Below, piece after piece: positions 1 through 64,000 of a stretch of 64,000 nucleotides of DNA. The first letter of the stretch is position 1; each line of letters starts with the position of its first letter. Below the pieces are notes generated by a model, which ran no database searches, was not told where the DNA came from, and was given only the letters and a program-made list of their open reading frames with translations. The DNA lies in NCBI GenBank assembly GCA_965655095.1, contig OZ296658.1, forward strand, positions 37,944,001 to 38,008,000. The letters run 5' to 3'. Both the position numbers and the translations under genes were made by a program. This DNA is from Haplodiscus bocki (taxonomy: Eukaryota).

Positions 1-107
1 ATTTCATATCATCACTCATTTTATTTCATCTCTCAATTCTCCTTCTTCTATTCCGTGATATTTTTATATTCTCCTTATCCATTATCATCTCTATTTATAT
101 AATATGA

Positions 108-153
108 ATTACTTGAAATGATTTATACAAAACCTCAAATATCTACACCATAC
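108..153 (-). promoter_or_regulatory. 46-bp repeated putative viral promoter module, copy 1
   Basis: attacttgaaatgatttatacaaaacctcaaatatctacaccatac; 39/46 identical to 11362-11407; on minus strand followed after 10 nt by TAAATA. Confidence 0.5.
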
Positions 154-451
154 TAGATAACGTATCACGAGGTTTAATTCCAATATTATAATTAGGAGTT
201 ATAATGAAATCATTTATATCAATATAATCGTGATAATCATCTTCGTATTCATTATCAATGATTTTATTTGCATCTCTAGTTTTAATAATAGTATAATACA
301 AATCATGATAATTTATATTCGTACTTTTAACCTCTGCTTTGGTCTGCAAAAATTCCATTAGAAGTAATATTTCGTGATAAATTTGACCAACACCTTTAGC
401 GTTTTTAGAAAAAGGATCTATATTATTGCTTTGAAAAATTTTATTTTTCAT
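143..451 (-). CDS. Polinton hypothetical protein
   Basis: 102-aa ORF, ATGA overlap with upstream ORF, same composition as the viral block; no recognisable motif. Confidence 0.55.
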   Translation of the reverse strand: MKNKIFQSNNIDPFSKNAKGVGQIYHEILLLMEFLQTKAEVKSTNINYHDLYYTIIKTRDANKIIDNEYEDDYHDYIDINDFIITPNYNIGIKPRDTLSSMV

Positions 452-990
452 TTCTTTATATAATCACTAATGTTTTTATAAAATTTTCGTTTTATTCTTC
501 CTTTTAATTGTTGTAATTTATCAATCACATTATCTAATGATAAATAGGCTATATTTACATTTATTTCTCTTATCTTTTTAATAGAATAGTTTAATCTACT
601 TGAAAAATCATGATCTTGTCTAAGAATTTTTTTATTAATCTGATGTTTCTGTTTATTGATAATATATTCACAATTAGTGCAATAATAACCTTTATCAAAT
701 TCTAACCAATTATTTCGTTTGCAGGATGGACAATTTGGCAAATCAGATTTTTGTTGTTGAATAATTGGTTGCTTATTTTTCTTTTTAGGATAATTTTTAA
801 CTATTAATTGATTATTATCATTCCTGATTACTTTTTGTTTTGTTCGTATTTTAGTGTTATTTTTAACTTGATATTGGTTTGTGAGAGATTTAGGTGGGTC
901 TCTTCTGCGTAATATTATATTTTCAGTAGGATGAATTTTATATCGATGATCCTTTACTTCAGCGTAATATTCTCCGTTTAGATATTTCAT
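448..990 (-). CDS. Polinton Zn-ribbon protein (paralog A)
   Basis: CPSC-x13-CTNC followed by NKQKH...FSSRLNY..KI; TAAATG start. Confidence 0.65.
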   Translation of the reverse strand: MKYLNGEYYAEVKDHRYKIHPTENIILRRRDPPKSLTNQYQVKNNTKIRTKQKVIRNDNNQLIVKNYPKKKNKQPIIQQQKSDLPNCPSCKRNNWLEFDKGYYCTNCEYIINKQKHQINKKILRQDHDFSSRLNYSIKKIREINVNIAYLSLDNVIDKLQQLKGRIKRKFYKNISDYIKK

Positions 991-1135
991 TTAAAAAAAA
1001 TATTCATATATGAATACATGTATTCGTATATGAGTAATTATGTGATATCAATATTATATCTGCAAATACTTCTCATAAAATCATAGTAATTTATATTTTC
1101 ATAATAAGATCTATCGTAATAACAAATGAATTTCA

Positions 1136-1558
1136 TTAATCTAACACTATCATGACCAATTTTATAAATACCACTTGATGTTCGTGACCAATAATTTTGT
1201 TCGAAATCAGGATTTTTTTTATCATATCTTTATATATCTCTATTAAGATATTGTTTATTTTTAATTTCTTATTTTTTAATGTTGATAAAACTTTGTATAT
1301 TTCATCATAATCATCATCTTCATATATTTTATATAAATCTACACATAGAGAAAATATTTTCACTTCTGCATATTTTAATCGGTTTATAAAATTAATTTTT
1401 TTTCTTTGTAATTTACTGAGTTCGTGTTTGCGTTTGTTTACGTTGAATCCACATGAGAAGCAATTAAATTCATATTCGTATGGTAGTAAAGTTTTTCTAT
1501 TGCAGTGGAGACATTCTTTAGCATATTTTTCAATTATTTGATCTTCAGTTAATTCCAT
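1136..1558 (-). CDS. Polinton Zn-ribbon protein (paralog B), probable frameshift near 3' end
   Basis: CLHC-x13-CFSC then NKRKH...FINRLKY..KI aligns by eye with 448-990; TAAATG start; an alternative frame continues to ~1040 after the T-run near 1215. Confidence 0.6.
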   Translation of the reverse strand: MELTEDQIIEKYAKECLHCNRKTLLPYEYEFNCFSCGFNVNKRKHELSKLQRKKINFINRLKYAEVKIFSLCVDLYKIYEDDDYDEIYKVLSTLKNKKLKINNILIEIYKDMIKKILISNKIIGHEHQVVFIKLVMIVLD

Positions 1559-1573
1559 TTATTAGGTTTTATA

Positions 1574-2428
1574 TTATTGAATTAAATTCAGTTCTTTCAT
1601 AACTTGATTGTTTTCTTCAAGAGATAGTTTAGTAGGTAAAAGCAGGTTTTGATTTTATCTCTCAGGTAAATAATTGATTCTATATGAGGGTATAGTATCG
1701 TGAATGACTTCAGTTATAGTATATAATTTATATGACCAATTTGTTGAATCACCTTTACTGAAGACTCGTTTAATATCAGCGGTTCTAACTAATTGTCCGA
1801 GTTTATATTTTGGTGCTTGTTTAACTCTTTGATCTTGAAGATTGGAATAGACTAAGTTTTCATTTACCTTTTTAGAAGCCTGATTGGGAGTCATTTTCGT
1901 TGAATGACGAATAGTATTATTATACTTTTTAATAATAGGTGATAATTCATTTATCCATGAAGCTTCACCAGCTAAAAATATTGGCTTTTTCGAAAAATTA
2001 CGTATAGTTCTATTAAATCGTTCTGCAAAAACAGCTCCTTTATCAGTATAGCGAGAATATCTTTTAATGTTATGATTGTTTAAAATTTCACTGAAAATTT
2101 TATTAACATATTCCTTACCATCATCGGTTTCGAGGAGAATTGGTTTACGTCTAGATGTTTTAATAATTTGAGAAAATGCACCAGTTAATGATTGTGCGTA
2201 TTTATTCTTCAGAGGTATTGTCCATCCAAATTTACTGAAAATATCAATCACTACTAAAATATATCTATAATCTTTATTATTTTTAATACCATAATCCTTC
2301 ATATCTAATAAATCTGAGGACCAGGTATCATCAATAGATTTGATTATTGTCTTAATAGTTGGATAATTTCTCTTTGGAGCTTTACTATAAATTTCATTGA
2401 TGAATATCGTTGTTAAGTCCTTCTTCAT
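1574..2428 (-). pseudogene. Polinton retroviral-like (rve, DDE) integrase, premature stop at 1655-1657
   Basis: DDTWSSDLLD, YILVVIDIFSKFGW, ETDDGKEY, AERFNRTIR, FSKG..TNWS motifs; frame continues past TAA (ER*NQNLLLPT...) to stop at 1574. Confidence 0.93.
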
Positions 2429-3005
2429 TTATTTTCAAAATTTGATAAGCTTTAATGAATTGAAGTTGATAATCTAGGAAATTGAATTTTGTTCCCTTTT
2501 TCTGATGATCGTGTTTGAGTAAGGGTTGTGTATTTTTCCAGGAGAATGCTTCTATTAATTCTTCATCTTTGGATACATCAAACAAACTAATTGCTTTAAG
2601 GTGATCGATTTCAATATTCGACCAAATCATTTCTGGAGTCAACTGATACTCAATCCATTTTCGATAAAGATCAATGTCTATACCTAAAATATCTCTAGTT
2701 GAAGAAAATTTCGATTTACCTTTTAGAGCATGATGAATTCTTCGTCTTGTATTACAAATTAAACGAAAATTAACATCCGTTTTTCTTCTGTTTTTTCGAG
2801 ATTCATAAATTTTAATCTTGTTGTTTTGAAAATAATTTTTGTTATAAAGGTTGATTTTATCTTTATTATTAGTTTGATATTATTTCCTTATCAATTTAAT
2901 ACAATCACGACATTGATTTCTATATTTCAGTGTGTCTCTTCTAATATTGAATTCAGATAATTCTTTTTCATTTTTACACTTAGAGCATTTCTTCATATCA
3001 TCCAT
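2394..3005 (-). pseudogene. HNH/endonuclease VII-like nuclease of the type common in NCLDVs, one internal stop
   Basis: Hand translation MDDMKKCSKC...CRDC...RRRIHHALKGK...ILGIDIDLYRKWIEYQLTPEMIWSNIEIDHLKAISLFDVS...AFSWKNTQPL...QKKG; 204 codons in one frame with TAA at 2880-2882. Confidence 0.75.
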
Positions 3006-3035
3006 TTTATTATAATCGCTTTATTTCAAATAATT

Positions 3036-3464
3036 TCACATCACTTTTAAAAGAAGGCCTCGTCCATGCATATCGGTTAGTGATAGAATCTTTCCACCAG
3101 TCAATGATTTTAAAATACTATTTGTAACTTTAGCTGACTGAGGAGTTTTTGTTTTTGCAGCAACATCGGCTGATATCAGTGGTGTAGCCATTTTCAAACC
3201 AGGTTTAATAAAGCTATCCCAAGCTTTTTTCGTTCCTGTGAAAATTTTTTGTAGTTTTGATTTAATCGATCCTCCTTCGAGCATATATTGATGTGGTGTG
3301 AAGGTAATAAATTTTTGACATCCACACTTTGGATTAGGACATTTGTCATGTAGTTTTAAAATATTGCCTTTACTATTTAAATCAGTCCATGCTGAATTTG
3401 ACATAGATGAACAGTGATTTTTACTACATTTTCATCTTTTAATAAAATCTTCTCCTCTAGTCAT
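3036..3464 (-). pseudogene. Basic Polinton virion core-like protein with adenain-type cleavage motifs
   Basis: True start probably TAAATG at 3464 (MTRGEDFIKR*KCSKNHCSSMSNSAW..., in-frame TGA); contains LEGG, LTGG, MHGRG. Confidence 0.55.
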
Positions 3465-3623
3465 TTACTTAGTAAAAATTTTTGATTTAATACGACCGCA
3501 AATATCAGAACTATCTTTTATAATTTTAACTAGTTTTTTAGTCTTCGGATTGACTTTTTCATATTGAGTGATATTATTAGTATTAGAATAATGCTTTCCA
3601 CCAACACACCATGTTTTTGTCAT
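3465..3623 (-). CDS. Small Zn-ribbon-like Polinton protein (52 aa, below ORF-track cutoff)
   Basis: MTKTWCVGGKHYSNT...SDICGRIKSKIFTK*; TAAATG start; its stop abuts the next ATG. Confidence 0.55.
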   Translation of the reverse strand: MTKTWCVGGKHYSNTNNITQYEKVNPKTKKLVKIIKDSSDICGRIKSKIFTK

Positions 3624-3729
3624 TTATATACTTAAAGTTATTCATAATACGGAGGAGCACTCGGTTGATAATCAATTTTTGATTTCTTTCTAGGTTTAAA
3701 CAAAATAATTTTGATATTTATATTTATAT

Positions 3730-4345
3730 TCACATTATCTTTGCTAAAAAATTATTTAATTTAGTTATGTGTTCTGGTGAAATAGAATCTTTACTTATTA
3801 CATCGCCAAAAATATCTTCTGCTTTAAATTTAGTTGAATTCATAATTCCTTTTCGTTTATCAACATAATGATTATATATCTTTTTTAATTCTTGAGCTTC
3901 TTTTTCATCAATTTTTTTTATCAATCATAGATTGATTTAATGTTTTATCATAGAGAATTGAAATAAAATTTATCCAATCTCTTAGTTTTGTATAACGCAA
4001 TTTTAATTTACTAATATATTCGTTTGTGATTAATATAGCAAGAGATGTAAATAGAGCTGAACAACTCGTTATGGGTATTCCTATAGATGGATTAATAAGT
4101 GAAAAACTAGTAGATGTTATAGCCGATGTAGATCCAACCAAAATTTCAGTAATAATTAACAATATTTTCTTTTTATTCAAATTTTTGTATTTTTTCTTAT
4201 AATATTCATTATCACTTTTAAATGACTTTAATATATTCTCAAAATCATGTTTTTCTGTTTGATATTTTAAATTTTTAATTTCATCATCTCTCGTTTTTAA
4301 TTTCAATATTTCTGGTTCGTTCTTTAAATCAGGATATGTCGTCAT
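3730..4345 (-). pseudogene. Polinton coiled-coil plus two-TM membrane protein, frameshifted
   Basis: ORFs 3908-4345 and 3730-3924 join across a T-run at ~3911-3919; two hydrophobic segments ILLIITEILVGS... and IGIPITSCSALFTSLAILI. Confidence 0.65.
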
Positions 4346-4348
4346 TTA

Positions 4349-4567
4349 TTAATCAGAAAATTCTTTTTCTAACAAATCCATTGCAGCAACTTCTTTTAAT
4401 ATTCTCTGTCTATGTAATTTCTCTAAAGCAATATTTCTTATAATTTCTATTTCATTATCAGTAAATTTAGATTGTTTTAATATATCTGAATCTGTTAGAG
4501 ATAATAAAAATATTAACGATCGTTCATGTCTAATATCTTCAAACAAATTTGAAAAACACGCTTCCAT
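4349..4567 (-). CDS. Polinton small hypothetical protein
   Basis: 72-aa ORF, TAAATG start; resembles upstream ORF 4568-4810. Confidence 0.55.
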   Translation of the reverse strand: MEACFSNLFEDIRHERSLIFLLSLTDSDILKQSKFTDNEIEIIRNIALEKLHRQRILKEVAAMDLLEKEFSD

Positions 4568-4810
4568 TTACTTATTCAAAATCTTTTCTATAATTGATTC
4601 TTCTTCATTTTTAATATAATCTAAGTAATCTTCACATTCTTCTAATAAAATATTTTAAAACTCTAAATTTAAGCCATTAATATCATTTTTACTAAAGCCT
4701 ATTTCTTTTAATAAATTTTTATCATTTTGAATTAAATATATTAATAATACTAATTTTCTATAATCAGGTAAAGATTTGAATACATCTTTAAAATAATTTG
4801 AGTTATTCAT
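4568..4810 (-). pseudogene. Polinton small hypothetical protein, one internal stop
   Basis: MNNSNYFKDVFKSLPDYRKLVLLIYLIQNDKNLLKEIGFSKNDINGLNLEF*NILLEE...ILNK*; TAAATG start; stop abuts next ATG. Confidence 0.5.
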
Positions 4811-4858
4811 TTAAAATTTATTATTCAAACAAGTGTAATTATACAATCATATATGTTT

Positions 4859-6187
4859 TCAATCAGGTGATTGTGTTATCGTTATATTACTAAAACACAT
4901 ATCAGCATGAGCACTATCAATTTGATCTTATATGATTTTAACTCCATATTTCTCGTCAGTAATATTTAAATTTAATATAGTCCAATCTGTTGCTGCATTA
5001 CTAAATTGAGTATTTTTAGCTATAACGAATTTAGTTAACCAAACGTTATCTTTTGTTAATATTTGTATTCTAAATCGACCCATTGCTCTTAAATCACCTT
5101 GTATTGAAAATCTATTATAGTAAATTGTAATATTGGATATCTGAATTATATCAATTCTCTCCCAACTACAAAAAACATTAGCTCCAAAATTATTATTACT
5201 AGTTTCTATATACATATAAGGATTACCTATAGGAGGAGGTATTGAAGCTCCAGAATTGTTTGTTGGTGAGCTTGTTTTTGTTGATCGTATGAAGTTCTGT
5301 ATTTTACCATTGTTATTTCTATCATTACAAAATTTTCGCCAACTAGGTAATAGGTGCCCTCCATTATTTGAGTTTTTCATTAAAGTTGTATCCGTTAATA
5401 GTATTTTATTATATATCTGAAGATTATAAGTTAAATTGTTAAGATTAATTTTCAAATATTTATCATTTGAATCATCATTTAATCTGACTATTGTATCTTC
5501 GTCTAGTTGGTCATCGACATCATTTTTGTTACAAACATGATTGTTATCTGTTGGAGTGTTATTAATAGTGATTGAATTTATATTTGTTAATTTGTTATCG
5601 TTGAAATCATTATCTTGATTATTTTTTACTAATTCATTTGATTCATTATAAAAATCAATACCTAAATCTCGTCTTGATCGTTCATTTTTTTGATGAAATT
5701 GATCAACATAAGCCTTTGTTATTACTTGATTATCATTAACTGCCTGAGTATTTAAAGTAATACTATTAATATTTGTTAAGTTATTATTGTTAAAATCGTT
5801 ATCTTTGTTATTTCTAACTAATGATGGTTCGGCTATAGAACTGTCGACATACAGCTTGGCTGATAAATGAGAATCTATTTGAGGTAATTGATTGACTGAC
5901 AAAAATCTGCAATTAGTAATAATTCTATCATTCAAATCTATATGAGCGTTGTTTTTTACTATACTAGAATCGTTAAATAAGTTATCAACGTAATTTTTTG
6001 AAGCTGCTTCTCGTATGCTGATAGGATCGAGCAAAATTTTAATTCTAAATTGATTTTTTAAGTCTATGTCTTCTTCATTATTAGCTTCTATATAATTAGC
6101 TCTCAAATATGGCTTTTGTACAAACAGACTTGTATCAATTTTATTATCAGAATTATTTGAAGAGTTTCGAAATACGTTAATAGGCAT
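4859..6187 (-). pseudogene. Fibre/spike-like protein: K-x-YVD repeats plus C-terminal MAM-like domain; premature stop at 4928-4930
   Basis: Four ~38-aa repeats ending ASKNYVD/SAKLYVD/ITKAYVD/CNKNDVD; head with GNPYMYIETS and, past the stop, ADMCFSNITIT. Confidence 0.6.
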
Positions 6188-6193
6188 ATTTAT

Positions 6194-6592
6194 TTAATCA
6201 AAATACATTTTGAGAATTGTAACATAATAATTCAATCTCTCAATCAGATAAAAAAAGTATAGACAATAACTACCACATAATTTTGAATTTATGTCTTGTA
6301 TTTTATAATTATGATATATTATTGGTTTAGGTAATTGATTTAACAGAAATTTATCAGGAGCTCCTCCAAAACTATCAAAATAATAGGATTTGTTATCTTT
6401 AACATAGAAAGCACACCAATGAGTACCTCCTCGAGATCCATTGTCTATATTAACAAATCCTTTATCAGAATATAATTCACTATCTCTGGGGTATATAGGA
6501 TAATTGTTAATTTTCTGTAATTCTGATTCATTCATAGTATCATTTTTTAATTTATATTTTTTCATAAAATCTTTAAAATTTAAAAGTTTCAT
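6194..6592 (-). CDS. Adenain-like cysteine maturation protease
   Basis: GTHW, YYFDSFG, IQDINSKLCGSYC give the His-Asp-Gln-Cys catalytic set; ORF intact. Confidence 0.92.
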   Translation of the reverse strand: MKLLNFKDFMKKYKLKNDTMNESELQKINNYPIYPRDSELYSDKGFVNIDNGSRGGTHWCAFYVKDNKSYYFDSFGGAPDKFLLNQLPKPIIYHNYKIQDINSKLCGSYCLYFFYLIERLNYYVTILKMYFD

Positions 6593-6607
6593 TTATTATT
6601 CATATAT

Positions 6608-7909
6608 TTACACTACTTCAACACTAATATTTTTATTACCATCAGAAATAATTTTAATTTCTCTATGTTTTATTAAGATTACATATAAAACGGTATTAGA
6701 TGAATTGGGATCATATTCCTCAAAAAATCTAATTTTCTATGGAGATATATGGTCTGCTTGAAATCTTAGATCAATTATTTGAATAGGATAATAGTTTTTC
6801 ATTTTATCGTATGATATAAAAGGAGATAATAAATGATCACCAACATATTCTTTGTAAAATAGTTTTAAATCTTTGTATTGTTCAAGATACTTGTTTTCTT
6901 CAAAATTAACCATGACAGGAATTTTTGGGTATCTAATTCCATTTTTTTCTGAATAATATTTTCTTACGTCAACATGATCGAAAATAGCATTATTGAATCT
7001 ATTGTTAGAAAGATTATTTGCTGGGTTAGCAGGATCGGGTCTCTGTGTTTTCTGATGTGCTGCTATGAGATATAGTGGACTGTTTATATTTGATGCTGAT
7101 GATAAATCTAGTTGAAATTCTCTTCCTGTATCAATTGGTTTTCTATCTGTAGTCCAAGATTCATATGATAAGGTAAAAGTTTGTGAAATGGCTTCATTAA
7201 AACTTACTTGTGTTTCAAGCGATGGTATTAATTGAGGAATAAACAAACTTATGCTATTAATAGCGACATTAACATCATCATCGTCTAGTGTTGTGTACAG
7301 AATATCTCGTTTTCTATATGATGTTCGTAAATCTAATTCAAAGCCAAGTCCTTTTGTTATTTTTTTAAACGATCTTGCAAATCCAAATATATATTCTAAA
7401 GGAAGGTGACCTCGTACAAGACCTCTATTAGCTTCAGTATGATTATCAATGAGTATCTTTTTCAAGGATGTATTATTGATTTTGTCCTCACTTTCATCAA
7501 TTATATCGAAATATGTAGATAAATCACCACCTTTTTCTGTTACTAATCTCATAATGGTTGAAATAGGGCCAACATATTTGTTTTGATCAATCTCTACTCC
7601 TGCTGATGTTGATATTCTAGCATCATGAATTGTGTAAGCAAAAGCGTTATTAACTAATCTAATAATATCATTTCCAGGAGCTACAATGGTGAAAGGATTT
7701 CCATCATCTCTTCTAATTCTTATATCAAATTCCAAATAACCATTACCTACTTGAATAAAATTATAATTTTCACCGAAAGAGAATTTAATTTGTGAAATTT
7801 CAGCATCAACATTAGCTCCGGATTGATGATAAATTTTTATGAAATCTCGTTTTATGATTGAATCATCAATTTTCTCATCATCTATCAATTGAAAGTCGTT
7901 AGCACTCAT
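6608..7909 (-). pseudogene. Major capsid protein (double jelly-roll), premature stop at 6737-6739
   Basis: ~433 codons; GYLEFDI, LVNNAFAYTIHDARI, LPLEYIFGF, NGIRYP, IIDLRFQ pattern typical of Polinton MCP; frame continues after TAG to 6608. Confidence 0.82.
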
Positions 7910-7926
7910 TTATTAGATATAGAATC

Positions 7927-8073
7927 TCACTTATAAACAATAAATCCATTTCCAGATAATAATTTATCTTTGAGACTTTGTAAATTTTTAGGTAAATTGG
8001 TAGATTTAATATCTTTTCGTATTTGAATTTGTAATTTAATTTTATATTCAGGATTATATCTCGTTTTTGTCAT
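7927..8073 (-). CDS. Small basic protein (48 aa) with LSGNG adenain-type motif
   Basis: MTKTRYNPEYKIKLQ...DKLLSGNGFIVYK*; TAAATG start; lies between penton and MCP. Confidence 0.45.
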   Translation of the reverse strand: MTKTRYNPEYKIKLQIQIRKDIKSTNLPKNLQSLKDKLLSGNGFIVYK

Positions 8074-8083
8074 TTAATAGGTA

Positions 8084-8868
8084 TTAAACTTCCTTGATAG
8101 ATAATCTGAAAATTACTGATTGTCCATTGAATGATACTAATTCATTGTTTTCATTTTTTAATTTAAAATTAATACTTGAAATAAAATCGTTAGTGTGTAG
8201 CATATACCATAGAATACCTCCACGGAAGTTATGAATATATTTATAACCAGGATCAACATCCATTGTAAAATTAAAGATTATTCCAGATCTTCTCCCTTTG
8301 AAAATCATACCTGAGCAATATTGGTTTCAATGAAAATATTATCAAATGATAAAATTTCAACTGGATTATCAGATAGATTATATTCATCATATATTGTTTT
8401 TTTATTAAAACCTAGTAGAAATCCAATACTATCACTCGGTTTGAATGAAATTGCAGATTCTTCATTTGATATCTCTACAATGCTTCCCAGCGTACTGAAA
8501 TTCGGTTTGATAACGAATGGATAAGTGTCTTCGGTAAAATGCTCATCATTAATAATAATCCTTTTAATCTCATCATTCAAACTTTCTATTTCGTAAGCGC
8601 CAGGAGGTATTGTAATCATTATATAATGATCATCGTCAGTGATTGATTTGGTGAAATGAAATTTGTGATTTGAATTGGTAACATTGAAAATACCATTATA
8701 AGCAGATAGAAACGTTACTGCTATTTTAAATTGTTTATTATTTGTCTGTAATGGTTGAAACAAATGCTCTTCGTGAGTACTTTTATCCATAATAATTAAC
8801 AAATGCTCTTCTATTTTAGGTCTTGTATTAAATGCTATTTGTTCTAATAACTTACTAGGTAATTCCAT
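8084..8868 (-). pseudogene. Minor capsid (penton-like, single jelly-roll) protein, frameshifted at ~8308
   Basis: ITIPPGAYEIESLN, LLGF, NIFIETNIAQ|GMIFKGRRSGIIFNF.MDVDPGYK, ISSINFKLKNENNELVSFNGQ: Polinton penton pattern over two ORFs. Confidence 0.82.
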
Positions 8869-8871
8869 TTA

Positions 8872-9713
8872 TTATGTTTGAAATTTGTCAAGAGCATTTT
8901 TATATTGTTGCTCATTTTGAATTTCTCTCCGCTTGTATAATTCATCAATTAATGCACTAGTTTCTGTAAGAATATCTGTATGACCAGACAATTTTAAGCC
9001 GAGTAGCATTTCTAATCTAGTGTAAATATCAATTATGTTAAATGGAATTATGATTTTTATTCTTTCTCCTCGTAAATCATCAGAGTTGTCTGTAATTTCA
9101 TCAAAAGTTTCATTTTGAATATCCTCAACTAGCTTCGGAAGTTTTTTAGCGAAAAAGGTTTTTCGTTTTGAATCTCGATCTCCTGTTCCATTATATCCTA
9201 AATCTCTTATAATATTATACATCTTTAAAATACATTTTCGTCTTTCATAGTATTTCTTGTGTATGTTGTATAAGTTAAAGCTTTATATATTTCTGGAGTT
9301 AATTCGTAAACATTTTTCTTTATTTTTATTGTATCACCTTCTGATATTTGAATGGGAACAACTAAAATATTAGCTCTACCTAATTCATCTTGAGTAATTT
9401 TTAGAGAATTACGACTATTCATTAATGATCCTATCATTTGTCTCATAGAATTACTAAAATTAGAACTATTTGGTAAAGCTTTTATATCAACCTTAGAATT
9501 TGTTTCTTTAATAACTTCACCTATTTCCTTAGTACTCTCATTAATAGTATCTAATTTTTTAGTTACAGGTGATAAATTTTCTGCTAATTTAACATCGTGA
9601 GTTTGTTTTAATATTCTATTTTTAATTTTAAGAGCTCGTTCATTTTTCTGTTGATTTGCTAATTTACGAAGATTAATTAAATCTTGTTCTGTTACTTTAG
9701 AATAAATACTCAT
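8872..9713 (-). pseudogene. Conserved Polinton protein, split by frameshift at ~9225
   Basis: ORFs 9225-9713 (LSPVTKKL, YELTPEIYKAL) and 8872-9222 (RLEMLLGLKLSGHTD...LIDELY) match N- and C-terminal patterns of one Polinton family. Confidence 0.6.
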
Positions 9714-9766
9714 TTATAAGACTCAAAAATAAAATATCTACTCATATAATTGTATGTATTCAAATT

Positions 9767-10491
9767 TTAAAAAGGACTCGTATTAGGAACAAATATACTA
9801 TTTAATCCTAATCTGTATCGGCCCTGATACTTATCTTTAGTCATATCAAAAGTAACTGGTTGATATTTTTCATTCCAGTAAGTACTAGTTATTAATTTGA
9901 ATTCATTCAGGGTCATATCCATAGAATTTTTACCTTCATAAAGATTTAATACATCTCTGAAATTGTTTGGTTTGAATATATGAAAGATATTACCATTACA
10001 ACGTATTGTTTTTTATTTAATTCATAGTAATCTTGACTTATTATAAAAGTAGATAAATTATTATGTCTAGATCTCTTAAACCTTGCTTGAAGTCTAGGAT
10101 CATCCATTTCTTTTTGATTTAAGTCATCTAAGATAATGATACTATTATTTTCATATTCTTGAGGAAATTTCAATTCTTCAATATTATCAAATGTTTCTAT
10201 TTCAGTATCTGATTTTTCAAAATCTTTATTATTAACTATCTCTTCAATAACCACATCAATATCTTCTTCATTGAGAATATTTGGGGTTATTTTGATTGAT
10301 ATATAATTACTAAAACATTTAATTAATTTTTGATATAAATCTTGATGAAGACTTGGTGAATAGATGTAAATTTTATCGTATTCGTTAATGATATTTAAAA
10401 TTAAATTTGTTAAGAAATAGCTTTTGCCGCATTCTGATGGTCCGCATATTATACATCTAACTGGATGAGTTGGATAAAGAATCTTCTCCAT
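9767..10491 (-). pseudogene. A32/FtsK-like DNA packaging ATPase, frameshift at ~10010
   Basis: Walker A GPSECGKS, Walker B IIILDD, RSRHNNLSTFIISQ; alternative frame continues KTIRCNGNIFHIFK...RYRLGL to 9767. Confidence 0.92.
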
Positions 10492-10527
10492 TTATATTTG
10501 ACAAATAAGTATAAGTACTTGAATATT

Positions 10528-10719
10528 TTATTTTTTATTGAACAAAGGTTTAATTACAGTATACCCCATAAAGGATATTAAACATACTAAAGACAATCCA
10601 CAAGGTATTATTGTAATTAAAGGTATTACTATCTCAATATTATTATCATTATCTGTACAATTTGATGTTAAAGTATTATTATAATAATCAATAATATCTG
10701 TAACGTTTGATATATTCAT
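10528..10719 (-). CDS. Small single-pass membrane protein
   Basis: N-terminal NxS/T sequons (NIS, NVT, NNT, NCT), hydrophobic segment, basic tail; TAAATG start. Confidence 0.5.
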   Translation of the reverse strand: MNISNVTDIIDYYNNTLTSNCTDNDNNIEIVIPLITIIPCGLSLVCLISFMGYTVIKPLFNKK

Positions 10720-11163
10720 TTACTTAATAGTAAATAATCACATTGTCTTGTAATAGGATGATTATCTTTAATATTAAGAGATTTTATTAGATTTGGATTT
10801 TTAATAATAACCATATTTATACGTCTCTCAAGCATAGACATAGGAGAATTCATATAAGATTTATATGTCATATTACACCTACAACTAATCATACTAATTT
10901 CCATATCTACAACTATCTATATAAAATATTAAATAATTCTTTATATTGATATAATCAGTGTTGAAATGTTGATTGATTTCTATTTTAGCAAAAATATTAT
11001 TTTTAAATTGGCAATCAATACAGTAAAATACAAATTTCTGATTATTAATATCGATAAATTTTTCGAAAATATGGTCAATTTCATCGATGTTAATGTTTTT
11101 AATAATATGTTTTGTATATAGACATTTAGCATTTTTTATGCAACTATTACAAATCTGTGTCAT
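10716..11163 (-). pseudogene. Polinton hypothetical protein(s), probably one frameshifted gene
   Basis: Overlapping ORFs 10894-11163 and 10716-10904 (PMSMLERRINMVIIKNPNLIKSL...HPI). Confidence 0.45.
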
Positions 11164-11171
11164 ATTTTTAT

Positions 11172-11348
11172 TTAAGTAGAAATATTTGAAATCGATTTCT
11201 TTTTATTAATATTGTTTATATGGATTCGAGATTTTAAATGATTTTTATAAAATCTCACAATACATAGATTATCACAGATATGACAATAAATGCGATATTC
11301 ATTATCATCTTCGCAATAAATAGCTTGTTCATAAATATCTTCATCCAT
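11172..11348 (-). CDS. Small C2H2-like zinc-finger protein (58 aa)
   Basis: MDEDIYEQAIYCEDDNEYRIYCHICDNLCIVRFYKNHLKSRIH...; TAAATG start. Confidence 0.6.
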   Translation of the reverse strand: MDEDIYEQAIYCEDDNEYRIYCHICDNLCIVRFYKNHLKSRIHINNINKKKSISNIST

Positions 11349-11361
11349 TTATTTAAATAAG

Positions 11362-11407
11362 ATTACTTGAAATGATTTAAATAAGATCTCAATTTTCTAC
11401 ACAATAC
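11362..11407 (-). promoter_or_regulatory. 46-bp repeated putative viral promoter module, copy 2
   Basis: attacttgaaatgatttaaataagatctcaattttctacacaatac; fills the divergent intergenic gap; on minus strand followed after 10 nt by TAAATG of ORF 11348. Confidence 0.55.
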
Positions 11408-11409
11408 AA

Positions 11410-11658
11410 ATGGAAGCTTCTGTAAATGTGATTAAACAAGATCATTTCGTATGTAATAAAATTAATAATATGTTAGATAGATATAATAGATTAACTTATG
11501 ATCATAAAATTGGAATAGCATATGATAATTTGATTCAAAATATTATTCTTAAAGAATTAAGGAATATGATGTCAGTAATGATAAGAGATTTAGATATGGA
11601 ATTAAAATTGAAAATTAGTAGAATAAACTATCTTGAAAGTATTTTTTATTGTATATAA
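11410..11658 (+). CDS. Polinton hypothetical protein (divergent cluster)
   Basis: 82-aa ORF; its stop forms TAAATG with a next, decayed ORF at 11659. Confidence 0.5.
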   Translation: MEASVNVIKQDHFVCNKINNMLDRYNRLTYDHKIGIAYDNLIQNIILKELRNMMSVMIRDLDMELKLKISRINYLESIFYCI

Positions 11659-11970
11659 ATGATTGGAGTAAACGATTTGAAAGATGTTTTGGATTCTATT
11701 GATATTGGTATAACTGATAATAATAATAAAACTCATTACATATTATATATATCTTTGATTCATAATTATTTTTTGAACGTAGAATGAATTGATTTTGGAA
11801 TACGATATAATATACTTAAACAATGTAACCTAATAATAACTAGATTGATTGATTCTGAAAATGGTAAATTGAGAGATGATTGGCTTAAAATGAGAAATTT
11901 GATTGTTCCTGATCTTATAGAAAAAAATGAAGAATTAAATAAAGCCGATCGTTATTTTAAATCCTTATAA

Positions 11971-12255
11971 ATGGAAACAATTAAAGATGTTTTAAACTTT
12001 CTTAATCAAATAGAAATATTTAGAATTATATCTGGCTTAGAATATAATACTTTTAATATTATTAGAAAAATTCTTATAGATGAAATTAACAACATAGATG
12101 GTGACAAATTAATTAAAATATTAACAAATTTAGATGATATATATAATAATTATATAAAAATGAATATTAATTTTGATAAAACATCAGTCGAATCGTTAAG
12201 AGATAATATCTTTGAAATCTATGAAATGAAAATATCAAATAATCATATTTGTTAA
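11971..12255 (+). CDS. Polinton hypothetical protein (divergent cluster)
   Basis: 94-aa ORF with TAAATG start. Confidence 0.5.
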   Translation: METIKDVLNFLNQIEIFRIISGLEYNTFNIIRKILIDEINNIDGDKLIKILTNLDDIYNNYIKMNINFDKTSVESLRDNIFEIYEMKISNNHIC

Positions 12256-12429
12256 CTATTAAATGGTTGTAAAAATGAAAGAATACTTCGAAAAGACTAG
12301 ACACATCATCAAAAATAACAACAAATCTAAAAAATACATTCTACGAGGACGAAGAAATGCAATATATCATAAAAAAATATTATCAAATAAAAAGAAATCT
12401 TACAATTCATCATAATTTGGTAATTTCAA

Positions 12430-12714
12430 TTTCTAGAAGACTATAATAGATACAAAGTTGAAATTTTCAGTGTACACTAATATTTCGACGAGCTTTCCAA
12501 AATTATATCACACTTTGCTCTAGCTTAAAATTTTATAATCTGTACATGTTTAAGCTATGTCGACATTTTGGGTTTTTGTCAGTTTTCTAGACGATTATAA
12601 TAGATACAAGGCTGAAAATTTCAACGTAAACATAACTTTCGACGAGCTATTCAAAAATATATCACACGTTGTTGTAGCTCAAAATTTTATAATCTATACA
12701 TGTTTAAGGATGTC
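12430..12714. repeat. Two diverged direct repeats (~130 bp matching, ~155 bp period) at the Polinton right flank
   Basis: tttctaga..actataatagatacaa...tttcgacgagct...tatatcacac...aaaattttataatct.tacatgtttaag..atgtc occurs twice. Confidence 0.85.
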
Positions 12715-13212
12715 GCCATAGTGTGTGTATTTCTCAGAAATCGTGTTTTTTCGCTTTAGACAAAAATATCCACTGGCCAACTTTCTAATTCTACTATTTC
12801 TAGCATATCCGAGTGAGCATTCCTGGCAGATATTCCCGTCGATCTATTCTACTTTTTCAAGCTTCAAGACATGGACAGTTCCTCCATATAGCTTTGCGCG
12901 TGATGTTGACATAGACAGTGGGACGTTGGTTAGTCGTGAACCACAAACACGACGACTATGCAATTAAGCACAGCCTTAACTTTAGTCTATGTAACAAATA
13001 CCACTAGGCTATTAGGAGACGAAATAGAAAGAGAGGTACTAGAATAAATATACATAAGGGAATATGATGACATAATTTTTCTCAGTCTCGTATATATGTA
13101 TGTAGACATAAATTGAAGAACAAAAGGCGAGGCTCGAAGAGCTGAGCAATAATATAAGCGAGAGGCTGACTGAAAGTAAGCCGGTGAGTGAGCAACGCGA
13201 ACGAGCGAGCGG

Positions 13213-13302
13213 GTATATTGTCGGATAATACCAGTGGCCGATGAGGGTGAAGGAGCAAAGCGACTGAGCTCTCAGAGGTTACTGGTATTATCCGCAATAT
13301 AC
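13213..13302. repeat. 22-bp inverted repeat (hairpin) with 45-nt loop
   Basis: gtatattg(t)cggataataccagt ... actggtattatccgcaatatac. Confidence 0.85.
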
Positions 13303-14213
13303 TATATTATTCATATGAATCATTTAAAATCCTTCAAAAATCTTCGGTAATATGGAAACTCATACAAAATTTTTTCGTAATATTGATGGTCATTTTGTGA
13401 AGTTTTTTTCACTGTGAGGAACTTAGCAAGACAATGTAACTTAGAAAACTCGTTTAACTTCACTAAATTCTTACTGTGTTGTCAACAAACTCAACGAAAT
13501 TATGAAAAAATTTGTTCAAAATAAGTAGTTCTGACCCATATACTTGCCCATTCTATATTACAAAACTTGCAATCAAAAATTTGATAATTTTCGAGTTTTT
13601 TCCCATCATTTTTCAGAAGTAAGTCTGGAAAACTTGCAATCACAATAAAGGAAATTATCTAGCTTAATCAGAGAATGGTACAAAATATGGCCCAAAAATA
13701 ATGTGCAGGTACCCATATAGTTCCCTTGTTTCCCATAAATACGTTCCCTGGTTTCAATTAAAAGTACATTCAGTTATCATTTTGATAGCTGATACTATCC
13801 ATGTTATTTCGTATTTTGCACTATCTTATCACGACAGTCATTGACGATCAACGCGGGTGGACGGAAAATTATTAGTTTAAATGCAGACATTATCTTAGCA
13901 AAAAATCGGGCGATTGCGTGATTAGCGAAAATTACCCGCTCAAAAATTTCATTTCTTCAAAGTTTTCAAAATTTGCATTAGATTGTGTATAAAATTTTGG
14001 TTTTTATAAAAAATGCGTTTCCAAACGATAGCTATTTAGTGTTGTTTTCAAAAAACTTTTGCCGTTATTTTGAAAAAGACTCCGTTTGTCTTTCAACGCA
14101 TTTCTGGCAAAATTGGGTCCCAGAAAATATGTCGGATCAGCCAAGCGTCTTGTTTCTACATGCAATGGTCTTTGAATATTTGAAGTTGAATTTTCTACGC
14201 TTTTTTATCTTAC

Positions 14214-14353
14214 CTTCCGAGCTCTTTGATTCCAGATGCCCCCCGCATGAGACATTGGGCTCTAAACTTCTCTAACAGAGTGGAGTCTTTATCATCCAGG
14301 ATGGCCTTGCATTTCTTCTTTAGCTCTGCTTCGTGTCTAGAAGTGGCTGCCAT
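14214..14353 (-). CDS. CAPSL: Calcyphosin-like EF-hand protein, first coding exon
   Basis: MAATSRHEAELKKKCKAILDDKDSTLLEKFRAQCLMRGASGIKELGR matches the CAPSL N-terminus (MAGTARH...[20 protein letters not shown]); ends at AG|gtaaga donor. Downstream exons not seen in window. Confidence 0.88.
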
Positions 14354-15764
14354 CTCCGTTTTGTCTTTCCACAGGGAGTTTCACAGGCAGAAGCTTGGGA
14401 AAATTAAATGAAACTTTGAATCTCAATAAAAGGTCTCCTTTTCAGTTAAATTTCAAATCTAGTAAGATATCTCGTCATAGAAAACGTTAGACATGTAATC
14501 TTGTTACGTTTAAAATGTCATCACAGTTTTGTTTTACGCAGTAGAAAATGAACGTAGTATGTACAAGAGTACGTGTGCAAAAAATGAAACGTGCCATTTT
14601 AAGATGAGAATTCAAAGCGTTTGCAGACTATGTTCGGTGAGATTTTTTCTTTTGTATGCTGCGTGCTCTTGTTTGCTATTCTCTCGTTTCTTTTTAAATT
14701 GTCTGGATTTCTCCCTTGGGTAGCTCGCATCAAATTTTTCAAAAATACTTGTTGTTGGATATTTCCCACAAGTTTAACCTTCTTAGTATGATAATTTGAA
14801 TAAGTTATGCAGCTTTTTGAAGAATAATATTTTTTTCTCTACAGTAAACAAACAGTTTTGTTATTGAAACAATTTAACATTGAGAAAATAATTCATCGGG
14901 CACAAAGGACCTTTTGCCCATGCCCGGAATGCCAAGTCTCAAATTTGCATTTTATCTAAAAAAAAATCAGACATCTATTTCTTCAAAAAAGACATGCAGA
15001 CATACAAATGATGGCCTGATCTTAACCTTAGCATGGCAACCCTTGACCTCCATGCCATGATTATACCAAGAAAAATTACCACCCAATGAATGGAACAAGG
15101 CATTTTTAATGAGACAGTGATGGGGACCAGGAAAACCAGGGATGTCTTTGTGCGAGCCTACACATATACCCAAGGGGCCAGAGATACTTTAGAAAATGCA
15201 TCTTTGAGCCTTGCCCACTTATTCGTGTGCTCGGTCCTGGGTCGGCTGTAGTAAGATTGGTATCTATGGCCAAAGTACGTTCACATTATATAAATAAAAA
15301 TCAACAACAAATGTTGCTTTTTCTAACACCGTAGGGCGGGCATCCGCGCTTTCCACTCAATGTTTTTGGTGGCCCTTTCGTCTTTGTTTGAAACCTATTG
15401 CTATATTTATGATTGGCCGGAGGTCACAATGGTCAGCCTATTACTCACGCTTCTTTGCGCCTTTTTTTCACCAATGGGTTTTTGAGACATGACCACTACC
15501 TCGAAGGCAGGAAATAAGAACTTGCTCAACCCAGGATGAAAAAATATGAAAAATATTTTGTTTCACAACAACCAAGACAAACATGTCGTGATACAGTCAT
15601 GATCATTTCATTGCATGATTGTCATGTTTGATCATGTTTGTCAACTCGGGAGGGCCCAATGGTGCTAAATTGACAGGAATTCCAACATGCAACCACCCCT
15701 TTAGAAACTCTCGTTTCAAACTACTACAGCACTTCCCCTCCTAGATTATCCTAGATATTATCCC

Positions 15765-16175
15765 TCTCTATAATATGGAAGGAAAATCTTTCTCTCGCAG
15801 CGTGCGTTTTCTTAAGTTTACTTTTGCGCGAATTGACAAAATTGAACGATTCTGACTTTGAAGATTTTATAACAGCAAAAAAAAAGGAAATTTGCCGTAA
15901 ACTGGGATTGGAACAATAGCATTTCTTACATACGTACCAAAGTTTTTTAAGGAACAAAAGGTTTGTTTTATGAAAATTTGCTGTAGAATGCATATAAAAT
16001 GGTAAAATTCCTCAATCACGTTTTTTAAACTGAAATTAGGTTTTTTAAAAATTGGGAGGTGACAAATTTATGTTGAAAAAATCATATGAGCTAATTTTAT
16101 CCAAAAAAAGTTTCTTTTAAAACGCACTTCTAACAAAATTGGCAGGAATAATCCCGGTAGTAGCTGGGCGTCTTG
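15765..16175 (+). mobile_element. Non-autonomous Helitron-like repeat copy
   Basis: 5' tctataatatggaaggaaaa, internal aaatttgctgtagaatgc, 3' cccggtagtagctgggcgtcttg hairpin end shared with other copies. Confidence 0.55.
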
Positions 16176-16921
16176 ATAATATTAGTTTGTAATGATAGTC
16201 TAATAATTTTTGAGCAATTGATCAAAATTCCAATGTAAACGAACCTGGAATAAAAATTCAAAATCCATTCCCAGGGTGAAAACATTCGGTTAAATCAATG
16301 ATAATATGAAGTTTTCGGAAATGAAAAAAAATCGCGATATTAGGTTGTTAATTCGAAAGTTCATGAGCCATTTTGTCGGAAAACAATCAGATTATCCCGT
16401 CCTTCTAGATGCTGTCATTTTTGCTGTTTCCAACGATCTAGACGCAAAGTTGCTTCAGAAGCAAAATTTGAAGAAACTTTTGAATTTGAGCTATTTGCAA
16501 ATTTATATAGGTCTATCTATGGTTACAGGGCTTTCTTAACAAATTCTTGCTGCGGGTTTTATCGATGACAGGATTGGAAACTTCGGGTTCACATTAGGAC
16601 CATCGTGGAAGTTTGAATTTGGGTGAGTTTGGGGCAAATGAAATCCCTTGTTGTCAAACAATAGCTGTTGGAGAAAGATTTTACTGGCTTCAATTCAGAT
16701 GGATAGCTAACTGAACTTGAATCTATTTGCTGAGATATACAATAAAAATCCTATCTGCTCGCTTGATGTCGGTCGAAAACTTCTTGGTAAATTAATAACA
16801 ATTTATTCATTGCATAAAAGTTTATAAAATAAATTGCAAATAACAATTATATATAAATTGGTTAAGATCAAATTATAGTACTTGAAGGATATGTACATGC
16901 AACAGTTATAACTATAGTTAG

Positions 16922-19900
16922 TTAATTGTTGGCTGGGTTGATTCCCATGTTGTCGAACATGCGACAGCGAGTCAGAACCCTTTCTAGCTTGGCCACCTGT
17001 TCATTGGCCTCAGCCCTGGAAGCAGCTGTGATGGGATCTTCTTGCATGCACGCTGCCAACTCGTTCAAATTCTGAAAAAAAACTCACCTTCAAATCAATT
17101 CCTTATTTATTCACTTCACGTTACCATTCAATTGAGTCCTTCCAGTCGTTTTGCGTGATCTTTGTCATTTTCAACCATATTTCAATAAGGGTGGAAAATC
17201 ATGCACTCAACGCGTGCGTTTTTTTAAATTTTTACTTTAACGAATTCATGAGATATAATGATATGAAGAGTTTCAAAAGTTTGAAAATTTTTCATGACCA
17301 AATTCAAAAAAATTTGTTGTAGAATGCAAATTAAACAGTAGGGTTTCTTAAAAACAAACGAAAATAGGGTTGTTTAGTGAAAAAATTTGGATTCTTTTGG
17401 AAAAATATCTAGATTTTGAAAAGTGGAAAAAAGCAGCAAATTTGATGTAGAAAGCGGATGAAATGGCAATATTTCTTGAAAATGCTTTTTTTCGACCAAA
17501 ATTTTGGGTTTTTTGACGAAAAATCCGATTTTTTTTTGATAATTGGGAAACATTAGCCACTGTCAGATAAAACGCATATAGAGGGATAAGTTTTCCTAAC
17601 AACGCATTTTAAACAAATTTGGAGGGCGGAAATATCCCGGAGTTGGCCTGGCGGCGTCTTTGTTTTAATATTCACCAGACGGGCATGAACTTTTTGAGCA
17701 AGCGTCATCAGTGATTACTGTTTACCTCGATGAGAGCTCTGAGGAGCTTCTTTTTGAGACTGATGACCATGTGATACTCGATTATTTTGGGGATGGTGTC
17801 AAGCATGCTGCAGCAACAGTGGTAGATATACTTGTAGTACATCTCTATCGTCTTCTGCACTGCCTCGTCCACGTAGTCTTCGATGGGCTTACTTGAGTAG
17901 GGTGCTTGCGTGGGGGGACCTCCTGGCAATCTGTATAACAATTCACAGTAATCTCGTCCACTCCATCAGTCATGTTCACTATTTTGAGATGCAATCCGAA
18001 ACATTCAAATGATTTAAATGCGATCACAACCATTATCACAGTTTTATACTCACAGTTTATTTATTATAATTAAATTCATTATTGTTTATTGTGGATTTCC
18101 CGCGAATATTGCCGCGATCTCAGTATTTTTATTTCATTGTGTGGCCTGATGAATATTGCCTCTTTGAAACCTTACCTCATGTTCATGCATCATGCATGTT
18201 CAAATTATAATGGCCTTTCACGGTAGCGGTCTGTTATTGGCTGTCATTTTGGCATTGAAAGTGAATTGTGTCTTACTTGAAAGGAATTTTTTCACTTTCG
18301 TCGTCTCCACCCAAATAAAATCCATCATTCTCATCATCAGTCTGGTTGTCTTCAGAGTCAACGCTGCTACCCCCCGCTGCAGCCAGCTGTTCATTTACAT
18401 TCTCAAAGAATGAGTCTATTTTGGGTTTTGCAGACGGGTTTGCAAAGCCTAAAACCATCAAATTATCTAAAAGCCAATTTAAAAGTTGGTTAGCAGATGG
18501 CAAAAATGAAAAGTTTAGAATTTCTTGCGGTTTTCTGCTGAAAAAATGTTACAGTGAGCCGTTTCGCTGTGAAAATCAGTTACGCAGTTATAGAGAAGCG
18601 GAAAGGTCTGATCAAACTGTTTTAACAGCTCCGAAGGTTACACTTTTGGAGAACTAGTTTCGAAAAAGTTGTTAGAAATGAACACTGAGACCCTTGAGCC
18701 AAAAGAAATTGTGAGCGATGATGTGAATCTTTTTTGAAAAAAAACCTGATTTTTTTTAAAAGATCGGTAGAGGTGGCAAATTTGCTGTAGAATGCGTATC
18801 AAATGATGTTACTTCTTGGAAATGTCCTAATTGTGAGTTTTTGTTGCTGAAAAATTAGAAAATTTTCAAATTTGGAAAAGTTACAAAAATTGACGGAGCT
18901 TTCTGAAGCTTTTGACGGTACTTTTTGAAGAAAAAGGATTTCATTCTTTTATAAGGCATCTTCAACAAGATATGTGGGAGGGAAATATGCCGGTGGTAGG
19001 CGGCAGTAATATTACATTCTGACTGAAAGAAAAAATGTGTATTGGAAACCGGTTTATGCATAGTTTTTTTAACCTGTTCAGAAATAGCATTTTTTGACGT
19101 CATCGGAGAATCTAGTTATCTAGAGTAAAACGGTTTTTCCCCCCTTCAAAAAGTCCTCACTTTTTTCAACATTCGTCTGAAAAATTGAAAAAAAAAGAGT
19201 CACAAAAAATGAAGTTTCACAGAGTGGGTGTTTAAAACAACCAAGCCCAAAAATACACAAAGTACCAATGTTTGAACTGAAGAAACTGTTATACCATACC
19301 AAATAGTTATACCACACTATTTAAATAGTTAGCAGCGTTTTAAGGCTAAAATTTTCAAGACGCTGATGAATACCTCAAGTCAATGAATTTTTAGGACACT
19401 GGTAGTGTCCGATCAAAAAAATTTTTTAATCAAAATAGATACAAAAATATGCTTTTGCTTAAAGACAAAATATTGGGTATATAAATGGTCTAATAATGTG
19501 GAGAAACATCGAAAATTACTGTTGAAATTCGTTTTCCATTAAGAACATGGAAAATTGAATTTTCAAAATTTCGCAATGCTCCAAAAATCTCCATATAAAA
19601 CAGTTTTCTCAAATTTTAGTTTTGGAGATTTTGGAATATTTTTCATAATCAATTTCTTGTTCGTTGTCGTCCACATTTTTGAAAACAACATTTACAAAAT
19701 AATAATTTGCAAAACTTTTGAGAAGCAGAAAGGAGTCTGACCGCAAAAATTTCGGCACTGTGAGACGAAAAAATGTGAAACTTCCCCCATTTGGTATACA
19801 CATGTTTCTGCCCCAGACCGGTGAAAGCGCGCCGAGTTTCAAGTATAATCGTTTGAATTATTTTTAGCAGCCTACAGCTGATTATATGATCCAGAAGATT

Positions 19901-22900
19901 GTTTGTGCCACAAATTAGAGTACTTGTTTTTGAAGTTTCGAAAATATTCAAAGTCAGTTGCAAGTTTTTGCAAAGTAGGTTCTGGATATTCCAATTTTGG
20001 GCAGTGTATTGAAAGTGGCCTAGTAGTTCTCATTATCATAATTGCGAGATCAATTAAGTATTTTTATGCAAACGGCTTTAATTATTTAATTGAGCAGTTG
20101 TTTTAATCTTGGGGATTTTGACCTTGGATATTTTAGGACCTCGGCTATTTTGGCCACGTGTATTCCAGACTTTGGATATTCTAGTTCTGTGTATTTCGTG
20201 TTCAGGTATTTTGAGGTGGAACCGTTTCACAAACCAATATTTTAAGCATGAAGCAGTGTGAGCTTCATGTTATGCTTTTTTGAGTTGTTCACTGTGCAAA
20301 TCTCTGAAACATTGAACCACCAAATTGTCAACCTAAACATGCATGATTGACAAACCAACTTTTCGAGTATAAAACGCCGTGACAAGCACTTGTCTCATTT
20401 CGACTTTTTCGAACAACTTTTTGAAACTTCTGGTGCAGTATATCTGAAAGTGTCAATCGAATCAAGGTGGAAATGTCTCTCAGGACGTTTAATCGGTCAA
20501 ATTTATCTTTAATTTCAACTGAGAAGTCAGAATGTCTTGGGAAATTGCGCTTCGCCTCTGTAGGAAATAAAAAATTTTCGTTGAAATGTATTCAAAACTC
20601 ATGTGTAATTAATGGTGCACTGCCACTTTTCAAAAAAAACAATCATGACGCTGCGTGAATTATTATTTTCCGCACAATATTTTCTGCACCTATTTTTAAC
20701 TATGGAAGGAAAAGCATCCACTCAATGCGTCCGGTTTTTACGTTTACTTGCCAACTGAAAGTGTTCGACTTCCGGCGGTTCTGAATTTGACAATGACTGA
20801 CATAGAAAAAAGTCTCAAATATGTACGAAAATTTTTCACGAACAATAGTGGGTCTTTTGAAAAACCTGATTTTTCAAAAAATCGGTAAAGGTGGCAAATT
20901 TGCTGTAGAATGCATATCAAGCATATTATTTTTTCAGATATATTTTTTCCACCTAAATTGAGGTTTTGCAAAAAGTCATGAAACTTTCAAATTTCCAGCA
21001 GTTTGAAACTTTGATGAATAGTTTTTGTACCTTGTGAAAATCATCTTCAACAAAGTTGGAGGGCAGAAAATATCCCGGTGGTAGCCGGGAGTATTGTTTG
21101 AAACAATTTAAAAAGATGTGTCCCGCTTGCCTAGGATGCCTTTTATTCCTCTGAACATTCGCTTCTTTCTCTTCTTCGTGACGACACCGCTGAGGGGGTC
21201 ACAAATATCGGTCAGAATAGTGGGCAACAGCTGGTACTTCCTCTTGTCACTCGTCAGTGAAAGCGGAACGTTCTTCAAGTTGTAATCATTGATAAACGGC
21301 TTCACTTCCATCTCAAAAATTGTCTCCAGGTACTGTTTACACGCAAGACGCTGTGTATCAAAGACTGACATAGTCAGGTCATTCAAGGGTCGGAGCAGTG
21401 AAAACTTGTTGGCGTGACTCATCAGAACTGCGGTCAGAGTTTTCTGGACCAACTCTTCAACTTTGCTCAGAGCCTCCATGGCAATGAGCTCCACATCCCG
21501 CATCTTGCGTTCCACGTGATTGCGATATATGGAGTATCGGGGGAACCCCCGGGGTTCAGGTCCCCTGTGGTTGATGTACTCCTCCCGCATTTCCTGATAG
21601 AGACCCCCATCTGGGATGAGAGCGGTGAGGACGCTGTGTGAGAAGTAGTCGTAAGCAGTGTTGTTGCTACAGTGGAGATGGTAGTCTGAAACAAAATAAT
21701 TCAATAAAAAGCTTTTCTAAATCCAATATTAGAAGAAGATAGTGAACCGTGACTCGGCTTTTCGAAACTCTCTCAATTTTTGTTGACGTCATTGCCAAAA
21801 AGCGAAGCCAGCAAGTGAGAATAGCGAGCCAATAAAAAGCGAGATGAAACTCAGTGATTGTGTTTCGGCAAACTCCTGTCTCTTTTTACCGGTTCTGAAA
21901 CATTTCCCAATGCGAAGAAGACCTGGCGACTTTTCGGTTTTGGTTTTGATTTCAGGCATGGTAACTGGAGGTGGCTTTGATTGCGAGCAAAGTTTCCAAA
22001 TTTTGAAAACTCACCACTTTTGTGCGGGCCTTGAAAATATAGTGAAGAATAATAGTGATGCTTCCTTTCAAAAGCGCCGATTGAACATCAAAATAATTAT
22101 TAAATATTGAATATTGAAAAAACGTGTAATTCGATTTGCTTTTCGTTCAGTTTGATGCACCAGTTATAACTGAAGCCTACAAATCCTACTTTCACACTCC
22201 CTCGTATCTTTTTCTTCCAGAGTCAACGCATTAAAGTCTGTGTTTATTCCGTCCACAATTTTGGAGAGTTCCACGTATTTGGATTTGTCATCTTCAAAAA
22301 TGACGGGGTACGATTTCTTTTTGGCCTCGGCTTGTCTGTACATATTGCGAATTTCGCCCACCAAAAGAGGGAGACTTCTTCTGGCTATCTGGTGAATAAT
22401 CCGACTGACAATTCTAACCAAATTGTCTGTTCCAGCTTTCTTATTTCTGTAGAGCTCACTGAACATTTCATGATTTTCAAAAAAATCTTTTTCCTTTTGG
22501 CGAGCCTCTTGAATCGTGGCGCCTGAAAAAAAAAACAAAAAAATCTGAATTGAGTTAGGTTTCAAATTTTAGTTTTGGTGTATGTTAATAACGTAATTCA
22601 ACTTTCTCAAGAATCCGATATCAGTAAAATCTTACAGTGAAAACTAAAATAGATACATATGCACTATCCGAGATTTTTTCAAGAAGTTTCGGATGTTGCA
22701 GAGATTTCATCAACATTCATTCATTACTTACACAAAAATTTAAGTTAAACTTGAAAAGTTTTTGCAGAAGTTATAATTTCTTGGAGTGAATAAACTAAAT
22801 ATTTCATATTAGAGGTTGATAAAAACGCGAAACCGCGTAACACGTGTAAAAGGGTCTGGCGGTAGTGGGGATCGAACCTGGACTTTTCTAATTCCAACAT

Positions 22901-25900
22901 CGACTTGTGAAATTAACTACCACGCCAAAAAAAACATAATTTGACGTCTAGATAATAGGCGAAAAGTTACTCGAAAAGTAACACCAAAATGGCAATTCAG
23001 CGCACAAAAAAGTTCACCGACTGAGTTGACTAAGATCTTCTTTTCATAATTTTAATTTTAATACGACGGAACATAATAAACATTTTTTTTTAACTATTTA
23101 CCAATTTCATCGGATCCCTTTCCCCTGACAACCACAAACCCTCTTTTGAACTTAACAGATTCGTGTTTGTTGGAGGCCAGGTGCATGATGTCACTCTGCA
23201 CTTGTTTCTCTACGGCCAGGTCAGGTTTGGTCAGCACGCACATGGTCCGGTCAAAGTTCGGGTCAACGTTCCTGGCCATTTGGATAGCCTGGGTGGTTGT
23301 GATGTCACCGGTGCAGGGGAACACGACCACAATCACAGTGCTGGGCTTCTCAATCCATTTCTGGATCATGCCCTTGATTTCTTTAGTCAAACCTTTGTCT
23401 GTGTAATTGAGACCTGGAAAATTTTCAAATCGCTGATGCAAAGAAAAAAAAGGCTATAAAAATGTTGAAAAACAGAAGTAATTCAACTAATTGTTTCAAA
23501 ATTGTGGCTTCTGAGAAAAAAATGCGTCCTCAAAACTCACAGCCAGCAATTTTTTTGAAGAATTCGGACTACACGTGGATCTCCTTTCGGCCTAAAGAAA
23601 TCGAAAGACAAGTAGATTAGATGATAGTGCCAATAATGGTTTTCATCGTTATTTCTTGCTTTTTGTGAGGAATTTGAAATTTCCTGAATATCTTTCTGCT
23701 TGTTTATTTCTAGAGAGCTATATTTTGTTTTCATTGAAAACCTTTTCAAAAATCCATAGTTGAAGTATACAGTGCTATTAAAATTGTTTTGAGATAATAA
23801 GGACGTTCAATCTGAAACTGCACTCATCCTTCTGGAAGAATGTTGGAAAAGTTTCTAGCAGTAGTAAAAAAAGATGCATTCTCTTTGAGTAGACTTTGGA
23901 CTCACCAGGCAAGTCAACTATTGCCAAATTAGGGAGCGATGGGCCGCAGACCTTGAGCTGGATGGCATCTGAACAGACCTCTTCGCCCTCTCTCACCATT
24001 CTCTCCTGAGCCGCCCTCAGGTAGTTCTGCACCTCCTCCGGTTTCAAATCTGTGTAAGACTTCTCATCTCCTCGGCCAGTTCTGAAAAGATGGTTGTAAG
24101 TCGGCACTTTTCAAAAGAAAAAGTCCTCGACTATTACAGTGACTTTTATTAAATTTTTGAATTTTTTCAAGTCTATGTATATCGACGAAATTTTACAAAA
24201 GTTCTACACTGGTTACTCAAAGCGATTGGTACTCTAGAAAGCACCGGTGTTCTAAAGGGTAGGACAAAAAGGTTCTTAAGCCACAGATACGGGTTGGAGA
24301 ATAGATAATTCTATTATTTTCGGGAAAAACGTTTATTTCTGGGTGTTTTTTGTATTTCTATGGTTCTGCCACACTCTGATTTTTCTCCTATACCGGCCCG
24401 TTAGTCTAGAGGGTAAAGCAAAAGATTTTTAAGCTATGGATAGGGGTTCGAGACTAGGTAAGTCTTCTTTTTTGAAAAAAAATGTCTAATTTGTTTTCAA
24501 CCCCCCCCCCCCCCCCCAAATAATTAAAAAGGGATTTCCTATGAATATTTCGAGCCGCACGGGTGGAGCCGACATGGGCCGTTCTCGACTTGCTTCAATT
24601 TTATTCCAACATAATGTCCTCATGTTCAACTGTAAACGAAGAAAAGATGAAAAAAAGATTTCATAATCACAAAAATTGCCAAAACTAGTTTTTTTTTGAC
24701 ACTGCAGTCTTTTCTTGAAAGCAACGTCGGAAAATTTCGTTGGTTTTGCGTTCAAACTGATGCAAGTCAAAATTTCTCTACTTGGTGAAAAATACATTTC
24801 TCGCAAGATTCTTGAAAAATAACCCGGGTTGGAAAAAGCACGAGCACCATGCCATCATCATACCATGATCTTGTTCTTTTTGGATAATTTGGTCATGATA
24901 ATGCAATATTGACGACATGATCACCTTATTTTTCAAGTTATTTTAAGATTAAAAGATAACAGTTTAATGTCATAGTATTGTAAGTTTTTGGTTGAAATGG
25001 TACACCTTTTAAGGCATACTTGGCTGGATTCAGAGGCAACTACGCCTACAAACAATGGAGTCTTCAAATTTGAACGAAGATAAGAAAGATGTAGATATAG
25101 TCATTTTATATGAGTACTACGAGCTGCAAAATTAAAAAAAGCTCCGATATGATGTATAAAGTAGGGCTTTTGCTTGTACGACAATTCGGACAAAGACAAA
25201 TTCTGACCGAAAACTAGATTCGGACCAAAGACAAATTCGGACCGAGTTTTGAAATTCGTCCCAAATTATTTCGCTAATTAACCTATAGGTTAATTAACCT
25301 ATAGGTAAAAAACCTATAAGACCGATTTTGGCTGTTCTCTGTTTGTTGCTTCAAAATTTATTCTAGAGTTTTAGCTTTTGGGATATTTACTGCGATATCT
25401 ACCGCCTCAAAAGAACAAAGTTAATGCCGCCCGGTTAAATTATATCAGAACTGTTTGCAAAATTGGTACACTTTCACAAAATAAATTGAGTTAAGCTTTC
25501 ATATGCTATTTAAGTAATTATAATTATTTAAATAGCATATGAAAGCTTAACTCAATTTATTTTGTGAAAATGTACCAATTTTGCAAACAGTTCTGATATA
25601 ATTAAACCGGGCGGCATTAACTTTGTTCTTTTGAGGTGGTAGATATCGCAGTAAATATCCCAAAAGCTAAAACTCTGGAATAAATTTTGAAGCAACAGAG
25701 AACGGCCAAAATCGGTCCCACCCGTAAGTCTCAAAACATTCGTGGGGGATTTTTTGTGTTATATAAAGTTTTTCTGAGGAGTTTTTTTCGAAATTGCCGA
25801 AGGGGGTATGCCGATCTTGGGGATTAGTATTTTCCGCCTACAGTTCAACATGGAAGAAAAATATTTAACTGGCCACATGCGTTCTTTTACGTAAACTTAC

Positions 25901-28900
25901 CAACTGCACGGTTCAAGCAAATTTTGATATTTATGAAGTTTTTTCTCTATGTAGTAAGAAGTAAAAAAAATTTTTGCAGAATTCACTTTGCTTTCTAAAA
26001 CGCACTTCTAACGAAGTCGCTGTCTTTAATGCATTTTGATAAAATTGGATAAGTTTAATTTTTACCGTATGTCTCACGGCAAAACGAAGTGCCAAAGTTT
26101 TGAAAGTTACAAGATCAAAGCACCCGTGTTATAATTTGGTTCGTTTTGTTCCTACAGTTTGTTTAATTGGCGATAATTACTACGATGAGCGACATATTTT
26201 AAAGATTTTAAACACGGTGCTAATTACCACTAATTAGAAATAAATAAAATTTTGGGTCAAATTTGTTTTGGTCAGAATCTGTCTCTGGTCCAAATATGGT
26301 ATTTATTCTGAATTGTTGCATCACCGAGCTTTTGGTCATTTTTTAAAACTTCGGTTTTGGTAAGATAATCCGTTTTAATAAATCTCTTTCGGAAAGAAGA
26401 CGACTATGGTAAAATTTTATCATATTCCATGACAACTAAGACAAAACGCCATGAAATAGCCTTGATAATGTCTTGGTTAGTATGGAACGCCATGTTCACA
26501 CTATGATGTAGCATGATCGTCATGTTTCGCAATAGCTGTAACCTGGCAATTATTCCAGAATCTTGCAAAACATGGCGAAATCTCATGAATGTATTCCTCG
26601 CTGTATTCTTCCAAAAATAGAGATTTTGCAAGATTCTTGTAAATATGCGGCAAAAAATTTAAAGCCTGAAAAATCATCCAATACATGTTTTGATGTGCAA
26701 GAATCCCACCAAATTTGGATTGTGGAAGAATTTTTTGGAAGACTTTGACGAAAAGTAAATTTCTGGTAAAATATGCAAACTTTCTGCCAGATTAGCATTG
26801 TTGCAGAAATCGTGCAAGAGCCTTGCAAGATCCGCATTCTTTTGAATATTTTGAATTGAAACTTCTGCGTTTTTTTAGACTATTGTCTTTTAAAACATAA
26901 AGTTAATCGTCCAAAGCATTCTTGCTATTTGTTTTTTTTATTTTCCATCTCCAAAAATTATATGGAAAGGAAAATTATTCAATGGCTAGTGTCGTTTTTC
27001 TTAATTTTCACTTTCATTAGACAATTTATCACCAATCTAGAAGTCTGTCTAACTCCTGATGAGAAATTGTTCACTCGTAATAAGTTTCTTCAATTCTTGT
27101 TAGAAGACTACTAATCGCGTTGGTCACAATTTTAATCAAAAGTGCCACAAGCAATTTATTGTTTTGAGGGCTCCGAGTGAAATGAGAATAATACCCTTAT
27201 GTCGAAGTTTTTTTTTCTTGAGTTTTTCCATTTTTCCCTGAAATTTTTGATACTGACGGAAGTTTTTCTGAAAAGAACCAATAACTTAGCCCTCTGGTAA
27301 TGAGCGAATATTTTTTGGTGCTTCTGCTCAAGAAGACTCAAGATTACCTATCTGCCAAAAACTTAGCGAATTTTTTTATTCGAAGTGATTCTTTTCCGCA
27401 ATTAACGTGAAAAGTCGGAAGCTTTTATTACTAAATGGGTAATTGAGCGTCTCTAGTACTTCTGTGTTCTACTCTCAGCCCTGTAAACTGCTTGAATGGG
27501 CCTGAATTATTGCCTATTGTTTGTGAACATAATCGGAAGTAACAAAGAGTTTAGACAACCAGAAGTTTGTCCGAAACTTGATTCTTAATCGGAAACTCGA
27601 GTTTATACGCAAAACTTATCTTCATAGCCTGTGCAGCTCCAATAATTGAGTCTCGTCGAAATATGTTTTTTTGAAACGCACTCCTTTCTTTTGCTAGAAG
27701 TACACCTCTGCAAAAACATAGAGTCGCAGTAAGAGTAAAAAGGCATGTTAGTAGAGAGCTGTTCTTTTGTGTGGAGCATCATGTAACGCAAAAAAATTCT
27801 GACAGTAGAAATTTTGCGCGAAATATTTTTGAGAATATTTTCTTTTCGCCCAAAGCCAATATTGTTCAAGTGTCATCATCTCGGCAGATATTACTTCCGC
27901 TCGTTTTGAGTTGAACTTTAAGCTAATCAATCGATTGGGCTTGCTGTTTAGGAAAGAATAACTGTATATTGTTTTTCCCAGATGGCAACTTTCCTTCCAT
28001 AACTTCTTGAAGCTAGAATTCGACGGCTGGGGATCGAGTTTCATCTGAGAAGTGTTTGAAAAGTTTTTGATTTACTTAGTTCGTTCACTCGAAACCCAGG
28101 CGCAACGTTTGTTACGCCTGTGTTTCTTAAAACTCATTTTCCGCTCTAACTTCATATATGGAAGGCAAATCATTAGCTCAACGGTCAGGTTTTCTTAAAC
28201 ATGTACATTGCTAATTGCACAATAAAACAAAAAACCACGCTGAAAATGTTTATTAGGTCAGTTTTAGTCGAAAGTTGCCGTAGAATGCGTTTAATAAGGG
28301 ATTCTTTCTCGAAAGATACTTTATTTGCGAAAACTTGAATTTTTTGAAAAAAAAATTTAAAAAATCAAAAATTTTGAGTTTTGAGGCAATTTTGCCTATT
28401 TTGTGACATCTTTTCGTTCGAACTACGGCTTTTCAACGTTTTTCCTTCATTTGGAAAGCAGAAAATATCCCAGACTTAGCGGTGTGTCTTCTTATTAATT
28501 CCAGTACGGAATGAATAGGTTGTTTTTGATCAATGAAACGAAAAGTTCATCATTTTTTAAAAAAAACCAATTGAAATACGTCTGGATTGGTGTCAGAACA
28601 AAATACCCAGACCTAAAGTTCCCGGAGTCTCAAAATGCTCAGGCTTAAAACAGCCGAGCCCAAAATACCCGGTCTAGATTGAATAAAACAGCCTACATTG
28701 AAATTTATCAAAATAATTAGCAGCGTCGTGACTTATTAATTACGTAATTGCCAGCGATGTTCTACATTTCGAATATATCAACTCAACGACACAGAATGTT
28801 TTTTTTGGAGGCAAAAAGCTATAAAAAAAGTGGAAACGCACAAATGTCATAGAAACAAAAAATTGTTTGATCTTTCAGTACATTACTACATTTGTTAACA

Positions 28901-30217
28901 TTTTTGAACAAAATTGCTTGGAACTTTGAATTTGAATTGCGCGTATGTTCGTGTTTTTTTCTTGATGGCCTATAATTTTTTTGCAGTTTCATTGAGAGGA
29001 GTAATAATAATTAGCATCATAGTCAGAGTTTAAATCAGGTAATTATACAGTTTTCAATAATTTCGGATATTTTTTTGTCATTAAGCTCCTGTTAATTATT
29101 TAATTAGTATGGTAAATTCAATCTTGGAGATTTTGGGCTTGGGTAATTTGGGTTTGAGTATTTTGGGGTGGAATCTGCTGAATGGATCTCCTGTAAGCTT
29201 TGTCATTAGTTTTTCCACGAAAATACAGCTAGTTAATTCATCTTGAAAATGAACTTTGATCTTAAATGGAAAAAGATCTTTTGGAACATTAGATGTTATA
29301 GTCCATACTGCATAGCGGCAGTTTATGATTTTCTATACTAACGTGTAACTGATGTCAATTTGCGAGTAGGCACTTTTGCGCATTGTTATGTGAATGGGAC
29401 ATCTTGTGGCCATTTTGTTGTCTCTGGGTAGAGTTATTTGACTGAGAAGTTCCAGAACTGTGGATTTTCCTGCGCCCTGGTCTCCAATGACCACAATTGC
29501 GGGAACCTCCAATTGATCAGCCAACTTGACTTCTGCCAAAACTTCCTGTGAAAAAGACAAGAGGCAAATGACATAGCCAATAGAAGTTGAACAACTGTAT
29601 AAAAAAGTATGCTCTAATATATATACTATTATAGCCCTGGTTGAGACGAGGTCAAAGCATGCATTATGGTATTGGAAAACAATAAAAATATATAGCCGTT
29701 GCTGAATTCAGGAACTAGCGTAATTTTTGCCGGGGTTTCTGAAGTTTTGAGTCTCATAATTTTTCGTAAGCTAATTCTTAAATATTATAAATTATTATGA
29801 AGCTACACTTCATCATGGAATACGTCTACATATTTTTTCAAAAGTTTTGTACCAATTGCTACGGTATACTCTAACTGCGTCTGCGATGATCAATCCAAGA
29901 GGGCTGGACAAGATATCTTTATCGGAAAAAAATGAAAAATATCAAATTTGCTATCAAAACTAAGATCTAACTTGAAGGTCCAGGTAGTTTTTCAGTTCGC
30001 CATCCATCACGTTCAATTCCGGGCCGTCGTTCCGGGGACCATCTGGCCGGGAACTATCGGTTCCAGAGTTGCGTTTCTTCTTCTTTCGACCCTTCTGGGA
30101 CCCGGTGGAACCCATTTTCACCGACAACCCATCGAAAGAAGAACCATCGGTACTATCAGTTTCATCCTCTGATTCGCCGATCAGATTCACTCTAGACTGA
30201 GACTTTTTATTAGCCAT
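16922..30217 (-). CDS. Mx: Mx-like dynamin-family GTPase, 9 coding exons, ~792 aa, apparently intact
   Basis: Exons 29972-30217, 29343-29545, 23906-24081, 23102-23413, 22181-22522, 21131-21685, 18277-18466, 17726-17930, 16922-17071; phases all compatible (2379 nt). G1 GDQGAGKS, LPRDNKMATRCP, DLPG, TKPD (Mx-type), stalk HRGPEPRGF, GED DTIPKII...EDP..AASR; AATAAA ~115 nt downstream. Exon 5 donor and exon 7 acceptor each have an in-frame alternative. Confidence 0.88.
17183..17664 (+). mobile_element. Non-autonomous Helitron-like repeat copy (Mx intron 8)
   Basis: cactcaacgcgtgcgttttt start motif and ggcggaaatatcccgg...cgtctttgtt end. Confidence 0.55.
20701..21098 (+). mobile_element. Non-autonomous Helitron-like repeat copy (Mx intron 6)
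   Basis: tatggaaggaaaa, aaaatcggtaaaggtggcaaatttgctgtagaatgc, cccggtggtagccggg end hairpin. Confidence 0.6.
22857..22927 (-). other. Degenerate tRNA-derived (SINE-like) sequence
   Basis: Minus strand tggcgtggtagt...ggttcgatccccactaccgcca: A/B-box-like motifs, no convincing cloverleaf. Confidence 0.35.
25320..25717. repeat. ~400-bp spacerless palindrome (foldback) in Mx intron 2
   Basis: Arms ~200 bp, centre taatta|taatta at 25520/25521, a few substitutions and one 4-bp indel. Confidence 0.97.
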
Positions 30218-32520
30218 ATTATTTTTTAAGCAAAACAATCACTGTTAGCTTCGACGTCTGGGAGATTCAGAGGTTTTTCTGAGAGTAGTTAATGTTATTT
30301 GGTAGTTTTAATCAAGTTGCAATTTCTCGAACAGGGTGGGTCTTGTTTCTGGAGTTATTCGAGTTTCAAATGTTTTTTGGCTTTCTCTTTGTTTAAAGAG
30401 TACTTTCGTTATGTTAACATAGACTTTCATATTAACCGGCTAGTTGATAATGAATCACTACCAGCATCAAGTGTTTGCTCTCAAACTTTACTTCCAATAA
30501 AACAATCCAAAGTAATTAAACATTTTTCTGCTAAGTTGAACAAAGTATTCAATGAGTGTTTGCTCATAACGAGGATAATCGCAATCTTTGTGACTGAGTT
30601 TCAACACGAGATGCTTGAAATTTGCCTTTCACGAGCTTCGCGACTGCTCGTTCGGTGACGTTTCAACTAGAAGACTGCTCATTAAACCGCTCGTTCAGTG
30701 AGCCGAATTTAGATTGCTCCTCTAATATTATGGACTCAGAAGCGATGTTCGGTTATGTAACCTTTATGAAAGATAAGCGGAAGTTAGACATGCGCAATGT
30801 AAATTTCGTCAAATTTCACAGTCGGTTAATCGAGTCGCTCACGTCATTATGTTAACATAATTTGTTCAGCAGGAATTTTGCCCAGACCCAAGATTCTTGC
30901 ATTCAAAATTTATGATATTCACACAACCGTCGTAAAACTGAACTTGATAATGAAATTGCGTCATGTCATATCTCAAGTTCAGATTCCCTCGAATGTGCAC
31001 TATGACGAAATCTGTGCAGATTTACAACACAGAGCACTAATTCGAAGTAGTCTAGATTATAATATAAACATTTGCAGTAGAAATAATATTTAAAAAAATA
31101 TAAAAACACAGTTAGTGATGGCTTAACCATGGATTCATCAGGGTTCTTTAAACTTCATTTCATGAGTCAGTTCATTATATTTTAACGATGACCTTGGTTT
31201 TTTTATCTGCAGTTCTTTGGATCTCGTTTAACTTGCCGAGGGTTTTCTTGAGTTTTGAAAATTTTTAGCAAGATTTTGGCGTAATTTCTTCACGAGGTTT
31301 CCTACGGTCGTGACCAGGTGAACAAAAAGCGAATCCTACAATTGAATATTTTTTGTTGCAGAGAATGAAAACTATGATGTTTAGAAATAAAATTTAACAT
31401 TAGTCATCGAAATTAGTTTTTCCGATTTCAGCCACAATTTTGTTTGAAATCAGACCGTGGTGACAACACAGCAAGAGGTACTCTTCCCTGGAAATAGACA
31501 AATAATTGATTTTTATTGCTCGAATTTTCATGACTGTCGAAAACAATTTGATTCTAATGAAAGAAATCAGAAAAATGTTTGGGCTCGGAATACATAATTA
31601 GGATCGTAAATACTTACCTTATCACTACGTGGTAGGCAAATTTCTGCCTCCACTACTTTCTTTCTGGGGGAACGTCCTCGGGTAGACTTCGTTCTCTCAT
31701 GTCGGCTTAAATGAACTCCATCTAACGGTGATATGGATTACGTTCGTCTGAAAACGGAAAGTGAAATTGTTGAAAAGATTCTGCATTAAAACATTTCGTC
31801 AAGCTAAACCTTTGCTGAAGAACTCCAGACTCTGGATGTTGATAAAAAGAGTTTGATTTCTTGGAAAAATCATTAGCCATTGCATTCTATGCTCATTTGC
31901 TACCTAATAAGTGTCCATTGGAAAATGCGTTTTACAGAAGCTAATTCTCTTTGTGTATAGTACGTTTCAATGAGATTACTAAGCAACGTTTCCGAAAGGC
32001 CCTCCAATACGTACCAAAACCATTTGTGAAGGAATTTTGCAAAAATTCAAAAAAACCTCCTTCCGAAAAGCAAAAAATGAAAGTTCCATATTACCTCCAG
32101 TCAATATAATCACCGAAGAAGGGAATGAACTTAATTTTTTTCGATGCCCTTCGCATATAACAAAAGTGTTTAAATTAATCACCTTTTCAAGCACTATTTA
32201 TTTGTATCAAGGAGCCTTTCTATTGAATCGTCGGCACTCTGGGCGAACGTTTTAAGAGAAAAAAACTGATTTTACCATTTATGTGAGGAAAGCCACAATT
32301 TCTTAAAATCGAAGGCCCCTCATGAATTTGTTGGACGTTACGGATGGCACCCAATTGCGCCGACACCGGCTTGTCATATATTGCTGCGTTAACGGTGCCG
32401 TACTTAGAGATGACTGAAATCAGAATCAGGCTAATGTTCGGATTTTTTTTTAAACACTAGCTTGTTTCTGATTTTAGAAATCTCTGTTTTTGGGCCTTAT
32501 TACTTTCCACCCATATTTAT

Positions 32521-32987
32521 AATAGGAAATGAAAATTACCCACTCAACGCGTACGTTTTTTTACGTTTAATTGCCGATTGTCGGAGCAGAATGCCCGAAG
32601 AACGATTCGGAATTTTAGTTTTTTTATCACCTAATTCAAGCAAAATTGCCACAGAATGCGATTGAAGTAGTTAAATTTTTCTTTTCAAATACGTACAAAA
32701 GTTGGCTGTTTGAAAAATAGTTGGATTTTTATTGAAAAAAAAGCCTGATTTTTCCCAAAATCGGTAAAGGTGGCAAATTTGCAGTAGAATGCTTATCAAC
32801 TGATATTTTTTCTCAAAACGGTCTTTTCCACCTTAAAAGTGAGGGTTTTCCAAAAAATTGGAAAATTTTGAAATTCCAAAATTTAATGAAGTGTTTTTTG
32901 AAACAAAAACGCTTACATCGCTTTAAAGGGCATCTTTAACAGAATTGGTAGGCGGAAATTATGCCGGTGGTATTCGGCCGTCTTGTT
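32521..32987 (+). mobile_element. Non-autonomous Helitron-like repeat copy
   Basis: Same start, core and gccggtggtattcggccgtcttgtt end as other copies (more at ~18730-19010, ~28155-28490, ~40113-40500 minus). Confidence 0.6.
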
Positions 32988-35900
32988 ATATATGACGTAA
33001 CATGGTTATAGCCATGCCATGCATTCTTCCAAAATCAGTGCGTCACGGTAACAGAAAGGCCTTTAAAAAAAACAAAAAAACCTGAATCTTTAAGTAGTAA
33101 TGTACATTTTACAACAACGTGCAACGTTAACGCTACCACAAAATTGTTACAAAAGTTCCAATTGATTGTCGCGTCAACGCTTTCAGGTAGAGGAGCTAAG
33201 AATATTCTAATCAAAGGAATTTAGTTTGATGAATAAACCTAAGGAACAGCGTCGCCTATTATATGTTCTGTTAGGTTCAAAATGTTTTATGTCTCCAACA
33301 TTTTATTTCAAAATCTATCCTCTTTGCCCCACTTTCAACGTTTCTTTTTGATTAGGAATCAAGCAACATGGTTCTCCAGTGTTTGTTCGTTATTTTTTTT
33401 TCGTTTTTGGATTCTAGAGCCATCTTAGCAGCCATGAAAATGAAATATTTGCAATAAGATGATCAGCGAAAAAATATAACATAAATATGGAAGAAAGTAT
33501 TACTTTCAATTTGATGTTTACTAGAAGAAAACAGAATTCTCACATTCCTTGCCAGTATTTTTGTATACTTTGGCAACATTAGGAAAACAAAAACAAAAGG
33601 AAAAATGTATATGAATTGCGCAGATGATTTTTGTATGTATTGCGAAGGCTCAAAACATTCATAATTGGTGTTATAACCTGAGGTAACCGGATATGAGCTA
33701 CAAAATTGAAGATGGGGACTTTTCCTCAAAGGCCGGCTACAGTGACGACTTTCGCCCAGCGACAGTGTCCAGTCTGATGAGTGCAACCAGCCTAACTCAA
33801 ATTATACCCAAAGAAGTTTGTAAATTTATATACTGTTTTAATGACTCTTTATCGAACTAAGTAGAACACTTGGGAGACGGGCAGAATCATCCCGAGGGTA
33901 CATATTATTAATTATTTGAATTTCAACCAGAAAAGCAAAATGCGGCCATTTCAAGATAGACCTTTCGAATAACCAAATTATTTTATATACTCTGCTGGAC
34001 GGTAGACTTTCAAAGTGTTAGAGCAGTCAGGGTTAAAGCGTTGAAGAGAGGCAGGGTTGATTGATAGATTGAATGAAGAACTATTGTCAGGTTTCACTTT
34101 TGGGTCAATGTTTTTGCATGATAATCTCGTATTCAATACGATCATTTTTTCTGACACTTTTGACGTCTTTCTTTGGAATCACTCGTTGAAATTGAGGAGG
34201 TCTGCTACTACATTTTACATTTGACAAAAAGGGATGCTTGAAAGAGCGATTGAAGTAGTCTACAATAAGATGAATAGAAATCAAATATTCATTAATTTTT
34301 GGAAAAATTGTCGCAGTATATCAAATTGGGAATTTTTGCAACAGTTCGAAAACCCCTACAATTCATTATTGTTTTTGTAAAACTACAATGAAGGGAGGGG
34401 AGGGGCGTTTTTTTAAATGATTCACAAACATCAATGCCGTTTTTCTCAATTAGAACGATGCTTTTCGAGCATCTCTTCCTTTCGAACATCTCCTCTTCTA
34501 CTGTGTACCCTCAAATCTAGACACAATTTTCCTCGGGTTATAACTAAATGGTCGGATACCTGAATTTTTAGTTGAATGTCTGACGAATATCGCATGAAAG
34601 TTTTTAATTAAATGAAGGAATTTAATTAAGTGAACTTCTGAGGAAAAATTAAAGGCTAGGAGATTTTCAAGAAAATTATCGGAACAAAAATTTATTAGAT
34701 TTTTGATAACATTACAAAAGTTTTTGTTTATTGAAAATTAGTTTATTCAAAATTAAATGACCACCATTTATGATCATTTTCACCATTTTTTCAATTTTAC
34801 CATTTTTTCAATTTTTAAATCAACTTTTATTTCCGTTATTTTCTGGTTGATTAGGTGTGCCACCACGAGGGCTTCGTATTGAATGTTTGTTGGAATATTT
34901 TTCCGTTTTGGAAAATTCAAAGTTTTCAGGTGCCAAAATGCAATTTACTTGTATGTAGAGATATAGTGTTTTTACTCCGCTTTATAGGCGTGCACCTTTT
35001 ATGTTATGATTTTTCAAAAAAATCGTTAGAATCAAATGTTTTAGGCCAGATTAAAGGCTAGAAATTTGCATCGGGATCTTTTTCCGTATCTTTCGTAGGT
35101 GATAAGATTTTCGAGAGAAACCTCAGATTTGGCGAAAATGGCTAAAATCAGGGTGCTCATACCGTTTTACCGAGTGGTTCAATTTTTTTAAGAAAAGAAC
35201 TGCTACAATCTCATGAAGAATCAAAAAATATTTTGATCTTGCTGGTTTTTCGTAAATTTGACATGCTGTCAGAAATTGGGCAACAAAAGTGCTTATATTT
35301 TGCTCACGAGTTCACTCAATTAAAATCAGTGCTGTACATGTATTTCAAAAGTTGTCACGGCTGCCTTAAATGATTGTTCATGTTTCCGAGAGTGCATAAA
35401 TAATATGAGGTTTTTCGCTTGTCCAATGTTTCGATCGCAACTATTTCACGCTTTTTAGTAACATTTTTTAATCAGTGACCTGTTGATAATTTTTAGTATA
35501 ATCTATTTGTTCAAAAGTGACGGCGAGTCGCCGAGTCGTTTATTATCAACTCAATTCATCTAATTCTACTGAAAATTGCAATAAAATTGGAAAGATGTCT
35601 GCTGCATGTGAAATAATTTCAGCCTGCATCTTAAAATTTGGAAAATATCAATGACTTGTTTTCATGCAAAATTTACATGTAACTCATAGAAGCCCGCCAA
35701 TTTTTGCAAAATTCATTATAAAAACTGCTGAAATATCAACACAACAGGCAAAGTTTAAGCATAGAAAACTTTATATTAATCATTTAAAATCATACAAGAA
35801 CTTCATGCAACGTTCGCTGGGGAAGGCAACCTAGGTGACGACTTTTTTCACTCGGCATAATCTTTGATTAAAAGATAACACAAGAGGCGCAGCGGCGCTG

Positions 35901-37028
35901 CGATACTTTCTGTCAACACTGGCTCAGAAATGGCTCAAAAATGAAAATTCTGAAAACTTTAAGCGAAACATAGGCTTCCCAGGGTACGGGGTGGCTCGCT
36001 TTTGGCTCATTAAGTACAATTTTACACAAAACTGATTTCTTAGTGTGCAAAGGAACATTTTTTGGGAAAAGGTTTTTTTTGAAAATTTCGCAGTTGACGC
36101 AGACAGAATTTACAAACGAAGGGATAAAAGTGTCTACATACTGAGGGAAAATACCAAGGTGAACGGTAACAGTTCAATATTCTCCGCGAAGAGGACAGTT
36201 TGGAGAAATTCTACAAACACAAATTTACGAAATTGGAACTTTTAATACAGGTCCAGATTTTGCTGCTCTTTTCCAGCAGCATTTCACACCACATTCAAAA
36301 TCAACCGGCACTTCGACAACCAGATCTGAGCACTGGCTACCTTGTCAGTGTATAAGTTAATGAGAACCTTCTAGTTAACTACCGTTGTGTTTTCCTACCT
36401 TGAAATTGAAAAACAAACCGGAATAATGGACTTCGAAGACTTTTTTTGTGAAGTAGAATAGAAACAGCTCTTAGTGAAAATTAGCAGTGTGATAGATTAC
36501 GATTCCGTTTCAATGTTATGAGAACACTTGGGTGTACCAAGTTGATACAAGCCAAGTTATATTTTTTTCATCTGCATGAGTACGTGTAAAAATGAATTAT
36601 AATTCCGTAATAACCAATTTTCAAATGTTTTTAAACAGATGACTATTGGATGCTATTTTTCAAACCTCGCATGCGGTCGTTTATCTCAAAAGCGGTTTTT
36701 ATCAGTACCTCCAGACCATCCAGTTATATCGTCTGCTTTGAATGATTTTAAAACAAGACACCGGCTACCACAGGGATATTTTCCGCCCTTCAACTTTTTT
36801 AAAATGCGTTTTTGGGAAAAATTACCCGTCTATATGCGTTCTATATCACACTGGCTACCCAGGTTGACCACCCAGGGATGACACAGGACAATATTAGTAA
36901 GACAGGGATGGGGTACAGGGGAATCAAGGATGATAGTACGGGCCCAGGGATGCACCCATGGGGTTCACTAAGATATCCCTGGGCCTAGCCTGGGACCGTA
37001 GTGCGTACACATTACATAATTGGGTAAT

Positions 37029-37440
37029 GTTCTGATAATTTATGCATTTCACCAAAATCAAGCATAGTCAAGCCTTGGAGGTGAAATCTGATGAACTATA
37101 TACCCTTTGAAGGTAGTTTGTCAACGAATATGTTTAAAATTTAAAGGAAAAAGGATTTTCCCAAAAACATATGTTGCAACAATCTTGCAACAATTACTCA
37201 TTTCTTGCAAAAATTTTGCAAGAGTTGTGTTTCCTAGCAAAATCTTGCAAGATCTTGCAAGAAATAAACTATCATTAAACACATTACGTTCTGATAATTT
37301 ATGCATTTCACCAAAAAGCCAGCATAATCAACCGTTACAAGTAAAATTTGATGAACTTTACACCTGCTGAACGCATTTTGTAATCGAACGTGTTTAAAAG
37401 CATGAGGGATAAGGATTTTTCTGAAATCATATGTTTTGTA
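37029..37440. repeat. Diverged direct duplication (~260-bp period) with cttgcaa-rich spacer
   Basis: gttctgataatttatgcatttcaccaaaa...tgatgaact at 37029 and 37288. Confidence 0.75.
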
Positions 37441-37502
37441 ACGGCTTAATTTGTCCGAAAAGAAATACAAAATGAAACAATTTATTTCCAAAATTACTTT
37501 AT

Positions 37503-37973
37503 CTTGTCATTTAGGATAAGACCATTCTTGTCGTTTTCTAAACATACGCGATATGCTTGGTTCTGAATCGACTGTTAGATGCTAACTACATTCTCGTAGA
37601 GGAAATCATAAAACATAAAACAGCTTCTTGATTCAAAATTTTTCCCGTAGGGTGGAAGGCATTCTTACTACGGTGCATTCCTGGGCGCAAGGCATTCTAA
37701 TTATTGCTATCCCATCCAAGGACCCACGGCTTTCTTACTAAGTTCTTGTTGCGGATTTTGCCAGGTATAGGGCTGTGCCGTAGTAAGTTATCACCCGGGT
37801 CTGCAAAACTCTGCAAATTTGTGCAAAACTCATGAAAGAAACCTGATTAATATCAAGGCGGCAGATGAACTTCTGTCCTTGGAAAATCTTATGGGATGCT
37901 TCTAAAACCATACAAAAAAGTTAGATGCATTGTAGAATCATGTCACGTTTTAAATGTTATCAAACTAGGGAGA
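37503..37973 (+). repeat. ~470-bp dispersed repeat, copy 1
   Basis: Reverse complement of 51745-52245 with high identity. Confidence 0.9.
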
Positions 37974-40551
37974 GATCAAACAAGACGGCCAGCCACAATC
38001 GTCATATTTTCAGCCCTCTAGTTATGCTAAAGATACCTTTCAAAAGCATGAAAACGTATATTTTTTCAAACAAAATTTTTCCGATGTCTGCTCAACTCGA
38101 AAAATTAGCACACGAAATTTTTCCGACTTAAATCACAACATGTGTCAGACATCTCCACATGAGTATTTTACCTTGAATATTTTATATACGTCATATTCAA
38201 AACTTATTTTCAATTATGTTTCAGATATTGACGCCACTTTATTTTCAAACAAAACTTGCCCTATATTATGCATAATTTTCATGCATCTGCGGCCAATTTG
38301 CGCGTCAACCACTGGTTATTTAATTAGCAACTAAGACAACGAGCCATAAAGAGCTCATCGATGGTAAGAATTGCGTCTTACTAAGGGTCACGTGACCGCG
38401 TAAATCCGTCCGCGAGGAGTCGAAACCTTAAAATTTCATCAACTTGTGGTAACGAGAGCTAGTTAGAAGCCACTCGAAGCCGGACAAAACTTACCAAGAA
38501 TACTTGAAGTAGCTAGTTTAAACAGTACAATCTAGGCCGATCAGGATTAACTCAAGTCAACTCTAGCATACTCTTGAGAAGGCTGCAACCGTTTGAACAT
38601 TGTCAATTAGGTATTCTCAATACATTGATTCACGTCCGTTTTAACCTTCAATTTGTAAAGCTAAATAAAACCACACATTTAATACAAGATATCGGTCGGG
38701 ATACTTAATTTAAATTCTCATCGTTTGTATGAGATCCCCTTTGAGCATAGAACCCTTTGAAGTGGCGGCTGTTACAACTTGAAAACTTGTTCAAGAATAT
38801 CCGCACGCGAAGAACAACCAAATGAAGCATCCGAAACACACACAGCTGGGCGATTTAACGAAGCCAGCACGGAATTCTCTCCTAACTTGACTGAAGAGAA
38901 AATCGAAGCTAATCTGGAATACATCCACGCCTAGATCTCTACATTGACACAAAGGATGAATAAACTGATCCAGGTTAACTCGGCTAGAACAAACCCAACC
39001 GCGGGTTCCCGTTACTGTCATTTTCCGTCTGTATCTTCACCGAACTTGAAAAAACTTCGAGAGCCCTGCCAATAACGTCCTTAGCAACCGTGGGATGCAC
39101 TCCCGGAAAACAAAAATAAAAAGGCTTTGTTCAGTCAACTCCTCCGCCATCCAGTAGTAACGAGAAATTTGACTCTCCACACGGAGAAGCGAACTTGTCT
39201 CTGATTGGCTAAAAATTAGTCGTGCGTGAGTTGAAATATTACGCCGCTTATTATTTCGTATTTGCTTGATGGTGTGGGGGGAATTGAATCATCGAGGGGG
39301 GGGGGTGTAGAAAAGATACAGAGAAAATAATAATTAAACCAGTGTATATTTTGCTACTCCCTCCCCATCTCACTTGTTCCTCAACCAACCCCCAGCCCCC
39401 ACTTTTTCTTCAGCCTCTTTTTTCCAGCAACTTTGGAGAAACAACGGGAGGGGGGAGTGGAAAAACTACAGTAGAGGTGAGTAGATTGACTGACCTGGGG
39501 AAGGGGAGTGGAGATCTAAATGTTTCCTATCTCATTCTTCAGCCCCATTTTTTCCACTCCCCTCTCCCCTCCACCCCAAATGAAATCAATTGCGAAAAAC
39601 TTAGAATATTGTATTATAACATTGACTGTTTCAGATTTTTGGACTAAAATATAAAAGAAACAAGTTTGCAAACAGGACATTTTTCGATTCTTCTGTTCAA
39701 ATTTCAACAATTTGAATGCTTTGAAAATTTTCGGTGCGATGAATAGTCCACACTCTCGGTGCATTGAATAGCCTATTTGAATGTCGGCGCGTTCAATAGT
39801 TTTGTTTAGTTTCTACGCGATGAATAGTCACCTATTTTTAATTGTTTGCTAAGATTGGGAAGCTGGTGGCATTGTTGAAGCATTGTTAATCTTGTAGGTA
39901 AGAAAAATCACAGCGACTGATTTATTGTACTTGCTGTTCATGTTTTACTGTAACATTATTAGTACAGATGTTGCATCACAGGACTTGTAAATTTTATCCA
40001 ATTGGTAGCGAGTCAAAAAATTGACAAAGATAGGAATCAAAAGTGCAGTTAATAAATCACCCATTTTTGCTATACCAGACGCATCCTTTTGCAGTTATAA
40101 TTTTTGTTGAACGAAACGGCCCACCACCACTGGCATATTTTCTGCCCTCTAGCTTTGCTAGAGATACCTTTTAAAAAGATAAAAGCGTTTTTTGAAAAAA
40201 TTATCATCTTCAGCAATTTTTGACAAAATTTCCAACTTCAGTTTCTCCCGATTCCTGCAAAAAACCCTCAATTCAGGAGGAAAAAAGGCAATTTTATGAA
40301 AAACTACCATTTGATACGCATTCTATAGGAAATTTGTCACCTTTAACGACTTTTAAGAAATTGAATTTTTGTAAAAAAAAAGCCCATCGTTTTTTTCAAA
40401 AAAAGAAAATTTCCTACGTTCTGAGAAATCGTACTATTTCAGTCGCTTTCTACGGCAAGTTAGGTACAATTTGGTGATAACAAATTTGTCACGGTCAGAT
40501 TATCGGACACTTTCTCTAACATTGGACGTTTTCAATTGGCAAATTTGTTAG

Positions 40552-40817
40552 ACAAGACGGCCGGCTAGCACCGGCATATTTTTCGCCCAACTACAAACAC
40601 TTTGATCAATTTTTGCAAACGGTTAAAAACAAAATTACTGTTTTGATATTAGTTTTCAAAAAATTTTCACAAATCAATTCCACCACTGATTTCTGTACTT
40701 TATGCACAAGGGTATCACGATTCTCCCTTGAAAAATTTCCGTCTCACAGTGCCGAATAATTTCGTCGAGGAACCCTTCTGTGTTTCAGAAAATTTCTGTT
40801 ATCGAAAAATGTTAGGG

Positions 40818-40863
<46 letters not shown>

Positions 40864-41390
40864 GTATCAAGATTTTCCGTCGAAAATTTTTTGTCTCACA
40901 ATACCGAAACATTCCGTAGAGGAACCCTTCTGTGCTGTGTTTCAGAAAATTTCTGGTTTCGAAAAAATTTATGGATAAGAGGGGGGGGGGGGGGGGAGGG
41001 GGGAGGAGGGGGAGGAGGGGGAGGAGGGGGAGGAGGGAGGGAGTATCACGATTTTCCGTCGAAAATTTTTTGTCTCACAGTGTCGAAATTTTTCGTAGGG
41101 GAACCCCTTAGTGTTTCACTAATTTCGGGTATCGAAAAATGTTAGGGATAAATCGTAAAATTTTTGGCAGGGCAGTGACTCGAAACCCGAACCTACTGCT
41201 TGAGAACCTTGCTGTACTAAGCCTACCGCTGTCATTTATTTTTGAATAAAAAGAGTTGGCAATTTTGGTCTGAAAAAAAAGAAAAACGACCCTACTGAAT
41301 GAATAATTTTTCTTGTATATTACATATACGGCGAAAAATAAAAAACGTTCGATTTCAGCGTTTTGAGTGAATGATGTTCCTTCCATATTA
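40552..41390 (-). mobile_element. Helitron-like element with three internal tandem units, (GA)n and G-rich microsatellites and a tRNA-like segment
   Basis: Family 5' end (taatatggaagg) at 41390 and 3' hairpin (gccggtgctagccggccgtcttgt) at 40552 on minus; unit gtatcacgattttcc...gtctcacagt...ggaacccttctgtgtttcagaaaattt x3. Confidence 0.65.
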
Positions 41391-41629
41391 AAAATATGGG
41401 CGGAAAATAATAGTAGCTCAGGGTCTACTGTTTACTGGATCAGGTGCCAATTATTAGGCCCAGAAAACTAATTTCTTCAATAATGTTGGTACAAATATAT
41501 TAAAGATTTGAGCAGTGAATGCTGTAGATTGATGCATATTCAGACATTTACTCACGTGGCTGTGCTAGAAAACACTAGAAACTGCAAGAAAAGAGAACTG
41601 GCATTTTAATTGATGTGTGAGTGTTTCAG

Positions 41630-42346
41630 GTTCAAACCATTTCCCAAATCGATGATGGAGAAACCTTCAAATGGATGCCAGCTTTGCCGTCGCAAGAATA
41701 CGTTCCAGAGGGCTTCCAGCAGTTGAAAAATCTGGCTTCGGTGAACATCAGAACCACAATTGACAGCCGCGAGAGATGCTGTGGAGGTGGAATGTCGTAT
41801 CACGTCCTGAACGAGGACGGAGATCTAGTGTACTCTGTTCTGGAAGACTCTAACGTATGCCAGAGACACATTTTTGGACCTCACCGGCCACTGTTTCTGT
41901 CTATTTTGAACGAGGTCGGAGATCTGGTTTGCCTTTTCGTGAAACCGCTGAGATGTGACGCAGCGTGGGTACCCTGCTGGATGCACAAACTGATGGTCCA
42001 GACTCCGGACGAAGTCGCAGTTGGGTGGATTCGGCAGAGGTTCTCTCTGGCTGACGCAGTTCTCGATATTATGAACGACGATGATGAAGTCGCTTTTCAG
42101 GTCAAAGGGGGGCCATCCTGTGCCATTAGGTGCACCACCGAGATGACCTTCGGATTGTACCCGGAAGAAGAAGAAACTCCTGATGGAGAGATCTCTAAAT
42201 TTGATGCCATGGTGGAAGATCTACCTCTGGATATGAGTCACGAAGACTTCCTCATCCGGTTTCCTGAGGACGCGACGGAAAAAGAGAAAATGCTGATTCT
42301 CGGGGCCGGATTCCTCTTAAATTTCATGTATTTCGAAATCACATAA
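41630..42346 (+). CDS. PLSCR: Phospholipid scramblase family protein (whole domain in one exon; 5' end uncertain)
   Basis: WMPA...PEGFQQL, VYSVLEDSNVCQRHIFGPHRP, KPLRC, GWIRQ, GEISK, FLIRFPED...KMLILGAGFLLNFMYFE follow the PLSCR pattern; preceded by tttcag acceptor. Confidence 0.9.
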   Translation, partial: VQTISQIDDGETFKWMPALPSQEYVPEGFQQLKNLASVNIRTTIDSRERCCGGGMSYHVLNEDGDLVYSVLEDSNVCQRHIFGPHRPLFLSILNEVGDLVCLFVKPLRCDAAWVPCWMHKLMVQTPDEVAVGWIRQRFSLADAVLDIMNDDDEVAFQVKGGPSCAIRCTTEMTFGLYPEEEETPDGEISKFDAMVEDLPLDMSHEDFLIRFPEDATEKEKMLILGAGFLLNFMYFEIT

Positions 42347-43049
42347 AACTAACTGATCAAAGCAAAACATTCCAGCGGCTATCTAAAATTCGACATATTC
42401 AACACTCTGCAACTTCGTATCGACAAAATATGGTGTACATTTTAATATTTGAATGAACTTCAACTCAACTGCGAAATGGAAAAATTATGTGAGCGTTTTT
42501 GTAAACATTTCAATTTCGAGTCATGAAGCCCATTTTTGGAGAAACCTTGTTTTGTTAAGTAACTATGCTGCATCTTTGAGATACTGAAGAATACATTTGT
42601 AAACATAAATGTGGAAGAAATATGAAGGAGTCAAATTTTATGCTTGTTCAAACGTTTGTGTTTTTTTCTGTTTGAACGGTGTTTCTCACATCAACCACAT
42701 GATAACCTAAATTTTGTGAAGACTTGACATGGCTTTTATTCCGGGAAAAATTCTATCCCGGGAAAAGTTCCGCTAAAAGTTCTAATTGATTGTGAAAAAA
42801 ACCGACAGAAGAATTCTCTACTTATGTGCAGCACGTTTTCACACTTGATTTCCGACTCAGTGCATTAGCAAAAACGCTTGTTCAGTAAATGGTTCTATAG
42901 ATAGTTAATTACCGACCGATTATTTTCTCTAAAAAGAAAGAAACCTTCAAGTTGCTTTTCGGATCTTCAAGGGAGCATTTGTCTTACAAATACGGCAGCC
43001 CATCCAGTTATATCAAAAACAAGAGTATAACGATGTTTATATAACTTGG

Positions 43050-44200
43050 CTCTGTAGCGGGTTGATGTGGGGTCCTTGAGGGATCTTTTCACTCAAGCTA
43101 AAGCTACTTTGATTGACTGTGGCTCAGACCCACCCAATCTTTCGCAGGAAAAAATCTAGAGTCTTCGATGTCCGGGGCTTCAGTATTCAGAGTGCTGTAG
43201 AGAGACTGGTTATCACTGCAAATTAGAGCTTCATGATCGTTGTGGTAACTGCGGTCCAAGGTATTGAGGCAGACTTATAAGGCTGCTTTCTCTTCGTAAT
43301 ATGATGACGAGATGAATCTTTCTCTTTTTTTGATGACGTTAGCTGAGCTCGCGAGGCAATTGCAACGTAACAGCCTTCTACTTTTCCTGTGGTTGCCGAA
43401 CTATCGGTGTATATGAATAGCTTGCAGTTGAGGGAGTCGTTACCCCTGCGTAGGATACATCTTTGTTTTGGCCAGTGATTTCAAAGGCGTCTGATCAATC
43501 TCCTGATGGTGACCCAGAGCGGCCTCTTGAATGGCTTTGGGAGCACAATTCCTGTATTGGCTGCAGTTCTTGGGCGTTTAATTCCTCTGCTCGCTTTCGC
43601 CAGCTGCTGTTAAGCCGATGAGCAACAAGTGCAAAAAAATTGAGTGTTAGGGTGCTTTGTGGATTTTCTGATGGGTTTCTGTAAAAGATGAAGGAATGAG
43701 TCGGTCACTGTGAGTGTAGCAGCTTCTTATTCCTCTCTCTATGCCGAGGACCTGCATCAGCGTCGAGCTGCATATGGCTGCGGAATTCTCGAACTGAGAC
43801 TATGCCGAGAAGGTTTGTTCTTTTTGACGCTTTCTGGGTGATTTTAATAAGTGTATGTTGCTCTCCTCACAACACTCCGCCTTGTTGAACAGTTTTTTTG
43901 TTTCGTCTTTGTGGACAAGCCTTGTGGCTATCAGCTTCTGCATTAGTTTCACGATGCAAGAATTGAGGCTGGTAGGTTGATACGAGGAACTTTCTGATGA
44001 TTGTTTTCCCGTTCTCTATGATTGTATTGTATTGGTATTCTGCTATTTTTGTGGGTTGACGCTCCATGCTAAAAGAGATTGAAAATCTTGAGTAATAACT
44101 GCTTCGCTTTGAGTCCAAATGATTTCAACTTCTCAGAATTGGCACTTCCGTTTTTGTGTTTGCTGCGAATCGTTCTGTCAGTTGTTTCCCTAGTTGAAAA
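43050..44200 (-). mobile_element. Highly decayed non-LTR retrotransposon 3' part with RNase H
   Basis: Minus-strand remnants LFIYTDSS (~43410; YTDGS motif) and LICSDNQSL (~43215; SDSQS motif). Confidence 0.45.
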
Positions 44201-45399
44201 GCAGGAAAGTTTTGTAAGATTTTATATGTTACCAAATACTTTTTGAATGAATTTGGATGATTCTTATTAAACTTTCCATGCTTAAGTTTTGTCTGCTGCT
44301 GTGATGTCTTTCAAGTTTCTTTAAAAAATTTCATAAAATTACGCGGATTTTCTTCAGTTTGCTTTCAAAATTTGGCAGACGAAAAATAAATAAAGTTTTG
44401 CATGTTTTTGGATGCAGCCCAATTAATTTTACGAGTGACAGACAACTTTACAATTTTGTCGCGCATTGCAATAGAAATAATACAGACTAAGTTCATAAGT
44501 ATCCCCGCCGAGTCTCATGTTAGCAAAAAATAGCTTAAGGGTGAAAGCGTGTACGAAATAACACCATATTAGCTACTCTGAAGTGTTAAAGATTGAGTCA
44601 AAAGAGGTGCAAGAACTTTTACGTTTTCTATGTTACATTAACATCTTGAACACGCTTTTTCTGTTGCAGCGAAAACATTCAAAATACATGTATGCTGAAG
44701 GTCTGATTTTTCCATATTTTTTTTCAAAAAATTGGCTGCATGCATGCATGCATTTTGCGAGTTTTATCTGAATGTCTCACTGGGGCTTACTGTTAAGTTC
44801 AGCGTGCTAGCATCATCAAATAAATGGCATTTAATGGTAAAACATGAGCAAAACAGCGGGACATTAGAAGAATCCATAAGCTGTCTTCACGGAACGCTCT
44901 GATTTAACTCCATGTTTTCCACTATTACACGGCAAACACTCGTCCAAAGGGTTACATTCCACTAGAAGCAGGTCATGTAGAATCCCTCATGTAGGACCAA
45001 ATCTCATTCAAATAGGGTGATCTTCGAGAATCCACCTTGTTTGTGGATGTAAGCGCGGAGGTGCTCCTTCAACAACGTCGTCCAAGCGTAGTTCGCCACT
45101 TTCTGTTTTGCTGTTCATTGAAGACTTGGGTAATAGATCACCTTTGAAGCTCCAGGGCTGAAAAGGCAGGATGGAAGTTGTTGTGACTTCATTGTGATCA
45201 CTGCTACAAATCAAATAGTCCCTTGAAGTATTGTGCTTGTTTGACGTGTGACCTTCACACCTGGTAGCTACCTGCTAGTTGAAGTGCTCTGAGAGCAGTC
45301 AGATATTAAGTTACATAAGAGAAGCAAGCTAAATGAATACAAGTTCGTTGCAAATTGTTCTATTCAGCACTAGTAGCTAAACCATAAAAAAGGAGGTGA

Positions 45400-47120
45400 G
45401 AGATCAGGGGTTCCTCGTTGTCGGTTCTGCTAAAGGAATCCGAGAATGGGCGTTCAGTATCGGCTTAGTTTTAGCTAAAAGCTATTTTTTGTGACCATAG
45501 GATTAAGCTGAGTATTCATTTTGCTGCTTGAAGAAACCACTGCGATGCAGCACCGATTTGGGGTGCGAACGGTGGTTTCAAATCCAACTGGATTGTAGCG
45601 CATTTGCATTATCTAAAACTTGGCGGTGTTTTCTGAAGGGAGTAAAAAAGTCTTCCTCATCTGGCGAAGATTTGAAGGAAATCATCGACGAAACTGTCAC
45701 CAGTAATGAACAGACATGAATCGAGATGGCAGATGCGTGTCTTCAAGCATGAAGAAAGAACATAGGTTCCGACAGAGGAATGTCTCCAATGTTTCAAAAA
45801 AACGGACAAATGACAGACAGAAAACGGTACCAGTTTAAAGTTCCAGCTTCGGGACTCTTCCCTAATTGAGTGGAGCAAGACTAGTTCCGTCAATGGGAAA
45901 AGTGTCAGTCATAGGGAATTTTGTACGCTTTTGTGACTGCCGAGTAGAACAGCGGCGGACATTGCTACAAAGGAAGCATCTATAAAGATATGGAGTTGTA
46001 CAGAAGCTATGGATGGAAAATATAGCGCATTCTTTTTCTGGTGCTATTGGTGAGTTTAGGCTGACAAGTTTCTTTGTTGTCTTCTGAAGGGTGTCCTGAA
46101 AAACTTGCTTCGACTCCAAAGTCAAGTTTCCAGAGTGATTAGAAGATTGTCTTGAACTGGTTTGTAAAAGGAGCAGGCAATCAGATGGTGTCAAACAAAA
46201 ACTGAAACTAGCTAAAAAGCTGTGTTCTGACTCTGAGGAAGTGTATGTTGTGTAAGAGAATCCACATTAGGCCTAAAACTAAAGTTGAGTGACGCTATAA
46301 TTTTGTTTAGATCTTTCTCGGATAGAGAACTGATCGATCTCTGCTCAATCGGAGAAATTTAGTGAAAGCTTCCTATTTGGAGGACCGTAGATAAAACGTC
46401 TGTCTTTTGTCGAGCGGTGGTTGCGAATGATTGGATGAATTCATCTATGAAAACGCTGCGCAATACGGAATGAAGAAATTCAGGAACCTCATCAGAGTCG
46501 TCTTAAGTGCAATTCCAGGTGACGAAGAAGATAAATATTTGGCTTCGTATTAGAAAGTTGTCGTCTTATCGTCGGAGAAAATAGATGTCGGTTTGATTTT
46601 TCGTGTCTTTTGCGGCTAGTAGGAAAATTCTTTTCATGTTCGGAAAGACATCAACGAATTCTCACTGAAAAGTAAAATGACTTCAAGTTAGCGAGAAGAT
46701 TAAGTCTGGCGCAAGGATTGCTGCTGAGATACTCTTTTTAGAGGCGGCATTGGCTGTAGAGCAAGAATTTCCCTCCCTGGCTTGTTCGGGTGGATTTGAG
46801 ACAGTGTGTTAATAAGTACGAATTTCATTTTGACGGCAGATTTGTCTTAACGGGAGGTTGAACTTGCTGTTGCTACAATTGCTTTAGTAGGATTTCCTCA
46901 AACGCGACCTTGAATTGCTTTTGAGAGAGATTTGTTTCCGAGGTCTTTGGGGTTGTTGAGGGTGGTGAAAGACTTGCAGGGAGTTTTGTTTCCAGCTTCC
47001 ACGGTGAAGCGATTGCGCAACGCTTGTCAGTGTGGTGAACGGTTGGTTCAAGGATACGGAAAGCATCTTTGTCTTTTTCATTATTTTTTTCCCAAAATTT
47101 CGTATTTGGAAGGAAAATCA
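45400..47120 (-). mobile_element. Decayed BEL/Pao LTR retrotransposon pol fragment
   Basis: AFRILE.T...SPWK...LP, ANAA, VLGLMW, LAPL remnants in BEL order. Confidence 0.6.
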
Positions 47121-47289
47121 ATTATTGAATATTCAGTTTTTTTTACATCAAATTTGTCAATTGCACGATGAAGCAAAAACGCACGCAAAAAATTCATACT
47201 ACCAATTTTTTCCATTTTTTCCCAAATTTACCGTAGATTGCATCTAGCATAGTGGACTTTCTCAAAAATAATTTTCAATGCCAAAATTC

Positions 47290-50100
47290 AATTCTTTTTG
47301 AGAAAAAAGTGAAATTTGTTTGAAGGAATCCATTTTTGATGCAATTTTGCTCTTCTATCAGAGCACATTTTTGGAAGTTTGGTCAATTGGCATTCACAGC
47401 CATTTGAAAGTTCAAAACAGTGTGCTACAGGCCACTGTATACTCTTGACTTTTCTCGTCCAATTGAAGTTAATAAAAACCCCAGGCCAGGTCAATCGCGC
47501 AAAAATAAGCGCCACCCTTTAGGGTTTCAAAGATTTCTTCAATGAATGGAAATGACCAACATGCTTGATCGCTCGATTGTTCAGTTGACCATAATCAATA
47601 ACCATCCTTAACGTGCCATTTTTGTAAAAAACAAGCCATTCGGGTGCACTGTAAGAGCTCTGACAGGGAATGATCAGTTTGCTTCCGGAGAAAGTTTGAA
47701 TCTTCACTTGTTGGTTCTTTTTATGGTGCAGTGGCATGCGACGGTTAGGTAATATGATGATGGGTTTGGAACCACGGTAAACGTGTATCTTGTGGCCGGT
47801 AGCATCACAGTCCCATAGAGTTTTAGAGAATGCATTTTAAATTGCTACGCAAGGTCTCCAAACTTTTGTTTCAATTTTAGTCTCCGGAGTGACAGAGTCA
47901 GACACATGTTCGAGGTCATAAGTCTCATCAACTTCCTCCGTTCTATTTTTATCACTTTTCGGTGCGATATTAGGTAAAGCACTCGTCGGGATAACGCAGA
48001 GGTACCCAACATTGCTTTCTCAAAAAACGTGGTTGGTTCTGTTTGGTTCGTCGCTGGTACTATCTACTGCCGCCGGGACTGTCTTCTTTTGCAAGGATGT
48101 ACAAAATATTCGCTGCTGCAGCGTCCGTTGTAACGCCGAAACGTTCACTCAGCTAGAAAATGGCAACCAATCTAGGAGTCAACCTTTCCAATCTGGAATG
48201 GGTGCAGGTACTGACATTGAGTGACCTGCTGGTACCAGATGTAGTTAGTTGGAAAGACAGAGGTAGATCGAAACACAGAGGTAGTTCGGTCACAAATTTC
48301 CCGATGATACATTGACATTTGCGAGTTATCGTCTAACCATAGTGCCTCTTCACAAATCAACGGATCATATTTATGTTTTTCAGGAAGTGTAAGCCAATTA
48401 AGCCGTCCGTTTTTGACTCCTCTAAAACTTGTAAAAGGTGTTCATGCTGCTTAGGAACGATTATGTGCCGCGTAATAGTTGTAGTTTTTTTGGAGCTACT
48501 ATTTTTGCCTGGGTGCTCTAAAGTTTATTTTTGCAGTTTCTTGAGCTGTTCGAAAATATTCCAGGTCAGACACAACGCAATTGCTTCACTATCACACACA
48601 GCCTTGATAATCTTACCAAATACATAAAAATGGTCAAAAACATTTCTGTGATCCGTCACAAGATTAAGAGTCTGAATCAGTAGGCTAATTTCGTTGGTCT
48701 TATCTGCGCTTCAACCCGTGATTGTACATTCTACTAGTTTCAACAAAATTTGTTTCGAAGCCTCACAATTCTTTCGGAACTAACCGTTTTTTAGGCAGTT
48801 GATGCAAGCTTTACACTATTTTGTAACGTGGTTCTGGCGATTTCAAAATTGACAGCTTTTCGGCCGTCGTTCTTCATCATCTGATCAATTTTCGTTGCTG
48901 GATGAGGCGAACTGTCTCGGTGTTCTTCAAAAAAGTGGTTTACTCTGAATTGATATAGCATTTACCCTCGTATTTGTTGAGACTGGAAGCAAACGGAATG
49001 ATTGCTTCGTGTTGATTCATTGCTTTGCAACTGTGGCAAGTTGAGCCGATTCTCTTCGTTACGTTTCTTTTCCTGGTGATGGAGTAGGCCCACTTGTTTT
49101 TGGGCGGTCATTTTGGAGGTCTTGGCTCATGATGCGAACAAACTCAGTCATTACCTCAGAGACGGGAGTGTAGGCGAGATCAATACTCACTCGGTTTATA
49201 GTCGGAGAAGCTGGAGCGTTTCCCCTCCCGATTTGCGAAAGGAATTCAATGCCATTGCAAGGGAGTGAACTTGATCGGCCGTCAATGGTTTGACTTTTCT
49301 GAGTTCCCATCAAAGAGTTTTTTCCGAAAGATCCTCAACGATTCTGGTCATTACATTTGGGTCCACCATATCAAGAATTGCTCGATATGCTCACCTAGCG
49401 AGCGTCTGACCGTGGCACAGGAACACGGAATTATCTTGATTCGGCTGCTGTTTGGCAACTTTCAAACGAGCTCTCAAAATGTCTTCTTGCATTTCTTCAC
49501 TAACTTATCATCTGCCCAAGAGACAAACTTCGATTGTTTGGTCGACGTTTTCCGACAAAACAAAACGACTCTTGAACGGTGATCGACTAACTGGAAAGGA
49601 GAGCTACAATGTTAAACTGCCGGAGATAATCTTCAAAATCACTTTTGCTAGTAAAAAATCAGGCATCAGGCACGTTGGGAGAGGAGATACATATAGGGAG
49701 CTGGGCATTGGTCTAGCACTAGCGTGGATTGAGAAAATTGAAGTAGTTGGGGTTGCACATATATTGAAATTTACTGAAATTGTGACCAGAAGTGCCGAAG
49801 AACGCTAGCTAAACGCTGCTGCAGCTGCTGTCGAAGGTGTTGTGGTCCTGGTCACTCTCTTGGGCCACTTGAACTTGCTCTGGTAGCCGATGTATTTGGA
49901 GGAGCCCCCTGCGGAACCAACAGGAACACTTGGACCGTATCCAAACTATTCTCATTGACGCAGCATAGATATACTGGGAGTGAAACGTTGCGGCGTAAAC
50001 CCAACACTAATAGCGGAGAACGTGAGAAGTGAGAGGCTAAGAATTCAATGTGCTTGGACCATGTTTGAGTTAAGTGAGGAAACAAAATGCACTAAAACAT
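47290..50100 (-). mobile_element. Decayed Ty3/Gypsy element (gag to 5' half of RT)
   Basis: gag DFEDYLRQFN, RARLKVAKQQP, CINC knuckle; RT PCQSSYSAP, NGTLRMVIDYGQLN, FCAIDLAWGFY. Confidence 0.7.
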
Positions 50101-51744
50101 CCCGATGTTAGAGCGTTGTCGGGAGGAGTGTTTAAGGTAGCTTTTAAGTGTTGCCAGTGGTGTATCAACTCTAGAGACAAGTGGATAATAGGCTGATGCG
50201 GAATGAAACGGGTTATTGATTGATGGGAAAAAGGAGTTTCAAAGACTTTGGGTTGATAAAAATGACACTGTTTCAATAGACTCGAGGGAGGCGTATTTGA
50301 GAGAATCGATATCGGGATTTTAAAGCAGCACAATAATATGAAAAGAAAGTTTATCCGAAATCATCGTTTAAGTTTGCAAGTGTCCGAGAAGTTGTGTTCA
50401 CTCTATTTATCCCGAAAAAAAGCTCACAGAAAGCTAGGACATTTAAAACTTACGATAGGGCATTGATAAAAAGCAGAAAAATTATCGAAGCACGGTCGTA
50501 AGACGTTGGAGGACTCGGTGGGCAATACGTTGGTTGCGGAAAGACGTACAAAAGAATATGTGCGAGTTGTCGATGTACGCACGGCCTCAGGAAAAGGTTA
50601 GCATTAATAGGAAGACTATTATAGGAGTTTGGAGACTATGACCTTCCTGTGTCATAAAAACTGCATTTGGTGAGTGAGGGTCCCTCTTTTCAGAGACTGG
50701 CTTTCGCAGGTGCTTAGATCCACTGGACCTTTAAGTTAACCAGTGAAGAAATTAACAAAAATTTTTTGCAAGGGTTCCTTTTTCAGCTCAATTTCTGGAA
50801 ATCCATATTTTGATTTTATGTCTAATCAGACTATCAATTCCTGATTTGGTTAGTGTTTACGTGTTAAAACGACTCTGTTCGTCCTTCTTTGATGGTGACG
50901 GTGACTTTTATCAAGCGTTACTGTCCTGCTTAGACTTACTAACTTAAAAAGGTTTTTTTGACGAGTCAATTTACAGATATATTGCATATCTTTAACTATC
51001 TCATATTTGTGCTCTACGGAGAATCTTAAAAGGTTCCAATTGATCAACAATTTTTTGGATAATGTCATAAAAGAACATTGCTGGAATTTGTCAGATTTTT
51101 CCGGTTGAAACTCTTCGATGTTAAGGCTTAGGAATAATTACCCAGGATTGCTGGCAAACCTCATCCAACACGAATGTAAATACTATGTGGCATGCAATGG
51201 TCGCATGCTCCCTCAGTTAATTTTACCAGAGCTAGTAACAAGCTGACTGATTTCTTAAATATCTCGTCCACAGGCAAAATCGCCCGCGATCTCAAGCAGT
51301 ATCAAGTGTCCCATTTTTGCATTGAATGACTGGATCAAAAGCGTAATTTGAAAATTGAGGACTTCCATTTTTCTCATTTCATTGTTTTTGCGCAATGATA
51401 TTTACTTTTGAGGAACTACTCGTGTGGAAACTTTTCTCAAATTTTGATCAATTTGTTTGAATTATCATCAATGGTTTGCCATTTTTTGCAATATTCTGTA
51501 TTTGTTTCATTGGTTGAACCAGTGTTTTTGTTAATGGTGACCTTAAGGTGACCATTTGTCATTTTACCAATTGTCATAGATGCGACTCAAGCCTGACCTC
51601 GCTTTCAAATGAGCTCAAATAAGATAAATGTTACAGCCAATCGTCGTCAATTTTTGAGTGAAACAAACAAATTTTTCGTTTTTCTACTTTTGTAGTGCAG
51701 TGTAGCTCAGCCGATAACCCAGAACATTTTAGAAGATGTAATAT

Positions 51745-52245
51745 CTCCCTAATTTGATACCATTTAAAACGTGACATCATTCTACAATGCATCCAACTTT
51801 TTTTTGTATGATTTTGGAAACATCCCATAAGATTGTCCAAGGACAGAAATTCATCTACCGCCTTGATATTAATCAGGTTTCTTTCATGAGTTTTGCACAA
51901 TTTTGCACAGTTTTGCAGACCCGGGTGATAACTTACTACGGCACAGCCCTATACCTGGCAAAATCCGCAACAAGAATTTAGTAAGAAAGCTCTGGGTCCT
52001 TGGATGGCCTTAATAAGAAAGCCATGGACCCAGAGATAGCATTAATAAGAATGCCTTGCGCCCAAGGATGCACTGTAGTAAGAATGCCCTTCACCCCATG
52101 GGAAAAATTTTGAATCAAGAAGCTGTTCTTTATGTGTTATGATTTCCTCTACGAGAATGTACTTAGAATCTATCATTCGATTCAGAACCAAGCACATCGC
52201 GTATGTTCAGAAAACGACAAGAATGGTCTTATTCTAAAGGACGAG
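51745..52245 (-). repeat. ~500-bp dispersed repeat, copy 2 (inverted), cut off by the Gypsy LTR
   Basis: Reverse complement of 37503-37973 with an internal ~30-bp duplication. Confidence 0.9.
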
Positions 52246-53092
52246 TGTCGCATTATAGCTTACGCTTAAACAATTATAGCGTATTTCTCAGATTCGTGCA
52301 GTAAGCTATTAAACAGGAAATGACCAGTATTTACCAAGGAACTGCATGTGTTGTTGACTAAGCTGGGAGCTGAGCTGGCGAAGGAAAGAATATTGTGGTA
52401 TAAAAGAAAGGTGAAGGAATGGAATTGCACAAGAAAAGGAAGAAAGCTAAAATTCTAAAAGTGTTGCACCGTGGTTCAACGCGATTGGTTCAACGACTGG
52501 TCACGAAGTATGTCGACATAGCTTCGTTTTGTAGCCGGTCCGGGAGCGGGACTCGATCATTATTTACTCACTCGCTTACCGGACGATTTACTTCTTTTCC
52601 TCTTATTTTACGCTCCTCTTCCCTTTTACCTTACTTCTTTCCGTTCTTACTTTACTTTACTCTTTTCTTCCATTTGGCTTGGATAGAATCAATCGAAATT
52701 CTCCTTCCTCTTTCATCGGAAAAAAATGTTCCTTCTCGAATCTTCATTCTATAATCTTGCATTAGGAGTCTAAACAGTGTCCACTAACGCTAGCTTTGGT
52801 ATTAGCGTGTGCTGATTCCGCTGACGAGCTCCGGTTCTGAAGCACGAGTGAATCTTAAACTGCACGACCCCTACAAGGTTCCTAAGAAAGAGAATTGACG
52901 TTACTCATAGATCAAATTTCACCTCGTCTGCGTCCGTGGCTTTTAGAATTCATTCTAAATTCCAAGATACGGGTTAAATATGCAGAAACTGTCCCTTTTT
53001 GTAAAATTCAAACTATTCCTACCGACTAAATGATCTTCGTTAACATCACTATTTGCAGCGCGTTCCTATTGGTTATTTACTCGATTGCGACA
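52246..53092 (+). repeat. Probable 5' LTR of the macrodomain-bearing Gypsy element
   Basis: Begins TGTCGCA, ends TGCGACA (7-bp terminal inverted repeat); starts exactly where the preceding repeat stops matching; followed by a possible decayed PBS (tagcagggtg). Second LTR not in window. Confidence 0.7.
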
Positions 53093-53379
53093 TAGCAGGG
53101 TGTAAAAACCCCGTACTCTCTCATTTTATTCATTCGCTTTCCTACCGTCAACTGGCCTAATTCCCCGAGGCAAAACTCTCTTCCACTTTCCCCTCATCAT
53201 AATTCTAGAGCTAAATTTCTGCTCTGAAAATATTCTAAGACAAGTTCAAAACTTGTCTTTACCAAATTTCCTCATCACCGCGGCGAAATTATTAAAGACT
53301 TTTTCACCTGCAAAATTATCGTAGCCGCAAATCATCACTATCCCGGAAATATTCAAAGACCTTTTCGCCTGCAAAAGCA

Positions 53380-53570
53380 ACCAGCAACATCAAGCAGTAT
53401 CCCAGCAGGAACCAGCAACCACTCAGTAACCAGCCGCAGCAACCAGCAATCTTCCAGCAACCAGCAGCAGCAACCAGCAATCATTCAGCAACCAGCAGCA
53501 GCAATCAACAGCAGCAATCAGCAGCAACGATCAGCAGCAACAACCAGCACTCATCCACCCACCAGCAACT
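53380..53570 (+). repeat. Imperfect (CAG/CAA/CCAG) low-complexity tract in Gypsy leader
   Basis: cagcaaccagcagcagcaaccagcaat... repeated. Confidence 0.85.
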
Positions 53571-54294
53571 ATCCGATAGGCATCTGCACAACTAATGCCA
53601 GCCTCTGTTAGTTATCATTACGGTTCCTAGTAGAGGATCTCCCGCTAGCAGTTGACCTAGGACTAGTTGCCCGGTAGCAGAATTTAATCACCGCACCGAG
53701 GCCCATTTTGTTTCTTTTTCCACTTTTCTAAAATTCCTTTTTTTGATTTTTCCCGTCTTTTCTTAGGACTTAGAATTGATTGGTAAAAGTAAAACACATA
53801 TAATTTTCACGACCAGTTGACAGTCTCTATGATTATTGTCCTGGTCGCAGATAAAAGAGATAAGATTTAATTGCTGGTGTCCTGTGAGTCGGGAGTGTTA
53901 ATCGGCAGGTTACCAAATATCAGCCTTAAAATTAAACGCGACGAGCAGTTTTATACCGCACGGTGGTACTTTTCTATACTAAGATTAGTTTAAAATGCAT
54001 GTAAGTAAAATGCATGTAAAATGAACTCCCTTCCCTCAAATTCTGGCCTATCCAGCGAGGACTAAAACAGGGACTAGGAGGTTAAGCCAATGGCCTGGCA
54101 CCAGACTATAAGGTGGTTTAGCTAGACGTCAATCAAACCGCATATTGACAGGCTCAAAAAAACCGACTAGACAAGACGGAAAGTGTACACTACCCGCACC
54201 TGTCAAAAAGTAAAATGGTGTTTTTCTTTGCTCTATTTACAGATATTCCAGCTCCGACAGCAGCAGCAGAAATCGTGCATCGGCTTCATTTTCA

Positions 54295-54560
54295 ATGTTT
54301 TATAATTCATAAATTATTTGGACTAAATTTAATGAGTCCGTTTTCTATCTTTGATAATTCAATTTATAATTCATTTGGACTAAATTGAAAGAGTCCAATT
54401 TCTTAAATTTGATAATTCGATTTTTTTTCAATTGGACTAACTTGAAAGAGTCCAATTTCTAACTGTGAGTTTACAAATTCTAAATTTGATTCAACTAAAC
54501 AAATTAAACTTTTATATTTATTAATTTCAATTCGGGCTAAATTGAATAAGTCTGAATTAG
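54295..54560. repeat. AT-rich tandem repeat (~55-bp unit, 3-4 copies) in Gypsy leader
   Basis: ttggactaaattgaaagagtccaatttct...ttgataattc repeated. Confidence 0.8.
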
Positions 54561-56225
54561 TGTGATGTCAATTATACTTTCACTCTTAAAGTGGAAGAAA
54601 TTTAACGCTTTCGATTTATAACTTTTATAATTTGTGGCATCCCCCTTTAACCCGGCTTTGAAACTCCTGACTTCTTGCTGAATAATTTGCAGCCCTTCGT
54701 TCAAATTTAAAGATAATGCTGGTTAATTAACTAAGTTTTTATACAGTTTGCTAAAGCTAGAATTGTGTTGAATAGGCGAGAAAGTGGAATATATTGAATA
54801 ACTGAACGGCGTAAATTTAAAGACCATATGGCAATCTCAACTGTGCTATCCCGCCTTTACAGCCTCAGAGGGAGCTGAGTAATTCCCCCTTACGTGCGTG
54901 CATTCATAATCCTTTCCGCAATTCAACATATTGAATTACCGCCACTGATAATTTAACTTTTCTTTGTATTATTCTGCGCTATAGCTCACAAGTCCTTGCT
55001 TGAATTCACGCAATCACTTTGTTCACACTATTGAGACTTATAAAGAATAGCTGTCGCTACAACGCAGCAGTGCTGACTAAGTCAACCGCCAGCACAACTA
55101 AGTAAATAATAGATTTACAATACCCCCACTACGTGCGAAACACTGGTGCTACCAGTGAGGCACATCAATTGTGAAGTGTCAAATATTCTTTTCTCCGCTT
55201 TCCCAACGTGGTCATTTTTAATTTTCACCCTAATCCTTGTACTGGGTGCTTTGATTTCATTTATTACAGGCGCCTCAGTTGGTATAGAAGTTAACTGGGT
55301 CTTAGACTTTAGCCAGAGCATTTTCCACTCCAACCGACAGAGAATCTAGTCCCAAGAAAAATTTCGTCAAATTTGAGGGGTACAAACTCCAATTTGCCCA
55401 GTACTGGTTATGCTAAAACAAATATTGAACGAGCAATCTGACGAATAATCTATTGATGCCTTTGGAACTTGGGAACGACCCTAACCAGCACTGGTATTTC
55501 TTTGAATACAACGAATTCAAACCATTTTTTTTACTTTGCCCTTGGACAACAGACACCCCAACTGAAAAATTGAATGTGACAATAACAAGGATTGATTTCA
55601 CTCTGCAAAGACAATTTCGACTCCGATTACAGGTTTATCCTGAAGGAGAATCCTCTTCAGTAAATTTATAAAACTAACGAAATTTCACGAGCATTTTGCC
55701 TCAGCAATCGCCGCTATTCAACATTATCACGATTTTGTAGAACTCGCATTTCCCGAATTGGACTTGACAGTTATCAATTCACTTTTAACCGACCCAGTTG
55801 TGAATCAACCTTCTTAGACAACCCCAATTGAATCTCCTGTATAAACCCCCGTAAACACTTGATGCCTCAAAAAATTCAAAGCTCGACAACGAATTTGGAC
55901 GATATACCCGAGATCGAGTACAAACATATTCCAATAAATTGCCTCTGGAATATCACCTCCGAAGATACGAGCCTAACAGTTATCATCACCTGCTTAAAAT
56001 GGACCTTCAACAATGACTTCTGTGTACGAGTGACAGCCTATCCATTGGGAGTGCCTAACGCTACAAAGCAAATCGACCTAGATGATCACCATCCTTTGCT
56101 TAGTTCCTTAACTGACACACTTAATTTATACGAAGTTTCCCCTCAACCCCATTTGAATTCTCACGATATTGAATTTTTGGAAGAGCCAATAGATTATTTG
56201 CATTTCAGATTCTACCAATGCATCA

Positions 56226-57650
56226 TGGCGCAACCCCATCTAGCGTATCCAGACTTGGCACTGGACAATTTTTCTGGCACTGACCCAAACCAGGTTGCAG
56301 AAGCATTCAACCGCCTAAAAGAGTGCAAAATTAATTTTGCCCTCGAGACCGAACCAGAAGTAGCCCATTTAGAACATGCTATCTATCTGTTCAGAAAAAA
56401 AGCCTTATTCTCTTCATTACTGCGAGGACCTGCAGCCGTAATGGTATGTGAGCACCATTCCAGATGCAATCACTTGGGATGAAGTTCGAACTGTGTTCGA
56501 AACAAGATGTTCAGATGGAAGAAACAAATTCAGGCACAGAATGGAAGTTAAACATTGTATACGAGCTAATCGAGAAGAGATTGGAAACTTCCTCCACCGA
56601 ATAAAGAAGATAGTGGAAAAAGGCTGGCCTGACGATATGGTTGGAAGTGCAGCGGGTGACCAGGATGCTGAACGCGTCGCACGAGCCCGGCAAAAAAGGC
56701 ATGGATTATTTGATTATACACTAAAGGGACTCAGATCAAGGTACTTTAAACGAAAGGCTCAAGAAAACTTAATAGAACACCCAAATGCAACTTGCAATGA
56801 TTTTTAAAACCACTTAATTAACAAAGATGTATCTTATCAAGTCTCTACTAGCTTCCTAAATGACGAAGAACAGAACAAAGCCCAAATGGCCTTCTTGGGA
56901 AAAAAATTAAAAAACCTACAAACTGAGCTGAAGGAACACAGAACAAACGCTTCAGAAGGAAATCAGAAACCTATTGACCCTAACCAGAAGGGAAGACAGA
57001 ATGCCAGAAGGTTTTATGGATTTTGTAGAAACAATGGTCACAATCCAAATGACTGCAGAAAAAAGATACGAGATGAAGAAGTCAAGAAGTTGCAAAATGA
57101 AGCCACGGCCGAGAAAAAGGTTACCTTCACCCAAGACTATAACAAAAGACGTGGACCCTCCTACGGATCTGGGAATTGGACTGGTCAAAACGATGATAAT
57201 GCAGCTATGATGTCAACCCCCCAACCGGACACTAGAGGAAAATTTCGACCAGGCACTCAGAGTTTTAACAACTTCAATCGGAATCGACCCTTTGAACGAC
57301 GGGACTACTCGAGTAAAAAAAATGATAGATACAATGAATATAAAGCAAGATCACCATACCAACCAAACGAAGACCATTCCAGAAATTGAGGAGGTAACAA
57401 TAACTATTCACAATCGCCTTCAATGTCACGACAAGATTCATCCTTCACGGATTCTCGCAGACAACCCCGATCAAATTCACCTAACCCTTCAATATTTAAC
57501 CGGTTTGGAAATCGAGACCCGAGCAACAATATACCTTACGATAGGACCTTTCCAACTTCCAACAACGGTAACCAGCCAAACGTGGTTCGATTCACTCCAG
57601 AAGACGATGGAATTAATGAACTAGTGGGACTGTTCCCTTCAAAATACTAA
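56226..57650 (+). pseudogene. Gypsy gag (frameshifted)
   Basis: MAQPHL...FSGTDPNQ, LFSSLLRGPA, TWDEVRTVF, knuckle YGFCRNNGHNPNDC, N/R-rich tail. Confidence 0.8.
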
Positions 57651-57689
57651 GGTCTCCGAGTTCAACTGCTAATCAGTCCAAGAATTCAA

Positions 57690-60600
57690 AACTCAGCTTC
57701 AACTTTTTCTACTTCGCCACCGGAGACACTCAAAAAGGTAGTGGCGTAGAAATTGAATTCATGTTAGATACGAGAGCTTCTAGCTCAATCTTAAACTATC
57801 GGAAGTTTTGGGAAATTTGTCAAACTCAGCATCCAATCACGGTGAAGAGAAGCGCCACACAAAAAAGAACTTATTCTGGTCAAGTTGTGCCTATGATTGC
57901 TTTTGCAACATTAACATTCAACTACGACACGGATCGACAATTTTCTTTCCCTTTAACCGTTTGGATTACCGAAATGAAAACTCAGAACTTCCTAGGCATG
58001 GAGTCCTCTCAAAAGCAAGTATCTGGCATTCACTTTGACTTACACGGAACTGAACTTAAAGAGCCACCAAATACCGTATGTTATGGAAACCTTCATCAGA
58101 ACAAATCGTACCCTTTCATTTGGCAAATCCCAACACTACGAACTCCACATGCGATGCACACTGAAGCCAAAAGCGCAAGCTGCTGGAAGTGTTCTCCTGA
58201 AGATTCCTACGCTCATTTTCCTCCTGGATCAACTTTTCACCCAAATCGCAATGCTGCCGCTACGGGATTATCATTTGTTAACGCGCAATGCACCCAATAA
58301 GAACAAAAAACTACCTATACTGATGGAAAATAACAAAAATCACCAAATTACTTTGCCTAAAGGCCAAATTGGCTTTTCATCATTAGAAGTCTCCGACAAC
58401 GATGAACCAAAATACCAATTACGAGACCCTTATGAGCTGGCAAATCCAATCCTCTCAACAAAAGAACAGTACAACGAATATTTTCTACTACATTTGACAA
58501 TTCCTTCCCAGTCACACGACTAAATCTTGCAAACAGTCTACGCTTACAAAAACTTGATTTTCGAGAAGCTCAAATCAATTGGACATTGTATCTCTGCAGA
58601 CGCTCAAATGAACAAAGGGTTTGCACAGTTCTTATCAGAAAAAGTCCCGCAGTTAAGCAGAACACGTAGACGGGCCAATTTTCTTAAGGACCAACTATTC
58701 CCCTTCTGGGACTCTTCTTCAAGACGATATATCTATAACATTGAGACAAAGAGAAGTGTTCGGATAAATCTGACCTGCAAACTCTCGCTAAAACATTGCA
58801 AAACATGCAAGCCCGCGCTACAATGCGCGCAGTTTCAACGATTGCCGTGCCAAAAACTGGATGTGGAGTTGATCAGATGAACTGGCAAGATGTAGAAAAA
58901 CTCATACGAAATATCTTTGCGTATTCAAATTTACAAATCTTGGTCTACTCATCAGACAAACACGCAATTCACGCTATGTCCGTTGACGGAGATCCGGAAT
59001 TCTATGCGAAAGGTGAGATAGACCGATGTAGCGAGGAATTTCATTTGAACGAAAGAGAAATGAAAACCGATTTCACCAGCGACGCCAAGTCCTGTCGACC
59101 AGTTTGCGACGAATAATTTCCTGTCTTACGCCCGAAAAAAAACAAAACGAAGCTCCTATTGAACACTATCTTCAGTATCAGCCCAAAGAACTGATTGACT
59201 ACCTTGAATAATTCAATTTGCATTACTTAGACATAACAGATAATGAAATGACTCTTCTTATTGATATGCTGATCGACTCAAAAGATGTATAGTCCCTCCA
59301 CAAGTTCGATGTTGGGAAAACTCGACGGAAGCTTCACGTCACAATAAATTCGAGTGTGGAGTTGAAACGTCAACGAGCGAGTAAAGTGCCGCTACACTTG
59401 AAAGACAAACTTGAAAAACTGCTAACACAATTTAAGGACGCCGACATCTTTCAAGAAATGGGCGATGATGACGAGATGGGATCCCTATTTGTTAACCCAA
59501 TAGTCCTGCTGCCAAAGAATGACTACGTCAAATTAGTGATTGATGCTCGCTACCTGAACTCAGTAACCTATGAAAAAAACTATTCCTGACCCTTCAGAGG
59601 ATTATGACCAGCGTGAATGGAAAGCCCTTCTCAGTCAACGACTTGTCCTGTGCATACCATCAAGTACCTCTTAGCTCCAAAACACAGAAATTGACAAGAT
59701 TCATCATCGGTGGACAACAATACAATCTCACCCGAGGGTTCTACGGTCTGTGTGGTCCACCAAACTTCTTCAGTCGCCTAATGACGATTCATTTTGACCC
59801 ACTGATCTGGAAAAAACAGTCTATTACCTACATTGACGACACCATCGTGTAATCGCAAACCAGAAGCGAAATGTTCAACCTCATCAATGAATATCACACC
59901 CCTCTGAGGAATGCTGGATTAAAAGCTGTCCCCGATAAAACGTTTTTCTTCCTGAAGAGAGTAAAGTTCTTGGGACACGTTATCTCATCAGATGGGATTC
60001 AGCCAATAGCAAAGCGTGTGGACGCCTTGAGGAACCTCAAGTCACCACAGAGTAAGCGAGACGCTATGAAAGTCTTAGGATGTCTTGGTTTCTACAGCTG
60101 CTATATCAAAAATTTACACGTTGATAGTCAGCCCTTTTATGACTTGATTAAAGATTCTACACCATTTCACTGGACTGAAGAACACGAGCAACTGTTTAAC
60201 TCCATTAAGGAAAGAATTCACAAAGATACATTTCTAGCAGTTCCGTCTTCTGATTACCCGTTCCATATTCACGTGGACTCTTCAAATGTTGGTACAGGTT
60301 GCATTTTTATCCAACAATTCCCTGAGGGAAAGAGAATTGTCTCGTATAACTGTCGTGTATTTGACAAAGCAGAACAGAAATTGTCCACTCTCCATCGAGA
60401 ACTATGTGGAATAGTATCAGCTCTCCAGATAAACGAGCACTACATTATTGGATCCCCATTTCCAATTCCCCCATTGCCACAATAATATCTATACTGCGAT
60501 CATAAACCAATTCTTTTTTCATGGGGACGCAAAGGAGAACTATTGCGTCGCTTTTTTCGATATCAGGTGATCATTGCGAAATTTCAGAACTTGAAGATCG

Positions 60601-63195
60601 TTTGGACGCCAGGCTTGAATTTAGCTTTTCCAGATATACTCAGCAGAAACATCACGATCGAAGAATACTAAAAGCACCAGTTGCAACACAAACGCATTCC
60701 GCGCGATATTGAGTCTTACGACGAAAACGGCACTCCGGTCACATACCAAATTCAACATGAAGACAACCTTAATGATACCTGCAACGACTTCTACCCAATA
60801 AAGTACAGACGCGGCAACAAAGAAAAAATACTGAGATTACAAAACGACGGCAAGGACTTTACCATGAGTATCATACTTAACGAATTTCCAATCACTTCAA
60901 TCCAACAGGCGTCAGACTGTTTCCGAATGGGAAGATTTATCAACCAATTTAGACGAATATGTAGAGCAGAGGCGTCTCCGCCAACGCATCCAGTACGGAA
61001 TATAGTCCAATCAACTCCTTTAGCCCGTCCGCAGATGACGCAGCAGACTCGACGAGCCCCGGCGATGACTCACACCACATTATTACAGACTCCGAAAATG
61101 ACAATATCATCTGTGATATCAGTATTCAAACTGATCAAGCCCGACTCTGTCAAGCTAAACAAACTCACGACCTGGTAATCGGGAAAACTGATGCTTCCCT
61201 AGTCAAGAAATACCTAACAACCTCTGATGCTCCTCATCTAGATACCAGAGCGGTAATCCAGAAACTTGTCGAGGTTGCGAAGACAGTCGACCTCGACGTA
61301 TCGACTATCTTCACTGAACAAATGAAGGACCCAGTTCTTGGTATTGTACGTTCTTGGATTCGTAAAAACACTCCTCCCGATACTAAATCACCAGAGATAA
61401 AACAGCCTAAAGGTCTCCTGCGATATTGTCAAGAATTCGATAGACTTCTTATTGGAGACGAAGGACAGATCCGTTGTTACAATGAACCATCTGACAAAAT
61501 AGAAGAGGAGAACCTCCGTATTTGTCTCCCTTTATCCCTATTCCTTGCATGCTTTCAAGTTGGACTCTACAACGAATTGGGTGGATACCTGGGAACAACA
61601 AAAATCCATGCCAATGCAAAGAGATTTTACTATTGACCCGGAATGTTTGATTGCATATGTGCCTTGACGGCCGATTGCTTTACTTGCCACAACATTCAAC
61701 CTAAACCAAAGCGTCGGAATGAAGTTCCACTAGAGGAATGGCAAAACGAAACAGTTCTGTTTCGCACTGTGCACATTGATCACAAGGAACCTCTTCATCC
61801 AACTAGTGCTAACAATTTACATTGTCTCTTAATCATTGATGCCTTCTCCCAATTTTTGATGGTCTAACCAGTACGTAATACAACAGCCCTAGCAACTATT
61901 ACAGCTGTCGAAAAGTGGATCTTTTCTTTTGGAATCCCACAAGCAATCATTCACGATCGAGGTACTGCCTTTATTAAAACAGAATTCATCAAATGGACCA
62001 AGGAACTTGGAACTACTCTAAGACCTCGTACAGCTTATTCACCTTGGACAAATGGTAAAATTAAAACCCAGAGCCAACATATTGCTCGATACTGGACAAA
62101 CTTTTTTGATGATGCCGGAAACAATTGGTCTTCATTAGCACCGAAGTTTTCATTCGCCCACAACACAAGTGTCAACTACACAACTGAAAAAACTCCATAT
62201 GAACTTGTCTTTGGGACCAAACCACAAATTCTTATGTCGCTCAAGCTGGGACTTTATCGGAATAAACACAAACTTTGCTGCTCAAAATTTTGTAAAGACC
62301 TACCGCCTCATTCTCATAGTGAGAAAAACATAAAAAAGGAATTGTTGGACAACCTACTTCAGCCGCAGCTGTCCCAAGCTCTCTTAGAAAGAGAACGAAC
62401 CTTTAAACAAATCTTTTCATCGACCTTTGAACGATGCCGAGAACAAACTGCACGATCACACGCTTATCGCAATCGCTTCAAGCAGGGACACCACCTCGAG
62501 ATTGGACAAAAAGTACTTTACGAAAATCACAAACAAACCTCATACGAAACCAAACACTTCAACAGCGAAGACTTGGATCCTCTACCGTTACCTAGGCTAC
62601 CACGAAAACCACCTATCAAATTCAGGTCGATAAAGACCCCACGGGTTTCAAGACTGTTCATAGAAATCTTTTTGTTGAATACTATCTTGAAGAAGGATCT
62701 CTACCCGCAAGGATAGAGGAATATGTACCTTCTGATCATCAGAATAACAACTTCTACGAGCGTTTTTTGGATCAACGCGTCCGAGATTTGAATAACCCGA
62801 GTACAACGAAAGAGCATGATTCCTTCCCATTGCCAATAGAACCGTTACGATCTATTTACTCCACAAACAAGCCAAAACGATTCAGTACGCATAGTAACGA
62901 TTCAGGAATTACTTCTCCACTGGCTTATTCTCGCTCCCCTGTACTATCACCTGCAATCCCTACTGAAACATCAACCCCCCATCCATATTCTTATTAGCAT
63001 GCACAAACTGCTCAATTGTTGCCCCGGGAACATCTCCGTGCGCTTCAACAATTTATTCGTAACAGTGCAACCCGCATGGCTAGAATTAGGGCTAAATTGC
63101 GCTCCAAAGACCTTAAATTTGATCGCCTACAACCAAGTTATCCCGAGTCTCAGTCAGTAATGAGAAAAGTCACCCGGCAGGGCTATAAATTTTGA
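57690..63195 (+). pseudogene. Gypsy pol: aspartic protease, macrodomain, RT, RNase H, integrase (multiple stops/frameshifts)
   Basis: LDTRAS (DTG), KLVIDARYLN, DLSCAYHQV, YIDD, KFLGHVIS, IHVDSSNVGTG, RELCGIV, CFTC, VHIDHK, IIDAFS, IHDRG. Confidence 0.92.
58527..58955 (+). pseudogene. TARG1/OARD1 (DarG-like) macrodomain within Gypsy Pol
   Basis: NLIF...SIGHCISADAQMNKGFA...RYIYNIETK|...LQTLAKTLQNM...TIAVPKTGCGVDQMNWQDVEKLIRNIF..SNLQILVY parallels OARD1 SLAHCISEDCRMGAGIA...RYIYYLITK...MPRIGCGLDRLQWENV...IKITVY; one frameshift at ~58750. Confidence 0.9.
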
Positions 63196-64000
63196 TCTCT
63201 TTTATACTATTGCCACGTTTTTATAACTTTTATATTACATGCACCAATAATTTCTACTCGGAGTTATTGTTTTTATTTGACTCCCACTTACATTGAACAA
63301 AATGGCTACCACCCTTCATTGTGGATGATTCAGATAACCCTCTACTCGCCACTTCAACTCCTGATTTTCTACAAATTTTTACAAAAAAGATTGCAAAAAA
63401 CCAAAAAATACTTTTATTTGTTGTGCATTTCCAAAGAAGAAGCTGCAGAGTAAACTACGGCGCAAGACAATATAAAGGCTGCCGAGGGCTATAAGGCTCC
63501 CGACGACCGACAGAGCCGAGCGACTTACTCGATTTCGAGGAAGCCGCCCAACTGCGCCAACAACCGTAATTTTTCAGTCTATTCAGCGGCCGACCGGCTT
63601 TCGAAATACTGCCTCAGGCGATTTCTTTTCAGGTTGGTCAACCGGGAGTATCCGGCGATGTACGCCAACATTTGGTCAAATAGAGGCCCTGCTGTGGGCT
63701 GCAGGAACTTAACTTCCCAGTGTTGACCATGGAAGTGTTGAACAAAAACCATGGAAACCTCCACCACGTACCCCTCCTAATTCATTCGGGCCCCCGTTTC
63801 TATTGCCCAGTTTTATTCAATTCAGGGACATCAGCTCAGTTAAAATAATTCAGAAGTTTGTCCCGTCGTCTGGCATTTCCCAGAAGGGGGACAGTTCGCC
63901 AACAGGAATTGGCGCAGGAGGAGCGGGAGACGGCGACGCTGGCGGCGGTGATTCAGGAGATTCTTCAACGTTTACATTTATGTGTATGGGCTCTGCAGCT

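Follow-up and report, generated by a model that had tools for sequence, protein, structure and literature searches.

It has long been an open question whether the Polintons of animals live as autonomous transposons, as autonomous viruses, or parasitically on larger viruses. The question is raised here by a Polinton family of Haplodiscus bocki (more than 200 copies in the genome), which offers a testable answer at the level of sequence: promoters of helper type in two temporal classes and a putatively helper-derived polymerase subunit. One decayed copy, 17,545 bp in total, lies at the edge of the window (the whole stretch of 64,000 nucleotides that was analyzed), where its right-hand 13.3 kb occupy positions 1..13311 of the minus strand. 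Its left end is 4,234 bases beyond the window start, and the outside part contains a fragmented locus for a protein-primed family B DNA polymerase (pPolB) and the second terminal inverted repeat (TIR). The TIR within the window (12234..13311, 1,078 bp) is 98% identical to that partner, and the 6 bp target-site duplication (TSD) that follows it (13312..13317) has an identical hexamer at the far end. Neither these true ends nor the promoter at 88–118 described below appeared in the first-pass annotation.

Copies in the family are 17–19.5 kb long, many of them with AGTAGT-type ends. Paired TIRs within copies are up to 99.5% identical, 18 of the 27 copies of subfamily A were flagged as having a TSD (one of them doubtful), and GC content is ~0.26, compared with 0.38 in control Polinton families. 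The element is a Polinton/Maverick: pPolB (PF03175, E 7e-15 in a sister copy, with homologous fragments left of the window in this one), an rve integrase, a double-jelly-roll (DJR) capsid protein, an A32 ATPase, TIRs, and a 6 bp TSD are all present. The major capsid protein (MCP) has its match in PF21738, and the listed profile matches included no virophage capsid family. We therefore use "virophage-like" for an element that would work like a virophage, and do not file it with the taxonomic virophages (mavirus, Sputnik).

The genes of the window copy lie on the minus strand and begin at TAAATG unless stated otherwise. The polymerase locus has its promoter and start codon at 88..118, with TTTCAA (113–118), 15 bases, TAAAT (93–97), and the ATG (88), an intermediate-type geometry. 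Then come a gene for a zinc-ribbon and helical protein (143..990, start 990), in two frames here, ~280 aa in other copies, and without a family match; a paralog, likewise zinc-ribbon and helical (1136..1558), without an assigned fold; the rve integrase (1655..2428; PF00665, E 3e-10); fam9, a conserved 142-aa gene (3036..3464) whose frame is broken after 10 codons and whose TAAATG doubles as the stop of the upstream gene; and fam17, a conserved 52-aa gene (3465..3623). Three conserved small genes (3908..4810; starts 4345, 4567, and 4810) each have a T ten bases ahead of TAAAT (T at -10). A 419-aa repeat-rich, putatively fibre-like protein (4928..6187) starts with TAAAT-ATG, and a putative adenain-like protease (6194..6592) matches PF00770 at E 0.006, below the cut-off as in the other copies examined (E 0.006–0.018). 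The DJR MCP gene (6737..7909; PF21738, E 1e-15) encodes 390 aa here and 433 in most copies. It is followed by fam15, a conserved 48-aa gene (7927..8073); a putative minor capsid gene (8084..8868), so labeled from position and size only; fam10, a conserved 280-aa gene (8872..9713); and the A32-type packaging ATPase (9767..10491; PF04665, E 4e-10), the last three all split here. Two genes lie in 10528..11163: a small one that starts with TAAATG at 10719 and includes a hydrophobic stretch, and a split zinc-finger gene whose start at 11163 is not TAAATG but has TAAAT 7–11 bases upstream. The 58-aa gene fam22 (11172..11372) is of intermediate type, with TTTCAA (11367–11372), 15 bases, TAAATG (start 11348), and no T at -10. 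Four small genes occupy the plus strand (11410..12415); 11410 lacks TAAAT, and 11659, 11971, and 12263 (the last inside the TIR) have TAAATG with T at -10.

The first-pass annotation had proposed that genes of this element start with a poxvirus-like TAAATG, and all 19 positions that it listed do read TAAATG on the stated strand. The two exceptions for which it reported a nearby TAAAT were also confirmed (TAAAT-ATG at 6187; TAAAT 7–11 bases upstream of 11163), as was its estimate of about four stop-starts, since the TAA is the upstream stop directly at 3464 and 11659 and is 3 bases away from it at 4345 and 8868. Within bases 1–12,430 there are 459 ATGs, and 34 are TAAATG: these 19 starts and 15 others whose frames run to at most 19 codons. 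TAAATG is thus found at 19/25 starts and 15/434 other ATGs (Fisher p = 1.3e-19, with the earlier reader's count of 25 as the denominator), and at 38 of the 1,600 ATGs in the host-side DNA (13,000–64,000). Starts 3464 and 11659 open merely 10 and 42 codons in this copy; because both match conserved starts in other copies, we regard them as true starts of decayed genes.

The predicted enrichment across family copies is also present. In 37 copies, TAAATG occurs at 365 of 468 homologous starts, compared with 4.0–4.4% of 16,853 other ATGs. TAAAT is kept out of frame at 48 further starts (33 TAAAT-ATG and 15 TAAAT-A-ATG), so that 413/468 carry TAAAT plus G or A in three exact forms. As the copies share ancestry, the effective sample is about the 20 gene families compared. 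In one of these, anti77, TAAAT is missing from 13 of the 26 copies. When one mechanical rule was applied to long ORFs, TAAATG was found at 195/370 in this family and at 2/104 in the other Polinton families of the same genome, represented by seven copies (p 3e-25). It was found at 0/8 host gene starts. Relatives from metagenomes (46–58% MCP identity) have TAAAT at 10/10 of the homologous starts displayed.

TAAATG could simply be the stop-start (termination-reinitiation) junction of a compact, AT-rich, polycistronic genome. The TAA is indeed the stop of the upstream gene in many copies of fam9 (20/29), fam12 (17/26), mCP (9/25), and TM60 (7/31), and because of decay these are undercounts. Overall, however, it is a stop at only 62 of the 365 TAAATG starts, and at none in MCP (0/28) or in three other families (0/27, 0/23, and 0/21). 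The 48 out-of-frame starts and the TAAATG of divergent and TIR-first genes do not fit such a junction, and the upstream features described next are left unexplained by it. This reading is largely refuted, and we give it hardly any credence.

The sequence ahead of TAAAT is conserved as well. In 17 of 20 gene families, most starts have a T ten bases ahead of TAAAT; the -10 column is the peak of upstream conservation (0.92, versus 0.54–0.67 at -30 to -17; 12 families), and within the window T at -10 accompanies 16/21 starts, compared with 61/156 of all TAAAT in the element. A T at the tenth base upstream of TAAAT is described as the signature of vaccinia late promoters (PMC11980589). A second feature is the arrangement TTT[C/G]AA-N15-TAAAT, which occurs 123 times, compared with 8–57 times for each of 39 other spacings. 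This core lies 15 bases upstream of TAAAT in pPolB (17/18), the rpo18-like gene discussed below (8/10), and fam22 (5/5), and also upstream of some zinc-finger genes, but not in MCP (0/28). T at -10 is missing from the rpo18-like gene (0/10) and fam22 (0/5), as in the account of vaccinia intermediate promoters in PMC11980589; pPolB has both features, and the structural genes and most others have the late-type T.

Vaccinia promoters likewise have TAAAT(G/A) over the start codon, with the late T at the tenth base upstream or, in intermediate promoters, an AT-rich core 15–19 bases upstream without that T (as described in PMC11980589, PMC12917281, and PMC5294985); in one example, the G8R oligo given in PMC12917281, the sequence reads TTTAAA, 15 bases, TAAA. 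The core is fixed in the element, whereas these sources describe a vaccinia core without a consensus. In sequence, then, the promoters of the element match vaccinia late (T at -10) and intermediate (core at -15) features.

The element might instead be autonomous and nuclear, with host Pol II reading TAAAT and the upstream motifs, perhaps together with a zinc-ribbon factor of the element, and with the rpo18-like gene aimed at a host polymerase or carried as anti-pox cargo. TATAAAT looks like a TATA box, the integrated copies sit in the nucleus, zinc-ribbon proteins are encoded by the element, and more than 200 germ-line copies stand beside no trace of a helper. However, a TATA box over the start codon would make transcription begin downstream of the ATG (Pol II geometry as given in PMC5294985), and the motif is missing from host genes and other Polintons. 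Sense-strand AATAAA is also frequent within the family and hardly avoided (1,166 observed, 1,227 expected), at 3.5 per kb versus 0.4 per kb in controls. Fold searches with the zinc-ribbon protein found no TFIIB/VLTF-like match, which is inconclusive. We consider an autonomous nuclear element quite improbable. The lack of introns, which had been put forward as a distinguishing trait, does not separate the alternatives, as a control Polinton family likewise has an uninterrupted polymerase frame of 1,421 codons.

An RNA polymerase encoded outside the window would have spoken against a helper, but that part was read and encodes no catalytic RNA polymerase, and no gene for an RNA polymerase or capping enzyme is among the ORF families of the 37 copies. 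What 12 of the 37 copies do carry (it is missing from 25, including the window copy) is a gene for a poxvirus rpo18-type RNA polymerase subunit, with at least 150 copies in the genome. The protein matches PF03293 at E ~1e-14 to 1e-21 (50.6–76.9 bits; curated cut-off 25), and a PDB search returned vaccinia rpo18 as the sole match (E 2.6e-18). The gene is under purifying selection (dN/dS 0.38; dN<dS in 185/187 pairs), and neither host RPB7 exon 1 nor RPC8 gave a usable BLAST match to it.

These data bear on the possibility that the helper is not a poxvirus proper and instead belongs elsewhere among the cytoplasmic Nucleocytoviricota (egovirus-, asfar-, or other NCLDV-like), with the same initiator grammar. 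Identity to named poxvirus rpo18 is just 22–36%, and in a 15-row tree the rpo18-like rows were unplaced, on a long branch outside the pox group (poxviruses with two environmental rows, 89/99). In the ESM Atlas, unnamed Nucleocytoviricota clusters (0.91–0.93) rank above the pox cluster (0.87), and egoviruses are described as having donated a gene to Trichomonas polintons (10.1101/2024.03.23.586382). Against this, Pfam, PDB, and a profile search of 1.8 billion proteins name Poxviridae rpo18 alone (sea otter poxvirus, carp edema virus, and salmon gill poxvirus in the last), ASFV RPB7 had no PDB match at E<=10 and ranked 41st in a fold search, and T at -10 fits the vaccinia description. Such a helper is unlikely, although the donor of the gene may have been a relative of poxviruses rather than a poxvirus. 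For the "pox/asfar-like" helper first proposed, the unmatched ASFV RPB7 favours the pox part over the asfar part.

Searches of the genome for VLTF3, D13, NCLDV capsid, and Rap94 gave no match, a weak result as the controls of these searches were silent, and neither of the 2 Rpb2 loci found is of viral type. The proposal of an animal host is supported: named matches listed for the host RPC2 are nearly all animals, at 62–65%. That no helper was found, together with the decay of the window copy and many others, would suit a reading in which an ancestral dependence on poxviruses left the promoters and the rpo18 gene behind as relics, with later growth in copy number driven by the host or free of a helper. 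But lineages with MCP dS of ~0.8 and dissimilar upstream DNA have retained both the motif and the -10 T, and the near-identical TIR pairs show recent insertions that still bear the motifs. We judge the relic reading very improbable.

The best interpretation is that the Polinton is a virophage-like parasite and that an unsampled pox-like helper likely provides the RNA polymerase that transcribes it in the cytoplasm. Cytoplasmic transcription by such a helper, as first proposed, is strongly supported by the family-wide conservation and specificity of the motif, T at -10, the intermediate core, and the rpo18-type gene. In a co-infected cell, the intermediate machinery of the helper would first express pPolB and regulators, and its late machinery would next turn to the genes for capsid, ATPase, and protease. 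The mRNAs of the element would acquire 5' poly(A) leaders through slippage on TAAAT. Replication by the element's own pPolB would be followed by self-packaging, and its rve integrase would provide entry into the germ line. Access of a cytoplasmic polymerase to a nuclear element copy has no explanation within the helper model.

We tentatively predict that the rpo18-like protein docks on the helper polymerase and biases or impairs it. The protein is a candidate for a natural modulator of the poxvirus RNA polymerase. That the host gains a net antiviral benefit is a candidate role that we find somewhat doubtful. Equally speculative is the full reading of an endogenous poxvirus virophage in an animal, which would plug into the intermediate and late stages, redirect or cripple the helper polymerase through the captured and remodelled subunit, and persist as hundreds of germ-line copies that act as an inherited anti-poxvirus defence; if true, a deep poxvirus lineage, so far unsampled, should exist within this group of invertebrates. 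The family points to an undiscovered pox-like virus. The same genome holds, side by side, Polinton families without helper-type promoters or the polymerase subunit. Start-codon context is a possible screen for helper dependence across animal genomes.

The family differs from known Polintons/Mavericks (Polintoviricetes), whose core genes, TIRs, and 6 bp TSD it shares, in its pox-type promoters at most starts, its low GC content, and its rpo18-type cargo. Neither TAAATG promoters nor an RNA polymerase subunit turned up for any Polinton in the literature searched (main texts of mostly non-subscription papers). The helper of mavirus and EMALE04 of Cafeteria belongs to the mimivirus family. These elements also combine rve with pPolB, integrate, and are linked to their helper by a helper-type late promoter, and in their protist host reactivation and protection are demonstrated (PMC10945749). 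The present family differs in its animal host, its two classes of pox-type promoters, and its PF21738 MCP.

Entomopoxvirus-associated PLVs are likewise small capsid-coding elements tied to animal poxviruses, with gene exchange (Barth et al. 2024, PMC11296320). They are described there as ~12 kb long and co-packaged in occlusion bodies, with pPolB members in which no integrase was detected and one copy integrated in a beetle; the words "promoter", "TAAAT", and "RNA polymerase" do not occur in the main text. The family analyzed here, in contrast, has a proposed regulatory link, the full rve and pPolB set of a Polinton, more than 200 copies, and an rpo18 that resembles chordopox and fish-pox proteins. 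The pGKL linear virus-like elements of yeast are cytoplasmic and of pPolB type, and their TAAAN initiator yields 5' poly(A) leaders by slippage (PMC6211774); their genes include those for an RNA polymerase and a capping enzyme of their own (PMC6211774), whereas the Polinton encodes no catalytic subunit and integrates.

The copy of the element that reaches into the window ends at 13,311 and is 17,545 bp long, with 1,078-bp TIRs that are 98% identical and a 6-bp TSD. Pfam searches of this copy identified an rve integrase, a DJR capsid, an A32 ATPase and, weakly, an adenain-like protease, and the adjoining stretch holds the second TIR and a fragmented pPolB locus. By these features the element is a Polinton. 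The window copy is decayed, with several genes shortened or split. Within its TIR (12430-12708) are two 125-bp direct repeats with 154 bp between them. We scored at least 106 capsid matches in the genome for the window subfamily and at least 100 for a second subfamily, the capsids of the two being ~58% identical. All counts below rest on 27 copies of the first subfamily and 10 of the second; capsid-selected copies were hand-picked from the match lists, mostly with intact capsid frames, and 7 extra copies, reached via the rpo18-like gene, were used in the dN/dS count only. The elements measure about 17–19.5 kb, with a GC content of 0.24–0.28. In two groups of stretches (L085-L087 and L088-L090), the TIRs are expanded to 1.4–2.9 kb, and each end carries a copy of the rpo18-like gene and of part of pPolB. 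The labels "fibre-like" and "minor capsid" and the family numbers are our own.

The first-pass annotation had proposed that TAAATG, a poxvirus-late-like initiator, stands at 19 of the 25 gene starts that it inspected in the window copy. All 19 positions do read TAAATG, and both exceptions that it named are as described: 6187 is TAAAT-ATG, and 11163 has TAAAT 7–11 bases before it. TAAATG occurs at 34 of the 459 ATGs in bases 1-12,430, namely these 19 starts and 15 ATGs that open 19 codons or fewer. The motif is enriched at starts (19/25 vs 15/434 other ATGs, p = 1.3e-19, with the annotation's number of starts as the denominator); flanking host DNA has it at 38 of 1,600 ATGs.

We located homologous starts through short N-terminal patterns, excluding ORFs that fitted no pattern. 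This gave 468 starts from 20 gene families, of which 365 are TAAATG, 33 TAAAT-ATG, and 15 TAAAT-A-ATG; 7 others have TAAAT within 14 bases, and the 48 that lack it include 18 pPolB starts and 13 from one small gene. At pPolB, TAAAT sits slightly farther upstream (within 20 bases in 18 of 19). As copies share kinship, the independent units are gene families. Among other ATGs, the frequency of TAAATG was 4.4% (of 9,923) and 4.0% (of 6,930). On these counts and those in the window, we rejected AT-richness as the cause of the motif. Conserved antisense shadow ORFs (clusters 16, 20, 21, 24, 29, and 31) have no TAAAT start. A pattern-free rule, which takes the first ATG of forward ORFs of at least 100 codons, found the motif at 195 of 370 starts in the element vs 2 of 104 in Polintons of other families from this genome; these controls are GC-richer than the element and comprise 7 copies from 10 stretches, three stretches being excluded because they were extensively rearranged or carried nested insertions. 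None of eight host starts (the first ATG of the long ORF in seven actin-family genes and RPC2) is TAAATG. In six metagenome contigs with capsid identities of 46–58%, TAAAT is kept at 10 of the 10 homologous starts shown. The motif might instead couple the stop codon of one ORF to the start of the next, and TAA does end the upstream ORF in 62 of the 365 TAAATG cases, mostly in four families; because it does so in just these cases, coupling is secondary, and as an explanation of the motif it is extremely improbable.

A GC-richer, decayed Polinton of another family, without TAAATG starts, lies 16–27 kb left of the window (L099:3300-10000 and L002:1-4000, two of the stretches examined), and a capsid search with it yielded young near-identical copies and more families, which were used as controls. 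The stretch of one copy of the element also holds a LAGLIDADG-like ORF with a TAAATG start (L033:332-919, minus strand; PF14528, E 2e-6), possibly a further helper-derived passenger.

In vaccinia, late promoters have TAAAT(G) and, at the tenth base upstream, a conserved T; intermediate promoters combine TAAA with an AT-rich stretch 15–19 bases upstream, without T at −10 (PMC11980589). The TAAA initiator is read by the viral polymerase itself, and core spacing matters (PMC12917281). In the element, T ten bases before TAAAT is the majority base in 17 of 20 families, the best of 25 positions scored, and this column is the upstream conservation peak; we observed the T-rich patch before making the comparison with the published vaccinia description. 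TTT[C/G]AA stands 15 bases ahead of TAAAT 123 times, vs 8–57 times at other spacings. This core is present at pPolB (17/18), the rpo18-like gene (8/10), and family 22 (5/5), partial in two zinc-finger clusters (11/16 and 17/40), and absent at MCP (0/28), the putative minor capsid (0/25), and the ATPase (0/21); in the window it occurs at 113-118 and 11367-11372. The rpo18-like and family 22 promoters lack T at −10, and pPolB has both core and T. Judged by sequence, the upstream grammar of the element matches that of poxviruses.

TTTTTNT, the early terminator of poxviruses, was not consistently depleted, and element, host, and controls could not be told apart by CpG ratio. AATAAA is frequent and little avoided on coding strands (3.5/kb, 1,166 observed vs 1,227 expected; controls 0.4/kb), a pattern consistent with transcription in the cytoplasm, though weak evidence by itself. 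Of the ORF families tested in the copies, none encodes a capping enzyme or a catalytic subunit of RNA polymerase, and the proposal of a helper thus withstood the search for an RNA polymerase that the element might have encoded outside the window. Nuclear autonomy of the element is improbable.

The rpo18-like gene (142–149 aa) lies close to one end in 12 of 37 copies, is absent from the window copy, and in some copies falls within both TIRs; its matches in the genome number at least 152, from 150 scored of 565 candidates. The proteins match PF03293 with E values of 1e-14 to 2e-21, and one of four matches the cellular Rpb7 model at just E 0.03. Vaccinia rpo18 was the only match in a PDB search, and among ten matches looked up from a 1.8-billion-protein search the three named ones were all rpo18 (sea otter poxvirus, carp edema virus, and salmon gill poxvirus). 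Against host RPC8 and exon 1 of host RPB7, BLAST gave no usable match. The predicted model was poor (pLDDT 54), so that a fold search placing pox rpo18 near the top has little weight. Against a plain poxvirus origin stand the identity of 22–36%, an unplaced position in the tree, and the Atlas search, which favors unnamed NCLDV clusters; that another NCLDV serves as helper is nonetheless unlikely. A second pox gene was not found by Pfam among 37 further ORFs, and a Pox_F16 match (E 0.03) was dismissed. Two unnamed environmental rpo18-like proteins (P0333 and P0345), which group with poxvirus rpo18 in the tree, are candidates for unsampled pox-like lineages.

The rpo18-like protein lacks a C-terminal segment of ~15 residues found in the three named pox proteins, and its dN/dS is 0.38 (187 pairs) vs 0.14–0.18 for five core genes. 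That the promoters and the subunit are a relic is very unlikely. Because rpo18 touches the capping enzyme in the vaccinia intermediate initiation complex (PMC12917281), a remodelled copy could, by analogy, bias the helper's polymerase.

In the genome searched for helper genes, VLTF3, Pox_Rif, Capsid_NCLDV, and Rap94 gave no match, and the controls were silent too. An Rpb2 domain search returned two loci, host RPC2 and one locus in three pieces, with a sensitivity limited enough to miss an expected third host paralogue. Scans of IMG/VR with the MCP, the MCP alignment, and the rpo18 alignment found no relative. An element-encoded TFIIB/VLTF-like factor was unsupported, the zinc-ribbon protein considered having no family or fold match (PDB, BFVD, VIA, and Atlas). 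The named matches listed for host RPC2 were nearly all animal (62–65%), with no close named relative, which indicates that the host is a long-branch animal. Host RPC2 (L100:5600-8998; 1,132 codons) is intronless, as are several actin-family genes.

The element thus has Polinton anatomy, two promoter classes, a captured subunit, and no catalytic polymerase of its own, and it is probably transcribed via a pox-like helper, itself predicted. Transcription would take place within the virus factory, intermediate-class genes first and late-class genes later, and slippage, which has been described on TAAAT (PMC6211774), would give the mRNAs 5' poly(A) leaders. The element would work like mavirus and EMALE04, where an integrated element's response to the helper can be predicted from a common late promoter (PMC10945749; 10.1101/2025.10.09.676808); the likeness to virophages is one of lifestyle and not of taxonomy. 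An antiviral role is conceivable but doubtful. Poxvirus-associated PLVs have been published (PMC11296320; 10.64898/2026.10.13.758929) and called the first pox parasites (10.64898/2026.06.19.733378), and for KilA, transfer from relatives of poxviruses into Polintons has been reported. In contrast to the element described here, the main text of PMC11296320 presents no promoter or polymerase-subunit evidence, and a literature search covering main texts turned up no Polinton for which TAAATG promoters or a subunit of RNA polymerase had been described.

The host DNA beside the element includes exons of a dynamin-family GTPase (Dynamin_N and Dynamin_M; 21108-29707, minus strand) 8 kb away and a near-perfect hairpin at 25344-25697, with 177-bp arms (97%) and no spacer. 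A Scramblase-family ORF forms one 241-codon frame (41621-42346, plus strand; PF03803, E 2.5e-27) flanked by long inverted repeats (~37,503-37,976 and ~51,741-52,245), and a decayed LTR-retrotransposon-like pol with RT RNase H and rve matches occupies 55832-62997 (plus strand).
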